64,000 nucleotides of DNA from Gemmatimonadaceae bacterium (GCA_051859245.1 JBHYGA010000004.1:224001-288000), one strand, 5' to 3'; counted from the first letter of the stretch, positions 1 to 64,000 are shown. Numbers and translations: made by a program. Notes: a model not told the origin generated them from the letters alone.

Positions 1-128
1 GGGTGATATTCATGATCGAGGCGGGCCGGGAGGAAGGAGAGATCGCTGTAATGTCCACTCGGACAACCTGAGAGTCCAGTGCGGTTGCCCTCTCGTAGGC
101 AAGAGCCCGAAGATTGACATTGTCCACT

Positions 129-725
129 ATGGATACGCTATACTCGCTGGAAGATCGGTTCTTCGAGATTGCGATCGATTTGCTCTGCAAACTCGATTTC
201 AACGGACACTTCGCGCGTCTCAGTCCCTCGTGGGAGACCACCCTCGGCTTCACCCGCGCCGAGCTGATGTCCAAACCGTTCATCGAGTTTGTGCACCCCG
301 ATGATCGGGAGCGGACGCTCGAGCAGAATCGCCGTGTGCGGTCGGGCGAACGAGCGCTGGCGTTCGAGAACCGCTATCTGTGCAAGGACGGCTCATATCG
401 ATGGCTGCACTGGAATGCGGCGCCGTCCAATGCGGAGCGTACGATCTACTCGGTGGCACGCGACGTCACCGCACGCAAGCAGGCCGAAGAAGAGCGAGAG
501 CAGCTGGTTCGCGATCTGCAGAATGCGTTGCGCGAGGTGAGTGCGCTACAGTCCATCATTCCCATCTGTTCGTATTGCAAGAACATCCGCGACGATGCCG
601 ACTACTGGCACAGCGTCGAGAGCTATTTTGCGGAGCACTCCAACGCGCGCTTCAGCCACGGCATTTGCCCGAGCTGTATGGAGAGCGAAGTCGAACCGCA
701 ATTCGCCGCGCGAAAGCCGGACTGA
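129..725 (+). CDS. PAS-domain protein with C-terminal Cys/His putative Zn-binding domain
   Basis: PAS/PAC motifs (FVHPDDRERT, ENRYLCKDGSYRWL, ARDVT), a coiled coil, then IPICSYCK...FSHGICPSC. ATG at 129 preferred over TTG at 114. Confidence 0.85.
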   Translation: MDTLYSLEDRFFEIAIDLLCKLDFNGHFARLSPSWETTLGFTRAELMSKPFIEFVHPDDRERTLEQNRRVRSGERALAFENRYLCKDGSYRWLHWNAAPSNAERTIYSVARDVTARKQAEEEREQLVRDLQNALREVSALQSIIPICSYCKNIRDDADYWHSVESYFAEHSNARFSHGICPSCMESEVEPQFAARKPD

Positions 726-746
726 CAAGCGCGCGTTTGCCTGGCG

Positions 747-1085
747 TCACGCGCCATCGACTGCCTTGATCACCGTGCTGGCCCCGTTCGATTGCACCGA
801 GGCAATGCCATTGTCTCGGCTGGCCTTGGTGTGATACATCTGGCTCACACCAATCACGTGATTATTGCCAGCCCTGAGGTTGAAGTAGCTGCGCCCGTCG
901 GCTGCCTCTTTGCGATCAAAACGCTCGTCGAGAGGACTGTTCTTCTGCACGGATGCAATGCCGTTTTCCGCGGCCGCTCTGGATTCGTATTGCTCGCTGC
1001 GCAAAATGGTTTCCGCGTTACCCGCCTTCAGCACAAAGTTGTACTGCCCCTTCTCGTTCTTGCTCAGCTCGTACCAACCCGACAT
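747..1085 (-). CDS. yegP: YegP/UPF0339 (DUF1508) family protein
   Basis: Tandem DUF1508 repeats: FVLKAGNAETILRSEQY...NGIASVQ and FNLRAGNNHVIGVSQMY...NGIASVQ. Confidence 0.9.
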   Translation of the reverse strand: MSGWYELSKNEKGQYNFVLKAGNAETILRSEQYESRAAAENGIASVQKNSPLDERFDRKEAADGRSYFNLRAGNNHVIGVSQMYHTKASRDNGIASVQSNGASTVIKAVDGA

Positions 1086-1186
1086 ACCGCCTCCTGCGTC
1101 AGCGTAAATCAGACGCGCTCCTCACGGCGAAGCACATGGTGCTTCGCTAATATTCGGCCGTGTCTTCTTTCTCGATAGCCCTCGCC

Positions 1187-1465
1187 ATGATCGCGCAAGC
1201 CGCGCCGGCACGCTCGTACTCGGGCGCTGGTCCAGCCAAGGCGATTGTCATGCTGAGCCTGGTGGCTGTGCTCTATTTTGTGCCCACCGTGTTCGCGTTC
1301 CTGCGAGGACGCCGCCGCAAGTGGCGGATTGCTGCCATCAACCTGTTCCTCGGTTGGACATTCATTGGCTGGATTGTGTCCATGCTGATGAATTACGCGT
1401 ATGAAGCGCCGCCCGACGGAACGCCCGAAGACACCGAACGCATGCCCGGAACAGCGCGAGAATAG
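1187..1465 (+). CDS. Superinfection immunity (T4 Imm-like) small membrane protein
   Basis: Signature LYFVPT...INLFLGWTFIGW. Start uncertain (GTG 1160 or ATG 1187). Confidence 0.8.
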   Translation: MIAQAAPARSYSGAGPAKAIVMLSLVAVLYFVPTVFAFLRGRRRKWRIAAINLFLGWTFIGWIVSMLMNYAYEAPPDGTPEDTERMPGTARE

Positions 1466-1528
1466 CCGGCGCACGGGTATGGCGCACGTACATGGCCGAC
1501 GCGCACGGCGGACCCTAGCTTCTCTGAC

Positions 1529-3178
1529 ATGGCCATTCATCCGACCGCCGGCACACGCCCCTCGGCGCACGAACTGATCGATCTTTCGGCGCTCCACGAC
1601 GCGTATTTCGCGCGTCATCCCGATCCCGCCAACCCGATGGAACGGGTCGCGTTTGGCACGTCGGGACATCGTGGCTCCGCGCTCCTCACCTCGTTCAACG
1701 AATCGCACATTCTCGCCATCACGCAGGCGATCTGTGAGTACCGACGCGCGCAGGGTATTGGCGGACCGCTCTTTCTTGGCGCGGACACACACGCGCTCTC
1801 GACGCCAGCACACGAGACTGCGCTTGAGGTACTCGCCGCAAATGGTGTGCTCGTGATGATCGCGCCACCGGGTGACTTCGTCCCAACACCGGCGGTGTCG
1901 CACGCCATTCTTTCGTACAATCGCGAGCGCACGCGAGACCTTGCCGACGGCATCGTGATTACACCATCACATAACCCGCCGGCCGACGGCGGATTCAAAT
2001 ACAATCCGCCGCACGGTGGCCCGGCTGACAGTGATGCAACGCGCGCGATTGAAACGCGCGCGAACGAACTGCTGGCCAATCAGCTTCGCGCTGTCACTCG
2101 TGTTCCGATTGCCATCGCACGTTCGGCCGAGACGACACGTGTGTACGACTACCGCCGTGCCTACGTAGACGACCTCGCGTCCGTGTTGGATCTTGATGTC
2201 ATTCGTGATGCCCCCATCACGATTGCGGTTCACCCCCTGGGCGGCGCCGGCGTGTACTACTGGCAGGACATCGCCGATCGCTATCGTCTTCCGCTCACGG
2301 TGCTTGATACCAGAGTCGACGCGACCTTCGGCTTCATGACGCGCGACTGGGATGGCAAGATCCGCATGGATCCGTCATCGCCGTATGCCATGGCGAGCGT
2401 GCTTGAACATCGCGATGCGTTTCACGTCACCGTCGCAGCCGACACCGATCATGATCGCCACGGCATTGTAACCCGCAGCAACGGGTTGCTCGCACCCAAT
2501 CACTACCTCGCCGTGTGCATTGACTATTTGCTGGCGCACCGACCGCAGTGGGGCGCACAGATTGCCCTTGGAAAGACCGTGGTCAGCAGCAGTTTGATTG
2601 ATCGCGTGTGCGCGGCGCATCAACGCGCAGTATATGAGGTGCCAGTTGGCTTCAAGTGGTTTGTTGAGGGACTCGTGAACGGCACGCTCGGCTTTGTGGG
2701 CGAAGAGAGCGCGGGTGCCACATTTCTTCGCCACGACGCATCGGTCTGGACCACCGACAAAGATGGTATCATCGCATGCCTGCTCGCCGCCGAAATCACG
2801 GCGCGCACTGGGCGTGATCCGGGCGAGCGCTACACGCAGCTCGCCTCGCAACTCGGTGAGCCGGTGTACGCGCGCATCGATGCGGCGGCCAACAGTGCGC
2901 AGAAGAAAGCGCTTGGGAAACTCACGGCCCATGATATCGTGGCAACGCAACTCGCCGGCGACGCCATCACATCAGTCCTCACACATGCCCCGGGCAACAA
3001 GGCCGCAATCGGTGGCGTGAAAGTGAACACGGCCCACGGCTGGTTTGCCGCGCGCCCGTCCGGCACCGAAGATGTATACAAGATCTACGCGGAAAGTTTT
3101 CGCAGCGAAGCGCATCTTGCGCAAATCCAGCAGGAAGCGCAGTCACTGGTGGACAGCGTGATTTCACAGGCGCTCTAA
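1529..3178 (+). CDS. pgm: Phosphoglucomutase (alpha-D-glucose-1,6-bisphosphate dependent)
   Basis: FGTSGHRG, catalytic ITPSHNP, metal loop DTDHDRHG, GEESAG, RPSGTED; 549 aa. Confidence 0.96.
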   Translation: MAIHPTAGTRPSAHELIDLSALHDAYFARHPDPANPMERVAFGTSGHRGSALLTSFNESHILAITQAICEYRRAQGIGGPLFLGADTHALSTPAHETALEVLAANGVLVMIAPPGDFVPTPAVSHAILSYNRERTRDLADGIVITPSHNPPADGGFKYNPPHGGPADSDATRAIETRANELLANQLRAVTRVPIAIARSAETTRVYDYRRAYVDDLASVLDLDVIRDAPITIAVHPLGGAGVYYWQDIADRYRLPLTVLDTRVDATFGFMTRDWDGKIRMDPSSPYAMASVLEHRDAFHVTVAADTDHDRHGIVTRSNGLLAPNHYLAVCIDYLLAHRPQWGAQIALGKTVVSSSLIDRVCAAHQRAVYEVPVGFKWFVEGLVNGTLGFVGEESAGATFLRHDASVWTTDKDGIIACLLAAEITARTGRDPGERYTQLASQLGEPVYARIDAAANSAQKKALGKLTAHDIVATQLAGDAITSVLTHAPGNKAAIGGVKVNTAHGWFAARPSGTEDVYKIYAESFRSEAHLAQIQQEAQSLVDSVISQAL

Positions 3179-3216
3179 AAGCACGTGCTTCTCTTGCTCT
3201 GTTCGCCCGACCTTGG

Positions 3217-3975
3217 CTACCGCTCTCGATAAAGACGTTGTGGATCGGCGCTTGCCAGTTGCACACAGTGTTCGGCAATGCGCTGCACTGCCTGCGCCAT
3301 AAAGCGCTCACCCTTCTCTGCAGTAGCGGCTCGCGGATTGCCCACACCGGTGTCGGCGCTTACTTGCGTCCAGCGTCGTGGCATCCAGGCCCAACCTTCA
3401 CGCACGCCGTCAAACACACTGTCGCGCGTCGCGCCATCGCCCCACGTGTCAGGCGATGCCACGAGCTCCGGTGCGACGTGCAACATGGCCGCCGTTTCCA
3501 ACTCGCCCGCGTGATCGCCGGCGCTGTCGAAGCTCTCGTGATCACCCGCTTGCCACCAATTCACAATGGAGAGGAGCAACGGTGCCGTGGGGTGCAGCTC
3601 ACGCACGAGGGCACGCAGCTCGTTGCCACCGTGTGCATTCAGCAACACGAGGGCACGCACATTGTGATGCGCCAGACTGTGCATGATGTCACGCAGCACA
3701 AGTAGTTGCGTACTCGGCATCACACTCAGCGTCATCGGAATGTCGAGCTGTGTGGTATTCACACCGAACGGCATGGCCGGCAATGCCAACACACCGACAT
3801 CACGCGCTGCGCACACCGTCGCGACCCGCGCTGCGACTTCACGACCCAGTATCGTGTCTGTGCCGTAGGGCAGATGTGTGTTGTGCGCTTCCGTCGCTCC
3901 CCACGGCATCACCGCCACCGGCCACGTGCCTTGGCGGAGTTGTGGCCATTGCATCAGTTCGAGCACGCGACTCAT
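3217..3975 (-). CDS. Creatininase family amidohydrolase
   Basis: GATEAHNTHLPYGTD, NAHGGN, DHAGELET. Start moved to ATG at 3975. Confidence 0.9.
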   Translation of the reverse strand: MSRVLELMQWPQLRQGTWPVAVMPWGATEAHNTHLPYGTDTILGREVAARVATVCAARDVGVLALPAMPFGVNTTQLDIPMTLSVMPSTQLLVLRDIMHSLAHHNVRALVLLNAHGGNELRALVRELHPTAPLLLSIVNWWQAGDHESFDSAGDHAGELETAAMLHVAPELVASPDTWGDGATRDSVFDGVREGWAWMPRRWTQVSADTGVGNPRAATAEKGERFMAQAVQRIAEHCVQLASADPQRLYRER

Positions 3976-4003
3976 CGCGCACACTCCGCGGCGCGCGGCG
4001 CGG

Positions 4004-5752
4004 TCATTTGCGCGTTGCCACTGGCACGGTGGTCGCGGCGGAACCCGCCAATCGTGTGGTGTCTGCCCAACCGGTCCAACCAGGCCCGCGCACCACTTGT
4101 CCGGGCTTCGCGCCGGTATGCACACCATCGCGCACCACCGAAACGCCGTTCACGAACACATGCTGCATGCCAACCGCTAACTGATGTGGCTGTTCAAACG
4201 TGGCGCGGTCGCCCACGGAGTCCGCGTTGAAGACCGCAATGTCGGCATGGAATCCCGGTGCCAACTTGCCGCGTCGACGCAGTCCCAGATGTTCGGCCGG
4301 CATCGCACTCAAGCGCCGCACCGCTTCCTCGAGCGTGATCAGCTTTTCTTCACGCACATACGTGCCGAGTACGCGCGCGAAGTTGCCATACGCACGCGGA
4401 TGCGGATTGGACTTGAGGAACGGACCCTCTGGTGCGAGCGCACCACCGTCACTGCCAAAACTCATGAACGGCAACTGCACCTGTAGGCGCACATTGTCTT
4501 CGTTCATGAGAAAGTAGACCGTGCCGACGCGCGAACCGTCCCGAATCACCAGCTCCATGGCCGCTTCTTCCGGTGTCAGCTTCATCTCGGTAGCGACGGC
4601 CGCCAAGGTCTTGCCGGTGTGTCGCTTGAGTGAGTCGGCCTTGAAGCCAATCAGAATCACACGCTCCGGCGATCCGGCGAGCAGCAGCAGGTTCTCCCAC
4701 GCGTTCGTCGGCGTCTTCATTTCCTGCACCACTTTGCGACGTACAGCGGGGTCGCGCATACGTGCGGCCCACGCTTCGTAGCAGCCTTCCTGCACCCACG
4801 GCGGCATGGCCGCATCGAGGCCGGTGGCACCCGCAGTATACGTATACATGTCGGTGGTAATGCGAATGCCTTCGGCGCGGGCCGCTTCAATGCGCGCAAT
4901 CACCGCATCAAGCTTGTTCCAGTTCTCGGCGCCGGCCTGCTTGAGATGATAGATCTCAGCAGGCGCGCCGGATTCGCGTGCGATGCGAATAAGCTCGTCT
5001 ACCGCTTCCAGCAGCTGATTGGCCTCACTGCGCAGATGGCTGATATACATGCCCTTGTATTCCGCCGCCGCTTTCATGAGTGCAATCAACTCCTCCGTTT
5101 TCGCATAAAACGCCGGCGCGTAAATCAGCGACGAGCCAACGCCAAGCGCACCCTCACGCATGGCAGAGCGCACCAGCTCCTGCATGCGCAGCAGCTCTTC
5201 GGCGGTTGGCGCACGGTTCTCGTATCCGAGTTCATGCACGCGCACGGTGGTCGCGCCAATAAAGGACGCCACGTTCACGCTGACGCCTTTGCGCACCATG
5301 TGTTCGAGGTACTGCGCGAGTGTTGTCCACTGCACATCAAAGCGGAGATCACCCTGTTCGGCGATCATCTCCTTGCGCATCGAGTCGTTGATGGGGCCCA
5401 TGGACGAGCCCTCGCCAAACACTTCCAGCGTGACGCCTTGCATGACATCACTCAAACCGCGTCCATCGTACAAGAGACTTTCGGTGCCCCACGACAACAT
5501 GTTCACAAAGCCCGGTGCAACCGCCAGTCCTGTCACATTGACTTCGGTGGTACCGCGTCGGTTGCCGATATCTCCAACCGCAACGATCGAATCGCCCACA
5601 ATGGCCACATCTCCAACGATCGGTGCATTCCCACTGCCATCGTAGATGGTCCCACCACGAAGCACGAGATCCACCGGCTCGGGTCGTGCACACGCGACAA
5701 ACGCGGCGATCGCGCCTGTGCACAGCAACAGGTGAGTCAGACTTTTTCGCAT
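4004..5752 (-). CDS. N-acyl-D-amino-acid deacylase (amidohydrolase), lipoprotein-type signal
   Basis: VAPGFVNMLSW, YISHLRSE, FGSDG, HPRAYGNFARVL; N-terminal FVAC lipobox. Confidence 0.9.
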   Translation of the reverse strand: MRKSLTHLLLCTGAIAAFVACARPEPVDLVLRGGTIYDGSGNAPIVGDVAIVGDSIVAVGDIGNRRGTTEVNVTGLAVAPGFVNMLSWGTESLLYDGRGLSDVMQGVTLEVFGEGSSMGPINDSMRKEMIAEQGDLRFDVQWTTLAQYLEHMVRKGVSVNVASFIGATTVRVHELGYENRAPTAEELLRMQELVRSAMREGALGVGSSLIYAPAFYAKTEELIALMKAAAEYKGMYISHLRSEANQLLEAVDELIRIARESGAPAEIYHLKQAGAENWNKLDAVIARIEAARAEGIRITTDMYTYTAGATGLDAAMPPWVQEGCYEAWAARMRDPAVRRKVVQEMKTPTNAWENLLLLAGSPERVILIGFKADSLKRHTGKTLAAVATEMKLTPEEAAMELVIRDGSRVGTVYFLMNEDNVRLQVQLPFMSFGSDGGALAPEGPFLKSNPHPRAYGNFARVLGTYVREEKLITLEEAVRRLSAMPAEHLGLRRRGKLAPGFHADIAVFNADSVGDRATFEQPHQLAVGMQHVFVNGVSVVRDGVHTGAKPGQVVRGPGWTGWADTTRLAGSAATTVPVATRK

Positions 5753-5816
5753 ACGACAGTGGGCGACGGGGAGTGTGCAACGTTAGCACCGCACGCAGGG
5801 CGCAACGGCGGCAAGA

Positions 5817-8795
5817 CTACGGTAACAATGTTCGGCGTTCAATGGCGAGCCGGTGGCCACGCGCGGCCGCGGCGCCCGCTTGATCACCCAACTGTGTGGC
5901 AAGACGCTCTTCCGACTGCAGTGCACTGCGAAGATAGACCGTTCCGGCGCCGTGCAACGGACGGCGGCGCGCTGCAGCCAACGCACTCGCCGGTTCCAGT
6001 GCGCGTTCGTGCAGGCGGGCCGCCAGCAGGTTGCCCATCATGAACGTGCGAAACAGTCGACTGCGCGACGTTTCCATGGGTCGTGGCCCTGTTTGCAGCA
6101 CGCTATCAAGCGGCGCCAAGCGCGCGGGATCAATAATCGCCTCAAGCGCGAGGGCGCACCATGAGTTCTGCGAGGCCGTTTCGACGCCGTCCTGTGAGGG
6201 CGTGCTGGCGCGCAACAACGCAATGGCCGAACGCGCACCGGCCGCGAGTGCCGCGTTCACCCCAGCGTCACTTGTCTCGCCACGGGGCGCACTGGCCTTC
6301 TGCAACCGCCACTGCCACACCGTGCACATATCCGCGTACTGCTCGGCTCGATCGTCAACGTTCTTCGCCAGCGGTGCATCCGCATACGGCATCAGCGCGT
6401 TCGCCGACCGCGACCCGGCGGCGGCATCACCGCCACCGTATATGGCGTCTTCCACTTGCAGACGTTGCCAGGCGCGTGAACCATTGCGCAGTCGACGCAT
6501 GGAATCCGTGACCGCCAACGCGCCCGCCGCGTCACCACGATTGAGCAACAGATCGTGCACACGCAGCAGCGCAAACCAGCGCAGTTCTGGCGTGCGGTGC
6601 GCTGCGAGCCAACCGGCAGCGGCAGAATCCGCATCGTCTCCGGGCACACCATCAAGCTGCGCCGCGACCACAATGCGTCGCAGCGATTCCGGACTCATAC
6701 GCTGCATGCGCGAACGCAGTGCGCGTAGCGACACCGAATCGCCGAGCGCACTCGCCATGCGCCAACGAAGAAAGTCGAGCGTTTCCGCCGAAAGGTTGGT
6801 GGCTGTGTACAGCGCGCTTGTTCGTTCGAGTTGCTCGCGATCACCGTTGCGCGCCGCGATCTCCACCATATGAAAGAGCGCCGGTGCGAACGCCGAATCG
6901 AGCGCCAGCGAGCGATTGAACGCCGTCGCGGCACGTTCCTGCGCATCTCGCAGGCCCATCATTGCGCCGGCGTGATACAACTGATCGCCGTACTCGTACC
7001 ACGCCTCTGGCAGATCGGGCGCAACACCAACCGCCCGCTCCCACGCGGACAGCACCTCGAGCTCTGACGAGTATCCGGGATAGCGAGGACCCACCAGACC
7101 CGCCAGCAACGCACGATCCCGAGCCGGCAAGCGCGATTGCAGTTCCCATGCGCGGTGTCCGGCGTACGCAATATCGGGGCTCCCGATCCACCCGGCAGCA
7201 AGTCGCAATCCGAGTGCAGCGAGCGCAAAACTACTATCGGCGGCCAACGCACTCTTGAAATGCTCGACCGATTCCTGATATCGCGCTTCGCGATACGATG
7301 CGCGTCCGGCGAGATACGCGCGAAGCGCAACAAAGGACGTGCTGGTCACAGCTTCCAGTCGCTGTACGCCTTCGCCCGCGCCCAACGCGAGTAGCTGCGC
7401 CGCGAGCTGGTCCACCAGATGCGGCAGCGAATCAGCGGGGCCCACCACAGACACGCGCGACGACGTGCGGACACCATCGGTGGATTCGAGCGAGGCGCTC
7501 AGCACAAGTCGTGATGGCGTGCCAACGACACTGCCGAGCAGAAGTCGACCAGCGCCGAGGCCGCGCGCCATCTCGCGCGCCGCTTCCGGCTGCAGATCAC
7601 GCGCTTCGTCGCCGGCCGCACGACGAAAGGCGCTCATCACCGCGCGTGGATCGATCGACGCCGGAAACCCTTCGCCTGACATCTTTGCCGCGAGCAAATC
7701 GAGCATGCCTTCGCGCAAGTACGATAAGGACGCATCGGCGCCATTCACGCGAAACGGCATCACGACGATTGCGCGCGCGTCAAGCGCGGTGGCCTTCTGA
7801 GATCGCCAAAGCGCGCCGAACAGCCCAGCGACCACCAGCAGCGCCGCGCCAAACCACAGCGCGTGCAGACGGCGCTTTTTGTGGGCGACCGGTCGCACAC
7901 CGGTGCGCCACGAGGTGAGTTTGGAAGCCGTTGCAGTGTATTCCCCTGACGTGACTTCAAACGGCGCGAGTGCAGCCGCAAATTCGCCCGCCGATTGAAA
8001 CCGATTGGCTGGGTTCTTTTCCAGTGCGTGGTGCAACACATCGTCCAGCGCGTCTGGAATATCCTTTCGCAGCGAGACCAGGGAACGCACAGGACTGCTC
8101 GCATGGGCGGAGAGTACTTCCACGAACGATCGACCCGGAAACACCGGTTCACCGATCAACAGCTCAAAGAGCAGGCAGCCGAGACTATACACATCGGAGC
8201 GGCCGTCGAGCTCGGTCAGACCACTCGCCTGCTCAGGGCTCATGTAGTGCGCCGTGCCAACCGTGAGGCCGACCTGCGTGATGCGCGTGTCCAGCGACGC
8301 CGACGACGACACCGCGCGCGCAATACCAAAATCGGCCACGAGCGCGTCGTTACCCGCGAGGAGAATATTCTCGGGTTTGATGTCGCGGTGCACCACGCCG
8401 CGTGAGTGGGCGTAGTGCAGCGCCTCCGCTACTTGTCGCGCCAGGCGTACCGCTTCGCCCACCGGCAATCGCGTTTCGCGAACCAGCCGGTGTCGCAGCG
8501 TTTCGCCTTCGACAAACGGCATCACGTAGTACAGCGAGCCACCCGCTTCGCCGGAATCATGCAGCGGCAGGATGTGCGGGTGCGTGAGTGCCGCGACAAT
8601 CCGGATTTCGCGAAGGAACCGTTCCCGCTCCGGCCCCTGCGTAATACCACCGTGCAACACCTTCACGGCCACAGAGCGTCCGTGACGATGATCGGTGGCG
8701 AGGAAGACGGTGGCCATGCCCCCGCGCCCGATTTCCCGCACCACCGAGTACCGCTCCCCGAGGATCGTTTGGATATCGGGCTCGACGTGCGTCAT
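5817..8795 (-). CDS. Ser/Thr protein kinase with TM segment and TolB-N-like/TPR-like C-terminal region
   Basis: IGRGGMATV, VAVK, HRDIKPEN, DFG, YMSPEQ; hydrophobic segment, then helical repeats. ATG at 8795 preferred. Confidence 0.92.
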   Translation of the reverse strand: MTHVEPDIQTILGERYSVVREIGRGGMATVFLATDHRHGRSVAVKVLHGGITQGPERERFLREIRIVAALTHPHILPLHDSGEAGGSLYYVMPFVEGETLRHRLVRETRLPVGEAVRLARQVAEALHYAHSRGVVHRDIKPENILLAGNDALVADFGIARAVSSSASLDTRITQVGLTVGTAHYMSPEQASGLTELDGRSDVYSLGCLLFELLIGEPVFPGRSFVEVLSAHASSPVRSLVSLRKDIPDALDDVLHHALEKNPANRFQSAGEFAAALAPFEVTSGEYTATASKLTSWRTGVRPVAHKKRRLHALWFGAALLVVAGLFGALWRSQKATALDARAIVVMPFRVNGADASLSYLREGMLDLLAAKMSGEGFPASIDPRAVMSAFRRAAGDEARDLQPEAAREMARGLGAGRLLLGSVVGTPSRLVLSASLESTDGVRTSSRVSVVGPADSLPHLVDQLAAQLLALGAGEGVQRLEAVTSTSFVALRAYLAGRASYREARYQESVEHFKSALAADSSFALAALGLRLAAGWIGSPDIAYAGHRAWELQSRLPARDRALLAGLVGPRYPGYSSELEVLSAWERAVGVAPDLPEAWYEYGDQLYHAGAMMGLRDAQERAATAFNRSLALDSAFAPALFHMVEIAARNGDREQLERTSALYTATNLSAETLDFLRWRMASALGDSVSLRALRSRMQRMSPESLRRIVVAAQLDGVPGDDADSAAAGWLAAHRTPELRWFALLRVHDLLLNRGDAAGALAVTDSMRRLRNGSRAWQRLQVEDAIYGGGDAAAGSRSANALMPYADAPLAKNVDDRAEQYADMCTVWQWRLQKASAPRGETSDAGVNAALAAGARSAIALLRASTPSQDGVETASQNSWCALALEAIIDPARLAPLDSVLQTGPRPMETSRSRLFRTFMMGNLLAARLHERALEPASALAAARRRPLHGAGTVYLRSALQSEERLATQLGDQAGAAAARGHRLAIERRTLLP

Positions 8796-9147
8796 GAACC
8801 AGCGTGCTCGGACAGGGGAGGAGGGGAACCGGACCGCTTCAACTTGGAGCGCAACCAGAGGACTGGCCAGAGTAACGAGCTGGGCCGCAGCGATCAAATT
8901 TGCTATTTGGACCGGAAGCGACTAGTCTATACCTCAGCGATACACGTGTTTTGAATACGTGGACAAGTTCCGAATGACACGGGCCTGCCAAAGCGAGCGG
9001 GCCCTTTTTTATTGTATCGCAGCTACCGAGTGGTGGCGACCGTCGTGAGGGTGATCACGAGTACGAGTTGGTCGGTTTCGTTTTGCATCCGGTTGAAAGG
9101 CCGAGCTCCGACTTACCGCAGGACACTACAGTTTTCAGGAGTTTGCA

Positions 9148-9360
9148 ATGCGTACGACCGGCACAGTTAAGTGGTTCAACGACGCGAAGGGCTTTGGCTT
9201 CATCACCCCCGCCAATGGCTCCAAGGATTGCTTCGTGCACCACTCTGCCATCCAGGCCGACGGCTTCAAGTCGTTGTCCGAAGGCGAGAGCGTTGAGTTC
9301 GACATCGTGCAGGGCCAGAAGGGTCCCGCCGCTGAGAACGTCACGCGGATGGGTCGCTGA
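9148..9360 (+). CDS. cspA: Cold-shock protein (CspA family)
   Basis: GTVKWFN, RNP1 KGFGFI, RNP2 CFVH; AGGAG RBS upstream. The exact paralogue name is uncertain. Confidence 0.96.
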
Positions 9361-9379
9361 CCCGGGCAGTTCGCCCTCT

Positions 9380-9462
9380 CGTCACGCACGTGTCGCTTCG
9401 CGCGACACGTGCATGACGTAACGGAGCGCCGTGTGATCGGATATCTTCCGGCACACGGCGCT
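9380..9462 (+). terminator. Two tandem GC-rich hairpins downstream of the cold-shock gene (putative terminator or stability element)
   Basis: GCACGTGTCGC/GCGACACGTGC stem within 9380-9418 and AGCGCCGTGTG/CACACGGCGCT stem at 9425-9462; only a short T run follows. Confidence 0.55.
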
Positions 9463-9493
9463 TTGGCGTTTCACGTTCATTTGGGGTACTACC

Positions 9494-10039
9494 GTGATTG
9501 AAAATGCTCCTGAACAGCCCGCTGCAGACATTCGTGATCCAATGTCGCGGCAGGCTTTTCTTTCGTCACACCGGGCGCTTGCCGTGTGCTCGCGTGAGTT
9601 CGCCCGTCTTTCAGACGAACTGATTGCGGCGGCCAAGGTTTTCGCCCGCGAACATGATCTCGACGTACCCACCGTTCGCAAAGCGCCCGAGCGCTGCATT
9701 GTGCAGCTGGGTCCGGTGGCGCTGACCGTGGCCTGGTTGCGCAATGGCAGTGATTCACCGGCGGCCGGAGAGCTGCTGGCCATCGTGTGGCGTGGCATCA
9801 TCGCACCGCGCGGCGACCACATGCCCGAGCGCCTCGGCGCCCGTCATGTGCCGCCCGTACCTGTGCAGGTGTGGGAAGAAACGCTCGTTCCGTCAGCCAC
9901 CAGCGAAGCGTCCTGGCACTGGCATCCTGTCGATCTCACGCGCGAAGGGTACGCGTCACCCGAGCTGGCCGCGCGCTGCCTGGATCAGCTCCGCGCTGCG
10001 CTCGATGCCATGCCACCAATCGCGCCCGTCGCGTCGTAA
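9494..10039 (+). CDS. Hypothetical protein
   Basis: 181-aa ORF filling the gap with plausible composition; no motif recognised. Confidence 0.7.
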   Translation: MIENAPEQPAADIRDPMSRQAFLSSHRALAVCSREFARLSDELIAAAKVFAREHDLDVPTVRKAPERCIVQLGPVALTVAWLRNGSDSPAAGELLAIVWRGIIAPRGDHMPERLGARHVPPVPVQVWEETLVPSATSEASWHWHPVDLTREGYASPELAARCLDQLRAALDAMPPIAPVAS

Positions 10040-10070
10040 CTCCGGAACAACCACGCCAGCCGCAGCCTGA

Positions 10071-10478
10071 CTACTGCGGCTGGACGTGTCCCGGATCCAT
10101 CCACATCGGTTCCCAGATGTGTCCGTCAGGATCCCGGAAGGAATGCGAGTACATGAAGCCGTGATCCTGCGGCGGCATCGACTCCGAACCGCCGCTCGAG
10201 AGCGCCGTCGCCATCATGGCTTGTACCGCTTCGCGGCTGTCGCACGATAGTGCGAGCAACATCTGCACCGTTTCGCGCGCATCGGCAATCGGCTTATTGA
10301 TAAATGTCGCGAAGAACGGCTCGACCAGCAGCATCACGTAAATGGTTTCGCTCAGCACCATGCACGCCGCGTTGTGATCGCTGAACTGCGGATTCACGGT
10401 GAATCCAAGCGCCGTGTAGAACGACTTGGCGCGATCGAGATCACGCACGGGAAGATTCACAAAAATCATGCGGCTCAT
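10071..10478 (-). CDS. VOC/glyoxalase family protein
   Basis: MIFVNLPVRDL, FYTALGF, DHGFMY..SFRDPDGHIWE. Confidence 0.92.
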   Translation of the reverse strand: MSRMIFVNLPVRDLDRAKSFYTALGFTVNPQFSDHNAACMVLSETIYVMLLVEPFFATFINKPIADARETVQMLLALSCDSREAVQAMMATALSSGGSESMPPQDHGFMYSHSFRDPDGHIWEPMWMDPGHVQPQ

Positions 10479-10481
10479 CGA

Positions 10482-10826
10482 TCAGGCCTGGAGTTCGCGA
10501 ACCGGACGCACTTCAATGCTTCCGACACGCGCGGGTGGAATGCGTGACGCAATCTGAATCGCTTCGTTCAGATCACGCGCGTCAATGAGATAGAATCCAG
10601 CCAATGCTTCTTTGGTCTCGGCAAATGGACCATCCGTCACGGACGTTTTGCCGTGTCGCACGCGCACCGTCGTTGCGCTGTGCACCATTTCGAGCGCCTG
10701 GCCGCCGAGCATGTGCCCGCTCTGGGTGAGACCGGCGCTGAAGGCCATGCACTCGCTATCCGGCGGGCTCTCCGGCAGCGAATGGAGCTTGGACTCCTCG
10801 CAGTACACAAGACACACGTACTTCAT
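10482..10826 (-). CDS. YciI/DGPF-domain protein
   Basis: VTDGPFAETKEALAGFY, SIEVRPV. Start moved to ATG at 10826. Confidence 0.92.
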   Translation of the reverse strand: MKYVCLVYCEESKLHSLPESPPDSECMAFSAGLTQSGHMLGGQALEMVHSATTVRVRHGKTSVTDGPFAETKEALAGFYLIDARDLNEAIQIASRIPPARVGSIEVRPVRELQA

Positions 10827-10868
10827 ACTCTGGCTCCGTGGTAATGGGAGAAATCGGTCGCTCAACAG

Positions 10869-12167
10869 TTAGTCGGACTGCGCCTGAGGCTTTCGACATG
10901 CATCGAGACGTCGCTCCAGATGCCGTCGCTCGGGCTCCAGCTGCACGTGGCGCAGCGCCTCGGTGAACGCCGCGCGCGCCTCGTCTATTCGACCCAGCCG
11001 CAGGTTCAGCTCTCCGCGGGACGCGTGCGCGAAGTGATAGGTCGCCAACGCCCCACGCACCATCAGCGAGTCGATCAACGCCAGACCGGCGGCCGGACCA
11101 TCGCGCATGGACACCGCGACGGCGCGATTGAGCGCGACCACCGGCGAGGGCTGCGCCGACAGCAACGCGTCGTACAACGCGACGATCCGCGACCAGTTGG
11201 TGGCCTCCATGTTTGGCGCCTCTGCGTGTACAGCCGAAATCGCCGCTTGCACGGTATACACGCCAACCACAGCGCCACGCATGGCCTGCGCAACAAGCGA
11301 CTGCCCTTCGTTGATCAGCTCGCGATTCCAGCGTGCGCGATCCTGGTCTTCGAGCAGGATCAGCTCACCCGCCGCCGTGCTTCGTGCATCGCGCCGCGAT
11401 TCGTGCAGCAACATCAGGGCGAGCAATCCCTGCGCATCAGGCTCGGGTAACAGCTCCACGAGCAGTCGGGCCAGACGGATCGCTTCGGCCGACAGCGATG
11501 CACGCGTTACCTCCTCGCCACTGCTCGGCGAGTATCCCTCGTTGAAGACGAGGTAAATCACGCGCAGCACCGCATCGAGACGCTCCGGCAGCTCGGCGGC
11601 GGTGGGAATCTGATACGGTATGCGAGCGTCGCGAATTTTTGCTTTGGCGCGCACAATGCGCTGCGCGAGCGTTGGTGCACCGGTGAGAAAAGCGCGGGCG
11701 ATTTCTTCCGTGGTCAAACCGCATACTTCACGCAAGGTGAGTGCGATCTGTGCGTCGGGTGCGAGCGCCGGGTGACAGCACGTAAAGATCAAGCGCAGCC
11801 GATCGTCTTCCAACGGTTCGTCATCCCACGATGCGGCTTCAGCCGGCACCGACAGCTGCGCCGACGCTTCGTCGCTCAGGGCTTCGAATCGCGCTTCGCG
11901 TCGCATGCGATCAATGGCCTTGAACCGTCCCGCCGACACCAGCCACGCGCGCGGATTTTTGGGCACACCATCGCGCGGCCACTGGTCGAGGGCGGCACGA
12001 AATGCGTCTTGCATGGCCTCTTCGGCGGCATCAAAATCGCCAAGGATGCGAATGAGCGTAGCGAGGACACGCCGAGAGTCCTGACGGTACACCTGATCGA
12101 CCGCGTCGCGCACGTCGTCGTGCACCGATGCAACGGCCGACATGACGGCAGGGGAGGCCGTGGACAT
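10869..12167 (-). CDS. ECF sigma factor with long TPR-containing C-terminal extension (ECF42 type)
   Basis: DAAEEAMQDAF, DDRLRLIFTCCHPAL, YLVFNEGY, SPVVALNRAVA; adjacent DGPF gene; AGGAG RBS before ATG 12167. Confidence 0.92.
   Translation of the reverse strand: MSTASPAVMSAVASVHDDVRDAVDQVYRQDSRRVLATLIRILGDFDAAEEAMQDAFRAALDQWPRDGVPKNPRAWLVSAGRFKAIDRMRREARFEALSDEASAQLSVPAEAASWDDEPLEDDRLRLIFTCCHPALAPDAQIALTLREVCGLTTEEIARAFLTGAPTLAQRIVRAKAKIRDARIPYQIPTAAELPERLDAVLRVIYLVFNEGYSPSSGEEVTRASLSAEAIRLARLLVELLPEPDAQGLLALMLLHESRRDARSTAAGELILLEDQDRARWNRELINEGQSLVAQAMRGAVVGVYTVQAAISAVHAEAPNMEATNWSRIVALYDALLSAQPSPVVALNRAVAVSMRDGPAAGLALIDSLMVRGALATYHFAHASRGELNLRLGRIDEARAAFTEALRHVQLEPERRHLERRLDACRKPQAQSD
10872..10898 (-). 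promoter_or_regulatory. Putative ECF42-dependent promoter (TGTCGA-N17-CGAC) for the DGPF-VOC genes
   Basis: Minus strand reads TGTCGA aagcctcaggcgcagtc CGAC, inside the last codons of the sigma gene; matches the ECF42 consensus as I recall it. Confidence 0.6.
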
Positions 12168-12386
12168 CGTATTCTCCTGGGGTGGGCAGGGGCGGGGCGT
12201 TTGAACATACCATGCGGACACACCCGCGGCTCCGTGCGCCTCGTCACGATCATGGACTTTCGATCGCGCTCACTTGCCGACCCGACCTGCGGACTGCAGC
12301 GTATCTGACACGCCGGTGGCCTGGTCATTGTTCTGATCAGCTCCCTTCCACGTCTCGGCCGCCCACTCACGCATCGGAGAAAGGTC

Positions 12387-12821
12387 ATGCACTACGAGAA
12401 GCAGGACGCGTTTCAGGATCCACCAGTTGTGTGCCGCGTCACGCCCGACGGAGAGGTGATCTGCGACAGTGGCACAGCCATGACCATCGTGCCGCAAGAC
12501 CAAACCATGCGCGCGAATCTTGCGGACGCGATTCAGGCCGCGTTTCCTGGCGAGTGGGGTCCGAACAAGATCCAACTCGCCTTGAATCTGCTCAGCGTGC
12601 TTGGGCAGTCCACGATCCCGGATTCGCCCAACGTGCCGCGACGCGCGGCGGCCGTGCTCGACTCCGCGCGCGACCTGATGTCGCCGCAGCCACCGTCAAT
12701 CATGCTCTTTAACTTTTCTGAACAGCCGGCCAATGTGTTGGGCGCGTGGTTTCAGAATCGCGCTGAACTGGTTCGCATGCAGAAGATGTATGAGATCTTC
12801 AAACGACCGATCCAACCATGA
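12387..12821 (+). CDS. Hypothetical protein
   Basis: 144-aa ORF with GGAGAAAGG RBS in otherwise unoccupied space. Confidence 0.7.
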   Translation: MHYEKQDAFQDPPVVCRVTPDGEVICDSGTAMTIVPQDQTMRANLADAIQAAFPGEWGPNKIQLALNLLSVLGQSTIPDSPNVPRRAAAVLDSARDLMSPQPPSIMLFNFSEQPANVLGAWFQNRAELVRMQKMYEIFKRPIQP

Positions 12822-12827
12822 GCGTTG

Positions 12828-15374
12828 TTACTGCGCCTCGGTGATCGCGAGAAATTTCGCGTTGGTGCGCAGGGCATCGAACCACGGACTCTGTCGCACC
12901 TGACCACGCAGCGCGGGATTGGCGCGCACGTAGCGTTCCAGTAGTTCAATCGCGCGATCCGCATCACCGAGGATGCTGTGCACGTGCGCTTCGCCGTAGT
13001 CCAGTTGCAGCGATTCCGCATCGCTCGTAGCGCTCGCACGCGTGGTGGCCACGATCGCGCGCGCACTGTCGGCCAATCCGGCACGCGCCGCAATCGCGGC
13101 CACCAGCAAGCGAAACGTGCCACGACCTGATGCCAGTTGGTTCAGTGAATCGCGCGCTTCGCTGGTTCGCAGCAGCTGCCACGCGGTTTCAACATCCGCG
13201 GGTGTGTTTCCCGTCCAGCCCAGAATGGTGAGTTCGCACCCCCAGAACCGTGGGTCAGCCGGAAAGCGCTGCTGCCCGTAGGCACACCATGTGCGCGCAT
13301 CATCCGGTCGACGGCTGGCCAGCGATGTAAACGACAGCCTGGCCACCACCGCGTTCGATTGTTCGAGAAACGCGTCGGCCTTGAGTGCCGCTTCAGCGGC
13401 TGTTCGCGCCTCCGCATACTTGCCCGTCATCTGCAGCAGCATGCTGAGATCATTCCAGGCGACGGCCATGTCGCGGCGACGCTCCACAGCATAACGAAAG
13501 TCGGCCTCCGCCGCCGCGCGCAGCGAATCGTGCGCAATAGGCCGCGCGGTTCGCCACAGTTCCAGTCGTGCTTTGCCTCGCAGATGACGTGCTTTGGCGT
13601 CGGAGTTGCGCCGCGCCAACGCGCGTTCAGCAACGCGCACCGCTTCTCGCCGCAATGCCGTGGGATCCGCCAATGACACCGCCGACACATCTCGATTGGT
13701 AAACCGCGCGTTGTCCTCAAGGTTCGCACGCAAGAGCAGCAGTCGGCCCTGCTGCACGTACGGTTCGGTCCATCGATCATCCAATTGCGACGCGCGCTGC
13801 AGCAGCGAGTCTGCCGTGGCAAATTTTCGCGCACGTTCACTCGCGCTCAGTGAGCCGGACTTGAGCAGCTCACGTTCGATCATGGACTGCGCCTGGGCAC
13901 TGAGCGCCCACGCCTCAGGATCCTTGACCTCCTCGCGCTGTCGCGCAACGATCTGATTGCCAAGCTGCGCGCGAAGAAAATCCGTGACGGAATCAAGAAT
14001 TGCCGATCGTACGCTCAGCACGTCGTCCCATGCACCGATTACATCAACCGTGGCGAGCTGCGCATTGCCCACGGCTTCAATAAGGCGAACAGTCACACGC
14101 ACGCTGTCCCCAAACTCGCGCACATCACCGGTGACCAGACTGCCAACGTTGAGAATGCGCGCAACACTATCGGGAGAAAGCGTGGTGTTACTGAACGGGG
14201 CAACGCCGTTGCGCGAGATCATGAGCAGCGCTGGATATTGCGCGAGCTCGTCGATCAGATCGGTTGTCAGGCCATGGGCGACAGCGGTGAGCGACGGATT
14301 CGGCGACAGAACACCAAACGGCAAGACGGCGACACGCGCTTGCATTGGCGGCTCGACCGACGCGGCCGGCGCACGTCGCGCTTTTGCGGCGAACAGACCA
14401 ATCACCGTCACGGCCGCCAGTGAAAGCGCACCAACCACGATTGAACGCCGCCGATGCGTTGTGCGTGCAACCGAAGCAATGCGCGTCGGTCTGGACGAAT
14501 CTTCGATGTCTTCAATCGCGTGGAGAAATTCCTTGGCCGAGGCGAACCGGTCGGAGCGCTCCGGTGCCAAGGCGCGACGCAAGACGTGTTCAAGCTGCGC
14601 CGGTGCGGCCGGTCGCATGTCGACCACCCCAACAAACGCGCCCTTCATTTTGCGCGCAATGATCGACTGCGCGGTTGGCGCGTCAAACGGCGTGACACCC
14701 GTAATCATTTCGTACAGCACGCAACCGAGTGAGTACAAGTCGGTGCGCACGTCCACGCTGGTATCACCGAGTGCCTGTTCCGGGCTCATGTACGCCGGTG
14801 TGCCCACCGCGAAGCCCGAAATGGTGATGGCGGTGCGCACATCGGATACGCTCTCGGCGCCGCTGAACGTGCGTGCGAGACCAAAATCCGCAACCACCGC
14901 GTGATCTGCGGAGAGCAACACGTTCGCTGGTTTGATATCCCGATGTATCACACCCTGCGCGTGTGCGTACTGCAGTGCGTCGAGAATTTCCCGCGTAATG
15001 CGCAGCGCGTCTGCCACATTCAACCGCGTTTCGCGCCGGATGCGTTCGGCCAGCGACTCGCCCTCGATCAAGGGCATCACGTAATACGGCGTGATGCGTC
15101 CTTCGTCATCAACCGATTCGCCCGAATCGAGCAACGGCAGAATGTTGGGATGCGACAGACCCGACGCGACGGTGATTTCTCGACGAAACCGTTCGGCACC
15201 AATCAGCTGTGCCACTTCGGCGCGCAGCACCTTGATGGCCACGCGTCGTTCACGCTTGAGATCGCGCGCTTTATAGACAACGGCCATACCGCCGGTGCCG
15301 AGAACCCCTTCGATTTTGTATTCGCCGGCCGGGAAGCGCGGCTCTGACTGGACCGGAGACATGTGCTCTGCCAT
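12828..15374 (-). CDS. Ser/Thr protein kinase with TM, TolB-N-like and TPR-like domains
   Basis: LGTGGMAVV, VAIK, HRDIKPAN, DFG, GTPAYMSPEQ, VAVLPF. Start at 15374 or 15362. Confidence 0.92.
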   Translation of the reverse strand: MAEHMSPVQSEPRFPAGEYKIEGVLGTGGMAVVYKARDLKRERRVAIKVLRAEVAQLIGAERFRREITVASGLSHPNILPLLDSGESVDDEGRITPYYVMPLIEGESLAERIRRETRLNVADALRITREILDALQYAHAQGVIHRDIKPANVLLSADHAVVADFGLARTFSGAESVSDVRTAITISGFAVGTPAYMSPEQALGDTSVDVRTDLYSLGCVLYEMITGVTPFDAPTAQSIIARKMKGAFVGVVDMRPAAPAQLEHVLRRALAPERSDRFASAKEFLHAIEDIEDSSRPTRIASVARTTHRRRSIVVGALSLAAVTVIGLFAAKARRAPAASVEPPMQARVAVLPFGVLSPNPSLTAVAHGLTTDLIDELAQYPALLMISRNGVAPFSNTTLSPDSVARILNVGSLVTGDVREFGDSVRVTVRLIEAVGNAQLATVDVIGAWDDVLSVRSAILDSVTDFLRAQLGNQIVARQREEVKDPEAWALSAQAQSMIERELLKSGSLSASERARKFATADSLLQRASQLDDRWTEPYVQQGRLLLLRANLEDNARFTNRDVSAVSLADPTALRREAVRVAERALARRNSDAKARHLRGKARLELWRTARPIAHDSLRAAAEADFRYAVERRRDMAVAWNDLSMLLQMTGKYAEARTAAEAALKADAFLEQSNAVVARLSFTSLASRRPDDARTWCAYGQQRFPADPRFWGCELTILGWTGNTPADVETAWQLLRTSEARDSLNQLASGRGTFRLLVAAIAARAGLADSARAIVATTRASATSDAESLQLDYGEAHVHSILGDADRAIELLERYVRANPALRGQVRQSPWFDALRTNAKFLAITEAQ

Positions 15375-15489
15375 CGATGGGGGGACGTGAATAGTGACGC
15401 TCCCGAACAGCCGGGGCAAGCAGCGTGAGGCCACGAACAGCCTGATGCTGCCACTTGAGCAGGGGCGTGCAGTTAACGACACTGCGCAC

Positions 15490-16311
15490 ATGACACGATT
15501 CCGCGTTTCTCGCAGCCTCTCGTCGCCCATCGCGCGCCGCGGCACGGCGCCCAGGCGAATTTTCCAGTTCGCGGCAGCACTCGTCGCATCGCTGGCGCCG
15601 TTGTCGCTGCGTGCGCAGCCGTGGACGACGGTCCAACAGGGATCAAGCTGGTACGCAGGCTTTGTAGATCACGCACTCACGGATCGATCGGCGCTCTGGT
15701 TCGATGCGCAGTGGCGTCGCATGGGCGCGGTCTCCGAGCCGCAGCAGTTGCTCATTCGTCCGGGCGTGCAATACACGCTCGCGCCCGGTGTGCGTGCGGG
15801 TGCTGGCTACGCCTACATCGCCACCGCGCCCTACGGCGAAGCGCCGATCACGCAGCCGCTTCGTGAACATCGGCTCTGGCAACAGCTGTTGCTCTCGCAC
15901 CGTGCGGGAGCACTTTCGGTGAGCCATCGCTATCGGTGGGAGCAGCGGTGGCTGCAATCCGTGGTGGGCGAGGATCTGACACCGTCGCAGTATCAGCAGC
16001 GCGCGCGATACATGGTCCGTGCGCAGGGATCACTGCCGGGCGTGCGCGTGGGTGATCGCGCGGTGCTTGGATTTGTGTGGGATGAGCTGCTCATGCCCGT
16101 TGGACATGCCGACGCCAAGCTTCGCGTGACGCAGAACCGCATTGGCGGTGGTATCGGCATTCCGTTGACGGCGACACAGCGCGTTGAAGTCGGCTATATG
16201 AACCTGTGGAACGCGCTGCCAGCGCGGCGTGTGAATGAAGTGAATCACACGCTCACGCTGTCGTGGGTGTGGACTAAGGCGTCGCCGTCGCCGGCTCCGG
16301 CGCAAAAATGA
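15490..16311 (+). CDS. DUF2490 family outer-membrane beta-barrel-like protein
   Basis: Signal peptide, QLLIRPG, EHRLWQQ, HRYRWEQRW, QNR, EVGYMN. Start uncertain. Confidence 0.85.
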   Translation: MTRFRVSRSLSSPIARRGTAPRRIFQFAAALVASLAPLSLRAQPWTTVQQGSSWYAGFVDHALTDRSALWFDAQWRRMGAVSEPQQLLIRPGVQYTLAPGVRAGAGYAYIATAPYGEAPITQPLREHRLWQQLLLSHRAGALSVSHRYRWEQRWLQSVVGEDLTPSQYQQRARYMVRAQGSLPGVRVGDRAVLGFVWDELLMPVGHADAKLRVTQNRIGGGIGIPLTATQRVEVGYMNLWNALPARRVNEVNHTLTLSWVWTKASPSPAPAQK

Positions 16312-16816
16312 GCAGATTTTCGCCCGTTGCCGACACCAGATAGAGCTGATCGCTCGCAATCACATACGTCGCAATTTTGGGTAAGTGCGTCAGCATGGTC
16401 TGCTCCTGTTTCATCTGCGCTTCCGGACAGGCCTTTTTGGTGGACGCACCGGCAGTCACCGTGATTGACTGACCGTTCACGGTGTAGCCAGCGAGCATGT
16501 TGTTGCACCCCGTAGTCCCGGTCATCCGGCCACCGGCAAAGGTGAGCGTGGCGGGCGCGATTGCGGTATCGCGAGCGCCGGCTTCACCGAGCATGTCAAC
16601 CAGCCGCCACGTCGTGCCTTCCAGCGCACGCACTGGCGTGTTCGCCATCATCGACGACGCGGGCGCCATGGTGGGTGTCGAGTCACCAATTGCGTTTGCA
16701 GCGGCGTCTTCGGTATTCGCGGCGGTTTTATCGCCGCACGCGGCGCTCAGTGTGAGCGCAGACAAACAGAGCAACATTCGCGCGCCAGAGGGCACACGCA
16801 TCGCCAATCGAGGCAT
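16274..16816 (-). CDS. META-domain (HslJ-like) lipoprotein
   Basis: SAAC lipobox, LEGTTWRL, GTTGCN, STKKAC. Confidence 0.88.
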   Translation of the reverse strand: MPRLAMRVPSGARMLLCLSALTLSAACGDKTAANTEDAAANAIGDSTPTMAPASSMMANTPVRALEGTTWRLVDMLGEAGARDTAIAPATLTFAGGRMTGTTGCNNMLAGYTVNGQSITVTAGASTKKACPEAQMKQEQTMLTHLPKIATYVIASDQLYLVSATGENLLIFAPEPATATP

Positions 16817-16834
16817 CAGGTCATTCCTTGGTTG

Positions 16835-17770
16835 TTAGTTCGCGCTGGCAGCCTTCTTGGGCCACACCTTTTTTACTCCGGTCACTACGGCGACAACGAT
16901 TCCACCAGCCACAATACCCACGATCGCATCGAGGAGTGTCTTTACAATCGTTCCTGCCACGCCCTCACCGGCGCCGCTACTGAGTGAGTGCACCAGATGG
17001 TCGAGCGCCGGTATGCCGTGCGTGAGAATACCGCCACCCACCATGAACATCGCGGCGGTGCCAACGATGGAGAGCGTTTTCATCAGGTACGGCGCCGTGA
17101 CCAGAATGCCTTTACCCAGACTGCGCTTGAACGCTTCGTCTGCTGGTGCGCTGTGCCATCGCAGACCGAGATCATCAAGCTTCACGATGCCGGCAACGAG
17201 GCCGTACACCAGTACCGTGACCGCGACCGCAATAAACGTCAGAGAAGCAATCTGCCGGCTCATATCGGCGGTGGCCATCGTGCCCAGCGCAATCACAACG
17301 ATTTCGGCGGACAGAATAAAGTCGGTGCGAATGGCGCCCTTGATGCGATCACGCTCAAGTGCGACCAGATCGATTTCCGGATTCGCCAACGCTTCAACGC
17401 GCTTGCTCCGACGCGCATTTTCTTCCGGTTCGTCGTGCGGCAGCAGTTTATGCGCCACCTTTTCGAAACCTTCGTAGCACAGGAACAAGCCGCCAATCAT
17501 GAGCAGCGGTGTAATCGCCTGCGGCATGAACGCGCTGATCAACAGCGCGGCGGGCACCAGAATGAGCTTGTTCACAAAGGAACCCTTCGTGACGGCCCAC
17601 ACGACGGGCAGCTCACGATCCGCTTTCAGTCCGCTCACCTGTTCGGCGTTGAGCGCCAGATCGTCGCCCATCACGCCGCTTGTTTTCTTGGCCGCGACTT
17701 TGCTCAACACGGCAACATCGTCGAGCAGCGTAGTAATGTCGTCCAGCAGAGCGAGCAGGCTCGATGCCAT
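16835..17770 (-). CDS. DUF808 (YedI-like) inner-membrane protein
   Basis: LLALLDDI, GDDLALNAEQV, RELPVVW, GAIRTDFILSAEI. Confidence 0.93.
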   Translation of the reverse strand: MASSLLALLDDITTLLDDVAVLSKVAAKKTSGVMGDDLALNAEQVSGLKADRELPVVWAVTKGSFVNKLILVPAALLISAFMPQAITPLLMIGGLFLCYEGFEKVAHKLLPHDEPEENARRSKRVEALANPEIDLVALERDRIKGAIRTDFILSAEIVVIALGTMATADMSRQIASLTFIAVAVTVLVYGLVAGIVKLDDLGLRWHSAPADEAFKRSLGKGILVTAPYLMKTLSIVGTAAMFMVGGGILTHGIPALDHLVHSLSSGAGEGVAGTIVKTLLDAIVGIVAGGIVVAVVTGVKKVWPKKAASAN

Positions 17771-17844
17771 TGAGTCAGTGGTGGGGGGCAGTTGACGGCG
17801 TGAGGGCTGCGCTTGAGCTTAGCTCACAGGCACTCGCGCTCCAA

Positions 17845-19725
17845 ATGCACGCGGTGCACCCGCCCGTTACACCCTCTGATCGCCTCCCGACCCACGGTAC
17901 TGTGCACACACCAGACGACGTTCTCGATCAAATCCAGGCCAACCTCGCAGGTGCAATGCCGCCTGAGCCGGTCACCGGCGTGGATCGCCGCCAGTTCATG
18001 TTCTATTCCCTGGTCGCCGCGGCAGCGTCAACGTTTGGGGCCAGTTCCGCGCAGGCCCAGCGCGCCAGCGCGCGCGGTGGCTCGGCCTTGTTGAGCGACG
18101 AGACCGCACGCGCGCTGGTAGCCGAGTCGCTCCTGCAGCCCACACTCGAACCGCTTGGGAACGGTGAAGCCCCTGCGATGCAGTTTCAGCCGTATCCCGG
18201 TGGTACCGGTGCGGCCATTGAACGGATGGCACGCGAACGCGGGTACGCCGCCTTCGAACGCAGCACGTTCACGGTCGAACCGTTTAGCGGAACGGTGCCC
18301 ACCTCGGCCGACGACCTCGCGTTTCTTCCCGCGCATCGTCTCTCGGCGCTGATCAAAGAGCGCAAGATTACGTCGGCGCGTTTGACAGACATTTATCTCA
18401 CGCGACTCAAGGCGCTCAATCCGACGCTCTTGTGCGCTGTCACCATTATGGAAGAACAGGCACGTCGCGAAGCTGCGCAGGCCGACGCGGAAATCGCGGC
18501 GGGCAACTATCGCGGACCGTTGCACGGACTGCCGTACGGCGTGAAAGATTTGTTCAACACCAAGGGCGTGCCTACCACGTGGGGCGCAGCCGATTTTCAG
18601 GATCGCATTATTGACAGCGACGCGGAAATCGTGGTGCGTTTGCGTAACGCGGGCGCCGTACTCATTGCAAAACTTTCCACGGGACTGTTCGCACAGAACG
18701 ATCAGTGGTTCCGTGGTCGCACCAACAATCCGTGGAATCTCACGCAGGGCGCCAGTGGATCATCCGCTGGTCCCGGTTCGGCAACGGCAGCGGCGTGTGT
18801 TGCCTTCAGCATTGGTACGGAAACGCAGGGTTCGATCGTTTCGCCGTCCATTCGCAACGGCGTGAGTGCGCTGCGTCCAACGTTTGGACGAGTGAGCCGC
18901 AGTGGCGGTATGGTGCTCGCATGGACGATGGATCGTGTCGGGCCGATGTGTCGCACCGTCGAAGATTGTGCCATGGTGTTCAACGTGATTCACGGTGTTG
19001 ACGAAACCGATCCGTCGACCATCACCATGCCGTTTCAGTACAATCGCAACATTGATGTCTCCAGTTTGCGTATCGGTGTCGACAACAATGCACCAAAAGA
19101 GTTTGTAGACGGCCTGCGTGCCATCGGTGTGCAGCCGCGCGAGATCGGTGCGCGGCCCACGGTGCCCGGTTCCGGCACCGGACTGAACGTGGAGTACGCG
19201 GCCGCGTTTGATGCGTACGTGCAGCGCAAAGCGAAAGAGATCGGACTCGATCTCACCACGCTGCCGGCCAACGGGGTGCCACCAGCCGCCACGCCGGCCC
19301 CGGGCACCACACCCAGTCCGATGGCACCGGCCGATTGGAATCCGCGCTTTGTGCGTGGACGCGTCACGCCGGGCTTTGAGTTTTTGCAGCAGCAGCGTCG
19401 TCGCTACATGCTCGTGGCCAAGTGGGGCGAGTTCATGAAAGATCTCGACATGTTTGTGGGCAACCCGACGGCCGATATCGGACCAAACGCGCAAACCGGA
19501 CATCCCTGCGTGGTGCTGCCGTACAAGTTTGAGGCGCCGGCACAGGGTGGCGGGCCAAACGCCGCGAATGCCGCGACGGCCAATCGACCGGCGCCACCAC
19601 CGCTCAATCCGCAGCCGATCTGCGCGGTGATCACAGGTGCGCTGTACCAGGACGACAAGATTCTCAGTGTGGCCCATCAGTTTCAGGCGCGCACCGACTT
19701 CCATTTGCGTCGTCCGCAGCTGTAA
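17845..19725 (+). CDS. Amidase-signature family enzyme with twin-arginine-like signal
   Basis: GPLHGLPYGVKD, GASGSSAG, GTETQGSI; DRRQFM...AQA signal. Start uncertain (17845, 17902 or later). Confidence 0.9.
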   Translation: MHAVHPPVTPSDRLPTHGTVHTPDDVLDQIQANLAGAMPPEPVTGVDRRQFMFYSLVAAAASTFGASSAQAQRASARGGSALLSDETARALVAESLLQPTLEPLGNGEAPAMQFQPYPGGTGAAIERMARERGYAAFERSTFTVEPFSGTVPTSADDLAFLPAHRLSALIKERKITSARLTDIYLTRLKALNPTLLCAVTIMEEQARREAAQADAEIAAGNYRGPLHGLPYGVKDLFNTKGVPTTWGAADFQDRIIDSDAEIVVRLRNAGAVLIAKLSTGLFAQNDQWFRGRTNNPWNLTQGASGSSAGPGSATAAACVAFSIGTETQGSIVSPSIRNGVSALRPTFGRVSRSGGMVLAWTMDRVGPMCRTVEDCAMVFNVIHGVDETDPSTITMPFQYNRNIDVSSLRIGVDNNAPKEFVDGLRAIGVQPREIGARPTVPGSGTGLNVEYAAAFDAYVQRKAKEIGLDLTTLPANGVPPAATPAPGTTPSPMAPADWNPRFVRGRVTPGFEFLQQQRRRYMLVAKWGEFMKDLDMFVGNPTADIGPNAQTGHPCVVLPYKFEAPAQGGGPNAANAATANRPAPPPLNPQPICAVITGALYQDDKILSVAHQFQARTDFHLRRPQL

Positions 19726-19794
19726 CTCGCACGTTCGACGCGGCGCGCGTAACAGTTCAGCTCGGCGGGTCAGTTGACCCAACAGTTTTTTTAT

Positions 19795-19875
19795 TGCTCC
19801 GGGTAGTGTCAGGTGTCGGATGCACTGTGCGCATACGTATGCGACTGCATCCGACCCCTGATCTTCTTCGGAGCA
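19795..19875 (+). promoter_or_regulatory. Long imperfect hairpin covering the RBS of the downstream gene
   Basis: Nested stems TGCTCCG/CGGAGCA, TCAGG/CCTGA, GTCGGATGCA/TGCATCCGAC, CGCAT/ATGCG. Confidence 0.6.
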
Positions 19876-19880
19876 TTGTG

Positions 19881-20795
19881 ATGTTACCAGCTTCTCGTAC
19901 TTCATTCGCCGCTCCGCAACGCGCGGCGATGAGCATACTCGCCCTGTTCGCACTGGTCGCCTGTTCGGATACACCGATTGCGCCCACGCCCGAGCCGCAA
20001 CTGCCGCCGCTCGCGACGGGTTCGTGGTACTTGAACATTGCTGATGGCCAGTCGCTCCCCGCGCTCGTGGCGCATCGTCTGGTCAACGGCAAGGTCGAAC
20101 AGACGTTCGTTGACTCGGCGGTGCTCACCGTCAATGCCAACGGCACGTGGCAGCAAAGCACGCATCTGAATCGCGCGCTGATTGGTCTGCCGGCAACTGA
20201 CGCGCCGATGATTGACGCCGGCACGTGGGCACCAACGGACAGTGGGTATCTGTTTCGATCGTCGATCGCGAATCGCGATTTTGTAATTCGCGCACCTGGT
20301 GCTGAATCGCTGCGCGTAACGCAGCGACTCGCCGAGTATCCCGAAGCGGGTCTGGTCGTGGGCGAGTTCCGTCGCGCGCGGCCGGCGGGATCGCTGGTGG
20401 CCACGTGGCAGGCCCTGAGCGCCAAAGGATCAGCATTGCCGGTGCTCATTGAATCCATCCCCTTCGATTCTGCAGGCGGCCGTCAGTACAGCTGGCACAC
20501 CGTTCTTGACTCTGTGCACCTCGAGCTCACCTCCCAGCGCACGTATGTGCATCGCGTGTACGTCACCGGCTGGGAAGGCGAACCCTTCGGTCCTCCGCTT
20601 CGCCGGATGGGTACCCTGCGACGGTCGGACTACGGTCGGTGGACCTCGTCCCCCGGTCAGCTCCGGCTCGAGTCGACACTGTACGAGTCGCACACGATCC
20701 TTGGTGCGATCGCACCAGACGGCACGATCGCGGTGGAGCATGGCCTCGGGCCCGGGGAAGATCGATTCGCGCTTCGGCTCACCCGCGCGCAGTAG
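19881..20795 (+). CDS. Hypothetical lipoprotein with two similar beta-rich (lipocalin-like) domains
   Basis: LVAC lipobox; repeated pattern W....G..LP....DS..L....D.G.W; GGAG before ATG 19881. Confidence 0.75.
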   Translation: MLPASRTSFAAPQRAAMSILALFALVACSDTPIAPTPEPQLPPLATGSWYLNIADGQSLPALVAHRLVNGKVEQTFVDSAVLTVNANGTWQQSTHLNRALIGLPATDAPMIDAGTWAPTDSGYLFRSSIANRDFVIRAPGAESLRVTQRLAEYPEAGLVVGEFRRARPAGSLVATWQALSAKGSALPVLIESIPFDSAGGRQYSWHTVLDSVHLELTSQRTYVHRVYVTGWEGEPFGPPLRRMGTLRRSDYGRWTSSPGQLRLESTLYESHTILGAIAPDGTIAVEHGLGPGEDRFALRLTRAQ

Positions 20796-20891
20796 ACGTA
20801 CGGCCGAGTGTGTCACGTCGGGGTATCATTGGAAGTCGCAACTCGCGCTCGCGATTGCGGCTTCCTGCATCCCCTTTGCCACAGTGTCGTA

Positions 20892-22388
20892 ATGCTGCGA
20901 TTACTCGCCCTTACGTTCGCGCTCTGCGTCGCGCCCATCAGCGCGGCGATGGCGCAAAGCCCGCCCCAGATTGAACGTCCGATTCCGTTCGATACCAGCG
21001 GTCGCATTACGCTGGTGACGCCAACGCTCATCTCACGATTGGCGCTCAGTGCGCCAGCCTGGCCCGTCTCCGAATCATTTCGCGAAGCCCGGCTGTACAG
21101 CACGTCTGTTGGCGCGCGCGTGCTCGTAGTGCAGCGCAGCGATGGCACCGTGGCGCGCTATGTTTTCACCGAAAGTGAAGCGGCGGCGCTTACACAGGCG
21201 TTCAATACCGCCATGGTCGCCCGAGGCGAAAACGTGGGGCGAACGCCGGGGAACGCCACCGGCTCCGATATATCCCAGCCCGCGGGTAACGCATTCGTTC
21301 GCAACCAAACGTTTCTCGGACTTGCAGCGTACGGCCCGGCGACATCGGCCATTCTGAGCAAGAGTGGAGCCCCGGCGGCCGTTGGCGGATACTTCCTGGC
21401 CGCAGGCTCGGCGTTCTTTGTGGCCGCGCGCACGGTCAAGAATCGTGAGGTGACGCGAGCTCAGAATCTCCTGGCTACACACAGTGGCATTCGTGGCGGC
21501 GCAGCCGGCGCCGGAATTGCCGCGATCACGAACTCACGTGGTGGCGCCGGCTACGGGGTGCCGATTCTGCTCGGCGCGGTGGCGGGCACGATCGGCGGCT
21601 ATCAGTACGCCGGAGGGCAGAGCGATGGCGAGGCCGCCTCATCGGGACTCATGGCGGACCTCGCCGCCCTCACAACGCTCGGTGTGGCAACAGCCGCCGG
21701 TGCGTTTGAACGCGACACCAACAATCTTGGGTTTCTCGAGCCACGCGTACAGGGCGCGGGCAAGGCAGCCATCGCCGGCGCCATCGGTACCGGCCTGGTG
21801 GGCTACGCTCTTGGTCCGCGCTACGCACGCAACGCGTCATACAACGTGACCGCCGGCGACGCGACGGTGGCCTTTACCGGCGCGGCGATTGGCGCACTTG
21901 GTGCGGCGGCGTTGGTGGCCGACGACAACAACGAGCGCACCGCGGTGGGTGTCGCCACGGCGGGGCTGCTGGCCGGATTTGTGCTCAGTGACCGTTTTCT
22001 GGTTCGGAAAGCGGATCGCACCGGCGCCGACGGGACACTCGCGCAGCTGGGCGCCATCGCGGGTGCCTTGATGGGCGGTGGTGTGGCCGCCATGACGGAA
22101 AGCGAAGCCCGCGTGGCGCTCGGTCTCGTGACAGTTGGCGGCACCCTCGGCCTTATCGCTGCGGACCGCATTCTCGAGCCGGGCCCCGACGGCGGCCCGT
22201 TGCGTGGCGTGCTCACGACCGGCATGCTTGGCGGCGCCAGCTCACGCGTGAGTGTGTCGCTGGCACCGCTGGCCACGGCGCTCGCGTTCAACGCACATGC
22301 GCCGCGCAACGAGCGCGCACGCGCGCGCCTCGCGCTCGGTGAGGCGCCGGTGATCACGTCCTATCCCATTGTTCGTATCGCGTGGTAA
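20892..22388 (+). CDS. Hypothetical Gly/Ala-rich multi-pass membrane protein with signal peptide
   Basis: AMA-Q signal peptide and many GxxxG hydrophobic helices. Confidence 0.78.
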   Translation: MLRLLALTFALCVAPISAAMAQSPPQIERPIPFDTSGRITLVTPTLISRLALSAPAWPVSESFREARLYSTSVGARVLVVQRSDGTVARYVFTESEAAALTQAFNTAMVARGENVGRTPGNATGSDISQPAGNAFVRNQTFLGLAAYGPATSAILSKSGAPAAVGGYFLAAGSAFFVAARTVKNREVTRAQNLLATHSGIRGGAAGAGIAAITNSRGGAGYGVPILLGAVAGTIGGYQYAGGQSDGEAASSGLMADLAALTTLGVATAAGAFERDTNNLGFLEPRVQGAGKAAIAGAIGTGLVGYALGPRYARNASYNVTAGDATVAFTGAAIGALGAAALVADDNNERTAVGVATAGLLAGFVLSDRFLVRKADRTGADGTLAQLGAIAGALMGGGVAAMTESEARVALGLVTVGGTLGLIAADRILEPGPDGGPLRGVLTTGMLGGASSRVSVSLAPLATALAFNAHAPRNERARARLALGEAPVITSYPIVRIAW

Positions 22389-23359
22389 CTCGCTCGTATA
22401 CGCCGGCCTGGTGGCTCGGCCCACACTCTGCAACGGTCTGGGGCCGGCTCGCACGACGCGAGCCTGAACCTGTGGTGCGTATTGAACAATGGGATACGCC
22501 AGACGGCGATTTTGTGGAGATCGCCCGTCTCGCGCCGCGCGGCGATGCCGCAAACACGCCGCGATTGCTGCTGCTTCACGGACTCGAGGGCGGGCTGCAT
22601 TCGCACTACGCACGTGGCCTGTTTCGCGAGGCGGCGACGCGCGGTTGGGGCATGGACCTGTTGCTCTTTCGCACCTGCGGTCCCACTCCCAATCGTTTGC
22701 CGCGATCGTATCACAGCGGCGAAACTACCGACACGGCCTTTGTGCTCGACACACTCGCCGCCGAGTCGTCCGCGCCGCTTGGTGTGATTGGTGTGTCGCT
22801 CGGCGGCAATGTGTTGTGCAAGCTGCTCGGCGAACGTGGTGATGCGCTGCCGGAGATTGTGCGCGGTGCGGTTGCAGTCTCCGTGCCATTCGATCTCGCC
22901 CGCGCGTCGCGCTGGATTGGACGCGGTTTTGGTGCGGTGTACGAACGGGCGTTCCTGAAATCGCTGATCCCAAAAGCACTCGCCAAGATCGCGCGTCATC
23001 AGGAGCTTGCACCGCTCACGAGCGTGCGTGGCGCGCGCACGCTCTGGCAGTTCGACGATCGATTCACGGCACCACTGCACGGGTTTGCGAGCGCCGCCGA
23101 TTATTACGCACGGGCCAGTTCGCGCGACTACGTGGCGAATGCTCGTCGACCGTTGTTGTTGCTCAGTGCGGTTGACGATCCGTTTCTTCCGGCCGATGTG
23201 CTCGACGATGTTGCGGCTCGCGTGCGCGGCAACACGCAGATCACCGTGGAGTTTCCGCGTAAAGGCGGACATGTGGGATTCGTGAGCGGACGCTCGCCCT
23301 GGCGTCCCGAGTACTACGGCGAATGGCGTGCGGCGCAGTTCCTCGCGGAACTGTTCTGA
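22382..23359 (+). CDS. YheT family alpha/beta hydrolase
   Basis: TPDGDF, LHGLEGG, YHSGET, GVSLGG, DDPF, GGHVGF. Confidence 0.92.
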   Translation: MVTRSYTPAWWLGPHSATVWGRLARREPEPVVRIEQWDTPDGDFVEIARLAPRGDAANTPRLLLLHGLEGGLHSHYARGLFREAATRGWGMDLLLFRTCGPTPNRLPRSYHSGETTDTAFVLDTLAAESSAPLGVIGVSLGGNVLCKLLGERGDALPEIVRGAVAVSVPFDLARASRWIGRGFGAVYERAFLKSLIPKALAKIARHQELAPLTSVRGARTLWQFDDRFTAPLHGFASAADYYARASSRDYVANARRPLLLLSAVDDPFLPADVLDDVAARVRGNTQITVEFPRKGGHVGFVSGRSPWRPEYYGEWRAAQFLAELF

Positions 23360-23513
23360 TGGTGCCGTCTTGGCGAATGACGCACAGATCAACCAGTCGG
23401 TCAGGGGCGCCTTAACGCACGTGGGGTAGATGCGTTCTCACGTGTAGTTACGCCAACGTGCTCGGCGTACCAGACCTCCGTAGACACGCCGTTTCCGCAA
23501 CCGGAATGTGTGT

Positions 23514-24590
23514 ATGACACCCGTGATTCGCCTGCCATCATTCGTGCGCGCTGCGAGCGCCGTCTTGTCCATCGGGCTGCTGTCCGCACTCGTGCTCGTG
23601 TCTGCGCGCGCCCAAGCGCAATACGGCGCGGCCAGATCATTGGGTGCGGTCGCGCAATCGCCGTCTGACGCACCGTACAATCCACTGGCGGTCACCAAAA
23701 CAGACGCCCTGCCACCGCTCGATTTCACCATCGAAGACGGAGCGCGCAAACGGCAGATTCCGGTGCGCGTGTATCGCCCGCGTTCCACCGCGCCAGCACC
23801 CGTCTTGCTCTTTAGTCACGGTCTCGGCGGCGCGCGCACGAACAACGCGTATCTCGGCGAGCACTGGGCTGCGCGCGGTTATGTCGCCGTCTTCATGCAG
23901 CACATTGGCAGCGATGAAAGCGTGTGGCAGAATGCGCGCCCCGCCGCGGCCATGATGGCCATGCGCAAAGCAGCGAACGCAGAAAACTTTATGCTGCGTG
24001 TCGCGGACGTTCCCGCCGTACTCAACACACTCACTACATGGAACGCCCAATCGGGTCACGCGCTGAACGGTCGACTGGATCTCTCACGTGTTGGCATGTC
24101 GGGGCACTCGTTTGGTGCGGTCACCACACAAGCGGTGAGCGGACAAACGTTTCCTCGGCAACGCGCACAACCGCGTGATCCACGCATTGATGCCGCGCTC
24201 ATTCTGAGCCCAAGTGTGCCCGAACGCGGCGATGCGCGCGCCGCGTTCGGCAGTGTCGACCTGCCGTGGCTCCTGATGACCGGCACGGAAGATGTGGCCC
24301 GTATTGGCGGCGCCACGATTGACGATCGACTGGGTGTGTATCCGGCCCTGCCGAATGGCTCCAAGTACGAACTGGTCTTGCACAACGCCGAACACTCGGC
24401 TTTTGGAGATCGTGCGTTACCGGGTGACAAAGATGGTCAGCGCAATCCCAATCATCACCGCGCGATTCTGGCGCTGAGCACCGCGTTCTGGGATGCGTAT
24501 TTACGCAACGATGCGGCGGCGCGCACGTGGCTTGATGGTGACGCCGCACGCAGCGTACTCGAAGCCAAGGATCGCTGGCAACACAAGTAA
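23514..24590 (+). CDS. Secreted alpha/beta hydrolase (dienelactone hydrolase/PAF-AH-like)
   Basis: FSHGLGG, GHSFG nucleophile, MTGTED, AEHSAF; signal peptide. Confidence 0.88.
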   Translation: MTPVIRLPSFVRAASAVLSIGLLSALVLVSARAQAQYGAARSLGAVAQSPSDAPYNPLAVTKTDALPPLDFTIEDGARKRQIPVRVYRPRSTAPAPVLLFSHGLGGARTNNAYLGEHWAARGYVAVFMQHIGSDESVWQNARPAAAMMAMRKAANAENFMLRVADVPAVLNTLTTWNAQSGHALNGRLDLSRVGMSGHSFGAVTTQAVSGQTFPRQRAQPRDPRIDAALILSPSVPERGDARAAFGSVDLPWLLMTGTEDVARIGGATIDDRLGVYPALPNGSKYELVLHNAEHSAFGDRALPGDKDGQRNPNHHRAILALSTAFWDAYLRNDAAARTWLDGDAARSVLEAKDRWQHK

Positions 24591-24636
24591 CTGCGTTGTG
24601 GTTTGCCTCGTCCGGGGCGGTCGGTAGATTCGCCAC

Positions 24637-25407
24637 ATGACTGCCTCTGAAATCTGTTGTCCAACGGCTCTTGTGGTGCGTCGTGGCACCTGCATTCGCG
24701 TGCGCGAGCCGGCGTTCGCGTTCGTGGCCATATTCGCGCTGGCCGCGTGCACGATTGAAGACCGAACGCCAGGCAATACGCCTGCGAGCGGCGTGAGTGC
24801 ACCCGCCACGGTGAACGCACCCGATGGCATTCTCATGGGAACCGCGGCCGACGCCGACTCGCTGCTCGTCGACGTGCAGTCACTCGACAGTACGATTGTG
24901 GTCGACCTGCGCTATCGCAACCGCGACAACTTTACCGGTGACGTACTTCCGGGGTATGAAGCCAATCGTGCCCTGCTCCACCGTGAGGCCGCGGCGGCGT
25001 TGGCGCGGGTACAGTCCGCGTTGCGGGCCGAAGGACTGTCGCTCAAAGTGTTCGATGCCTATCGGCCGGTCATGGCTACGCAGGCCATGGTGGCCTGGGC
25101 CACACGCGTCGGTCAGGCGTCACTGATTTCCGATGGCTACATCGCCGATCGTTCCCGGCACAACCTTGGACTCGCCGTCGACGTAACGCTTGTAGACAGC
25201 ACCGGCGCCGAGCTCGATATGGGCACACCGTTCGACACGTTTAGTGACGCTGCGCACACTGCGCGGGCCACTGGTCGGGTGGCCGAAAACCGGTTGCGGT
25301 TTGTCACGGCCATGGCCCGCGAAGGTTTCGTGAACTATGACAGGGAGTGGTGGCATTACTCCTATGAGGTTTCGCTGCCACTTCGTTTTGATGTTCCTGT
25401 TCGCTGA
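24637..25407 (+). CDS. M15 family D-alanyl-D-alanine dipeptidase (VanX/DdpX-like), lipoprotein
   Basis: FDAYRP, SRHNLGLAVD, DMGTPFD, EWWHY; LAAC lipobox. True start may be GTG 24700. Confidence 0.9.
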   Translation: MTASEICCPTALVVRRGTCIRVREPAFAFVAIFALAACTIEDRTPGNTPASGVSAPATVNAPDGILMGTAADADSLLVDVQSLDSTIVVDLRYRNRDNFTGDVLPGYEANRALLHREAAAALARVQSALRAEGLSLKVFDAYRPVMATQAMVAWATRVGQASLISDGYIADRSRHNLGLAVDVTLVDSTGAELDMGTPFDTFSDAAHTARATGRVAENRLRFVTAMAREGFVNYDREWWHYSYEVSLPLRFDVPVR

Positions 25408-25434
25408 TTTCTATTCCCCTCCGTCACTCCGATC

Positions 25435-26322
25435 ATGTTGCCATTTCGTTCGTTTCTCACTGGCGCTGCTGTCGCTGGTACTATCGCCGCCGCGGTGGTG
25501 TTCTTCCCGGATTCGTCCACATCGAACGCCACCGCTGCGGAAGTGACAGCGGCCGATCTCTCGGCGCAGCAGTCATTGCCTGCGGACGCAGAGAACGCGC
25601 TCAAGCGACTGGAGTCGTCGCCGCGGCACGGCGAATGGGCCATGATCATCGAAGGCGCCGACACGGTGAAAGCATGGGTGGTGTACCCGGAGCGCGCGGA
25701 TAAGGCACCAGTGGTGGTGGTGGTACACGAGATTTTTGGTCTCACGCACTGGGTGCGCGGCGTCGCTGATCAGCTGGCGGCGGACGGATTTATCGCGGTG
25801 GCGCCAGATCTGATGACCACCAAGAATCTGCCCACCGGCCCGAACGGTCCTGACCAGACGGCCGCTACGACCGCCATTCGCACGCTCGATCCGGTGGTGG
25901 TGCAGCGACAGATCCTGCTCGCCGCGAACTACGGCATGAAGCTGCCAGCGGCGCTGCCCAAGTACGGCGTGGTGGGCTTCTGCTGGGGTGGTTCGGCCGT
26001 GTTTAATCATGCGGTCTCGTCGCCCACGCTCGGCGCATCGGTGGTGTATTACGGCTCGTCGCCGGCCACGCCAACCCTGTCAACGGTGAAAGCGCCGGTG
26101 CTTGGTTTGTACGGCGGCAACGATGCGCGCGTGAACGCCACGATCGCACCCGCGGATTCCGCGCTGAAGGCCGCGGGCAAGCAGTTTGAAGCCGTGATCT
26201 ACGAAGGTGCAGGCCACGGATTCCTTCGCCAGCAGGGTGGTGCCGAAGGCGCCAATCTCAAAGCGTCGCAGCAGGCGTGGCCGCGTACGATTGCGTTCTT
26301 CAAATCGAAGCTTGGCGCGTAA
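25435..26322 (+). CDS. Dienelactone hydrolase family protein
   Basis: VVHEIFGL, GFCWGG Cys nucleophile, DARV, AGHGF. Confidence 0.93.
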   Translation: MLPFRSFLTGAAVAGTIAAAVVFFPDSSTSNATAAEVTAADLSAQQSLPADAENALKRLESSPRHGEWAMIIEGADTVKAWVVYPERADKAPVVVVVHEIFGLTHWVRGVADQLAADGFIAVAPDLMTTKNLPTGPNGPDQTAATTAIRTLDPVVVQRQILLAANYGMKLPAALPKYGVVGFCWGGSAVFNHAVSSPTLGASVVYYGSSPATPTLSTVKAPVLGLYGGNDARVNATIAPADSALKAAGKQFEAVIYEGAGHGFLRQQGGAEGANLKASQQAWPRTIAFFKSKLGA

Positions 26323-26362
26323 TCACCGCGTGCATTCCCAACCGGGGTGAGGACGCAACGAG

Positions 26363-26710
26363 ATGTCTGGTGAACTGTCGGGTGAATGGTGGACATGGAC
26401 CGACGCGTGGATGTTCATCGGCGTGTTCGTTGGACTGCGCATTGCATTCATCTGGATGGCCACGCAGGCGATCGTTGCGCTCATTCCCGAAGGTGACGTT
26501 TGCGTCACATGTGGTGAAGAAACGCTGCCTCTCGTACACGAGGGCGGATGGCACTTGCTCGGCCACCGATTTCATCGTCGGTTCTGTTTGAGCTGCAGTT
26601 GGGAGGGCGTGGCGCGCACCGCATCAACGCGACACATCACGCGTCCTCCCAAAAGACCGCCGCCACGTCCGCACAAATCCCGATCTGGCAGACAGCCAGC
26701 GCCGCGCTAG
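26363..26710 (+). CDS. Hypothetical small membrane protein with two CxxC motifs
   Basis: N-terminal hydrophobic helix, CVTC and CLSC; GAGG upstream. Confidence 0.6.
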   Translation: MSGELSGEWWTWTDAWMFIGVFVGLRIAFIWMATQAIVALIPEGDVCVTCGEETLPLVHEGGWHLLGHRFHRRFCLSCSWEGVARTASTRHITRPPKRPPPRPHKSRSGRQPAPR

Positions 26711-26719
26711 GTTTCAGTA

Positions 26720-27688
26720 ATGCGTATTCCTTCTGCAGAAACTCTCGCCAAGGTCGAAGTCCTCGCCGATCTTGAGCCTGTTATTGATAGCCTCATGGAA
26801 CAGCATGAGGCCAAACGCGTGCTGTGGTTTCCAAGTGAACTGCTGGCACCAGAACCAGACACCGATCCCGACAAGTGGGTTAAAGATTTGCGCAAACGTG
26901 CGGAAGGCATAAGCCATCCGATGCGTGTTGCGCTCGCGCTCAACTTGCTGACCGAAGAAGGATTGCCGCACTTCCATCGGTTGCTCGCCGTGTACCTCGG
27001 CAGCGACAGCATCTGGACCAAATGGACAAACCTCTGGACCGCTGAAGAAGATCGTCACGGCGCGATTCTGCATGACTACATGCACGATTCGCGGTTGGTC
27101 GATAATCCGGTGCTCGAGCGCATGCAGTTTGAGTACATCAAGGCCGGTTTTGAGCCTGCGTGGGACAGCGATCCGTATCGCGTGTTTGTGTACACGTCGC
27201 TGCAGGAGCGCGCGACGCAGGTCAGTCACGCGAACACCGGCAAGCTCGCGGGGGAAAACGAGCCGATCATTGGTGAAGTGCTCGCGAACGTGGCCAAGGA
27301 AGAAGCTCGGCACTACGTGTTTTATCGCACGATCTTCGCCGAAGTGCTCAAGCGTGATCCGGAACGGGCGCTGGAATCGGCGGCGTTGCTGATGCCGTCC
27401 ATCGACATGCCTGGCGTCAACATGCCGCACTTCCGTGAAATGGCCGACGTGATTCGTCGCGCGGGCATTTACGGTCCGCGCGATTACCTGCGCATTGTGG
27501 AAGAGCTGATCAAGTTCTGGAAGATCGAGACGATCACCGGACTGAAAGAAGCCGGCGTGAAAGCGCAGGAAAAAATTCTGGCGGTACCAGCGCGATTGCT
27601 GCGCGTGGCCGACATGATGGAGACGCGCAGTCGCGCGAAGACGTTCCAGTTCGCCGTCGCGTTCAACAAAGAGTTTGAAATGGCGTAG
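26720..27688 (+). CDS. Acyl-ACP desaturase (soluble di-iron, ferritin-like)
   Basis: LLTEEGLPHFH, WTAEEDRHG, QERATQVSH, EEARH, MPG. Confidence 0.92.
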   Translation: MRIPSAETLAKVEVLADLEPVIDSLMEQHEAKRVLWFPSELLAPEPDTDPDKWVKDLRKRAEGISHPMRVALALNLLTEEGLPHFHRLLAVYLGSDSIWTKWTNLWTAEEDRHGAILHDYMHDSRLVDNPVLERMQFEYIKAGFEPAWDSDPYRVFVYTSLQERATQVSHANTGKLAGENEPIIGEVLANVAKEEARHYVFYRTIFAEVLKRDPERALESAALLMPSIDMPGVNMPHFREMADVIRRAGIYGPRDYLRIVEELIKFWKIETITGLKEAGVKAQEKILAVPARLLRVADMMETRSRAKTFQFAVAFNKEFEMA

Positions 27689-27700
27689 TGGGGTGCTCGG

Positions 27701-28102
27701 TCAGCTCATCAGGCGGCCGAGCATGAACAGGCACACAAACCACAACAGCACCAGCGCCGATGCGGCGCTGGTCACCGCCGTGAGACGGCGTACGCGCCAC
27801 CACCCAACCGACACAGCGTCAGTCGGAATACGCTCGTCGGCGTGGTGAGCAAACGCGGTCTCGGTTTTGCGCACCGCCACGCTCCAGAGCGCGTGCAACA
27901 GCACGGTGGCCATCCCCGCGGTCGCAATACCCCAGCCCTTTGGGAACCACACCAGTAGTGCCGAGTTGATGGCCACTCCGGTGCATAGCTGACCAAACAG
28001 CCACTGTGGTGAGTTGGTGAGCGCTCGTGCGCGCAGCAGTTCGGCGAGTGACGCGTTGGCATCGTCTCGCGTGTGCAGCGCGGTGTGCGGCTGACTCATC
28101 AT
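27701..28102 (-). CDS. Hypothetical membrane protein
   Basis: About three hydrophobic segments; GAGG RBS; divergent from the MerR gene. Confidence 0.65.
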   Translation of the reverse strand: MMSQPHTALHTRDDANASLAELLRARALTNSPQWLFGQLCTGVAINSALLVWFPKGWGIATAGMATVLLHALWSVAVRKTETAFAHHADERIPTDAVSVGWWRVRRLTAVTSAASALVLLWFVCLFMLGRLMS

Positions 28103-28210
28103 GGCGACCTCGGCGTGATCGAACGGGCGGGGGGTCGATCAATGGGTACCCAAAGGGGAAACTCGCCCACGCACGCAATGGTCACTCCTGGAGAGAGTTT
28201 GCGCCACCCC

Positions 28211-28241
28211 TTGCACCTCACGCAACGTGAGGCTGTAGGAT
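28211..28241 (+). promoter_or_regulatory. MerR/TipA-type promoter-operator
   Basis: -35 TTGCAC, 19-bp spacer containing the dyad CCTCACG-caa-CGTGAGG, -10 TAGGAT. Confidence 0.85.
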
Positions 28242-28293
28242 GTTCGCGTGGCCACACACGATCCTCTGAGTACACCGTCTGGAGCAACATGTC

Positions 28294-29064
28294 ATGTCAC
28301 CTGCACACGCCGCGCCGGCCGATGCACCGCTGAAAGTGGGCGCGCTCGCAGCACGCACCGGCATTTCGGTGCGCACGCTGCATCACTACCACGAGATACG
28401 GTTGCTGTCGCCGTCGCAGCGCACCGCGGCGGGACATCGGTTGTACACGGTGACCGACATTGGGCGACTGCAACAGATCCAGGCGCTGCGCCTTATGGGA
28501 TTGTCGCTCGATCAAATCCGTGCCCTGCTCGACGGGCCCGGCTTTGCCCCTCAGCGCGTCATTCAACTTCAGCTTGATCGACTGGAGCAGCAGATCGTAC
28601 TGCAACAACGGCTGGCCGATCGACTGAAGTTGTTGTCGCACCACGTGAACAGCGCGGCTCACATTTCGGTAGACGAACTGTGCCGCATTATTGAGGCAAC
28701 AACCATGATGGACAAATATTTCACGCCAGAACAGCTCACCACTATGAAGGTGCGTGGTGAAGAACTTGGCGCAGACAAGATCCGTGCGGTGGAGAACGCG
28801 TGGGCGGAAGTTATTCCGGCCGTTCGGGCGCACATGGCGAACGGCACACCACCGTCTGATCCGGATCTTCAGGCGCTGGCGCGTCGATGGAAGGAACTCG
28901 TGGACGCGTTCACCGGTGGAGATCGCGAAATGGCCGCCAGCGTGCGCACCATGTACAAGCACGAGCACGCGCAGATCAATGCGCAGCATGCAAACACGCC
29001 TGATCCAGCAATGTTCGAGTACATGGGCAAGGTGTTCGCGCTGATTGGGGGTGGGCCTGGCTAA
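28294..29064 (+). CDS. MerR family regulator with TipAS antibiotic-recognition domain
   Basis: VRTLHHYHEIRLLSP, GHRLY; C-terminal PPSDP...ARRW...FTGGD...MY pattern. Confidence 0.92.
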   Translation: MSPAHAAPADAPLKVGALAARTGISVRTLHHYHEIRLLSPSQRTAAGHRLYTVTDIGRLQQIQALRLMGLSLDQIRALLDGPGFAPQRVIQLQLDRLEQQIVLQQRLADRLKLLSHHVNSAAHISVDELCRIIEATTMMDKYFTPEQLTTMKVRGEELGADKIRAVENAWAEVIPAVRAHMANGTPPSDPDLQALARRWKELVDAFTGGDREMAASVRTMYKHEHAQINAQHANTPDPAMFEYMGKVFALIGGGPG

Positions 29065-30038
29065 GCGAAGAACACAACGGTCATGGCGTTCTCATTTGCC
29101 ACGTGACCGTTCATCGCGGTGAGCAAGCGTTCCCCAAGCACTCGCTCCGATGTTGCCTTCGCAATCGAAGGCGACATCGTGAGCGTGGGAACCGCGCTGG
29201 CGGTGTGCGTAACAACCCGCAGCACACCGCCCGGCTCAAGTGCTCGCGCTGCCTCCGTCCCGATCATCGCAAGCGCTTCGGCGAGACGAGCTCGGTCTGC
29301 AAGTATTCGCGGTAGGGTGGGATCGAGGTCTACCTCGAGTCGAGCCGAGTGCCGTTCTGCCACTGCACCAATCATGGGCAGCACACTGCGTATCACGTCG
29401 TTCAACGACAGTCGCTCCATATGCAATGACAATGTCGTCCGCTCAATGTCGGCAAGCAGCGCGAGTCGACGCAACGCACCGTCCATTTCGTTCGCGGACG
29501 CGCGTGCCGCATCCAACAGTTCTTCCTGATTCTCATTCAGCTCGCCGAAAGGCGCGTCGACGAGGATATGGAGAGGCAGCCGCACCTCTTCCAGACGCTG
29601 CATCGCAGACTGAACAGACGCGGCGTACATGTCAGCCATTTCTCGTGTGCGGCGTTCGCTGGCGTCGCGCTCGCTCTTGAGTGCGGCCTCCGCGGCGTTG
29701 TTTGCTGCACGCAACCGGGACAGTTCATGTGCGATGCGGCCCAGATCGTCATCGCCAGACTCTTGAGGGAACGGCGGGTACAGCGACTCGTCGGTGTTGC
29801 CAGCGAGCCGACGTATGCGCAGTGAAAGGTGCCGCGTGTTGAGCCAGGTGAGCACAAGCGACAAGATCGCGAGTAGCGCCGCGCCACCCACAACGTAGCC
29901 CGGCGCCTGCCTCCCGAACTCCCCGTAGTACGACAACACCAGCACCAAGGCCACGGCGAGCAGCGCTGGTGCAACGCCGAGTAACAGACGCTGACCGACC
30001 GTGATGGCGAATACGCGCGACACACGACGAATAATCAT
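29061..30038 (-). CDS. Degenerate histidine-kinase-like membrane protein (no H-box His, eroded ATP-binding boxes)
   Basis: Two TM helices, HAMP-like segment, LHIL...GELNENQEELL, LPRILADRARL; no HELRTP and no DxGxG. Confidence 0.75.
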   Translation of the reverse strand: MIIRRVSRVFAITVGQRLLLGVAPALLAVALVLVLSYYGEFGRQAPGYVVGGAALLAILSLVLTWLNTRHLSLRIRRLAGNTDESLYPPFPQESGDDDLGRIAHELSRLRAANNAAEAALKSERDASERRTREMADMYAASVQSAMQRLEEVRLPLHILVDAPFGELNENQEELLDAARASANEMDGALRRLALLADIERTTLSLHMERLSLNDVIRSVLPMIGAVAERHSARLEVDLDPTLPRILADRARLAEALAMIGTEAARALEPGGVLRVVTHTASAVPTLTMSPSIAKATSERVLGERLLTAMNGHVANENAMTVVFFA

Positions 30039-31213
30039 GTCTCAGCCGCTCGATCGCGCCCCGAGACCACGAGCACATCGAGGCCGGCGCGCATCTCCAA
30101 CAACCGCTCCACCACCGAGCCGCGTCGGAACCGATACCATCGCGATCGACGCGTCTGACCAATTACCGCCAGCGTCACCGCGCGCTCCGCGGCAAACTGC
30201 GCCAACGCCGCCGGCACGTCATCACTGGCGAGCTTCACAACCTCAGCGCCAAGCGACTGCGCAAGCTGAATATTGTCAACCAGTTTGCGCTGAATGGCCG
30301 AGTCGATGCGCGTCGCGCTCTCGGCCGATGTCTGCACGTACACACAGTACCAATCGGAGTTGAGTCGTCCTGCGATGCGACTCGCTTTGCGCAACAGCAC
30401 ACGAGAAAGCGGCGGATCACTCGACAGACACACCATGAGTCGGTCAACCGTGCGCGGCGTCGCATCCTCACGGCGACCGCTGCTCTCCCGTGATCGATCC
30501 ACGGAGCTGGCGACCTCACGGAGCGCCAGTTCGCGCAGGGCACTCAGGTTCTCATCGGTGAAAAAGTTGCTCAGCGCCGATTCGATCTTTTCTGGTCGAT
30601 AGATCTTGCCGTCGCGCAAGCGCTGGCGGAGATCCTCAGCGGAGAGATCCACGTTCACAACTTGATCCGCCTGCGCCACGAGCCAGTCTGGCACGGTTTC
30701 CCTGACGGTCACGGCCAGCGCGCGCTCCACGACATCGTTGAGCGACTCCAAGTGCTGCACATTCATCGCGGAGATCACGTTGATCCCGTCGTTGAGCAGC
30801 TCAAGCACGTCTTCCCAGCGTTTGGCGTGAGAACCGCCCGGTACGTTGCTGTGTGCCAACTCATCGACAATCGCCACCTGTGGTCGACGGGCAACAATCG
30901 CCGCTGTGTCCATATCCTCGAGCACCACACCGCGATACTCCACGCGCCGACGTGGTACGACTTCAAGATCACCAACCTGCGCGACGGTTTCGGTGCGTCC
31001 GTGCGTTTCGACGAATCCCACCACCACATCGATGTTCCGCTGTCGCAACTCATGCGCTTCCTGCAGCATGCGATAGGTTTTGCCCACGCCGGCTGCCGAC
31101 CCGATATACAGCTTGAGTTTTCCGCGCTCGCGCTGCCTCACCAGCGCGAGGAAACGAGAGCTTTCCTCGGCTGGTGACACTGGGCTGTCTGAGCGCGGGT
31201 CGGAGATGCTCAC
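30035..31213 (-). CDS. kdpD: Stand-alone KdpD N-terminal sensor domain plus USP domain (no TM or kinase part)
   Basis: GKLKLYIGSAAGVGKTY, VETHGR, VDELAHSN, NVQHLESLND, LRELALR, then USP. GTG start at 31213 inferred. Confidence 0.9.
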   Translation of the reverse strand: MSISDPRSDSPVSPAEESSRFLALVRQRERGKLKLYIGSAAGVGKTYRMLQEAHELRQRNIDVVVGFVETHGRTETVAQVGDLEVVPRRRVEYRGVVLEDMDTAAIVARRPQVAIVDELAHSNVPGGSHAKRWEDVLELLNDGINVISAMNVQHLESLNDVVERALAVTVRETVPDWLVAQADQVVNVDLSAEDLRQRLRDGKIYRPEKIESALSNFFTDENLSALRELALREVASSVDRSRESSGRREDATPRTVDRLMVCLSSDPPLSRVLLRKASRIAGRLNSDWYCVYVQTSAESATRIDSAIQRKLVDNIQLAQSLGAEVVKLASDDVPAALAQFAAERAVTLAVIGQTRRSRWYRFRRGSVVERLLEMRAGLDVLVVSGRDRAAET

Positions 31214-31260
31214 GCTGTTGTTGAAACCTGGGCGGCGCGCGCGCGTGATCGCACGGTGTT

Positions 31261-32424
31261 CTAGAACGAAAGCGAAAGCGAGGACACGGCCATCAGACTG
31301 GTTGTGCGCGCCTGCGCGCCGCCACCGTCCGGAAAGAGCGCCCGATCGTTGCGCCAGCCACGAAGCTCCGAACGCCAACCCACACGCGAGAACCGCGACA
31401 CGTCAATGCCGACTGAGCCACCGAGCGCGTTGAATGCGGGATTGCTCGCATCGCCAAACGTTCCGGTCGCAATGATGACCTGATCGCGATCGCGGTACCC
31501 TTCGACACGCGCCACCAGCGCCACTGATGGCGTAGCCTGTACGCGGCCTACCGCCGTCCAGCCGAACCAGGTCGCGCTCGACTCGTTTTCACCGCGCGAT
31601 TGTGTTCCCACATCAATCTGGCCGAGCACGGTGAGCGCACCCGCCACCTGCTTGACACCAACGCCATTAAACGTGCGCAGCCGGTTGCCTGCTTCATTTG
31701 AGAAGAAGTTGTAGTAGCTCAGCGCAATCGACGGTGTTGCAGCGTAGTCCAGCCGTACACCGGCGCCTTTGCCGGAATTGTTCTCCGAAATATTCTGCCA
31801 GCCGTTTACGACGTGCAACTGCGCCGTGAGTTGTGACGTGGGCGTATAGGAGAGTTTCACACCACTCGAGTAATACGGGGAGTACTCCGCGACGAGCGAC
31901 CGTGTATACGTGAGGTTGTCGCGCGAGGCCCACGACTCCATTCCCATGTGCGAGTAGAAGATGCCACCGTCTACCCACAGCTGATCGGCGAGCTTGACGC
32001 CTACAACGGCCTCCTGAATCGTGCGTGCCAGTGAAGGGCCACTAGCGCTGCCCTGCGTGGGCTCTCCCGCATAGTTCGACTGCACGGACGTGCCGGTTTG
32101 CAACGCCAGTCGCCCGCGATAGCTCGGCGCGTCCAGCTTCACTTCAACAAACGCGAGGTTGATGTTGAACTCATTGTGACGGGCAGGTTGCGTGGTGAAC
32201 GGCGTGCCGCCCGCAAAGGAGCGATCAACACTGGGCGGACGGCCTGCGTCCCACGCGAAGTACGTGTCAACGAAAGCACCAACGCTGATGCGTGGCGTGG
32301 AATCGGTGGGTGCGGTCTGTGCGGTCTGTGCGCCGAGTGGCGACGTGGCGGCAACCAGTAGAAGCACGCTGACTGCAGCGCGTGACACGATCGCTGTCAT
32401 CGGCTTCGTAGCGTCTAGATGCAT
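31261..32424 (-). CDS. Outer-membrane beta-barrel porin-like protein in the kdp operon
   Basis: Signal peptide, amphipathic strands, YTRSLVAEYSPYY, VNGWQ, C-terminal Phe. Confidence 0.85.
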   Translation of the reverse strand: MHLDATKPMTAIVSRAAVSVLLLVAATSPLGAQTAQTAPTDSTPRISVGAFVDTYFAWDAGRPPSVDRSFAGGTPFTTQPARHNEFNINLAFVEVKLDAPSYRGRLALQTGTSVQSNYAGEPTQGSASGPSLARTIQEAVVGVKLADQLWVDGGIFYSHMGMESWASRDNLTYTRSLVAEYSPYYSSGVKLSYTPTSQLTAQLHVVNGWQNISENNSGKGAGVRLDYAATPSIALSYYNFFSNEAGNRLRTFNGVGVKQVAGALTVLGQIDVGTQSRGENESSATWFGWTAVGRVQATPSVALVARVEGYRDRDQVIIATGTFGDASNPAFNALGGSVGIDVSRFSRVGWRSELRGWRNDRALFPDGGGAQARTTSLMAVSSLSLSF

Positions 32425-32436
32425 CGAAATTCTCAG

Positions 32437-33045
32437 TTAGAAGTTGGAGTTCCGCGCGCCGCTCAATCGCGGCATGGGGAACGCCGAGTCAATGGCAATG
32501 TTGAGTAACAGGACATTCACGCGCGGCTCGCCGAACACACCGAACTGCCGTCCCTCGGTTCGCGTGTCAACGAGTTCTCGCACACGTGAGGAGTCAGCAC
32601 CGCGAGCACTGGCCACACGCTTCACCTGAAGCTGCGCGTTCGCCGGGGAGATGTGTGGATCAAGCCCAGAGCCGCTGGCGGTCACAAGGTCGGACGGGAT
32701 CGATCCCTTAACGGCGCCTAGTGTTGCCACCGCGCTGTCCACTCGCTCGACCAACACGGTGTCTGCCAGCTTGCGATCGGTTGGCCCCTTGTTGGTACCG
32801 CCGGATGTGCCCGCGTCATAGCTGATCGCCGACGGACGCGAGTGAAAGTATTCGGCCCGCGTAAACGTTTGTCCGATCAGTTCGCTGCCAACAACCTGGC
32901 CATTCACGGTAACGAGTGAGCCGTTGGCCTGCCTTGGGAAGAGCAGTTGCGCAGCACCCGTCACAATACCTGGATAGACCACGCCGGTGAGTACACACAT
33001 CACCGCCGTGAGCGTCAACGCCGAACGAATCGTATTCTTGAACAT
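32437..33045 (-). CDS. kdpC: K+-transporting ATPase subunit C
   Basis: QANGSL, GSELIGQ, YFHSRPS, TASGSGLDPHIS, VNVLLLN. ATG at 33045. Confidence 0.95.
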   Translation of the reverse strand: MFKNTIRSALTLTAVMCVLTGVVYPGIVTGAAQLLFPRQANGSLVTVNGQVVGSELIGQTFTRAEYFHSRPSAISYDAGTSGGTNKGPTDRKLADTVLVERVDSAVATLGAVKGSIPSDLVTASGSGLDPHISPANAQLQVKRVASARGADSSRVRELVDTRTEGRQFGVFGEPRVNVLLLNIAIDSAFPMPRLSGARNSNF

Positions 33046-33067
33046 GTTAAGTCTCGTGAAGATGCGC

Positions 33068-35167
33068 TCAAACGAGCCGCAGGGTGACCAGCAACAGATC
33101 GATGAGTTTGATGCCGGCGAATGGCACAATGAGACCGCCAACACCGTACACCAGCAGATTATTTCGCAGCACGGAGGCAGCCGAAGACGGGCGATACGAC
33201 ACGCCGCGCAGGGCCAACGGAATCAGCGCGACGATAATTAGCGCGTTGAAAATGACCGAGGAGAGAATCGCGCTCGATGGCGAGTACAATCGCATGATGT
33301 TGAGCGGTTGCAGCACGCCGGACACGCCGTAGATGCTCACAAAAATGGCCGGGATGATCGCGAAGTACTTTGCCACATCGTTAGCGATCGAGAACGTGGT
33401 GAGCGAACCCCGCGTCATCAGCAGTTGCTTTCCGATCTCAACGATCTCAATCAGTTTGGTTGGATTGGAATCGAGGTCAATCATGTTGCCTGCTTCCTTC
33501 GCGGCTTGCGTGCCCGTGTTCATCGCGACACCAACGTCAGCCTGGGCGAGTGCAGGCGCGTCATTGGTGCCGTCTCCAGTCATGGCCACCAGCCGACCAC
33601 CGGCTTGCTCACGTTTGATGAGCGACATCTTGTCTTCGGGTGTCGCCTCTGCGAGGAAGTCGTCCACACCAGCTTCCTGCGCAATGGCCGCTGCAGTGAG
33701 TGGATTGTCACCGGTAATCATGACCGTGCGAATGCCCATGGCACGTAACCGGTCAAAGCGTTCGCGCATACCGCTCTTCACGATGTCCTTGAGATACACG
33801 ACTCCCAGCGCATGCGTGATGTCACCGTTGCGCTCCGCCACCACGAGCGGAGTGCCGCCAGCGCGGGCTACACGTTCGATCAGTCGTTCGAGATCAGCGG
33901 GCGCCGTGCCGCCGTGCTCACGCACCCAGCGCAACACGGCGTCGCCGGCGCCTTTGCGGACCTGATATCGATCAACGCGATTAACACCACTCATGCGGGT
34001 TGCCGCAGTGAAGGGCACGAACTCGAGATCGTCGCGCGCTGTCGTTGTTGACGAACCCTGGTGCCTGGCCAGCGCCACAATGCTTCGTCCTTCGGGGGTT
34101 TCGTCGGCCAGCGACGACAGCATGGCACAATCGGCCAGCGTTTGTGCATCGATACCGTCAACCGGGAGAAACTCTGCCGCCTGTCGATCGCCGAGTGTGA
34201 TGGTGCCCGTTTTATCGAGCAGCAGTGTATTCACATCGCCCGCGGCTTCAACCGCCCGTCCACTCATGGCAATCACATTCTGCTGAATGAGTCGGTCCAT
34301 GCCGGCAATACCAATCGCCGAAAGCAATCCGCCAATCGTTGTGGGGATCAGGCACACCAGGAGCGCAATCAGCACTGGCGTTGACACCGGCGACTCGGCA
34401 TAGATCGCGAACGGCTGAAGCGTTGCGACGGCGAGAATGAACACGACTGTCAATCCGACCAGCAGATTAGTCAACGCGATTTCGTTCGGCGTTTTCTGTC
34501 GCGCAGCGCCTTCCACCAGCGCGATCATGCGATCAATGAACGTCTCGCCAGGATTGGCGGTGATTCGAATGACCAGATAGTCGGACAGCACGCGCGTGCC
34601 ACCGGTCACCGCCGAACGATCGCCACCACTTTCGCGAATCACCGGTGCGCTCTCGCCCGTAATCGCACTCTCGTCGACGGACGCAACACCCTCGATGACC
34701 TCGCCGTCGCCCGGAATCACATCGCCAGGCAAACAGAGCACTTCATCATCGCGACGCAGCGCCGAGGCCGGTGTCTGAATAACCGGCGCGCGCTCGGTAT
34801 TCCCATTCAACGGGCCGCTAATCGCCAGCTTGCGCGCGTTTGTTTGCGTGCGGCTCTTGCGAAGCGTATCAGCCTGCGCCTTTCCACGCCCCTCCGCCAT
34901 CGCTTCAGCGAAGTTCGCGAAAAGCACCGTGAACCACAGCCAGATCGTGAGCTGCACAAGGAAGCTGATGTCGGGTGCACCGGTGGCGAGCGCATGGATC
35001 AGCGCGCCGGTGGTATATACGGAACCAAGCAACACCACGAACATGACCGGATTCTTGATCATCACACGCGGATCAAGTTTGCGGACTGCGTCGATCAAGG
35101 CGCGCCGAACGAGTGCGCCGGCAAACAGCGGACGTGGGGCCGCGTCCTTACTCGTTTGTGTATTCAT
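33068..35167 (-). CDS. kdpB: K+-transporting ATPase subunit B
   Basis: [26 protein letters not shown]. Confidence 0.97.
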
Positions 35168-36888
35168 GACAGCACCCCCGCTCCCATCAAAAAGAACTCG
35201 GCAATCGGTGCGAGCGCGAGCACCGGGAAGAACGTCAGCGCACCCACCACGAGCACCACGCCCAGCAGCAGCGAACTGAAGAGCACCCCCGAGACAGGAA
35301 ACGTGCCGAGTGACGCGGGAACGACACGCTTCTCCGCAAGAAATCCGGCGAGCGCGATCACGGGCACAATGAGTGCAAACCGGCCGATCAACGTAGCCAT
35401 GCCCAGCTGCGTGTTGTACCAGTACGAGCCACCCGTCAGTCCGGCGAACGCGGAGCCGTTGTTTGCCGTCGCTGACGAGAACGCGTAGAGGATCTCAGAG
35501 AGGCCATGCGGACCGGCATTGTTGAGTCCGGCCAAGCCCTGCGGCGCAATGCTGCTGATTGCCGAAAAGATCAGAGTCGATGCCGCCGCAGCGAGCACGT
35601 ACAGCATGGTCATTTGCACTTCGCGCGCCTGAATTTTTTTGCCCAGATATTCCGGCGTACGGCCAACCATGAGACCGGCGATAAACACGGTGAGCACCAC
35701 CATGATCAGCATGCCGTAGAGGCCGGCGCCCACTCCACCAAAGACCACTTCACCAAGTTGCATGTTCACAATCGGCACCAGTCCGCCGATCGGCGTGAAC
35801 GAATCGTGCATGGCATTCACTGCGCCGCACGATGCCGCCGTGGTCACCACGCTGTAGAGCGAGGAGTTGGTGATGCCAAAACGCACTTCCTTGCCTTCCA
35901 TGTTGCCGCCCGGACTGACGGCGGTTGTCACCACATCAACACCGCGTGCCGCATGAATCGGATTGCCGCGTGATTCCGCCCAATACGTGGTCGCAACACC
36001 GGCAATAAACAGCGCAAACATGGTTGCCCAGACACTCCACGCGTGGCGCAAATGTCCGGTGGTGTAACCGAGGAAGTACACCAGCGCCGACGGAATCATG
36101 AAGATCGTGATGAGCGACCAGAGATTCGACCACGGCGTCGGATTCTCAAACGGATGCGCCGCATTGGCATTGAAGAAGCCGCCACCGTTTGTACCAAGCT
36201 GTTTGATGGCTTCCTGACTGCCCACGGGCCCCATGGCGATGATCTGTTTCGCGCCCTCAAGCGTGGTGACCTCGAGGTACGACGAAAAGTTCTGGATCAC
36301 ACCCTGCTGCACCAGAATGAGCGACACCACAAGCGACATCGGCAGCAGTACGTACAGCACACCGCGTGTGAGATCCACCCAGAAGTTGCCGAGTCGTCCA
36401 CGAGCGACCTCGCCGCGTCGTGCAAAGCCGCGCACCAGGGCAACGGCCACCGCGAGCCCCGCTGCCGCAGACACGAAGTTGTGAAACGCGAGCTGCGTCA
36501 TCTGCGAGAAGTACGACATCGTCGTCTCGCCGCCGTAGCTCTGCCAGTTCGTATTGGTAGTGAATGACGCGGCCGTCTCGAACGCTTGTCGATCCGGCAA
36601 TGGGGCGAGTCCCTGCGGATTCAGCGGTAGCAGGTGCTGCAAGCGAAGCACCGCGTAGGTCATCAGCATCGACGCGCCACTGAACAGCAGCAGGCTGGCC
36701 AGATAGCGCGTCCAGTGCTGGTCATCGTCTCGCTTCACACCACTGATCGCGTAGATCGGACGCTCAAGAAATCCAAGCCACGACGCCGAACCGTCGAACA
36801 CGCGAACGAGATACAACCCAAGCGGTTTGGCAACCGCCAGAGTACTCAGACTAAAGATTGCGATTTGCACCCAGCCGTTGGCGGTCAT
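35164..36888 (-). CDS. kdpA: K+-transporting ATPase subunit A
   Basis: [31 protein letters not shown] at 36888. Confidence 0.96.
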
Positions 36889-37013
36889 TGCGCCGAATCC
36901 TCGGCGGCGACGTCGCCGGGTTGGCGTTCGCCAAGCGCTTCGCAGAGGCGTACGTACCCCAGCATCAGCGCAAAAAACAGCAGGGTGCCCACGATGTAGG
37001 CGAAATCGAGCAC
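36885..37013 (-). CDS. 42-aa single-TM peptide translationally coupled to kdpA (absent from the ORF track)
   Basis: GAGGA RBS, GTG start, [42 protein letters not shown]; its TGA overlaps the kdpA ATG. Confidence 0.75.
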   Translation of the reverse strand: MLDFAYIVGTLLFFALMLGYVRLCEALGERQPGDVAAEDSAQ

Positions 37014-37104
37014 GACAGATTCCTCGGTAGAGAATGCGAAAACGGCGTTGCACGAGGATCATGTCGATCCAGTCGTGAACGCCGCGCAAAAACCACCAGA
37101 GTCC

Positions 37105-37122
37105 GCGTAAAGACAACACAAA
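37105..37122 (-). promoter_or_regulatory. Putative KdpE-binding direct repeat upstream of the kdp operon
   Basis: TTTGTG-ttgtc-TTTACG with an 11-bp period, as expected for OmpR-family boxes. Confidence 0.55.
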
Positions 37123-37133
37123 AATTTCCTGCG

Positions 37134-38747
37134 CTACTCCAGCTGCGGCATGGACACCGCAGGCAGCGTCAGGGTGAATAGTGAACCACCCGCAGCGCGC
37201 GCACGATACGTCACTCGGCCGCCCTGCGATTCCGCCAGACCACGCGCAATGGACAACCCGAGGCCTGTCCCGCGCACATCGGCGGCGGCTTGTGCCGGTC
37301 GGTAGAACGGCTCAAAAATTCGTTCGACCTCCGAGGCCGCGACACCGGGTCCTTCGTCGGCCACCGTGATGCACAACAGATCGTTTTCACGGGCGGCCGA
37401 TATCTCGATCGTGCTGCCGACGGGCGAATACTTGCCGGCATTCTCCAGCAAGTTCACGAGAATGCGCAGCGTCTGTGAAAAGTCGAATCGTCCGGCCAGC
37501 ACATCATCGGTCACGGAAACAACAACCGTGTGCCCTGCCAGTGTAATGCGCGTTTGCTGCATGGCCGCGCCAATCAGCTCATCCGCGGTATTGACTTGCA
37601 CAACCGGGCGCACCGCGCCTGCCTGAATACGCGACAAGTCGAGCAGATCAGCCACCATGTGATCAAGCCGGTCGGCCTCCTGCTCAATACTCAGGCCGCG
37701 CGACGTACTGAGTTCGCCCTCCGCGATTTCGTGCGCCAGCCCTTTGATGGTGGTGAGAGGTGTCCGCAAATCGTGTGACACCGCCGTCAACAGCGCACTG
37801 CGCAGTACTTCGGCCTGGCGTTCTGCCTCGGCCCGCTCCACGGTGGCCACCAAGCGCACTCGTTCCACGCCAAGCGCGGCGTAGTATGAGAGCGCGTCGA
37901 GTAGTCGCGCTCGATCCGAGGTCAACCAGAGACCGTGTACTGCCGACACGCGAAGCACCCCCACTGACTGCGTGCGGACCCGTAGCGTGCGGTACAGGAC
38001 ACGCACCTGCACCGGCTCACGCAGTTCCGGGTCGAGCCGCGTCGTGCCGTCCATCAACTCCACCGCTGTTTCTGCACGTCCCGCCAGCCACGGCAGAAAC
38101 GTGAGCTGTGACGTTGCGTCCGCCACGTCGTGCGTTGGCGGTGCGTCGTCGTGAGGTTCGCTGTTTTGTGCTTCAATGTGCTCGGCGTCTCGCGCGACGT
38201 TTCCCTCGCTGTTGCGCCGCAGCTTTGCAGACACAGCTGCCGCCGGCTGCAACGCGCCACCGGCATCCAGTTTGAACAACGCGCAGCTGTCGGCGCCGAG
38301 TGCATCGCGAATGACCAGTGCCATGGCGTGCAGAGCCGCGCTCGCGTCGGGTGCGCTCAGCGCCTCGGCACCAAGCGTTGCCAGCCGATCAACTTCGTCA
38401 GCTCGACGATTGGCGAGTTCTGTGGTGCGATTCGCGCGGTGGAGTAACTGAGCCGCGACCGCACTCGTGACGAGAAACGCCACAAGCACTAACCAGTCAA
38501 GCGGGTCCGAGATGATCAGTGTGAAATGCGGTGGCAGAAAGAGAAAGTTGAATCCGAGGAATGCCAGCGCCGCGATGCTGAGCCCGAGTATGCGTCCGCC
38601 CGCCGCGCTCGCGCCAAGCACAACGAGCAGATAGGCGAGTGTGATGTGGGTTTTGTCGAGCTGATCGCGTCCAACCCACAGCAGCGCCGTAACGGCCAGC
38701 AGTGCAGCGCCGGCCAGTATTGCTGCGCGCACGTTCGCGCGTGTCAT
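37134..38747 (-). CDS. kdpD: KdpD-like sensor histidine kinase lacking the N-terminal KdpD/USP domains (DUF4118-GAF-HisKA-HATPase)
   Basis: Four TMs with FNFLFLPP, SHDLRTPL, NLLENAGKYS, DEGPG, GTGLGL. Confidence 0.9.
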   Translation of the reverse strand: MTRANVRAAILAGAALLAVTALLWVGRDQLDKTHITLAYLLVVLGASAAGGRILGLSIAALAFLGFNFLFLPPHFTLIISDPLDWLVLVAFLVTSAVAAQLLHRANRTTELANRRADEVDRLATLGAEALSAPDASAALHAMALVIRDALGADSCALFKLDAGGALQPAAAVSAKLRRNSEGNVARDAEHIEAQNSEPHDDAPPTHDVADATSQLTFLPWLAGRAETAVELMDGTTRLDPELREPVQVRVLYRTLRVRTQSVGVLRVSAVHGLWLTSDRARLLDALSYYAALGVERVRLVATVERAEAERQAEVLRSALLTAVSHDLRTPLTTIKGLAHEIAEGELSTSRGLSIEQEADRLDHMVADLLDLSRIQAGAVRPVVQVNTADELIGAAMQQTRITLAGHTVVVSVTDDVLAGRFDFSQTLRILVNLLENAGKYSPVGSTIEISAARENDLLCITVADEGPGVAASEVERIFEPFYRPAQAAADVRGTGLGLSIARGLAESQGGRVTYRARAAGGSLFTLTLPAVSMPQLE

Positions 38748-39505
38748 GTGGGCAACACGCCGTCGGGTTCGAACCGGTATCCCACACCTGCTTCCGTCTG
38801 CAGGAATCTCGGCCGCACCGGATCCGCTTCAATCTTGCGTCGCAGATGGCCCACGTACACGCGCAGATACTGCTGCGCATCGCCCTCGGCGTTGCCCCAT
38901 ACTTTGGTGAAGAGTTGTCGGTGCGTCAGCGTTTGACGTGGATGCGAGACGAGCGTACGTAGCAGCGCGAACTCCGTGGGCGTCAGATGCAAGAGCGTGT
39001 GAGCCCGTTCGACGCGACGCAACTGCAAATCGACAACAATGTCACCGAACGCAACGCGCGCTGACGCGTCATCGATTTGTGCCGGCGCCATGCGGGCGCG
39101 CCGAAGCTGGGCGCGTACACGCGCGAGTAGCTCCACGGTGGCAAATGGCTTGGTCATGTAGTCGTCGGCGCCAGCATCGAGCAGCGCAACCTTTTCGAGA
39201 TCCTGGTGCCTCGCGGAAAGGACGAGAATCGGAACCGTGCTCCATTTGCGGATCTCAACGCACACGTCCAACCCGTTGCCGTCTGGCAACCCCAGGTCGA
39301 GCACAATCAGCGAAGGCATTGCTGACGCGGCAATATCGATGCCCTCACGCGCCGTGGCCGCTTCGACGACTCGCACCGTTGCGCTCTCGTTGCCAAACAG
39401 CGCCGACGACGTCAGGGCATGACTGATGAGCCGGCGAATTTGCGGTTCGTCGTCTACGACCAGCACCGTCAGGGTACCATTGCCGGAGGCGTGTTCCACG
39501 GGCAC
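38744..39505 (-). CDS. kdpE: OmpR-family response regulator KdpE
   Basis: VVDDEPQI, LDLGLPD, GADDYMTKPF, YLRVYVGHLRRKIE; adjacent to the kdp genes. Confidence 0.93.
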   Translation of the reverse strand: MPVEHASGNGTLTVLVVDDEPQIRRLISHALTSSALFGNESATVRVVEAATAREGIDIAASAMPSLIVLDLGLPDGNGLDVCVEIRKWSTVPILVLSARHQDLEKVALLDAGADDYMTKPFATVELLARVRAQLRRARMAPAQIDDASARVAFGDIVVDLQLRRVERAHTLLHLTPTEFALLRTLVSHPRQTLTHRQLFTKVWGNAEGDAQQYLRVYVGHLRRKIEADPVRPRFLQTEAGVGYRFEPDGVLPT

Positions 39506-39545
39506 ACTGAAGGCTACGGCGTTTACGCTAGCGGCGCCAAGTCAC

Positions 39546-39563
39546 TTTGTGAGATCTTTATGC
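39546..39563 (+). promoter_or_regulatory. Second copy of the putative KdpE box in the kdpE/peptidase divergent region
   Basis: TTTGTGagaTCTTTAtGC, 14/18 identical to the box at 37105-37122. Confidence 0.45.
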
Positions 39564-39609
39564 GTTGACGCAGACCGCCCCGAACGTTCCTCTCGCCGTA
39601 CCCCCGCCC

Positions 39610-40911
39610 ATGCGCTTCCAGACTTCGCTGCTCGTTGCGACGCTCGCCCTCGCCGTTGCCGCAGGCTCCCCGCTCGCCGCACAGACGTACCCCACCAGCT
39701 GGGACCCGGCCATCATGCAGCGCGCCGATGTGAAGGCCGCGCTCTCCATGATCGAGCAGCGATTTCCGCAGCAGCGCGATGAGTGGATCCGGCTCACCGA
39801 GATTCCAGGCAAGTCGAAACTCGAACAGGCGCGCGGCGCCTACGTGAAGCGCGTATTTGAAGAAGAAGGACTACGCGTTTCCGTGGACTCCATCGGCAAC
39901 GTCACTGGCGTGCGCAAGGGCACGGGCGGCGGACCGACCATCGCCATTGCCGCGCACATGGATGTGGTGTTTCCGCCCGAAACCAACACGAAAGTGCGAG
40001 TGGTGGGCGACACGCTCTACGCACCGGGCATTGGTGACAACACCGCGTCAGTCGCCAACATGCTCGCCACGCTCCGCGTGATGAACGCCACCAAGTTCAC
40101 GAGCAAAGGCGACATCATTTTCATTGGCACCGTGCAGGAAGAGCTCGGCCTCAAAGGCATGGAGTACTGGCTCGAACACAATCCCGCACCGGATCTGCTC
40201 ATTGTGCCGGATGGTCAGTACGGTGTGGTGAGCTACGGTGCACTTGGCATTTACTGGACCAAGTACGTCTTCACGAGCCCGGGCGCGCACACCCTCGCTT
40301 CGCGCGGACGCCCCACACCGGTGCGCGCGCTCGCCGCTGCGATTGAGCGGCTTTATGCGCTGCAGTTCGCGCCCTTGCCTGATGGCGCCGTCATGAACAT
40401 TGGACAGGTGCGTGGTGGCGAAATTTTTAACGCGGTACCGCAGGAAGTGTATTTCACCGTCGACCTGCGCAGCCCGGATCCGAAGTTGCTCGACTCACTC
40501 GATGCACACATCACAAAAATCGTGCAGTCTGTGGCAGACTCACAGAAAGTCGGGCTGCGCGTAGAGATCGATCAGAAGAGCCGCGCCGGCGGTACCGAGA
40601 AACAACTCGAAGGCGCACGCGCACACCCGATTGTGCAAACGGCCATCGACATCAATCGTGCGCTCGACATCAGCGTTGGCATGCCTGGCGCGCGTGAAGC
40701 CGTGCCAACGGGCGCCACCGATGCCAACTCGGGCGTGGTGCGAAAAATTCCGAGTATTGCCATCGGTGGGTCCAAAGCATCAGGTGCGCATCAGCTCACG
40801 GAATACGCGATTGCGTCGAGTGCACTGCCGAGCACCAAGTTGTTGTATCTGCTCACCGCAACGTTCGCGGATGGCGTCAAGACGGTTACACCTGCCCGCA
40901 TCGTACCATAA
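39610..40911 (+). CDS. Secreted M20/M25/M40 metallo-hydrolase
   Basis: AAHMDVVF, PGIGDN, VQEE, TDAN, AHQLTE; signal peptide. Confidence 0.9.
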   Translation: MRFQTSLLVATLALAVAAGSPLAAQTYPTSWDPAIMQRADVKAALSMIEQRFPQQRDEWIRLTEIPGKSKLEQARGAYVKRVFEEEGLRVSVDSIGNVTGVRKGTGGGPTIAIAAHMDVVFPPETNTKVRVVGDTLYAPGIGDNTASVANMLATLRVMNATKFTSKGDIIFIGTVQEELGLKGMEYWLEHNPAPDLLIVPDGQYGVVSYGALGIYWTKYVFTSPGAHTLASRGRPTPVRALAAAIERLYALQFAPLPDGAVMNIGQVRGGEIFNAVPQEVYFTVDLRSPDPKLLDSLDAHITKIVQSVADSQKVGLRVEIDQKSRAGGTEKQLEGARAHPIVQTAIDINRALDISVGMPGAREAVPTGATDANSGVVRKIPSIAIGGSKASGAHQLTEYAIASSALPSTKLLYLLTATFADGVKTVTPARIVP

Positions 40912-40916
40912 GCTGA

Positions 40917-43493
40917 TCACTGATTGCGACGCGCCTCGTCGCGCGTCGCCCGCGCTTCCCACTTTGCCGCTTCAGTGGGTTTCCCCCACGCGGTATAGAG
41001 CTCACGCAAACGGCGCCACACATCCTGCACCGGCTCCACACTGTGAGGCAACTCGGCGGCAAGTTGTTGTTCTGCCGGGATCAGCAACGCCTCCGCCTCG
41101 GCGTATTTGCCAGCAGCCGTCAGCACTTCGGCGAGTGAACTGTTCGTCGACGCCAGCAACCAATGCCCCTTGGGCAAAATTGCCGAGCGCAATCGATGCG
41201 CTTCACGCACCCAGCGCTCACCCACCGTTGCGGAGTCAAGTCGCGCCAGCGCCATACCCAAATGCATCATGCTCGATGCAAGTGCGATGTTCGAATCATC
41301 AAGCGTTTTTCCGCGCAGCGCGACCACGCGACGTGTCCACTGCGTGGATTCCGCGTAGCGACCTCGACGCCGCAAGTGGTCGCCAAGGTTGAGCATCGTC
41401 ATTGCCAGATTCGGGTGCTCCGGTCCGAGTACGCGTTCGCGAATACTGATCACTTCGCGAAACGCTGCTTCTGCGGAATCCATTTGCCCAAGACGCTCCA
41501 GCACGCCTGCGCGTACGGTCAGAATCATGGCCAACGCCGCCTCGTCATCTGGGGCAACGCGCCGCTGCAACTTGAGCGCCGACGCGAGCAGCGTATCGCC
41601 CGCAGTGTGGTCCCCCATGTCGCTGGCGACAACTGCGGCTGAGACAAACGTGGGCACAGCGGCCACCGCGTCGTCTGGAAAGTGCTCGCGGTGCAGCGCC
41701 AGTGATTCGTACAATAGCGGCAGTGCGTCGGCGTTATTGCCGAGACGGTTGAGTGTCTGCGCTCGCGTATCGAGTAGCGTCGAACGCGCCAGCGGGGTCA
41801 CATCGCGCAGTACGCGCTGCATGGAATCCGCAATGCGAAGCACGGAATCAGCCGCGGGGTAGTTGCCCTGCTCCCAGCGCGCGATGCCAATGTCAACAAT
41901 CGTGCTGGCATGGCTCAGCGTTCCGCGAAGATTCGCGCGTTCATTCGCCGCCAGGCTGCGCACATACTGCGTGTCCGCTTCCGTGTATTCGCCCAGCGCA
42001 AGATACGTGTCGCCCATGATCGATCGCAGTTCGGCTTCAAGCGCCGGCGACAACCGCGCATCGTTGAGCCGAAATGCCGCCGAATCCAGCACGTCGCGTA
42101 CCCGCGCATCGGCGCCCAGCACGCCGGGCTTGGCCGCACCGAGCATTTCGGTCAGGAACGCCTGCACTTCGGTCGCGCGTGCCGCTTCGCTGCTCGCACG
42201 TGACGCTTGTCGCATGGCGGCCGCAGTGCCGGCGACCAACGACAGTACCGCGACTGACGCGGCGAGCAGTTCAACACGGCGGCGACGCACAAATTTTCCA
42301 ATGCGATAGCCCGCACTGTCAGGTCGCGCGATAACCGGACGACCCGCCAAGTGACGCGTGATGTCGTCCATGAGCGCGTCCACCGAACCGTACCGTCGAT
42401 CCGGTTCCTTGCGTAGCGCCATGCCGACAATCGCGTCCAGATCACCGGCGAGCGTGCGCTTGGCGCGATCAAGTGATCGTTCACCGAGCAATACACTGTG
42501 CGACACCGCCAACTCGGCGCTCGGCCGCGGCGTTGGTGTTTCCGTGACCACACGTTCCATCGCACTCGCCGAAAGACCAGCGAGTGAGAAAGGCCGGCGC
42601 CCGGTTAACAGTTCGTACAGCAAAACGCCGAGTGCGTACACGTCGGCCGTTGTGGTGACCGGCTCACCGCGCATTTGCTCGGGAGCCGCGTACTCTGGTG
42701 TGAACGCGCGCGCGCCAAGCGCGGTGTGCTGCGATTCACTGCCATCATCGTCCAGCAACTTGGCAATGCCAAAGTCTACGAGTTTCACCGCCCCGTCTTC
42801 GCGCACCAGAATGTTGCTGGGCTTGAGATCACGGTGCACAATCAGGCGGCGATGTGCAGCGCGCACTGCATCACAGACGTCAAGGAACAGACGCAGTCGT
42901 GCGTCGACATCCAGCTTGCGCTCGTCGCACCATGCAGTGATTGGCGAGCCGTCAATGTACTCCATGACGAAGTACGGCTGACCGTCTGGCGTGACGCCAC
43001 CGTCGAGCAACGCCGCAATGCGCGGATGTTGCAGTGAGGCAAGAATCTGTCGCTCGCTGCGGAACCGTCGCGCCGCGTCGTCGCTATCGGTGATGCGACG
43101 GAGAAACTTGACGGCGACACGTTGCTGATACTGATCGTCGGCGCGTACCGCTTCGTGCACCGTGCCCATGCCACCGGCACCAATGCGGCGTCCAATGGCC
43201 CACGGGCCCAAATGCAAACCTTCGCGCTCTGCATCTTTGGAAGCGAACGCGTCTGCATGATCACGTGGTGTAATCGCCTCAAGCGCCAGCGCGCCGAGCG
43301 AGCGGTCACTGTCATGTGCAGCGAGCAACGCGCGCAACTCATGCGCCAGCGCGGGATCGCGCAATGCAGCATCAGAAAGAATGGATTCACGCTTATGCGA
43401 GGGCGCGTGTACCGCCGCATCAAACATTTGTTCGAGTTCCGCAAAACGCGCCGCGGTGCCCGAATCGTCGGGTGGCAACGCGCCGGTGCTCAC
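40917..43493 (-). CDS. Ser/Thr protein kinase with TM and TPR repeats, coupled to an ECF sigma
   Basis: IGAGGMGTV, HRDLKPSN, DFG, FTPEYAAPEQ, GDLDAI, LGPEHP TPR; GTG start overlaps the sigma stop codon. Confidence 0.92.
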   Translation of the reverse strand: MSTGALPPDDSGTAARFAELEQMFDAAVHAPSHKRESILSDAALRDPALAHELRALLAAHDSDRSLGALALEAITPRDHADAFASKDAEREGLHLGPWAIGRRIGAGGMGTVHEAVRADDQYQQRVAVKFLRRITDSDDAARRFRSERQILASLQHPRIAALLDGGVTPDGQPYFVMEYIDGSPITAWCDERKLDVDARLRLFLDVCDAVRAAHRRLIVHRDLKPSNILVREDGAVKLVDFGIAKLLDDDGSESQHTALGARAFTPEYAAPEQMRGEPVTTTADVYALGVLLYELLTGRRPFSLAGLSASAMERVVTETPTPRPSAELAVSHSVLLGERSLDRAKRTLAGDLDAIVGMALRKEPDRRYGSVDALMDDITRHLAGRPVIARPDSAGYRIGKFVRRRRVELLAASVAVLSLVAGTAAAMRQASRASSEAARATEVQAFLTEMLGAAKPGVLGADARVRDVLDSAAFRLNDARLSPALEAELRSIMGDTYLALGEYTEADTQYVRSLAANERANLRGTLSHASTIVDIGIARWEQGNYPAADSVLRIADSMQRVLRDVTPLARSTLLDTRAQTLNRLGNNADALPLLYESLALHREHFPDDAVAAVPTFVSAAVVASDMGDHTAGDTLLASALKLQRRVAPDDEAALAMILTVRAGVLERLGQMDSAEAAFREVISIRERVLGPEHPNLAMTMLNLGDHLRRRGRYAESTQWTRRVVALRGKTLDDSNIALASSMMHLGMALARLDSATVGERWVREAHRLRSAILPKGHWLLASTNSSLAEVLTAAGKYAEAEALLIPAEQQLAAELPHSVEPVQDVWRRLRELYTAWGKPTEAAKWEARATRDEARRNQ

Positions 43494-44080
43494 GCGCCAG
43501 CCGTTGCCATGGACGATGAATCGCCATCCAGTGCACGCAGGAGAAATGCGCGCGCGAACGTCCAATCGCGTTTCACCGTGGCCGGCGACGAAACCATGGC
43601 TTCCGCCGTTTCTTCAATGGAGAGTCCGCCGAAGAACCGCAGTTCGACAACGCGTGCTTGCCGCGGTGCGAGGCGTTCCAGATCGGACAAGGCGTCATCC
43701 AACGCAATCAGATCAATCGACGTTCCTTCTGAGCCCACCAGTGCTTCGTCGAGGGTGACACGCACTCCGTAGTCGCGTTTGACCCGACGTCGCTTGCGCG
43801 CGTGATCCACGAGCAGACGCCGAATGGTTTGCGACGCAATCGCAAAGAAATGTGCGCGATTCTGCCACGACATGCGGTTGACGCCGATGAGCTGCATGAA
43901 CGCTTCGTCCACCAGCTCGGTGGGCTGGAGTGTATGCCCCGCCGTTTCGCGACGCATCGCGAGTTCCGCGATGCGATGCAGTTCGTCGAGCACAAGCTGT
44001 GCCACGCGGTCCGCCGCGCCAGGGGTTCCGCGCTGCAGCTCCGCAAGCGCCGAGGTGATGTCTCCGGTAGGGCCGGTCAT
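43490..44080 (-). CDS. ECF sigma factor, TIGR02999/ECF43 type
   Basis: GHTLQPTELVDEAF, WQNRAHFFA, VELRFFGGL, TVKRDW. ATG at 44080. Confidence 0.92.
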   Translation of the reverse strand: MTGPTGDITSALAELQRGTPGAADRVAQLVLDELHRIAELAMRRETAGHTLQPTELVDEAFMQLIGVNRMSWQNRAHFFAIASQTIRRLLVDHARKRRRVKRDYGVRVTLDEALVGSEGTSIDLIALDDALSDLERLAPRQARVVELRFFGGLSIEETAEAMVSSPATVKRDWTFARAFLLRALDGDSSSMATAGA

Positions 44081-44148
44081 AGCCGCTACGCTAGCGCTCG
44101 ACACACACTGCCCGCAAGCAGCATGTGCCGAGCTCTGGCGTAACAGCA

Positions 44149-47100
44149 TTACCGCCGGATCATCGCCCCAACCCGTGGTGCGGCCGGCGGCTGGCCACCG
44201 AACTCGAACGCTCCGATATCACACGCGGCGATGCGCGTGAATCCGCGCTGATCACTCACCGGGCAGCTGGCCGCCACACCAGCGTTGATCGCGGCGCTCC
44301 CTTCAAGCAGCGCGTGCGTGAACGACGGCCCGCCGTTGTTTGCCAGTGTCGTGTTGATCCCGGGCGGCGTGTTGGGTTTGTCAGACGCGACCGTAAAGCG
44401 TGTGCACGTGGCGTCGCTCGACAGATTGCCGCCGCCTGATGTGATCAGACTTGTGCCGCCGCTTCCGCAATCTCCGGGATTGCTGCCAACGAGATTGCCA
44501 GCCAACAAGACGTTGGTGACTGTGAGCGCTCCAGCGTTGTTGGTGCCAATACCGGCTCCGTAGTCAAACGCTTTGTTCGCGACGAACGTGGAGTTCACGA
44601 TAGTGCCGGGACCAGTGGCGGCGATTCCACCACCGGTGAGCGCCTCGTTGGCCGAGAAAGTGCTGTTGCGAACCGTGAGATTTCCGGTGGTGGCGGTGAA
44701 CAGCCCCCCGCCAATCGCGCCGGTCGTATTTCGCGCGAAGGTGCTCTCTTCCACGAGCGTAGGCACACCTGCGGTCATGCCGCCACCGCTCGCTGCGATC
44801 GCCTTGTTTCCGCTCACCGTGACACGTCGCAAGGTAGCGGCGGCGCCCGGCCCAACGAGTTGCACGCCACCGCCCTGCGTGCCGGCTTCGTTGTCGAGTA
44901 CCTGCGTACCCGCCATGCTGAATACCGACTGTCCGGCCTTCCAAACGCCGCCGCCAACCGTGTTGGAGCGATTGCGCCGAATCTGGCCGCCTTCAAGTGT
45001 GACCGTCATCGTTCCGTTGAATCCGTACGCGCCACCGGAGTTCGACACGTTGTCGTCGGCGATCACGTTGCGCAGCGTGTACGTGCCGCCGGTAAGTGCG
45101 AGAATCGCACCTCCGCCCTGCGTGGCGCGGTTCTCCACAAACGTCGAGCTATCAGCGACCAGCGTCACGTTCTCCATATAGGCGCCACCGCCGCCGCCCG
45201 TCGAGGCGAGATTCTCCGCAATGCGCACGCCCTTGAGCTGAACGCTCGGGCCGTTGAGAAAGAGCGCGCCTCCACCCAGAGCCTGATTCCGCTCGATCAC
45301 AACATTGGTCAGTGCGAGCGTTTGCGCGCCGCTCTGGAAAATCGCGCCGCCAAAAGCCGCGGAACGGTTTCCACCGATTGACCCGCCGGTGACGGAAAGT
45401 TCGGCCGTATTGCCGCCCCAGATCGCTCCGCCGGAGCCAGAGGTACCGTTCGCACGATTGTTGTCCACGTTCACGTTGGTGAGCGTTGCCTTGGCCGTCT
45501 GCTGCAAATACAAACCGCCACCACCCGTCAGGTTCGCAATGTTCTCGCGAATGCTCCCGCCCTGCTGCGAATACTCGCCCGTGCCATAGACGAGCGCTCC
45601 ACCGGCACGGTTGGCGGCCGTGTTCGCAATCAGATCCGAATTCACCAACATCGCGCGCGAGCTAGCGATTTCGAGCCCCGCTGCAGACGACGCGCTGTTA
45701 GCGCGGATGGTCGTGCCCGTGATGGTCGCGAGGGCGCCACCGCGAACACTGACAGCACCGGCCGAAACGATCGCGCTGTTACCCTGAATCGTCGCGTTCA
45801 CCAGTGAAAGCGTGGCGGTGGCGCCATCTACGAACATCGCGCCACCAATACCAAGCTGCGGACTCGTTGCGCGATTGTCAGTGACCGAGGTGCTGTCGAG
45901 CACAAGTGAAGCGTTGAAAACGCGAACGCCGCCGCCTACGGAGCCACTCGCGACATTCTCGGCAATACGTCCGCCGAGCAGCGTCACCAACGTACCCTCT
46001 TCCAGCGACAATCCCGCGCCCGCTCCGGACGCGCCATTGGTACGATTGTTGGTGATCTCAACGTTCACAAATGTGCCACGCGCCGCGCGCGCCACGAGTA
46101 CCCCGCCGCCCGGGACGTTATCCGATTGATTGTCTGTCACGCGCACATCACGAAGCGTGACATTGGCTTTGTTGTCAATCATCAATCCGCCGCCACCGAG
46201 CCGTCGTCCACCGCGCATTGTTACGCCGCGCACGGACGCCGAGAACTCACCGTCAATCACGAGCACGCCGCGGCGCGCTGCTTCCGTGCCAGCCGCGTTG
46301 ATGATGAGCGCATCGACGCCCGGTCCGACGAGATCGAGCGCGGCAGTCACGGACGGCAGCGCAGCACCGAGCGTGATTGTGGCTGGCGCTGCACCGCCAA
46401 CAATCACGATGGAGTCGCGATCTGGCGCCGTATTCGACGCAGCGAGCGCCTCTCGCAGCGTGCAATGTTGCAAGGTGCAGCTCCCATCATCGGTATCGTC
46501 GAGGGTTGCAACGCGCCAGACGTTGCGCACCGTAAGGGCACGTTCGCCTTGTTTGGCCGGATCACGTACGCTCGTCGCGCGAACCGTGCAGGTTCCTGGC
46601 GTACTTGGCGCGAGAAACTGTACCGTGGCGCCCGTACCGGTGATCGTGCCACAACTTGTGCTCCACGTGACCGAGAGATTGCTGGTCCCCGCGACCGCGG
46701 CAGTCAACGCGGTCTGTTCACCGCGGAACAGCGCGCTGCTCACCGCCGTCACGGCCACCGTGACCGGTGTGACGGTCACCGTCGCGGCGGCAGTGCGTGT
46801 TGGATCCAGCACACTGGTGGCCGTCACGGTATAACTGCCACCAGCCACCGGAGCAGCCCATCGCACACTGCTGCCGGTGCCAACAATTGTGCCCGCACTC
46901 GCCGTCCACGTCACCGCGTCATTCGTGGCGTTTGTCACCGCCGCCGCGAGCGACACGGTGTCACCCGCGCCTACGGTGCTCGTGGCCGGTGTCACCGCAA
47001 TGCTCACTGGCGTGACCGTCACCGTGGCGAACGCTGTGCGCGCCGCGTCGACCACACTCGTTGCCGTAATCGTGTAGCTGCCACCCGCACCGGGTGCGGT

Positions 47101-47415
47101 CCATGAGGCGCTTGTGCCGTTCGGCGTGATGGTGCCCGCACTCGAGCTCCACGTCACGCCAGTATTGGTCGCGTTCGTAACCGACGCCGTGAACTGCGCC
47201 GTCGCGCCCGCGTTCACGGTCGCGGTGGCAGGCGTGACGGTGACGCTGACCGGAGGCGGCGGTGGCTCCGTCGTGCCCGAGTCGCCGCCACAGGCGAAGA
47301 CACTCGACAGTGTGAGAAACGACAGCAGAACGACTGCACAGGACCGGCGAGACGGGCGCGTTGCGCGCCGTAGTCGCTGACCGGTCCTCAAGTCTGATGG
47401 TGAGAGGCGGGGCAT
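44149..47415 (-). CDS. Large surface lipoprotein/adhesin: three Ig-like repeats, CSLREA motif, beta-helix repeats, choice-of-anchor Q-like C-terminus
   Basis: VFAC lipobox, repeated VTPAT...VTW...GTI, CTLREA, GGG/GGA and N.A repeats, LANNGG...DQRG...CDIGAFE. Confidence 0.88.
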   Translation of the reverse strand: MPRLSPSDLRTGQRLRRATRPSRRSCAVVLLSFLTLSSVFACGGDSGTTEPPPPPVSVTVTPATATVNAGATAQFTASVTNATNTGVTWSSSAGTITPNGTSASWTAPGAGGSYTITATSVVDAARTAFATVTVTPVSIAVTPATSTVGAGDTVSLAAAVTNATNDAVTWTASAGTIVGTGSSVRWAAPVAGGSYTVTATSVLDPTRTAAATVTVTPVTVAVTAVSSALFRGEQTALTAAVAGTSNLSVTWSTSCGTITGTGATVQFLAPSTPGTCTVRATSVRDPAKQGERALTVRNVWRVATLDDTDDGSCTLQHCTLREALAASNTAPDRDSIVIVGGAAPATITLGAALPSVTAALDLVGPGVDALIINAAGTEAARRGVLVIDGEFSASVRGVTMRGGRRLGGGGLMIDNKANVTLRDVRVTDNQSDNVPGGGVLVARAARGTFVNVEITNNRTNGASGAGAGLSLEEGTLVTLLGGRIAENVASGSVGGGVRVFNASLVLDSTSVTDNRATSPQLGIGGAMFVDGATATLSLVNATIQGNSAIVSAGAVSVRGGALATITGTTIRANSASSAAGLEIASSRAMLVNSDLIANTAANRAGGALVYGTGEYSQQGGSIRENIANLTGGGGLYLQQTAKATLTNVNVDNNRANGTSGSGGAIWGGNTAELSVTGGSIGGNRSAAFGGAIFQSGAQTLALTNVVIERNQALGGGALFLNGPSVQLKGVRIAENLASTGGGGGAYMENVTLVADSSTFVENRATQGGGAILALTGGTYTLRNVIADDNVSNSGGAYGFNGTMTVTLEGGQIRRNRSNTVGGGVWKAGQSVFSMAGTQVLDNEAGTQGGGVQLVGPGAAATLRRVTVSGNKAIAASGGGMTAGVPTLVEESTFARNTTGAIGGGLFTATTGNLTVRNSTFSANEALTGGGIAATGPGTIVNSTFVANKAFDYGAGIGTNNAGALTVTNVLLAGNLVGSNPGDCGSGGTSLITSGGGNLSSDATCTRFTVASDKPNTPPGINTTLANNGGPSFTHALLEGSAAINAGVAASCPVSDQRGFTRIAACDIGAFEFGGQPPAAPRVGAMIRR

Positions 47416-47501
47416 GGCGAGGAGCTCCATCGCGGAGTGGAAGGACACCCACTGAACGCGGGTGGTGGTCTCACTTACGCGCCGTCCCCGACCAAACTGG
47501 C

Positions 47502-48455
47502 TCACTGCACCGGTGCCAGACCCTCATTGTTGAAGAATCGCACCAGCGTACGGGCCGCCTCTCTCGGACGTTCCCAATGCGGCGAGTGACCCGTTGAGTC
47601 GAACTGCACCAATGGTGCGCGGTACAGCCGCACAAGCTCTGTCTGCTCGGAACGCGGCATGAACGCATCCTTCGCGCCCCACATGACCATGGTACGCACC
47701 GTGCTCCGCACGGGCGGACCTGAATCGGTCATCATGCCCCGCATCAACCCCTTCCACACGTGCAGTGGCAACTTGAGACTCGCCTGGACCGTGGAATCAA
47801 GAAATGCCTGAGGAACCGGTACATGCACGGAACTCTCTTGAAAGCCGCGAGCGAACGCGTCGGACACTGGTGCATTCTCGTCCGTGAACTCTGCCACTGC
47901 GCCCGCGAGTTCGCCCAAACCCGCAACGTATGCACCGCCTCGCAGAGCACCAATCAGCCCGAGCGATTGCACGCGATTAGCCCGCTGCGCGGCAAGATGC
48001 TGTGCGACCGCAGAACCCATCGAATGTCCAACTACGTGCACTCGCGTCAGTTGCAGGGAATCGAACACCGCCGCCACATCGCTGGCCAGCGTGCGCATGC
48101 TGTAGTCACCCACTGGTTTGCTCGACTCACCGTGTCCGCGCATATCGATGGTGATCAATCGAAAGTCGCCCGGGAGGAACTCGACGACACGGTTGAATGA
48201 TGACCACGAATCCGACAATCCGTGCAACATGACCACGGGCGTGCCATTCGGGTTGCCGCGTTCAACCACATGCAGCCCCACATCGGATGACACCTGTATG
48301 TGGCGTGCCCGAATGCCGGTTGCCACTCCGGTATCGGCGGTCGTGTTCGCGAGCGCGATGTTGTCGCCGTTGGGACGGCTTACGGCACCGGCGGTGATGG
48401 CTGCGACGGCGCCAATCGCGGCGACTGAAAGAAGAAGCGTTTTACGTGCCAGCAT
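47502..48455 (-). CDS. Secreted alpha/beta hydrolase
   Basis: MLHGLSD, DMRGHGES, GHSMG, WGAKD, GHSPHWE. ATG at 48455. Confidence 0.9.
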   Translation of the reverse strand: MLARKTLLLSVAAIGAVAAITAGAVSRPNGDNIALANTTADTGVATGIRARHIQVSSDVGLHVVERGNPNGTPVVMLHGLSDSWSSFNRVVEFLPGDFRLITIDMRGHGESSKPVGDYSMRTLASDVAAVFDSLQLTRVHVVGHSMGSAVAQHLAAQRANRVQSLGLIGALRGGAYVAGLGELAGAVAEFTDENAPVSDAFARGFQESSVHVPVPQAFLDSTVQASLKLPLHVWKGLMRGMMTDSGPPVRSTVRTMVMWGAKDAFMPRSEQTELVRLYRAPLVQFDSTGHSPHWERPREAARTLVRFFNNEGLAPVQ

Positions 48456-48578
48456 TGGGAGCGTGGGCAGAGGAGTGCAGGCAGCGATGGTGCTGCTTGA
48501 CTCTTCATGCGCGGACTGTCTGCTCAGCACGACATCCCGCGAGAGACACCGCGCCTCGCTCCCGCGCAGGGTACGTCG

Positions 48579-50837
48579 CTAGCGCGCCACTGGCTGAAAA
48601 CGCGCCTGACCCGTTTGCCAGAGCAGGAATGACATGGTCTTCGCCGCCCACTCCGGCGACAGATAGAATAACTCGGCGTGTCCGCCCGGCGTTCGCGCCC
48701 AGACAATCGGACAATCACCGGTGTTCGCCGCTTGCAGCCGCGCCACAAACTTTCCCACCAGCATTTCGTTACCAAAGTTGTAGTCGTCCGACGCACTGTG
48801 CAGCAGCACCGCTGGCAACGTGATCCGCTCCGGTATCTGATAGTACGGTGACGACTTGAGCAGGCTGCGAATACCGGCTTCCGTTTCAAGATCACCGATT
48901 TCCGCAATGTTTCGCGCGGCGGTAGGATCGATCATGGAGCCACGAATCTCATCGGGCTGACCTACTTCGTAGAGCACCGCTCCGAGCAACTCCGGGCGCT
49001 GCGCGATCACCAGGCCGGGTATGTTGGCGCCGAAGGAAGTGCCTGTGATCACCACGCGTTTTGCCGACGTGTAGCGTTTGGCAATCAGCGCTTCAATCGC
49101 GCCGATCATGTCATCAATCGTGCGTTGTTTGTTCTCCCGCGTCGCGGCCTTGTGCCACGCATCCCCGCGTTCACCCCCGCCGCGTACGTGGGCGTAGGCA
49201 TAGACACCACCCTGCGACAGCCACGCCGTCACCTTCGGGTCAAATCGCGGGTCGGTGATTGTACCAAATCCGCCGTATGCTTCAATCAAGAGCGGCGCTG
49301 AACCGTCAAGCGTTGCCGTTGAACTGTCGTACACGATAGAAACAGGAACGAGCTCGCCGTCACGCGAAGGCGCTTCCAGCTGACTCGACACAACCTGTGC
49401 GCTCGATGTGGCCGAATAGCCGTCATCAATGCCGAGCGCGTTCACCTCGCCGTTTGACACGCGCAGCCAACGTGGTGTGGTGGCCCACGATTGCACGTTC
49501 AGCACGGCACCGGCCATCGTGGCGTTGCGTCGGAGCAGTGTAACGGTGCCCGATTCCGGCAGCGGCACCACGCGTGGGGACGTTTTTTCTGCCAACGCTC
49601 CCGGTGAAACCGCGGCGCCCACGTTTGTCGCCACGTGCAGCAGCGCAATCGCGCCTGCGTCGCGCTCCATGAAGTACAATCCGTCCGACTGCACGGAGAA
49701 TCCAGTGATCACACCGCGACGTTCGGCAATCACAGTTTCCCAGACAGTCGTGTCGGCTCCAGCGTCTCGTAACACGCGCCGCACAATCGAGCCGCGGTCT
49801 GCGTTTCGCCGCGAAATGGCGTACACCGTATCGCCGACCAACTGCGGAACACGAATCAAATCATCGAATGACGCAATGCGCGTCCACGTTAGCCCATTCG
49901 GCGCTGTATTGCGTGTCGCGTAATACTCCGTCCCGTTCTCGCGCGACCGAAAAATCGAGCCTACCATCCACTCCGTATTACTTCCGGTCAACACGCGTGT
50001 CGGCAGGTCAATCGGATCGAACGCGACCGATGAACTCACCCCGTATCCGAAAATCGGCACGTCGGCCGATTGCGGTGTGCCAATGCGATGCAGAAACTGA
50101 CGACCGCGCGCCAGTCGCTCGGCAGGCGGACCGTTCGCACTGCCCGGCCACTGCCTCGGATAAATGAAGCCGCTGTTATCGGGCAGCCACGTCACTTCAT
50201 AACGCGTGCCGCTGGTCGTCGTCAGCAGGTCGGGAATGTTGTCAGCCATCAGTGCGCCCGAGGCCGCATCGACCACGCTCAACGCTGCATTGGCATCACC
50301 ACGTTCCGTTGTGCCGAGCACGACAAAGCGCCCGTCCCACGACGGCGTAGACGCCCGCAGCGACGCACCGTTCCTCGCACTCGCCAGCGCCGAATCGGTA
50401 AGCAACGGGCGTTCAGTCGTTGTGCCGTTGTCGAGCGCAAACAGCGAAGGGTTCTCGCCGAACCATCGTTCGACAATCAGACGCGATGGCGTTTCGTGAA
50501 CATCACCGAGTGTTGGCAAGTCACTCATGCCCTGTTTGACGCGCGCTTCGAGGGAGTCTCTCCCCACGAGCCGCGCCATCACGGAATCAGTGTAGTGCTT
50601 CTGCGCCGTCAGCCATGCGCGCACGTCGGCATTGGTGGTGTCTTCCATCCAGCGCAGCGGATCGACTACCGGCACGCCGTGCATCGTATCCACGACAGGC
50701 ACAAATGGCACCGTCGCGGGCGGCGTGATCCCCGCGGGAACGACCGACATCTCAGCATCTGCAGGCGCACTCTCGTTGCACGCATTCATCAGCACTGCGC
50801 AGAGGCCGATCACACTCACATGAGTTGCGAGACGCAT
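48579..50837 (-). CDS. Prolyl oligopeptidase (S9A) family protein, lipoprotein-type signal
   Basis: DPLRWMED, SRDGELVP, AYGGFG, VRGGGERGDAWH, GTSFG nucleophile, GGH. Confidence 0.9.
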   Translation of the reverse strand: MRLATHVSVIGLCAVLMNACNESAPADAEMSVVPAGITPPATVPFVPVVDTMHGVPVVDPLRWMEDTTNADVRAWLTAQKHYTDSVMARLVGRDSLEARVKQGMSDLPTLGDVHETPSRLIVERWFGENPSLFALDNGTTTERPLLTDSALASARNGASLRASTPSWDGRFVVLGTTERGDANAALSVVDAASGALMADNIPDLLTTTSGTRYEVTWLPDNSGFIYPRQWPGSANGPPAERLARGRQFLHRIGTPQSADVPIFGYGVSSSVAFDPIDLPTRVLTGSNTEWMVGSIFRSRENGTEYYATRNTAPNGLTWTRIASFDDLIRVPQLVGDTVYAISRRNADRGSIVRRVLRDAGADTTVWETVIAERRGVITGFSVQSDGLYFMERDAGAIALLHVATNVGAAVSPGALAEKTSPRVVPLPESGTVTLLRRNATMAGAVLNVQSWATTPRWLRVSNGEVNALGIDDGYSATSSAQVVSSQLEAPSRDGELVPVSIVYDSSTATLDGSAPLLIEAYGGFGTITDPRFDPKVTAWLSQGGVYAYAHVRGGGERGDAWHKAATRENKQRTIDDMIGAIEALIAKRYTSAKRVVITGTSFGANIPGLVIAQRPELLGAVLYEVGQPDEIRGSMIDPTAARNIAEIGDLETEAGIRSLLKSSPYYQIPERITLPAVLLHSASDDYNFGNEMLVGKFVARLQAANTGDCPIVWARTPGGHAELFYLSPEWAAKTMSFLLWQTGQARFQPVAR

Positions 50838-51077
50838 TGATCACACTCTCATCAGGGTTAACACTGCAGCGGCACTGGAGCGAGCGGGAAACGGCGAAGG
50901 TCAAGCGTTACGTTTCGTACGCACAAGGAAGGTGACGTGCATCACACGACAATGCGCTTTCGCCGTTGCGCCCGCCATAGGGCAAGTCGCAGTTTGGGAT
51001 GGCGCGGCCAAGATGCCGCCGCTTACGAATGCGCGTGAACGCCGCGCGTTCGGCTCCCCCAGACAGGACGTACTTCC

Positions 51078-51482
51078 ATGGGACTGTTCAGCAAGATTCT
51101 CTCGAAGCTTGGCATCGGCGACGACAAAACGACCGCGCCCGCCGCCGCAGCGCCCGCCGCCGCAGCGCCTGCCGCTGCCCCCGTGCCAGGACGCACGACA
51201 CCAGATCCGTCCGTCGCGATTCGGGTCGTCAATGTTGAAGAGAAGCTCGAAGCAATGGCCAAGGCCAATCCACAGGAGCTCAACTGGCGCACATCCATCG
51301 TGGACCTGCTCAAGCTGCTCGATCTCGATAGCAGCTTTGCGGCACGCAAGGAGTTGGCGGTTGAACTCGATTGCCCGGATGAACTCATGAAAGATTCCGC
51401 GAGCATGAATATCTGGTTGCACAAGCAGGTGCTGTCGAAAATCGCGGCCAATGGTGGCTACATCCCGCACGATCTGTACTGA
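51078..51482 (+). CDS. DUF3597 family protein
   Basis: LNWRTSIVDLLKLLDLDSS, DSASMNIWLHKQV, NGG. Confidence 0.92.
   Translation: MGLFSKILSKLGIGDDKTTAPAAAAPAAAAPAAAPVPGRTTPDPSVAIRVVNVEEKLEAMAKANPQELNWRTSIVDLLKLLDLDSSFAARKELAVELDCPDELMKDSASMNIWLHKQVLSKIAANGGYIPHDLY
51134..51178 (+). repeat. 15-bp tandem repeat x3 encoding an APAAA linker
   Basis: GCGCCCGCCGCCGCA twice plus one degenerate copy inside the DUF3597 gene; edges approximate. Confidence 0.7.
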
Positions 51483-51533
51483 ACGATTGCAAAGCGCTCG
51501 CCGGTGGCCGCGTACACGGTCATCAGCGAGCGC

Positions 51534-52991
51534 TTACGCAAACGCCTTCTTGATGCGGTTGATCGTCATCGGTTGCTCAAAGTAGTTGCAGTGCCACACA
51601 CCGCTTTTGTCACCAAAGCGGTATGTGCGCCCATCAGCAATCGCACCACGCACAGGTCCAAGATCGGTCATGCTCGCGGTGTCCACGACCAGATCATTCG
51701 CTTCGGGAAAAATGCGATCTGCTGCCGTGTCGGCCGCAGTTGATTTGCGAAAGTATTTCCAGAACGCGAGACCGGGATCATCTGTCTCGTAGTTGGTGAG
51801 CACCGCATTGTACTCGGCACGCACCACGCCCGCGTGATCACGCAGTCGCGACAGCTCAGCGTTATTCGACACCATGGACTGTCCCTGCAATCCCGGAATC
51901 AGCGCAACAGCTGCATCGATTGATCCGCGTTTGCCAAGATTGTCAATCGGCGGAATCGAAAACTTCTCTTTAGCGCGCCCACCCAGGAACTCGAGCATCG
52001 CAAATCCGGCTGTTGCGAACGGATGCGCTTTGGCCGCTACACCCAGGGTCTTCGACAACAAGCCACCAATGTTCGTGAGCAGACTCACCAGCGGCTGAAT
52101 CTTGTCTGGCGCCGCGAGACTGGTGCCGGCCAGCGGTGTGCCCGCCAGAAACACGCGCACCGTTGCACCCGACTCGGCGAGCGCGTGACCCAGCACTTCC
52201 AGCCACCAGCTCACCACCACTCCGCCGCGACTGTGCGCAATCACATCGAGTTGTCCGCTCGTGGCGCCCATTGTGCGCGCCAGGTCGAGCGCATTCACCC
52301 ACGGGCTGACCGACAACGTGTGGTGTTCAAAACACACGACCTGGTCATAGTCGCCGTTAATGGCCGCCGACAACCACTGTTTGCCGGTTGACGCGGTACC
52401 CAAACCGGAAATAATGCTGGTGGCGTGCGAGAACGTGCCGTGGACAATCAGCAGCGTTTTGCCTGTGAACGGACCGCGCACGGCGGGTCCCGCTGCAAAC
52501 GTTCCATCCGCGTGTTGCACCACCCTGCGCAATCCCATCTTGCTATCGGGGTTCAAACGCTCGTCGACCTGCGCCAACCGTTCCATGTATTGGTTGGGCT
52601 CAAGCCGAGGCATGCGCACACGCGCGAGTTCTTCATTCCACGGACGTGGTGTGATCGTGATACGATTGCGACGACTTGCCCGTGCACGTCGCGTTACGGC
52701 GCTCGGTGAACGCACAGCTGCCACGTCATCGGCCGAACGCCAGAGCAACACACCGTCGGCATTTTCAACCAACACATACTCGGCGTGGTACGCATCGCGC
52801 TGAGCGGACAACGAGGCACGACGTCGCCGCACCAGCTGCGGGGATGGCTCGCCGTCAAACGGATCATCGGCGGCGCGCAGGTTCGATGTGGCCACATCGT
52901 GCTGGTCCGCTTCGGCAAGCACGGTGTGCAGCGTATCGAGCACACCCGCGTGCCGCACCGAGGCCGGACGATCATCGTGCGTGGTGGCCAT
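51534..52991 (-). CDS. Lipase/esterase-type alpha/beta hydrolase with Arg-rich N-terminal extension (paralogue 2)
   Basis: IVHGTFS, IAHSRGG, GTPLAGT, ANDLVVDT, WHCNYF: Ser-Asp-His triad candidates present. Confidence 0.85.
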   Translation of the reverse strand: MATTHDDRPASVRHAGVLDTLHTVLAEADQHDVATSNLRAADDPFDGEPSPQLVRRRRASLSAQRDAYHAEYVLVENADGVLLWRSADDVAAVRSPSAVTRRARASRRNRITITPRPWNEELARVRMPRLEPNQYMERLAQVDERLNPDSKMGLRRVVQHADGTFAAGPAVRGPFTGKTLLIVHGTFSHATSIISGLGTASTGKQWLSAAINGDYDQVVCFEHHTLSVSPWVNALDLARTMGATSGQLDVIAHSRGGVVVSWWLEVLGHALAESGATVRVFLAGTPLAGTSLAAPDKIQPLVSLLTNIGGLLSKTLGVAAKAHPFATAGFAMLEFLGGRAKEKFSIPPIDNLGKRGSIDAAVALIPGLQGQSMVSNNAELSRLRDHAGVVRAEYNAVLTNYETDDPGLAFWKYFRKSTAADTAADRIFPEANDLVVDTASMTDLGPVRGAIADGRTYRFGDKSGVWHCNYFEQPMTINRIKKAFA

Positions 52992-52993
52992 GG

Positions 52994-55567
52994 TCAGCGC
53001 TCACCCGCAATAATCGGCAGCGGGGTGACAGGCGGCGACGACCGGCGCGCCACGCGAATGTCGAGCAGCGAATCGAATGCGTTGCGGTCGGCCAGATTGT
53101 CGAGCCCTTCCTGTTGCGCCTGCGCAAAGGGATAACCAAAACACAGTCCGGTTGACTCGAGCAGGCACAGCGCGTCGGCGCGAACATACCCCTGCAACTC
53201 ATCGTAGCCCTGCGGCCCCACGCGCCATCCGTACGGATCCACCAGTTCAATGCGACCAGAACGAAACGCCGACTCACCAAGTGATCGTACGCGACCTTCA
53301 GGTGGACGGGCCACTGTCATGAACTCCTCCTGGTACGCGTCAGCGCGCCAGTAGCCGACAAAACAGTGTCCGGTGATCAGTACGAGACACGCGTGGATCT
53401 CTACATATTCAAGACACGCGGCAAGCAGCAGCGACAAGTCAATACAAGTGCCGCTCGACGTGTGCAACAACTCACTTGGCGTGCGCAACCGCTGTCCACC
53501 GCGCGAATACGCCGGTGGTGGATTGATGTACAGCAGCTTGCGATCGTTCACCAGCGCGGTCCAGATCGCCTGCACCTGCAAATCAGTCCGATCGGTCGCG
53601 TGCGCACCGCCGTCGGGATCGTCGACCTGCTGATAGCCGTCAAAACCGGCGTTCGTATCATCAGTCAGCGCCACCAGATATTTGCGTGCTTCGCCAATAA
53701 TGCGTGCGATCGCCGGATCGCGCGGCAGCACGAATGACGGCAACCACGGATTGTTCTTGGAATCGTCGTACCATTCGTCTACCGGTAGCAGCGCTACGCG
53801 ATGCGTGTCTTCATGAGCCACTCGGCCTTCCCACGTCACGCGGGTGTACACCGTGGTGTGCGTGCGCTCATGCAATGAACGCAGCAGCGGTGCGGTCAGC
53901 GGAAGCGTGACCGCATCGGCGAGCGCCACGTGCGGTTCACTCAGGCTCAGTGTTCTGCGGAACTGCTGTACCACGCCACCGGCCTCAAGCTCCACTTCCA
54001 CGCGCACATCATCGAGATCGTGATCAACTAGTTTGCTCAGCGTAAACGTCTTGAGCGCACTGCGCCGGTTGTGCAGCAGTGAATAGTTGATCTCGGACGG
54101 CACATCGACATCAACCGCGAGTACCTCTGACACGCGCTGCTCGCGCGAACGTTGGAGCTCGGCCTTCAATGCGGCCTGATCCGCATCATCGTCAGTGCTG
54201 AATGTGACCGCAGGATCGTCCGCGCGTGCAGCGATGGCCTTGTTGATTTCTTCAACCGGCTCGCACGTGCACATCCACAGCACAATGCCGGTGCCGTGCA
54301 GGTCGTGCCCTTGCTCATCCAACTGTACCCACGCGCGTCCAAACGCTTCCGCGAGCGCGGTGAGCGTGGTCGCATCCTGGCACTCGCGATAGAACACGGT
54401 GAAGAAGTACTCAGCGACTTCGTCGGGAATCGTATCGAGAAAGCCAATGCTGACCTGCGCACCACGACGCAACATTTCCGGTGCCGTGTGTGCGCCGGAG
54501 TAGTGCAGGTTCAGCGTCACCAGCGCGGGTGGCGTTTTGCCAGTGGGAATCAATGCCTCGGCCAGGTCGACCGCGCTCACTACTTGTTCACGTGCGGTCT
54601 GCTGGAATACGCCGTCGGCGGTCATCCCTGGTTCAGCGCGTCGCACTTCTCGCGCCATGAGCATGCCACCGGGCTGTACGCGCGCCGGATCGGCATAGAG
54701 ATCGGGAATCAACGCGGCCGCCTGAATCGGATCCACACCGCTCACATGCACGAAGTGCGAATCGTTGGCCGGCAACGCGTTCATGTACGCGGCCAGCGCC
54801 GAGTGGGTCGAACGCGGTGGTGCGGTGTGGTGCGTTCGGTCAGAAGGCGGAAACACCATGTTGCTGGTGTCATTTGCGCCTACGGCGTGGCCGAGCCGCA
54901 GAATTTCGGAATCAAAGCTGTACACATCGCCAATGCGCCCGGGAGCAGACGTGACAATGGTCAATGTGCCCGCGCCCACTTCATCAGGGTGCGGTGGACG
55001 TCCGTCTGCGAGACACCGGGTAATCAGAACGCCCTGCGTGCGCCCGAGACAGCGTGTCGCCGCGCTCAATACGTATTCCCACGGAAACGCAAACGCGGCT
55101 TCGACCACATCGCGGGCGTGGTCCGCATCATGAAACGCATGACCTGCAATGCTGGAGTCGGCTAGCACCACTTGCAGTCGCTCCGAGGTGGCGAGTTGCC
55201 GCATAACGTCGGCGTCGAAACCGAGCAGCGACAGGGCTTCAACCGCGTACTCGCTGATCACCGCGCGCAGATCGGGATCGTGCGCCCAACGACTGCGCAT
55301 GCGCAGTGTGTAGCTCCAGTCCGCGCTCAAGCGAAGGATCTGGTGCGAGGCTTCGGGTGAACAATCGAATGACGCATGCGCGCCACGCAGTTGAACGAGC
55401 GGCGGCGGCTCGTGAAACTGAGCGGTTGTCGCACGTGCGTCTGTTCGCGACGTTCTCGAACCCGCCGCGCGCGACGTTGATTTGCGCGCGGCTTTTTTCG
55501 ACGCGGATTTTTTTGCGACTTGTTTTGAAGGCGCGCGCTTGCTCGGGGCTTTTTTGCTCGGGCTCAT
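52994..55567 (-). CDS. Fusion of a degenerate CHAT (caspase-like) domain and a transglutaminase-like Cys-His domain
   Basis: FPWEYVL, VHVSGVD, LVTLNLHYS, IGFLDTIPDEVAEYFFTVFY; then YINPPP..GQRLRTP, GTCIDLSLL, GHCFVGYW, ESTG. Confidence 0.8.
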   Translation of the reverse strand: MSPSKKAPSKRAPSKQVAKKSASKKAARKSTSRAAGSRTSRTDARATTAQFHEPPPLVQLRGAHASFDCSPEASHQILRLSADWSYTLRMRSRWAHDPDLRAVISEYAVEALSLLGFDADVMRQLATSERLQVVLADSSIAGHAFHDADHARDVVEAAFAFPWEYVLSAATRCLGRTQGVLITRCLADGRPPHPDEVGAGTLTIVTSAPGRIGDVYSFDSEILRLGHAVGANDTSNMVFPPSDRTHHTAPPRSTHSALAAYMNALPANDSHFVHVSGVDPIQAAALIPDLYADPARVQPGGMLMAREVRRAEPGMTADGVFQQTAREQVVSAVDLAEALIPTGKTPPALVTLNLHYSGAHTAPEMLRRGAQVSIGFLDTIPDEVAEYFFTVFYRECQDATTLTALAEAFGRAWVQLDEQGHDLHGTGIVLWMCTCEPVEEINKAIAARADDPAVTFSTDDDADQAALKAELQRSREQRVSEVLAVDVDVPSEINYSLLHNRRSALKTFTLSKLVDHDLDDVRVEVELEAGGVVQQFRRTLSLSEPHVALADAVTLPLTAPLLRSLHERTHTTVYTRVTWEGRVAHEDTHRVALLPVDEWYDDSKNNPWLPSFVLPRDPAIARIIGEARKYLVALTDDTNAGFDGYQQVDDPDGGAHATDRTDLQVQAIWTALVNDRKLLYINPPPAYSRGGQRLRTPSELLHTSSGTCIDLSLLLAACLEYVEIHACLVLITGHCFVGYWRADAYQEEFMTVARPPEGRVRSLGESAFRSGRIELVDPYGWRVGPQGYDELQGYVRADALCLLESTGLCFGYPFAQAQQEGLDNLADRNAFDSLLDIRVARRSSPPVTPLPIIAGER

Positions 55568-55613
55568 AGTGCGTCGGTGCGAGGACGTGTCACAGGAGTT
55601 GGCGGGCGATTCA

Positions 55614-57419
55614 TCAGGCGGGAATGTTCAGCAACGCGCCGCCACTGCGGTCTGCCGATTGTCGGCGGCGGCTGAGAATGGCTCGACGCCCCCGTCTTAC
55701 CGACGCAAGCGCTGACAGCGCTGGTGCGACCTCCGACTCGCCGTCAATCAGCCAGTGGCGCAGCTGCGCAATGATGTCAGGGTCGCGAAAGCACGTGGTG
55801 TGCATCGTGCGTCCGTTCTGTGGCAGCGCGAGCGTACGCTGCACATCAATCGGCAGGCCTGCCACCGTCGCCATCGAGCTCGTGTTCACCACTAAATCGT
55901 TCGCCTGACGCATCTGTGCGTCCATGGCCAGATCCCACAGCTTGAGCTTGAGCGCCGACGGCATCGCTTCGCTCGCGTCTTCTGCGCCGGCGCCATTGGG
56001 TTCATAGTCGTTGCTGACGGCGTGATATGTTTGCACGCGCGTTGCTGGCGGTGGTGACGTGTTTAGATCCTTCACGACCTGCTGCTGCGGATCCATCGCG
56101 GCGAGTCCAGGCACCGCTTCGCTGTCGAGCAGTGCGGTGGCAAGAAACCGAACAAGCGCGGCCACTCCGCGCGCAACCGTTTCAACCCACACGGCCGCAA
56201 CCGCCGCTGGTGGCAATGCCGTCGCAACGCCACGACACGCCGCCACCGCGAGATTTGTCATCACCGTGACCAGTGTATTCCACTGCGCGCGTTGTGCGAG
56301 CAGTGTGCCTGCGAGTGTAGACGCCACAAAAACCACACGTGCGAATGCGTCGGACCAACGTGTGCCCGGCACGAGCTGCTCGAGCAGCGTTCGTGTCACG
56401 AGGCCACCGCGACTGAACGCGATCACATCGATCACCGGACGGGTTGTGCCCGGCGGAAATGCGCGATCAAGCGCGTCCAGAATGGCTTGCGCGTTCTGCG
56501 CTGGTGTTTCGCTGAGTGTGCGGTGATTCCAGCCGAGAATGTGGTCGTACTGTTCGTGCATGGCGTGCAGCAGGGCCACGCCGGGCACGGTGAACCCGAG
56601 TCCGCCAAAGGAACCCACGGTTGAACTGAAGGTGCCGTGCACCAGCAGTAGCACACGCGGCGCGGCGCCGGGGAGCGTGGTTACTGGTGGCAGCGTAAAG
56701 CGCTCACCGAGAGTGGTCCATTCGGAGGGCACGGTAGACGCCACGCGCACAAGTCCGGCAGACACGCCTTTTTCGAGATGCTTGATCAACAGCCCGGTCA
56801 CCTTGCGGCGAATGAACTTGAAGAGCCATCCCCCAACGGCGCGCAGCACACTCGAGACGCGCCGGCGACGTGTGGTGTGCGTACTGCGCGTGGCAGGTGT
56901 CTGTGCCGCCGTGATGTTGAAGTGCGCGATGCGAGTAGCGGTGCGCGCGGCTGTTGACGCGCGTGGGCCATTCTCGCGTTGGCGTGTCGCGCGCTTGCGA
57001 GCCGCGCGACGTTGGTCCGTTGGTGCGTTACTCACGCGCGTGCCATCGGCGAACACCCAGTCGAGTTCACCGAACTCGTCGACGGTGAGGACAACTGCGT
57101 CTTCATCATCGGCGAGTTCAACGTCGACGGTGGTGGCTTGCATCGCGCCTGGCAGCACCGACGCACGTCGCGCACTCATGCCCGGACGACGCGGCCGAGG
57201 TGCGACCGTAAAGTTGGTCACGAGCTCAAAGCCCTGTCCTTCAAGTTCACGCAACAGGCGCGTGAGATCTTCTTCGGGCGGCGCGGCGCGGATCGTGCCG
57301 CGCGCCCGACGTTTGCGCGCGTCACCGCGCGGCGTGTTGCGCAACTGCGTGCCTGGCAACACGGCCACAGTCGCAGCGTGGTGCACGGTGACTCCGTTGC
57401 CCATCGAATGGCTCGGCAT
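55614..57419 (-). CDS. Lipase/esterase-type alpha/beta hydrolase with Arg-rich N-terminal extension (paralogue 1)
   Basis: LVHGTFSST, IAFSRGG, STLAGT, ANDLVVNT, MHTTCF. Confidence 0.85.
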   Translation of the reverse strand: MPSHSMGNGVTVHHAATVAVLPGTQLRNTPRGDARKRRARGTIRAAPPEEDLTRLLRELEGQGFELVTNFTVAPRPRRPGMSARRASVLPGAMQATTVDVELADDEDAVVLTVDEFGELDWVFADGTRVSNAPTDQRRAARKRATRQRENGPRASTAARTATRIAHFNITAAQTPATRSTHTTRRRRVSSVLRAVGGWLFKFIRRKVTGLLIKHLEKGVSAGLVRVASTVPSEWTTLGERFTLPPVTTLPGAAPRVLLLVHGTFSSTVGSFGGLGFTVPGVALLHAMHEQYDHILGWNHRTLSETPAQNAQAILDALDRAFPPGTTRPVIDVIAFSRGGLVTRTLLEQLVPGTRWSDAFARVVFVASTLAGTLLAQRAQWNTLVTVMTNLAVAACRGVATALPPAAVAAVWVETVARGVAALVRFLATALLDSEAVPGLAAMDPQQQVVKDLNTSPPPATRVQTYHAVSNDYEPNGAGAEDASEAMPSALKLKLWDLAMDAQMRQANDLVVNTSSMATVAGLPIDVQRTLALPQNGRTMHTTCFRDPDIIAQLRHWLIDGESEVAPALSALASVRRGRRAILSRRRQSADRSGGALLNIPA

Positions 57420-57558
57420 GTGTGCCCGACGTCTGAGAATTGAGCGACGCGCGGTCGTACTGCGCAGCGTGATCCATATTTCAGACTACGATGAAGCGTG
57501 AGAGCGGGCCGTGCAAGCGAGCTGGGCTTTACCTGCTGGCGTTGTCGCGAACGCTCGG

Positions 57559-58116
57559 CTAGTGCCAGGTCAGCGAAATACCCACCTGATTGAAGTTCGC
57601 ACCGTTGCCATCAAACGACCCACCAACGCCGTTGATGAACGGTGTAATGCTAAAGTTGCGCGCCACACGCCAGTCGTAGCCAAGACCAAGGATCGCCGAG
57701 GTGCCCTCTTCGCTCACGCTGATGTTGCCACTACTGGCTTCAAGACTGCCAATTCCGAGTCCGCCTTGCACGAAGAATCCACCAGTGGCGGACGGGTAGA
57801 ACTTCGCCAGCGCCATCACGCCGCTCTGGGTGAAGGTCACGCCGTCCACGTCTTTCGACCACGCATTGATTGACGCACCCAGCTGCAAACGCTGCGACAG
57901 GCTGCCGCCGAGCGCGAGTTGCGCGGTGCCGCCGCCCTCTCGAGAATCACAGTCGTCGCAGCCGAAACTTCCGCCGCCAATGCCAACGGTAATCCAGAAG
58001 CCTTCACGGACCTGTGGTTTGCTTTGGGCAGCGAGCACGGTGCTCGTGAAGAGCACAGCGCTGCTGGCGAGTACGGTGGTGGTGAGCAGTCGACGCGCGC
58101 GGTTCGTGAAGGACAT
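57559..58116 (-). CDS. Small outer-membrane beta-barrel protein
   Basis: Signal peptide, about eight amphipathic strands, GLGYDW, ends ISLTWH. ATG at 58116. Confidence 0.82.
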   Translation of the reverse strand: MSFTNRARRLLTTTVLASSAVLFTSTVLAAQSKPQVREGFWITVGIGGGSFGCDDCDSREGGGTAQLALGGSLSQRLQLGASINAWSKDVDGVTFTQSGVMALAKFYPSATGGFFVQGGLGIGSLEASSGNISVSEEGTSAILGLGYDWRVARNFSITPFINGVGGSFDGNGANFNQVGISLTWH

Positions 58117-58173
58117 GGTTTCCATCCGGGTTGTGAAGTTTTGGCGTTCGAACACGCCTGGCCTGCACATGCG

Positions 58174-59514
58174 CTACGGAACAACGAATGCGGCTTGCGT
58201 GCTCGCGCGAACCGCGTCAAGTAAAACGCCCGGCATGAGTTCACGCAGGGTCAACTGACCCTGCATGAAGTCGAACACGGCCAGATCGGTGATCACCACA
58301 TCAACAACGCCGCGTGCCGTCATCGGCAGCGTGCACTCGGGCACGAGCTTCGACCTGCCGTCCCGATCGGTATGTGTCATCATAATGATCCGCTTTTTCG
58401 CGCCGGTCGCCAGATCCATGGCGCCACCTACGCCCAGCAGCGGTTTGCCGGGCACTGCCCAGTTGGCGAGGTTGGCGTGTTCGTCCACCTGCAGCCCGCC
58501 CATGATGGCAACGTCCACGTGCCCACCGCGAATCATGCCGAAGGATTCGGTGCTGTCGAAATAACTCGCACCAGGCAGCGCCGTCACCGGGATCTTGCCG
58601 GCGTTTACCGGATAGTCGAGCGCACCACCGTCCTTGGGTGACGGTCCCACACCGAGCATGCCGTTTTCGGTGTGCAAGGTGACGCCATGTTGTGGTGTGA
58701 TGTAGTCGGCCACGAGTGTGGGAATACCGATGCCAAGATTCACGACGTCACCACGATGCAGTTCGCGCAGTGCACGTTGAACCATGGCGTGGCGCTTTGC
58801 GTCGAGCGGGTGACCGCCTGTTGCCACGGTGGCCGAGCTCCCAAGTTCGTGCGGCTGCAGCGTCGCTTGCACCAGATAATCCACGTAGCATCCGGGTGTG
58901 TGAATTGAGTCCGGTGCGAGTGTACCAACCGGCACGATCTCTTCAACTTCGGCAATCACGAGATCGGCGGCCGTTGCCATGGCGCGATTGAAGTTCTGCT
59001 CCGTCATGCGATACACAAGATTGCCGCTCGTATCCGCGCGCCATGCGCGAATGAACGCCACGTTTGCACGCAATGCGGGTACGAACACGTGTGGTACGCC
59101 GTGAAAGTCGCGTGTGTCAGCGTGTGCCGTAACGTCGGTGTGGGCGCCGGTTGGTGTGTAGAATCCGGCAATGCCCGCGCCGCCCGCGCGGATGGCTTCG
59201 GCGAGTGAGCCTTGTGGCAGTAGTTGCACGGAGAGCGCGCCACTTTGCGCGGCGGCAACCGCTTCGGGATTGCTGGTAAAGAACGACCCGATGGCCTTGG
59301 TGAGTTGCCCGTTGCGCAGCAGGCGACCGCCACCGAGTCCGGCTTCGCCCACGTTGTTGCCGATGAAGGTGAGATTGCGCGTGCCCGTTTCGGCGAGCGC
59401 GTGCAGCAGATGCACGGGATTGCCGGTCATGCCAAACCCGCCGGCCATAAGTACATCGCCGTTCTTTACTAGATGCGCCGCTTGCGCAGGAGTGATTTGC
59501 GGGACGTGGCGCAT
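58174..59514 (-). CDS. 3-oxoacid CoA-transferase, fused alpha and beta subunits
   Basis: [25 protein letters not shown], catalytic [15 protein letters not shown] at 59514. Confidence 0.93.
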
Positions 59515-59575
59515 TAGCAGTTCGACGCGATCGCTGTGACGGTTTCCATTGCCGTGATCATACCGTTTACGCTGC

Positions 59576-60214
59576 TCACGGCGCGATAATCGTGCGAAAG
59601 ATGTCCTGCACGTCGCGAATTTCGGTGTCCGACACCGTGTGCGGACGCGACGGTAGCACACGTTCGTGCACCATCGCGCCCATGCGTCGCATTACATCCG
59701 CGGTTTCGCGCGCGCGAGAGAGCGGAATCCATTCGTCGGTATCACCCGTGCCGGAGTACACGGGCGTGCCGTCAAACGAACCGCTGTTATTCCACGTGGT
59801 GCCTTCGGGTCCGATCACGCCACCGGTAAACAGCACCACACCCGCGTAGCGCGTGGCGTTACGAACTGCGTATTCCGCGGTCAGACACGCGCCCTGCGAG
59901 AAGCCGAGCAGAATGATGCGTTCGCGTGGAATGCCGTGTGAGATCGCGTGCTGCACCCAGCTGTCGTACGCCTCAAGCGCGTGGTCGAGCCACGGCTGAT
60001 TGCGTTCCGTAGGCACCATAAAGCGCTCGGGATACCACGCTTTGTTGTGCGCCGCCGGTGCGATGCACGCAACACTCGGCCAGTTAAGACGCGCGACGGT
60101 GGCTTCAAGGCTCTCCGGTGAGCCGTTGCGCCCGTGCACGGCAATCACCGCGTGAGAGGCGGTGGCGAGCGGTGCGCCAGAGTGGCGGACAGGGGTTTGC
60201 AGGTGGGGGTTCAT
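59576..60214 (-). CDS. Phospholipase/carboxylesterase family protein
   Basis: VHGRNG, WYP, GFSQGA, GDTD, PHTV. ATG at 60214. Confidence 0.9.
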
Positions 60215-60296
60215 GGCGAGCCTGAGTGCGAGTGGCGTCCGATAGACTGCTGACAATATCTACTGAAAATGTCTTGCTGCGGCATGCGCCCACCAT

Positions 60297-60382
60297 CGCT
60301 ATCGGCGTCAGGGCGTGGAGTATTGGATTGCCGATCTGGAAGGCGTCTCGTTGAACGCTGGCTGCCCGACGCAGATCGTCCT
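60297..60382 (+). pseudogene. Frameshifted remnant of a Uma2-family (PDDEXK) endonuclease gene
   Basis: RYRRQGVEYWIADLE, then a 1-nt frameshift into RLVERWLPDADRP; ends exactly at the hipA stop codon. Confidence 0.65.
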
Positions 60383-61693
60383 CTACATCACGAACAAGTC
60401 CGATCGATGCGCCGTCGCAATACGCACCGAATCCGCCTCGTCAACACCGGCCTCCGCCGCATACCCGCTCCACGCCGCGACCGCCGCCGACACCTCGGCC
60501 AACACGCGCATCGCTTTCGTCTTTTTTATTCCGGCCGCAGCAGCGAACGAGACGAGGTCCTCAGCTGTGAATCCATCCCGCTTCCCGCCCAGCGTCATCT
60601 GATGCACGCTCGTCCACGCACCCGACGGATTCCACGAGTACGACACATCAAACGCCGGCGACAATCGCCACACACCGGTACGATCCATGAGAAACGCAAT
60701 GTTCTTGACATGATCGTCCTGGTTACGCGCGAGAATATTGAAGTACGTGCGACGCACCTGTTGCTCGAAATCGGGCATTGGTAGTAGCAGTTTGCGCATT
60801 GTCTGCAACACCTGCTCGTACGCATACGCTCCAGCCAGACCAAAGTCATAGTGCGCAAGCGCACCAAACGACTGCATGTGCAGCGTGCCACCGTTCGGCG
60901 TGCGATCAAATCGGCGCGTCATGAAGTGCGAACGTCCGCCTTCTTCATGCAATCGACACGGCTCCATGTGAATGCCGGCCGCGAGCGCCATGCGATGATA
61001 CGCGTACTCAATCCGACCAAAACCCTGCGGGTCCGCAAGTTCTTTGTCACGGTTGCCAGACACGCCGTCGAACTTGAGCAACCAGTGACTGAATCCTTCC
61101 CCCGCAGGCGCCTGGCCCGAGCGAAACTCACCGGTCGTTTCATTCCACGCCAACACGGCCTTCGCTCGCGCGCCACCCGCCGACGTGCCAACTCTCAGTA
61201 TGTCTTCAATCGCGTGTTGATCGTTGTCGCCGGAAAGTTTTCCGTGCAACGCGATGCGATCATCAAGCGCTCGGTCGGCCATCGCAACAAGCTCCGCGAT
61301 ATCAACGCGACGTGAAGCGGTTGGCGATTCTCGAACACGCGGTTTGAATTCCAGCGCGCCCATGCCGCGCGAACCCGTGTAGCACAATCGCTCCACCGGC
61401 GTGAAGCTCGCCGGATCGCGCCCGCGTTGCGCCAACCACGCGTTGATAAGTGTATTGCCGAACGTATCTGGCAAACTGTCGGCCAGCAGTCCTGGCAAAC
61501 CCTTGAACGTCGCGCGCGAAAGCGACGGAAACGAATACGGCACGTCAGTGAGCGGCATCATGAGCGGCGCCACTTGAATCGACGAACGCGCAAACTCGGG
61601 GGTGTATTGAAACACGGCGACTTCGCGATCTGGCAGCCACGTGACCGCGCCAATGTCGCGCCCCCAGAGGATCACACGCGCCGAGTCCGTCAC
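60383..61693 (-). CDS. hipA: HipA family toxin (Ser/Thr kinase) with N-terminal HipA-coupled domain
   Basis: DSLPDTFG, RGMGALEF, TSAGGARAK, LLKFD, RRFDR, NQDDHVKN, LSPAFD. Confidence 0.95.
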   Translation of the reverse strand: MTDSARVILWGRDIGAVTWLPDREVAVFQYTPEFARSSIQVAPLMMPLTDVPYSFPSLSRATFKGLPGLLADSLPDTFGNTLINAWLAQRGRDPASFTPVERLCYTGSRGMGALEFKPRVRESPTASRRVDIAELVAMADRALDDRIALHGKLSGDNDQHAIEDILRVGTSAGGARAKAVLAWNETTGEFRSGQAPAGEGFSHWLLKFDGVSGNRDKELADPQGFGRIEYAYHRMALAAGIHMEPCRLHEEGGRSHFMTRRFDRTPNGGTLHMQSFGALAHYDFGLAGAYAYEQVLQTMRKLLLPMPDFEQQVRRTYFNILARNQDDHVKNIAFLMDRTGVWRLSPAFDVSYSWNPSGAWTSVHQMTLGGKRDGFTAEDLVSFAAAAGIKKTKAMRVLAEVSAAVAAWSGYAAEAGVDEADSVRIATAHRSDLFVM

Positions 61694-62049
61694 TCGGTGC
61701 CCTCGTCACCCCACGTCCACGCCGTGCGCGCCGACGAACGCTGGCCGCTGGCGCGCTGACGTTCAACGCCGTCATACCGCACGCGCTCCACAGGACGGAC
61801 AGACGGGTCCGGCAGCAGTGCGGCGAGGTGATCGGAGAGACCGAGCGCTTGCACGACACGCACGAACGAATCAAGTGAGATCGGCCGGCCATCGGCCAGT
61901 CGCGTGAGCGTGCTGCGCGAGACGCCGGCCCGCTCAGCCAGCTGCTCCTGACTGAGATTTTGGCTCAGCCGGATCTCGTTGAGCTGCCGGCCGAGCATAT
62001 CAATGATCGTTTGCGCCGACGCTAAACTAAAGTCCGGCTTGTGAGTCAT
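61690..62049 (-). CDS. hipB: XRE-family HTH antitoxin (HipB-like)
   Basis: LSQEQLAERAGVSRSTL; 4-nt overlap with hipA; C-terminal WTW tail. Confidence 0.88.
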   Translation of the reverse strand: MTHKPDFSLASAQTIIDMLGRQLNEIRLSQNLSQEQLAERAGVSRSTLTRLADGRPISLDSFVRVVQALGLSDHLAALLPDPSVRPVERVRYDGVERQRASGQRSSARTAWTWGDEGTE

Positions 62050-62187
62050 AAGTGACTCTTAGGTTGGCTTAAACGCTAACAAAGCATCAAAACTGACGCA
62101 TTACTGACAGAATGTCAATCGCAACATAAAGTGTCTTTTTTGACGCATTATCATGAAAATGCGACTTTTCTGCGTCATAAACGATGC
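62043..62187. promoter_or_regulatory. Four operator-like palindromes GNRTC-N6-GAYNC upstream of hipBA
   Basis: GAGTC-ataagt-GACTC 62043, GCATC-aaaact-GACGC 62084, GTGTC-tttttt-GACGC 62131, GCGTC-ataaac-GATGC 62172. Confidence 0.7.
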
Positions 62188-62658
62188 ACTGTTTTGATTT
62201 GGCGAACAGGCACCTAGTTGGGCCGCGTCCCCGCCGCCGCCAAGCCGCTCCGCCCGCCGTGCCACCGCCAGCGTGCCTGCCGCAGTCCCGGCGCCCAGCA
62301 CCAGCGACACCGGCACAAATGCGTCGAACACCACCCCGCCGATCACCCACGAGTGCAGCGCTCCCGCCACCACCGCACCGGCCAGCGCAACCAGCGGCAT
62401 CGATAGTTCACCAACTCCGCGAGCCCGTCTCCCGAGCAGCGCCACGGCCATCGCGAAGCCCGCGCCGAGCACCGCACCGTAGCCCAGTCCGTATTGCAAC
62501 GCGGGCAGCATGTGCTCCGCCAGCAATCGCGAGAACGTGATCGGCTCACCGAACAGCAGCACGCGACCAACACGCAGCACTACACCAACCGCGCCCCACG
62601 CCACCGCCCACGTTGCCGCCGTTCCCAAGACACCGCGCGAAAACTTCAGCCACTTCAT
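62101..62658 (-). CDS. Hypothetical membrane protein; C-terminal ~35 aa run through the AT-rich hipBA promoter region
   Basis: GGGAG RBS, about four Ala/Gly-rich hydrophobic helices, abrupt compositional change near 62210. Confidence 0.72.
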   Translation of the reverse strand: MKWLKFSRGVLGTAATWAVAWGAVGVVLRVGRVLLFGEPITFSRLLAEHMLPALQYGLGYGAVLGAGFAMAVALLGRRARGVGELSMPLVALAGAVVAGALHSWVIGGVVFDAFVPVSLVLGAGTAAGTLAVARRAERLGGGGDAAQLGACSPNQNSASFMTQKSRIFMIMRQKRHFMLRLTFCQ

Positions 62659-62679
62659 GCCCGCTCCCCGGTTGTCGAT

Positions 62680-63261
62680 TTAGCGCCACAGTGAGGCCAA
62701 CACGGTTTCACCGCGCGGCGACAAACGATAGCCCACATCAAGACTCTCGGTGAGTCCAAGCCGCTTCAACTTGCGCACGTTGATCTTGAACGGCTCTTTC
62801 TCCATCCCAAGCATCTCGCACAAATCACCCGCGCGCACTGCAGGATTCATTTCAATCACCTCGAGCGTCTGCAACGTCCATGCGCCCTCGCTAGCGCTGC
62901 TGTCCAGTTTGCGCAGTCGTGCGCGCAGACTCTCAAGTTCAGCGTCGGATTCTACCGGCTTCTTGCGCAAGGCAATGCGCGGATCGGCAACCAGCGCGCC
63001 CAATTCAACACGGTAGACATCACCATCCGCCCGCTGTTGCAACTCGTTCAACAGCGCGTCGCGCGTTGCAAACCCAGCAAGTTCCGCATCGCGTGCGCTG
63101 ATATCACGCAGCGCGACAATATCTACGCGCACAATCGACAGTTGTCCCACCGCCGTGAGCAGCGTGCCGCCCGACTTCACGGTTGGACGTTTCCACCGTC
63201 TGAACGCCAGCGTGATGTCGCCGGCGCGAATGCCTTCGAGTGTGTCTTTCCGAAAGAGCAT
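62680..63261 (-). CDS. ASCH/PUA-like domain protein with C-terminal HTH-like region
   Basis: GIRAGDITLAFRRW, DAELAGF, FKINVRKLK..GLTESL.VGYRLSPRG; GGAGG RBS before ATG 63261. Confidence 0.78.
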   Translation of the reverse strand: MLFRKDTLEGIRAGDITLAFRRWKRPTVKSGGTLLTAVGQLSIVRVDIVALRDISARDAELAGFATRDALLNELQQRADGDVYRVELGALVADPRIALRKKPVESDAELESLRARLRKLDSSASEGAWTLQTLEVIEMNPAVRAGDLCEMLGMEKEPFKINVRKLKRLGLTESLDVGYRLSPRGETVLASLWR

Positions 63262-63366
63262 GCGACCTCCCGAAAGAAGAGGTAACCTTCTGTCGACGAA
63301 AGAAACCGTTCGCACCGCAGCCCGTACAGTCCAGACAGACGATCCGCCAACACCCGAGCCCCGCCC

Positions 63367-64000
63367 ATGTCGAATCGAACCACCACGCGCACCCACACGC
63401 AGTTTCGCAACGCGCTATTCGCGTTCGCCGCTCTGCTGGCCGCCGCGTCACCGGTCGAGCTCGCCGCGCAAACCCCCGCGCCCGCGTTCGCCTCGCGCCT
63501 GGACTCGCTCATCAGCGCCGAGATGGCGCGCACCAAAACCCCCGGTGTACAGGTGGCCGTCGTCGTAGATGGAAAACTCGCGTACGCGAAAGGCTACGGT
63601 GTGGCCGACATTGAAACCGGCCGCCCCGTCACCACAAACACGCTCTTCCGCGTTGGCTCGGTCACCAAAATGGTCACCGCCGCCACGCTCACGCAGCTCG
63701 AGGCCGATGGCAAAGTGAACCTGCAGGCCCCGATCAGCACCTATGTGCCTGAGCTCGCCGGCAAGCAGGTCGCGAACGTGACCACGCATCAGTTGCTTAC
63801 GCACAGCGCCGGCTGGCTCGACAACGCGGTCGCCTACGGCCGCATGGGCGAATCCGCACTCGGCGAAGTCTTCCGTGAAGTTTCTGACACGCTGTTCTTC
63901 ACGGCCCCTGGTCGCGTGATCTCGTATTCAAATCCCGGTTACTCCATGGCCGGTTACGTGGCCGAACGCGCAGGCGGCGCACGCTTTGCCACGCTCACCG
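63367..64000 (+). CDS. Serine hydrolase, beta-lactamase family (truncated by the window end)
   Basis: Translated by hand: signal peptide, FRVGSVTK (SxxK), LLTHSAG, YSN; frame stays open to the window edge. Confidence 0.9.
   Translation, partial: MSNRTTTRTHTQFRNALFAFAALLAAASPVELAAQTPAPAFASRLDSLISAEMARTKTPGVQVAVVVDGKLAYAKGYGVADIETGRPVTTNTLFRVGSVTKMVTAATLTQLEADGKVNLQAPISTYVPELAGKQVANVTTHQLLTHSAGWLDNAVAYGRMGESALGEVFREVSDTLFFTAPGRVISYSNPGYSMAGYVAERAGGARFATLT

Follow-up and report, generated by a model that had tools for sequence, protein, structure and literature searches.

The question raised by this locus is what two hydrolases and the large multi-domain protein encoded between them do together in the cell. 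The window, i.e. the whole stretch of 64,000 nucleotides analysed here, comes from a Gemmatimonadaceae bacterium. A preliminary description made from its sequence had read the locus as an undescribed three-gene conflict system, in which the middle protein senses a trigger and processes or modifies the two hydrolases. This overall interpretation was partly supported: the locus is probably a bacterial conflict or defence module, and its conserved unit is two genes, an unnamed and widespread pair, of which the three-gene form is a lineage-specific version. The genes are located as follows.

51534..52991, minus strand: P0003, downstream hydrolase gene, 485 aa
52994..55567, minus strand: P0002, middle gene, 857 aa, with a basic tail, a predicted dead CHAT domain, a beta-sandwich and a transglutaminase-like core
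55614..57419, minus strand: P0001, upstream hydrolase gene, 601 aa (ORF and Pfam PF24096, 3.1e-55)

The two DUF7379 hydrolases

The ORF coordinates agreed exactly with the three co-directional genes described before, with gaps of 46 bp between P0001 and P0002 (55568-55613) and 2 bp between P0002 and P0003 (52992-52993). The promoter and terminator scan stayed at background: 1.6 promoter-like sites were expected and 2 occurred, and for terminator-like sites the corresponding values were 7.1 and 10.

The outer two genes had been called paralogous alpha/beta hydrolases, and both products scored above the curated cut-off of DUF7379 (PF24096, 33 bits), P0001 with 187.5 bits and P0003 with 96 bits (3.5e-27). 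They are 26% identical to each other and are the sole two DUF7379 copies in the genome. All motifs named earlier were present in P0001 and P0003, respectively: HGTFS starting at residues 261 and 184, xSRGG at 335 and 253, NDLVV at 507 and 432, and the C-terminal His at 540 and 467. In a 34-sequence alignment including P0001, the positions of H184, G185, S254, D433 and H467 of P0003 were invariant. Judged from these motifs, both hydrolases keep an intact Ser-Asp-His triad and the HG oxyanion motif, and are predicted to be active; in P0001 the predicted triad is S336, D508 and H540 with the oxyanion HG at 261-262. P0001 consists of a long N-terminal extension, the DUF7379 domain and a basic C-terminal tail. 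The features of both proteins are listed below.

56061-56651, minus strand: P0001 DUF7379 alpha/beta-hydrolase domain, residues 257-453
52467..52991, minus strand: P0003 N-terminal extension, DUF7362-like, residues 1-175 (alignment and hhalign)
51534..52466, minus strand: P0003 DUF7379 lipase-like catalytic domain, residues 176-485 and stop codon
52230-52232, 51693-51695 and 51591-51593, minus strand: P0003 predicted triad S254, D433 and H467

In the alignment, Arg-rich patches and the motif LVExDGVLxW are conserved in the extension of P0003, and hhalign aligned P0003 from residue 69 onward to DUF7362-DUF7379 proteins with a probability of 100%. No structural match in the VIA search spanned residues 1-147. 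For the fold of P0003, the wide VIA search returned PlaB (6zth, Z 16.5), lipases (Z 15-16), PPT2 (Z 15.6), RavL (Z 14.3) and Tle4 (Z 13.4); the thioesterases PPT1/PPT2, the PHB depolymerase PhaZ and PGAP1 were also among the fold neighbours. Foldseek gave matches to family I lipases, and the PDB sequence search gave 7x2p at 2.1e-5.

Patatin-type CapV is a lipase/phospholipase effector of CBASS. With CapV, T6SS Tle4 and Legionella PlaB, P0003 has the Ser-Asp-His alpha/beta hydrolase type in common, whereas P0001 and P0003 belong to another family (DUF7379, with an A/x-x-S-R-G-G nucleophile elbow), carry no nucleotide-sensing domain and have a predicted activity only.

The fold resembles those of Tle4 and of two Legionella effectors, PlaB and RavL, and the locus holds two divergent lipase paralogues; both points would suit hydrolases exported as toxins like the T6SS Tle lipases, with P0002 as adaptor, chaperone or immunity factor. 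We consider this very improbable. Neither N-terminus is hydrophobic, with maximal 19-residue Kyte-Doolittle means of 0.69 and 0.56; this weak hydropathy is consistent with the reported absence of signal peptides, as far as Kyte-Doolittle values can tell. Moreover, the window and 14 sampled loci showed no secretion-system, PAAR, VgrG or Rhs-type neighbour, and with its 857 aa and several domains the partner enzyme does not resemble small immunity proteins.

DUF7379 hydrolases related to P0001 were found fused with CHAT, Peptidase_C14, C25, M4, S8 or TCAD7 domains. The literature search found no mention of DUF7379, DUF7362, DUF7363 or PF24096. Its matches to TCAD7 were plant CAD7 genes.

Domains of the middle protein

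The following features were assigned to P0002.

55415..55567, minus strand: disordered Lys/Arg/Ser/Ala-rich N-terminal tail, residues 1-51 (pLDDT <50)
54260..55414, minus strand: caspase-like CHAT-fold domain, about residues 52-436 (structure and profile comparison)
53786..54130, minus strand: beta-sandwich domain, residues 480-594 (structure comparison)
53012..53764, minus strand: transglutaminase-like cysteine-enzyme core, about residues 602-852 (conservation, profile and structure)
53444-53446, 53366-53368 and 53156-53158, minus strand: predicted triad C708, H734 and E804

A basic tail of at least 8 aa was present in 24 of 28 family members, with a median net charge of +8. The CHAT fold noticed before was borne out by the structural match to SAVED-CHAT 8tl0 (VIA Z 18.5, rmsd 2.7, 181 residues aligned); Csx29/TPR-CHAT, separase and gingipain matched about residues 50-436 with Z 13-15, Foldseek reached E 2.5e-5, and the nearest structures were the defence proteases SAVED-CHAT and Csx29. 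Comparison with CHAT clusters gave an Atlas score of 0.94. Pfam CHAT (PF12770) scored 15.3 bits (E 0.014, residues 360-408 only), below its gathering score of 24. Alignment of profiles to true CHAT domains (hhalign probability 93%, E 3.3e-7) upheld the suggested pseudo status, the catalytic His-Gly being replaced by V278/D279 and the Cys of LNAC by H355. The catalytic Cys position is variable across the P0002 family in the alignment. By its residues the CHAT domain is thus catalytically dead, with both catalytic residues missing.

P0002 shares the caspase-like fold with SAVED-CHAT of CBASS/type III CRISPR (8tl0) and with Csx29/TPR-CHAT of the type III-E Craspase (Z about 14), and their general logic of linking a caspase-like protein with an effector that damages the cell resembles that proposed for the present pair. 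In contrast to them, P0002 lacks the catalytic residues, has no SAVED or TPR domain, and has no cyclase, CRISPR or Csx30-type partner among the scanned neighbours. Readings as type III-E CRISPR, gasdermin or CBASS systems were rejected, as no such neighbour occurred among the scanned genes and the CHAT dyad is dead. The same hydrolase family with its N-terminal extension is coupled to a caspase-like domain also in uncharacterised DUF7362-DUF7379-DUF7363-CHAT/caspase/C25/M4/S8/TCAD7 fusions. There the protease lies in the same polypeptide and keeps its His-Gly and Cys motifs, whereas the present pair has a dead caspase-like domain, carried by a protein other than the hydrolase and joined to an acquired transglutaminase-like enzyme.

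The beta-sandwich aligned over 103 residues with the barrel domain of protein 4.2 (7uzs/8cs9) at a VIA Z of about 10 and an rmsd of 2.7, and also matched factor XIII (1f13; VIA Z 9.3). With the P0002 profile, no PDB sequence was matched significantly (best E 0.14).

The Cys-His core of the transglutaminase-like domain was also confirmed, GTC...GH being present and nearly invariant. Within the P0002 family alignment C708 is nearly invariant and H734 invariant, and in the predicted structure C708 would open helix 708-721, H734 would open strand 734-740 and E804 would follow strand 800-803. Residues 602-836 matched the putative protease 3kd4_B (VIA Z 8.4), ranking 50th in a list that matches to the CHAT domain had filled. 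Pfam DUF553 matched weakly (12.7 bits against a cut-off of 20.5), and the Atlas neighbours of the core were clusters with DUF553 (25% of members) or Transglut_core (12%).

In NCBIfam, residues 494-748 matched positions 1-244 of antiphage_ProA at 3.8e-53. BLASTP with P0002 gave 34% identity (2e-30) to P0044, a Prometheus-like helicase-nuclease (residues 107-327), and the Cys, His and E/D positions were kept in 71/71, 70/71 and 69/71 Prometheus-like proteins, respectively. The N-terminal head of Prometheus ProA (NF058533; PADLOC candidate PDC-S37) is therefore homologous to about residues 494-852 of P0002, with the triad common to both, and outside the P0002 family this C-terminal module is the head of anti-phage-type helicase-nucleases. 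ProA differs in that it continues into DUF4011, an SF1 helicase, a Vsr-type nuclease and DUF3320, all of which are present in P0044, P0047 and P0063, while Pfam found none of them in P0002. Against the ProA equivalog model, P0002 reached 180.4 bits over positions 1-244 only, where the cut-off is 1500 bits. The head is N-terminal in ProA, whereas its counterpart in P0002 is C-terminal, behind the dead CHAT domain, and paired with a separate hydrolase. According to a passage of PMC13700489, ProA of P. aeruginosa was experimentally validated as anti-phage (van den Berg et al. 2024), and PMC3710099 described the ProA-type head as a transglutaminase-like peptidase and proposed protein cleavage as a line of defence. 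Homology in one domain does not transfer the function of ProA to P0002.

A conserved pair with a patchy distribution

Eighty loci were kept in total, and adjacency was counted in the 73 with at least 1200 nt downstream of the middle gene. A DUF7379 hydrolase gene lay immediately downstream in 67 of these 73 loci from five phyla, and 66 of the 67 were of the P0003 type. In 23 of 70 measured hydrolase ORFs the start/stop overlap with the middle gene was exactly 4 nt; locus ORFs were called by a longest-ORF heuristic, which over-extends many hydrolase starts and therefore produces large negative distances between the two genes. The pairwise identities of the middle gene and the hydrolase were correlated (Spearman 0.70 in 64 loci; 0 of 500 permutations reached this value), and the nearest neighbour was the same for both in 46/64 loci. 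Fused forms also occurred: P0010 (1351 aa) holds DUF7379 at residues 242-438, and another fusion is an ORF in L031. A functional link between the middle gene and the hydrolase is supported by adjacency, 4-nt overlaps, co-divergence and fusions. From the overlaps and fusions we argue for one cytoplasmic complex, which again speaks against exported toxins.

The proposed three-gene system was accordingly narrowed: the linkage of the middle gene with the downstream hydrolase stood, but the survey of neighbourhoods returned a pair where a conserved triad had been expected. An upstream hydrolase was seen only in the nearest relatives of the window (L001, L091 and L092), of which L001 and L092 carry P0001 orthologues of about 70% identity at the corresponding position. 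The full triad was found on one metagenome contig, and L001 has lost the downstream hydrolase.

The middle gene stood without an adjacent hydrolase in 5/73 loci (L027, L034, L046, L054 and L071), whose neighbours had housekeeping Pfam matches or none, with no alternative partner established. These loci bear on which enzyme does the damage. If the transglutaminase-like enzyme were itself the effector, attacking host or phage proteins by proteolysis, deamidation or cross-linking, the hydrolases would be its regulators or activators, e.g. by removing an acyl or ester block. A middle gene kept alone would fit this, as would a Cys-His-Glu triad conserved as strictly as that of the hydrolases and a ProA-like head that adjoins other effector domains and for which cleavage was proposed (PMC3710099). 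We nevertheless find it quite unlikely, as DUF7379 in its relatives is joined to proteases and TCAD7 at the position usual for effectors, lipase/phospholipase-like folds in the cytoplasm typically serve for killing, and the hydrolase duplication in this lineage fits effector diversification.

The pair is patchy, accessory and horizontally spread across phyla. Of 150 other genomes in the family, 8 had relatives, and copies within the same genus were only 35-41% identical. Among 151 Bradyrhizobium species, 8 had close copies, one of which contained stop codons. The tree required 14 changes of phylum label (minimum 4), and Bradyrhizobium fell within a group of Acidobacteriota and Gemmatimonadota (support values 97-100). 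Since the window and L001 share flanking synteny, inheritance within this small clade is vertical. A search of 72,556 plasmids gave no full-length P0002, and its 79 matching records all had just the C-terminal module, in Prometheus-like genes; 50,697 phage records gave one partial match to P0002, and the PHROGs search gave none.

Defence-island association, which had been suggested as a check, was not found in the window or the 14 sampled loci. Known defence genes were not enriched in the flanks (window, 53 gene picks and 14 of the 80 loci). In the window and the 14 diverse loci the neighbours were housekeeping or regulatory (kdp operon, kinases, peptidases, transporters), and PADLOC matches among them were only to generic domains (kinase, methyltransferase, ABC and radical-SAM). 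Nearby, the one exception is a hipBA-like pair, which lies about 3 kb upstream within the window. That no named system had been recognised was in line with PADLOC-DB v2.0.0, where P0001, P0002 and P0003 each matched 0 families at E up to 1, and with the partial ProA match as the sole NCBIfam result. The literature search returned no work joining CHAT, transglutaminase, lipase and conflict systems.

These flanks raise the alternative of an accessory, non-immune enzyme pair, in which both enzymes act on the same cellular substrate, e.g. to remodel lipids of the membrane, lipoproteins, acylated proteins or a storage polymer, with the dead CHAT domain as a scaffold. The chromosomal location, the local synteny with L001, the lack of full-length plasmid or phage copies in the records searched and the thioesterase, PhaZ and PGAP1 fold neighbours agree with it. 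It is not, however, what is expected from a pair held by so few genomes of the family and of Bradyrhizobium, decayed in one of them, and moved across phyla. Nor is a metabolic gene a conserved neighbour, the largest neighbour cluster beyond the pair covering 12 of 80 loci, while the C-terminal module otherwise heads anti-phage-type helicase-nucleases and fusions to caspase-like proteases recur in the hydrolase family. We regard this alternative as unlikely, with a chance that is still appreciable.

Proposed mechanism and meaning

We read the locus as a lineage-specific three-gene form of a widespread unnamed pair, most likely an anti-phage or regulated cell-death system, and give this full reading an even chance. 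A conflict role is favoured because of the linkage of the pair, its mobile and patchy distribution, the kinship with ProA, the DUF7379-protease fusions, the lipase fold and the CHAT fold. The ProA-head homology and the recurrent DUF7379-protease fusions, both absent from the preliminary description, are the best arguments and are indirect. A defence role is counted against because of the housekeeping flanks and the lack of defence islands, plasmids and phages, and is further weakened by the lack of a PADLOC model, the five loci without hydrolase and the vertical inheritance between the window and L001.

In the conflict system proposed here, P0002 would be a cytoplasmic regulator made of the basic tail, the dead CHAT scaffold, the beta-sandwich and an intact transglutaminase-like Cys-His-Glu enzyme, and P0003 would be the effector, a serine hydrolase of lipase/phospholipase type that stays in the cytoplasm and carries a DUF7362-like extension. 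The hydrolase may be kept inactive by its own N-terminal extension, by binding of the regulator, or by both. Upon a trigger, the dead-CHAT/beta-sandwich part would sense or dock, the thiol enzyme would cleave or otherwise modify the hydrolase or a shared target, and the released esterase/lipase would damage membranes or deacylate proteins. P0001, the divergent upstream paralogue, may be a second effector in the window. Physical binding, processing, the lipid substrate, the trigger and phage defence are points which we only infer for the pair.

More tentatively, and with less than an even chance, the beta-sandwich and Cys-His-Glu module may be a portable immune trigger enzyme, which forms the Prometheus head and is here wired via a dead caspase to lipases, activating them by cleaving or transamidating the DUF7362 pro-domain. 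If true, this would be a new abortive-infection system, present here in a two-effector version, and would give a role to the unexplained ProA head.

The P0002 family comprises at least several hundred 50%-identity clusters. If the pair is not immune, the results still place DUF7379, DUF7362 and DUF7363, all Pfam domains of unknown function, in a context and with a partner. If it is immune, it would represent a further family in soil and aquatic phyla that defence catalogues cover poorly, and an example of a caspase fold kept as a mere scaffold with a different thiol enzyme taking over; the function of the transglutaminase-like head of ProA would then be testable in a simpler two-protein setting.

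The locus and its DUF7379 hydrolases

The three co-directional genes of the preliminary description were recovered at the same coordinates in the ORF list, with gaps of 46 and 2 bp between them.

Genes of the locus
55614-57419, minus strand: P0001, upstream hydrolase, 601-aa ORF, DUF7379 (PF24096)
52994-55567, minus strand: P0002, middle protein, 857-aa ORF
51534-52991, minus strand: P0003, downstream hydrolase, 485-aa ORF, DUF7379 (PF24096)

The outer genes had been described as alpha/beta hydrolases with HGTFS, xSRGG, NDLVV and a C-terminal His. This was borne out by Pfam, where DUF7379 (cut-off 33 bits) scored 187.5 bits for P0001 and 96 bits for P0003, and by an alignment of 34 sequences in which the oxyanion His-Gly, the xSRGG nucleophile Ser, the NDLVV Asp and the C-terminal His were invariant. 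The two proteins are 26% identical and are the only DUF7379 copies in the 4.70-Mb genome.

Predicted catalytic residues (alignment)
P0001: H261/G262, S336, D508, H540
P0003: H184/G185, S254, D433, H467

The AlphaFold model of P0003 (mean pLDDT 76.9, pTM 0.79) was compared with known structures, and from residue ~148-176 to the C-terminus it is a lipase-type alpha/beta hydrolase fold. The top match was Legionella phospholipase PlaB (Z 16.5, rmsd 3.5, 226 aligned), followed by a Streptomyces lipase (Z 16.4), BlEst2 (16.2), palmitoyl-protein thioesterase 2 (15.6), RavL (14.3) and the T6SS phospholipase Tle4 (13.4). Foldseek placed family I lipases in the first rank, and the best PDB sequence match was 7x2p (E 2.1e-5), which has the AHSRGGLV elbow in common with P0003. 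Neither hydrolase N-terminus is hydrophobic, in agreement with the earlier statement that signal peptides are lacking, and the reading of the hydrolase as an exported toxin with an adaptor appears most improbable.

For residues 1-147 of P0003, no structural match was found with the AlphaFold model. In the alignment this region bears family-wide motifs (Arg-rich patches, LVExDGVLxW and LDxRLNP...GLR), and from residue 69 onward P0003 aligns with DUF7362-DUF7379 proteins (hhalign probability 100%), so each hydrolase is taken to consist of a DUF7362-like extension and a DUF7379 catalytic domain. Many relatives of the P0001 hydrolase domain have the order DUF7362-DUF7379-DUF7363 followed by CHAT, Peptidase_C14, Peptidase_C25, thermolysin M4, subtilase S8 or TCAD7; DUF7379 hydrolases are thus repeatedly coupled to proteases, caspase-like or other.

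Architecture of the middle protein and its relation to Prometheus

The predicted structure of P0002 (mean pLDDT 80.6, pTM 0.82) has four parts.

Parts of P0002 (model)
Residues 1-51: disordered, Lys/Arg-rich tail
Residues ~52-436: caspase-like domain
Residues 480-594: beta-sandwich, resembling protein 4.2 and factor XIII barrel domains (Z about 10)
Residues ~602-852: transglutaminase-like core

Most of the family (24 of 28 members, median net charge +8) carries such a basic tail. The caspase-like core matched the SAVED-CHAT filament 8tl0 in its activated form (Z 18.5, rmsd 2.7, 181 aligned). Over its full extent the domain matched Csx29/TPR-CHAT, separase, gingipains and the anti-sigma factor DdvA (Z 13-15), and its protein-language neighbours were CHAT clusters (score 0.94). 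The family profile was then aligned to nine genuine CHAT domains retaining LHFAGHG and LNACQ (hhalign probability 93%, E 3.3e-7). V278/D279 of P0002 stand at the CHAT His-Gly position and H355 at the Cys position, which across the family is H, Y, W, Q or N. The earlier term pseudo-CHAT thus holds for the fold and for both substituted positions, and judging from the alignment the domain is predicted to be catalytically dead, in contrast to DUF7379-CHAT fusion proteins, whose CHAT motifs are intact.

The Cys-His core of the transglutaminase-like domain was likewise recovered. In the model, C708 lies at a helix N-terminus, H734 starts the next hairpin strand and E804 lies past a third strand; in the family H734 is invariant and C708 nearly so. 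Curated models matched this core weakly (Pfam DUF553, 12.7 bits vs a cut-off of 20.5), its structure-comparison score (VIA Z) to the putative protease 3kd4_B was 8.4, and its atlas neighbours bear DUF553 or Transglut_core. With the triad in place, the thiol enzyme could itself be the executioner, a reading which we consider clearly unlikely.

Residues 494-748 of P0002 match positions 1-244 of the 1903-position NCBIfam equivalog 'antiphage_ProA' (E 3.8e-53), which represents the Prometheus protein ProA. P0002 is not a ProA, because its score of 180 bits is far under the 1500-bit cut-off. PADLOC had no model for the triad proteins and PHROGs gave no match, and with the ProA profile matched only partially the architecture corresponds to no named system in these databases, in keeping with its earlier description as a candidate undescribed system. 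Prometheus is described as a single-protein defence system in the portions of PMC13700489 consulted, which credit van den Berg et al. (Cell Host Microbe 2024) with the experimental validation of P. aeruginosa ProA.

Among longer proteins, 71 of 1.6-2.2 kaa were found to combine DUF4011, AAA_11/AAA_12, MTES_1575 nuclease and DUF3320. Residues 586-852 of P0002 align to residues 107-327 of one such Prometheus-like protein (34% identity, E 2e-30), a region that precedes its DUF4011 domain (375-545) and falls outside its match to the PADLOC candidate PDC-S37 (370-1943). The equivalents of the triad are kept across these proteins (C708 in 71/71, H734 in 70/71, E804 as 64 E and 5 D), as are those of Q692, R695 and D710 (70/71 each). 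In the part of PMC3710099 (2013) consulted, giant proteins of this kind are said to carry a 'transglutaminase-like peptidase', proposed to add protein cleavage as a defence line.

Gene neighbourhoods of P0002 relatives

Scanning a single genome for each species gave 294 pattern matches, 252 of them relatives, and the 80 best loci were retained. A DUF7379 hydrolase gene directly follows the P0002-like gene in 67 of the 73 testable loci, i.e. those with at least 1200 nt downstream; 66 of these hydrolases are P0003-type and one (locus L061) is P0001-type. Five of the 73 (L027, L034, L046, L054, L071) have no DUF7379 neighbour. At L071 a co-directional 511-aa ORF (10525-12060, plus strand), which had no Pfam or PADLOC match, follows the P0002-like gene and could be an alternative partner.

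In 23 cases there is an overlap of exactly 4 nt between the hydrolase start and the stop of the gene before it, and 16 further starts lie within 1-28 nt. Pairwise identities of module and hydrolase are correlated (Spearman 0.70, reached in 0/500 permutations), and both have the same nearest neighbour in 46/64 loci. No other neighbour gene is conserved among the 80 loci, the next largest cluster occurring in 12. In ten Bradyrhizobium-clade loci (L015, L016, L018-L023, L025, L026) the middle gene is naturally split into adjacent CHAT-like (~400-490 aa) and transglutaminase-like (~370-420 aa) genes, a split kept across species. An exhaustive HMMER search with residues 480-857 of P0002 gave 2776 clusters at 50% identity (E <=1e-3), 358 of them at E <=1e-30, so the family is much larger than the 41 proteins from a word-indexed search; each of the best 150 clusters shows either the P0002 architecture or just the C-half. 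In one 1351-aa protein, P0010, DUF7379 (residues 242-438) precedes a P0002-like part; this may reflect a genuine fusion or read-through in gene calling.

The conserved unit is thus a pair, not the triad first envisaged: the upstream P0001-type hydrolase was found only in close relatives of the window (L001, L091, L092). All three genes, in unchanged order, are present on metagenome contig L092 (identities 70%, 70%, 76%); L091 carries the first and second genes together with the beginning of the third. L001, from a Gemmatimonadaceae MAG, has the P0001-type gene and a middle gene 71% identical to P0002 without the P0003-type gene; the sequence after P0003 in the window directly follows the middle gene there.

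Near these loci, a weak integrase-core (rve) match (E 6e-4, under cut-off) lies just downstream of the L092 triad, the sole other complete one (6764-7441, plus strand). In the window a 189-aa ORF (50901-51470, minus strand) has an odd Gly/Arg/Cys-rich stretch and no Pfam match; its translation is 69% identical to that of the ORF after the middle gene in L001, and it may be conserved non-coding DNA or an opposite-strand gene rather than a real protein. Synteny with L001 (11216-17699) covers 40917-47505 of the window (minus strand), a block encoding a 1118-aa beta-helix/Ig protein, an ECF sigma factor and a TPR-repeat Ser/Thr kinase; between this block and the triad, the window has genes for an S9 prolyl oligopeptidase and for an alpha/beta hydrolase (47502-50837) that are both missing from L001.

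Genomic context, distribution and proposed function

Several results, among them the PADLOC and PHROGs negatives given above, speak against a role in defence, and the suggested association with defence islands was not supported in the window or in the 14 loci sampled. The window is ordinary chromosome with a kdp operon, Ser/Thr kinases, ECF sigma factors, peptidases and a CoA-transferase, and the flanks of 14 diverse loci hold metabolic, transport or regulatory genes that differ between loci. PADLOC matches in the window and these loci were limited to generic domains (kinase to PD-T4-6, methyltransferase to mad2, ABC to mad3, MoaA-type radical SAM to pVip). No full-length P0002 copy was found on plasmids (0/72,556) or in phage records. 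Within the window just one neighbour is defence-like, a hipBA-type pair lying ~3 kb upstream of the triad, whose HipA-like kinase toxin gene overlaps the upstream Xre-type HTH gene by 4 nt. These surroundings would suit an accessory enzyme pair with a non-immune role, a rival reading that we consider somewhat unlikely.

Other features of the window
60383-62049, minus strand: hipBA-type toxin-antitoxin pair (HipA_C 1.5e-48, Couple_hipA)
61690-62049: Xre-type HTH gene of this pair
30035-39505, minus strand: complete kdp locus with KdpA, KdpB-like P-type ATPase, KdpC, KdpD sensor domain, histidine kinase and response regulator, and an OmpL-like porin gene inside

Relatives occur in 8/150 other genomes of the window's family (9/109 high-quality genomes, including the window's own), and same-genus copies are only 35-41% identical. 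A close P0003-type gene occurs in 8/151 sampled Bradyrhizobium species, the query's own counted; one is broken (G266:C54:620465-621489, 2 TGA and 1 TAA within matches) and is an example of module decay. Nine more Bradyrhizobium genomes (G157, G212, G234, G255, G267, G273, G286, G292, G301) have weaker DUF7379-like matches (33-36% identity) in open frames of ~1110-1170 aa, probably of the DUF7379-CHAT fusion type and not the pair. In a C-terminal-module tree, rooted with Prometheus heads and made by a quick search with several long branches flagged, phylum labels need 14 changes (minimum 4), and Bradyrhizobium branches within Acidobacteriota and Gemmatimonadota sequences (support 97-100). This is the distribution of an accessory cassette that moves horizontally.

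We favour, with confidence evenly balanced, a two-component conflict module made of P0002 and a hydrolase; its binding, processing, substrate and trigger are what we infer. The effector would be a cytoplasmic lipase-like hydrolase under the control of a P0002-type partner, in which the dead caspase scaffold and the beta-sandwich would supply docking or sensing, while the intact transglutaminase-like thiol enzyme would supply the activating chemistry, most likely cleavage of the DUF7362-like extension of the hydrolase. That ProA and P0002 share a head suggests a single input module connected to different outputs.
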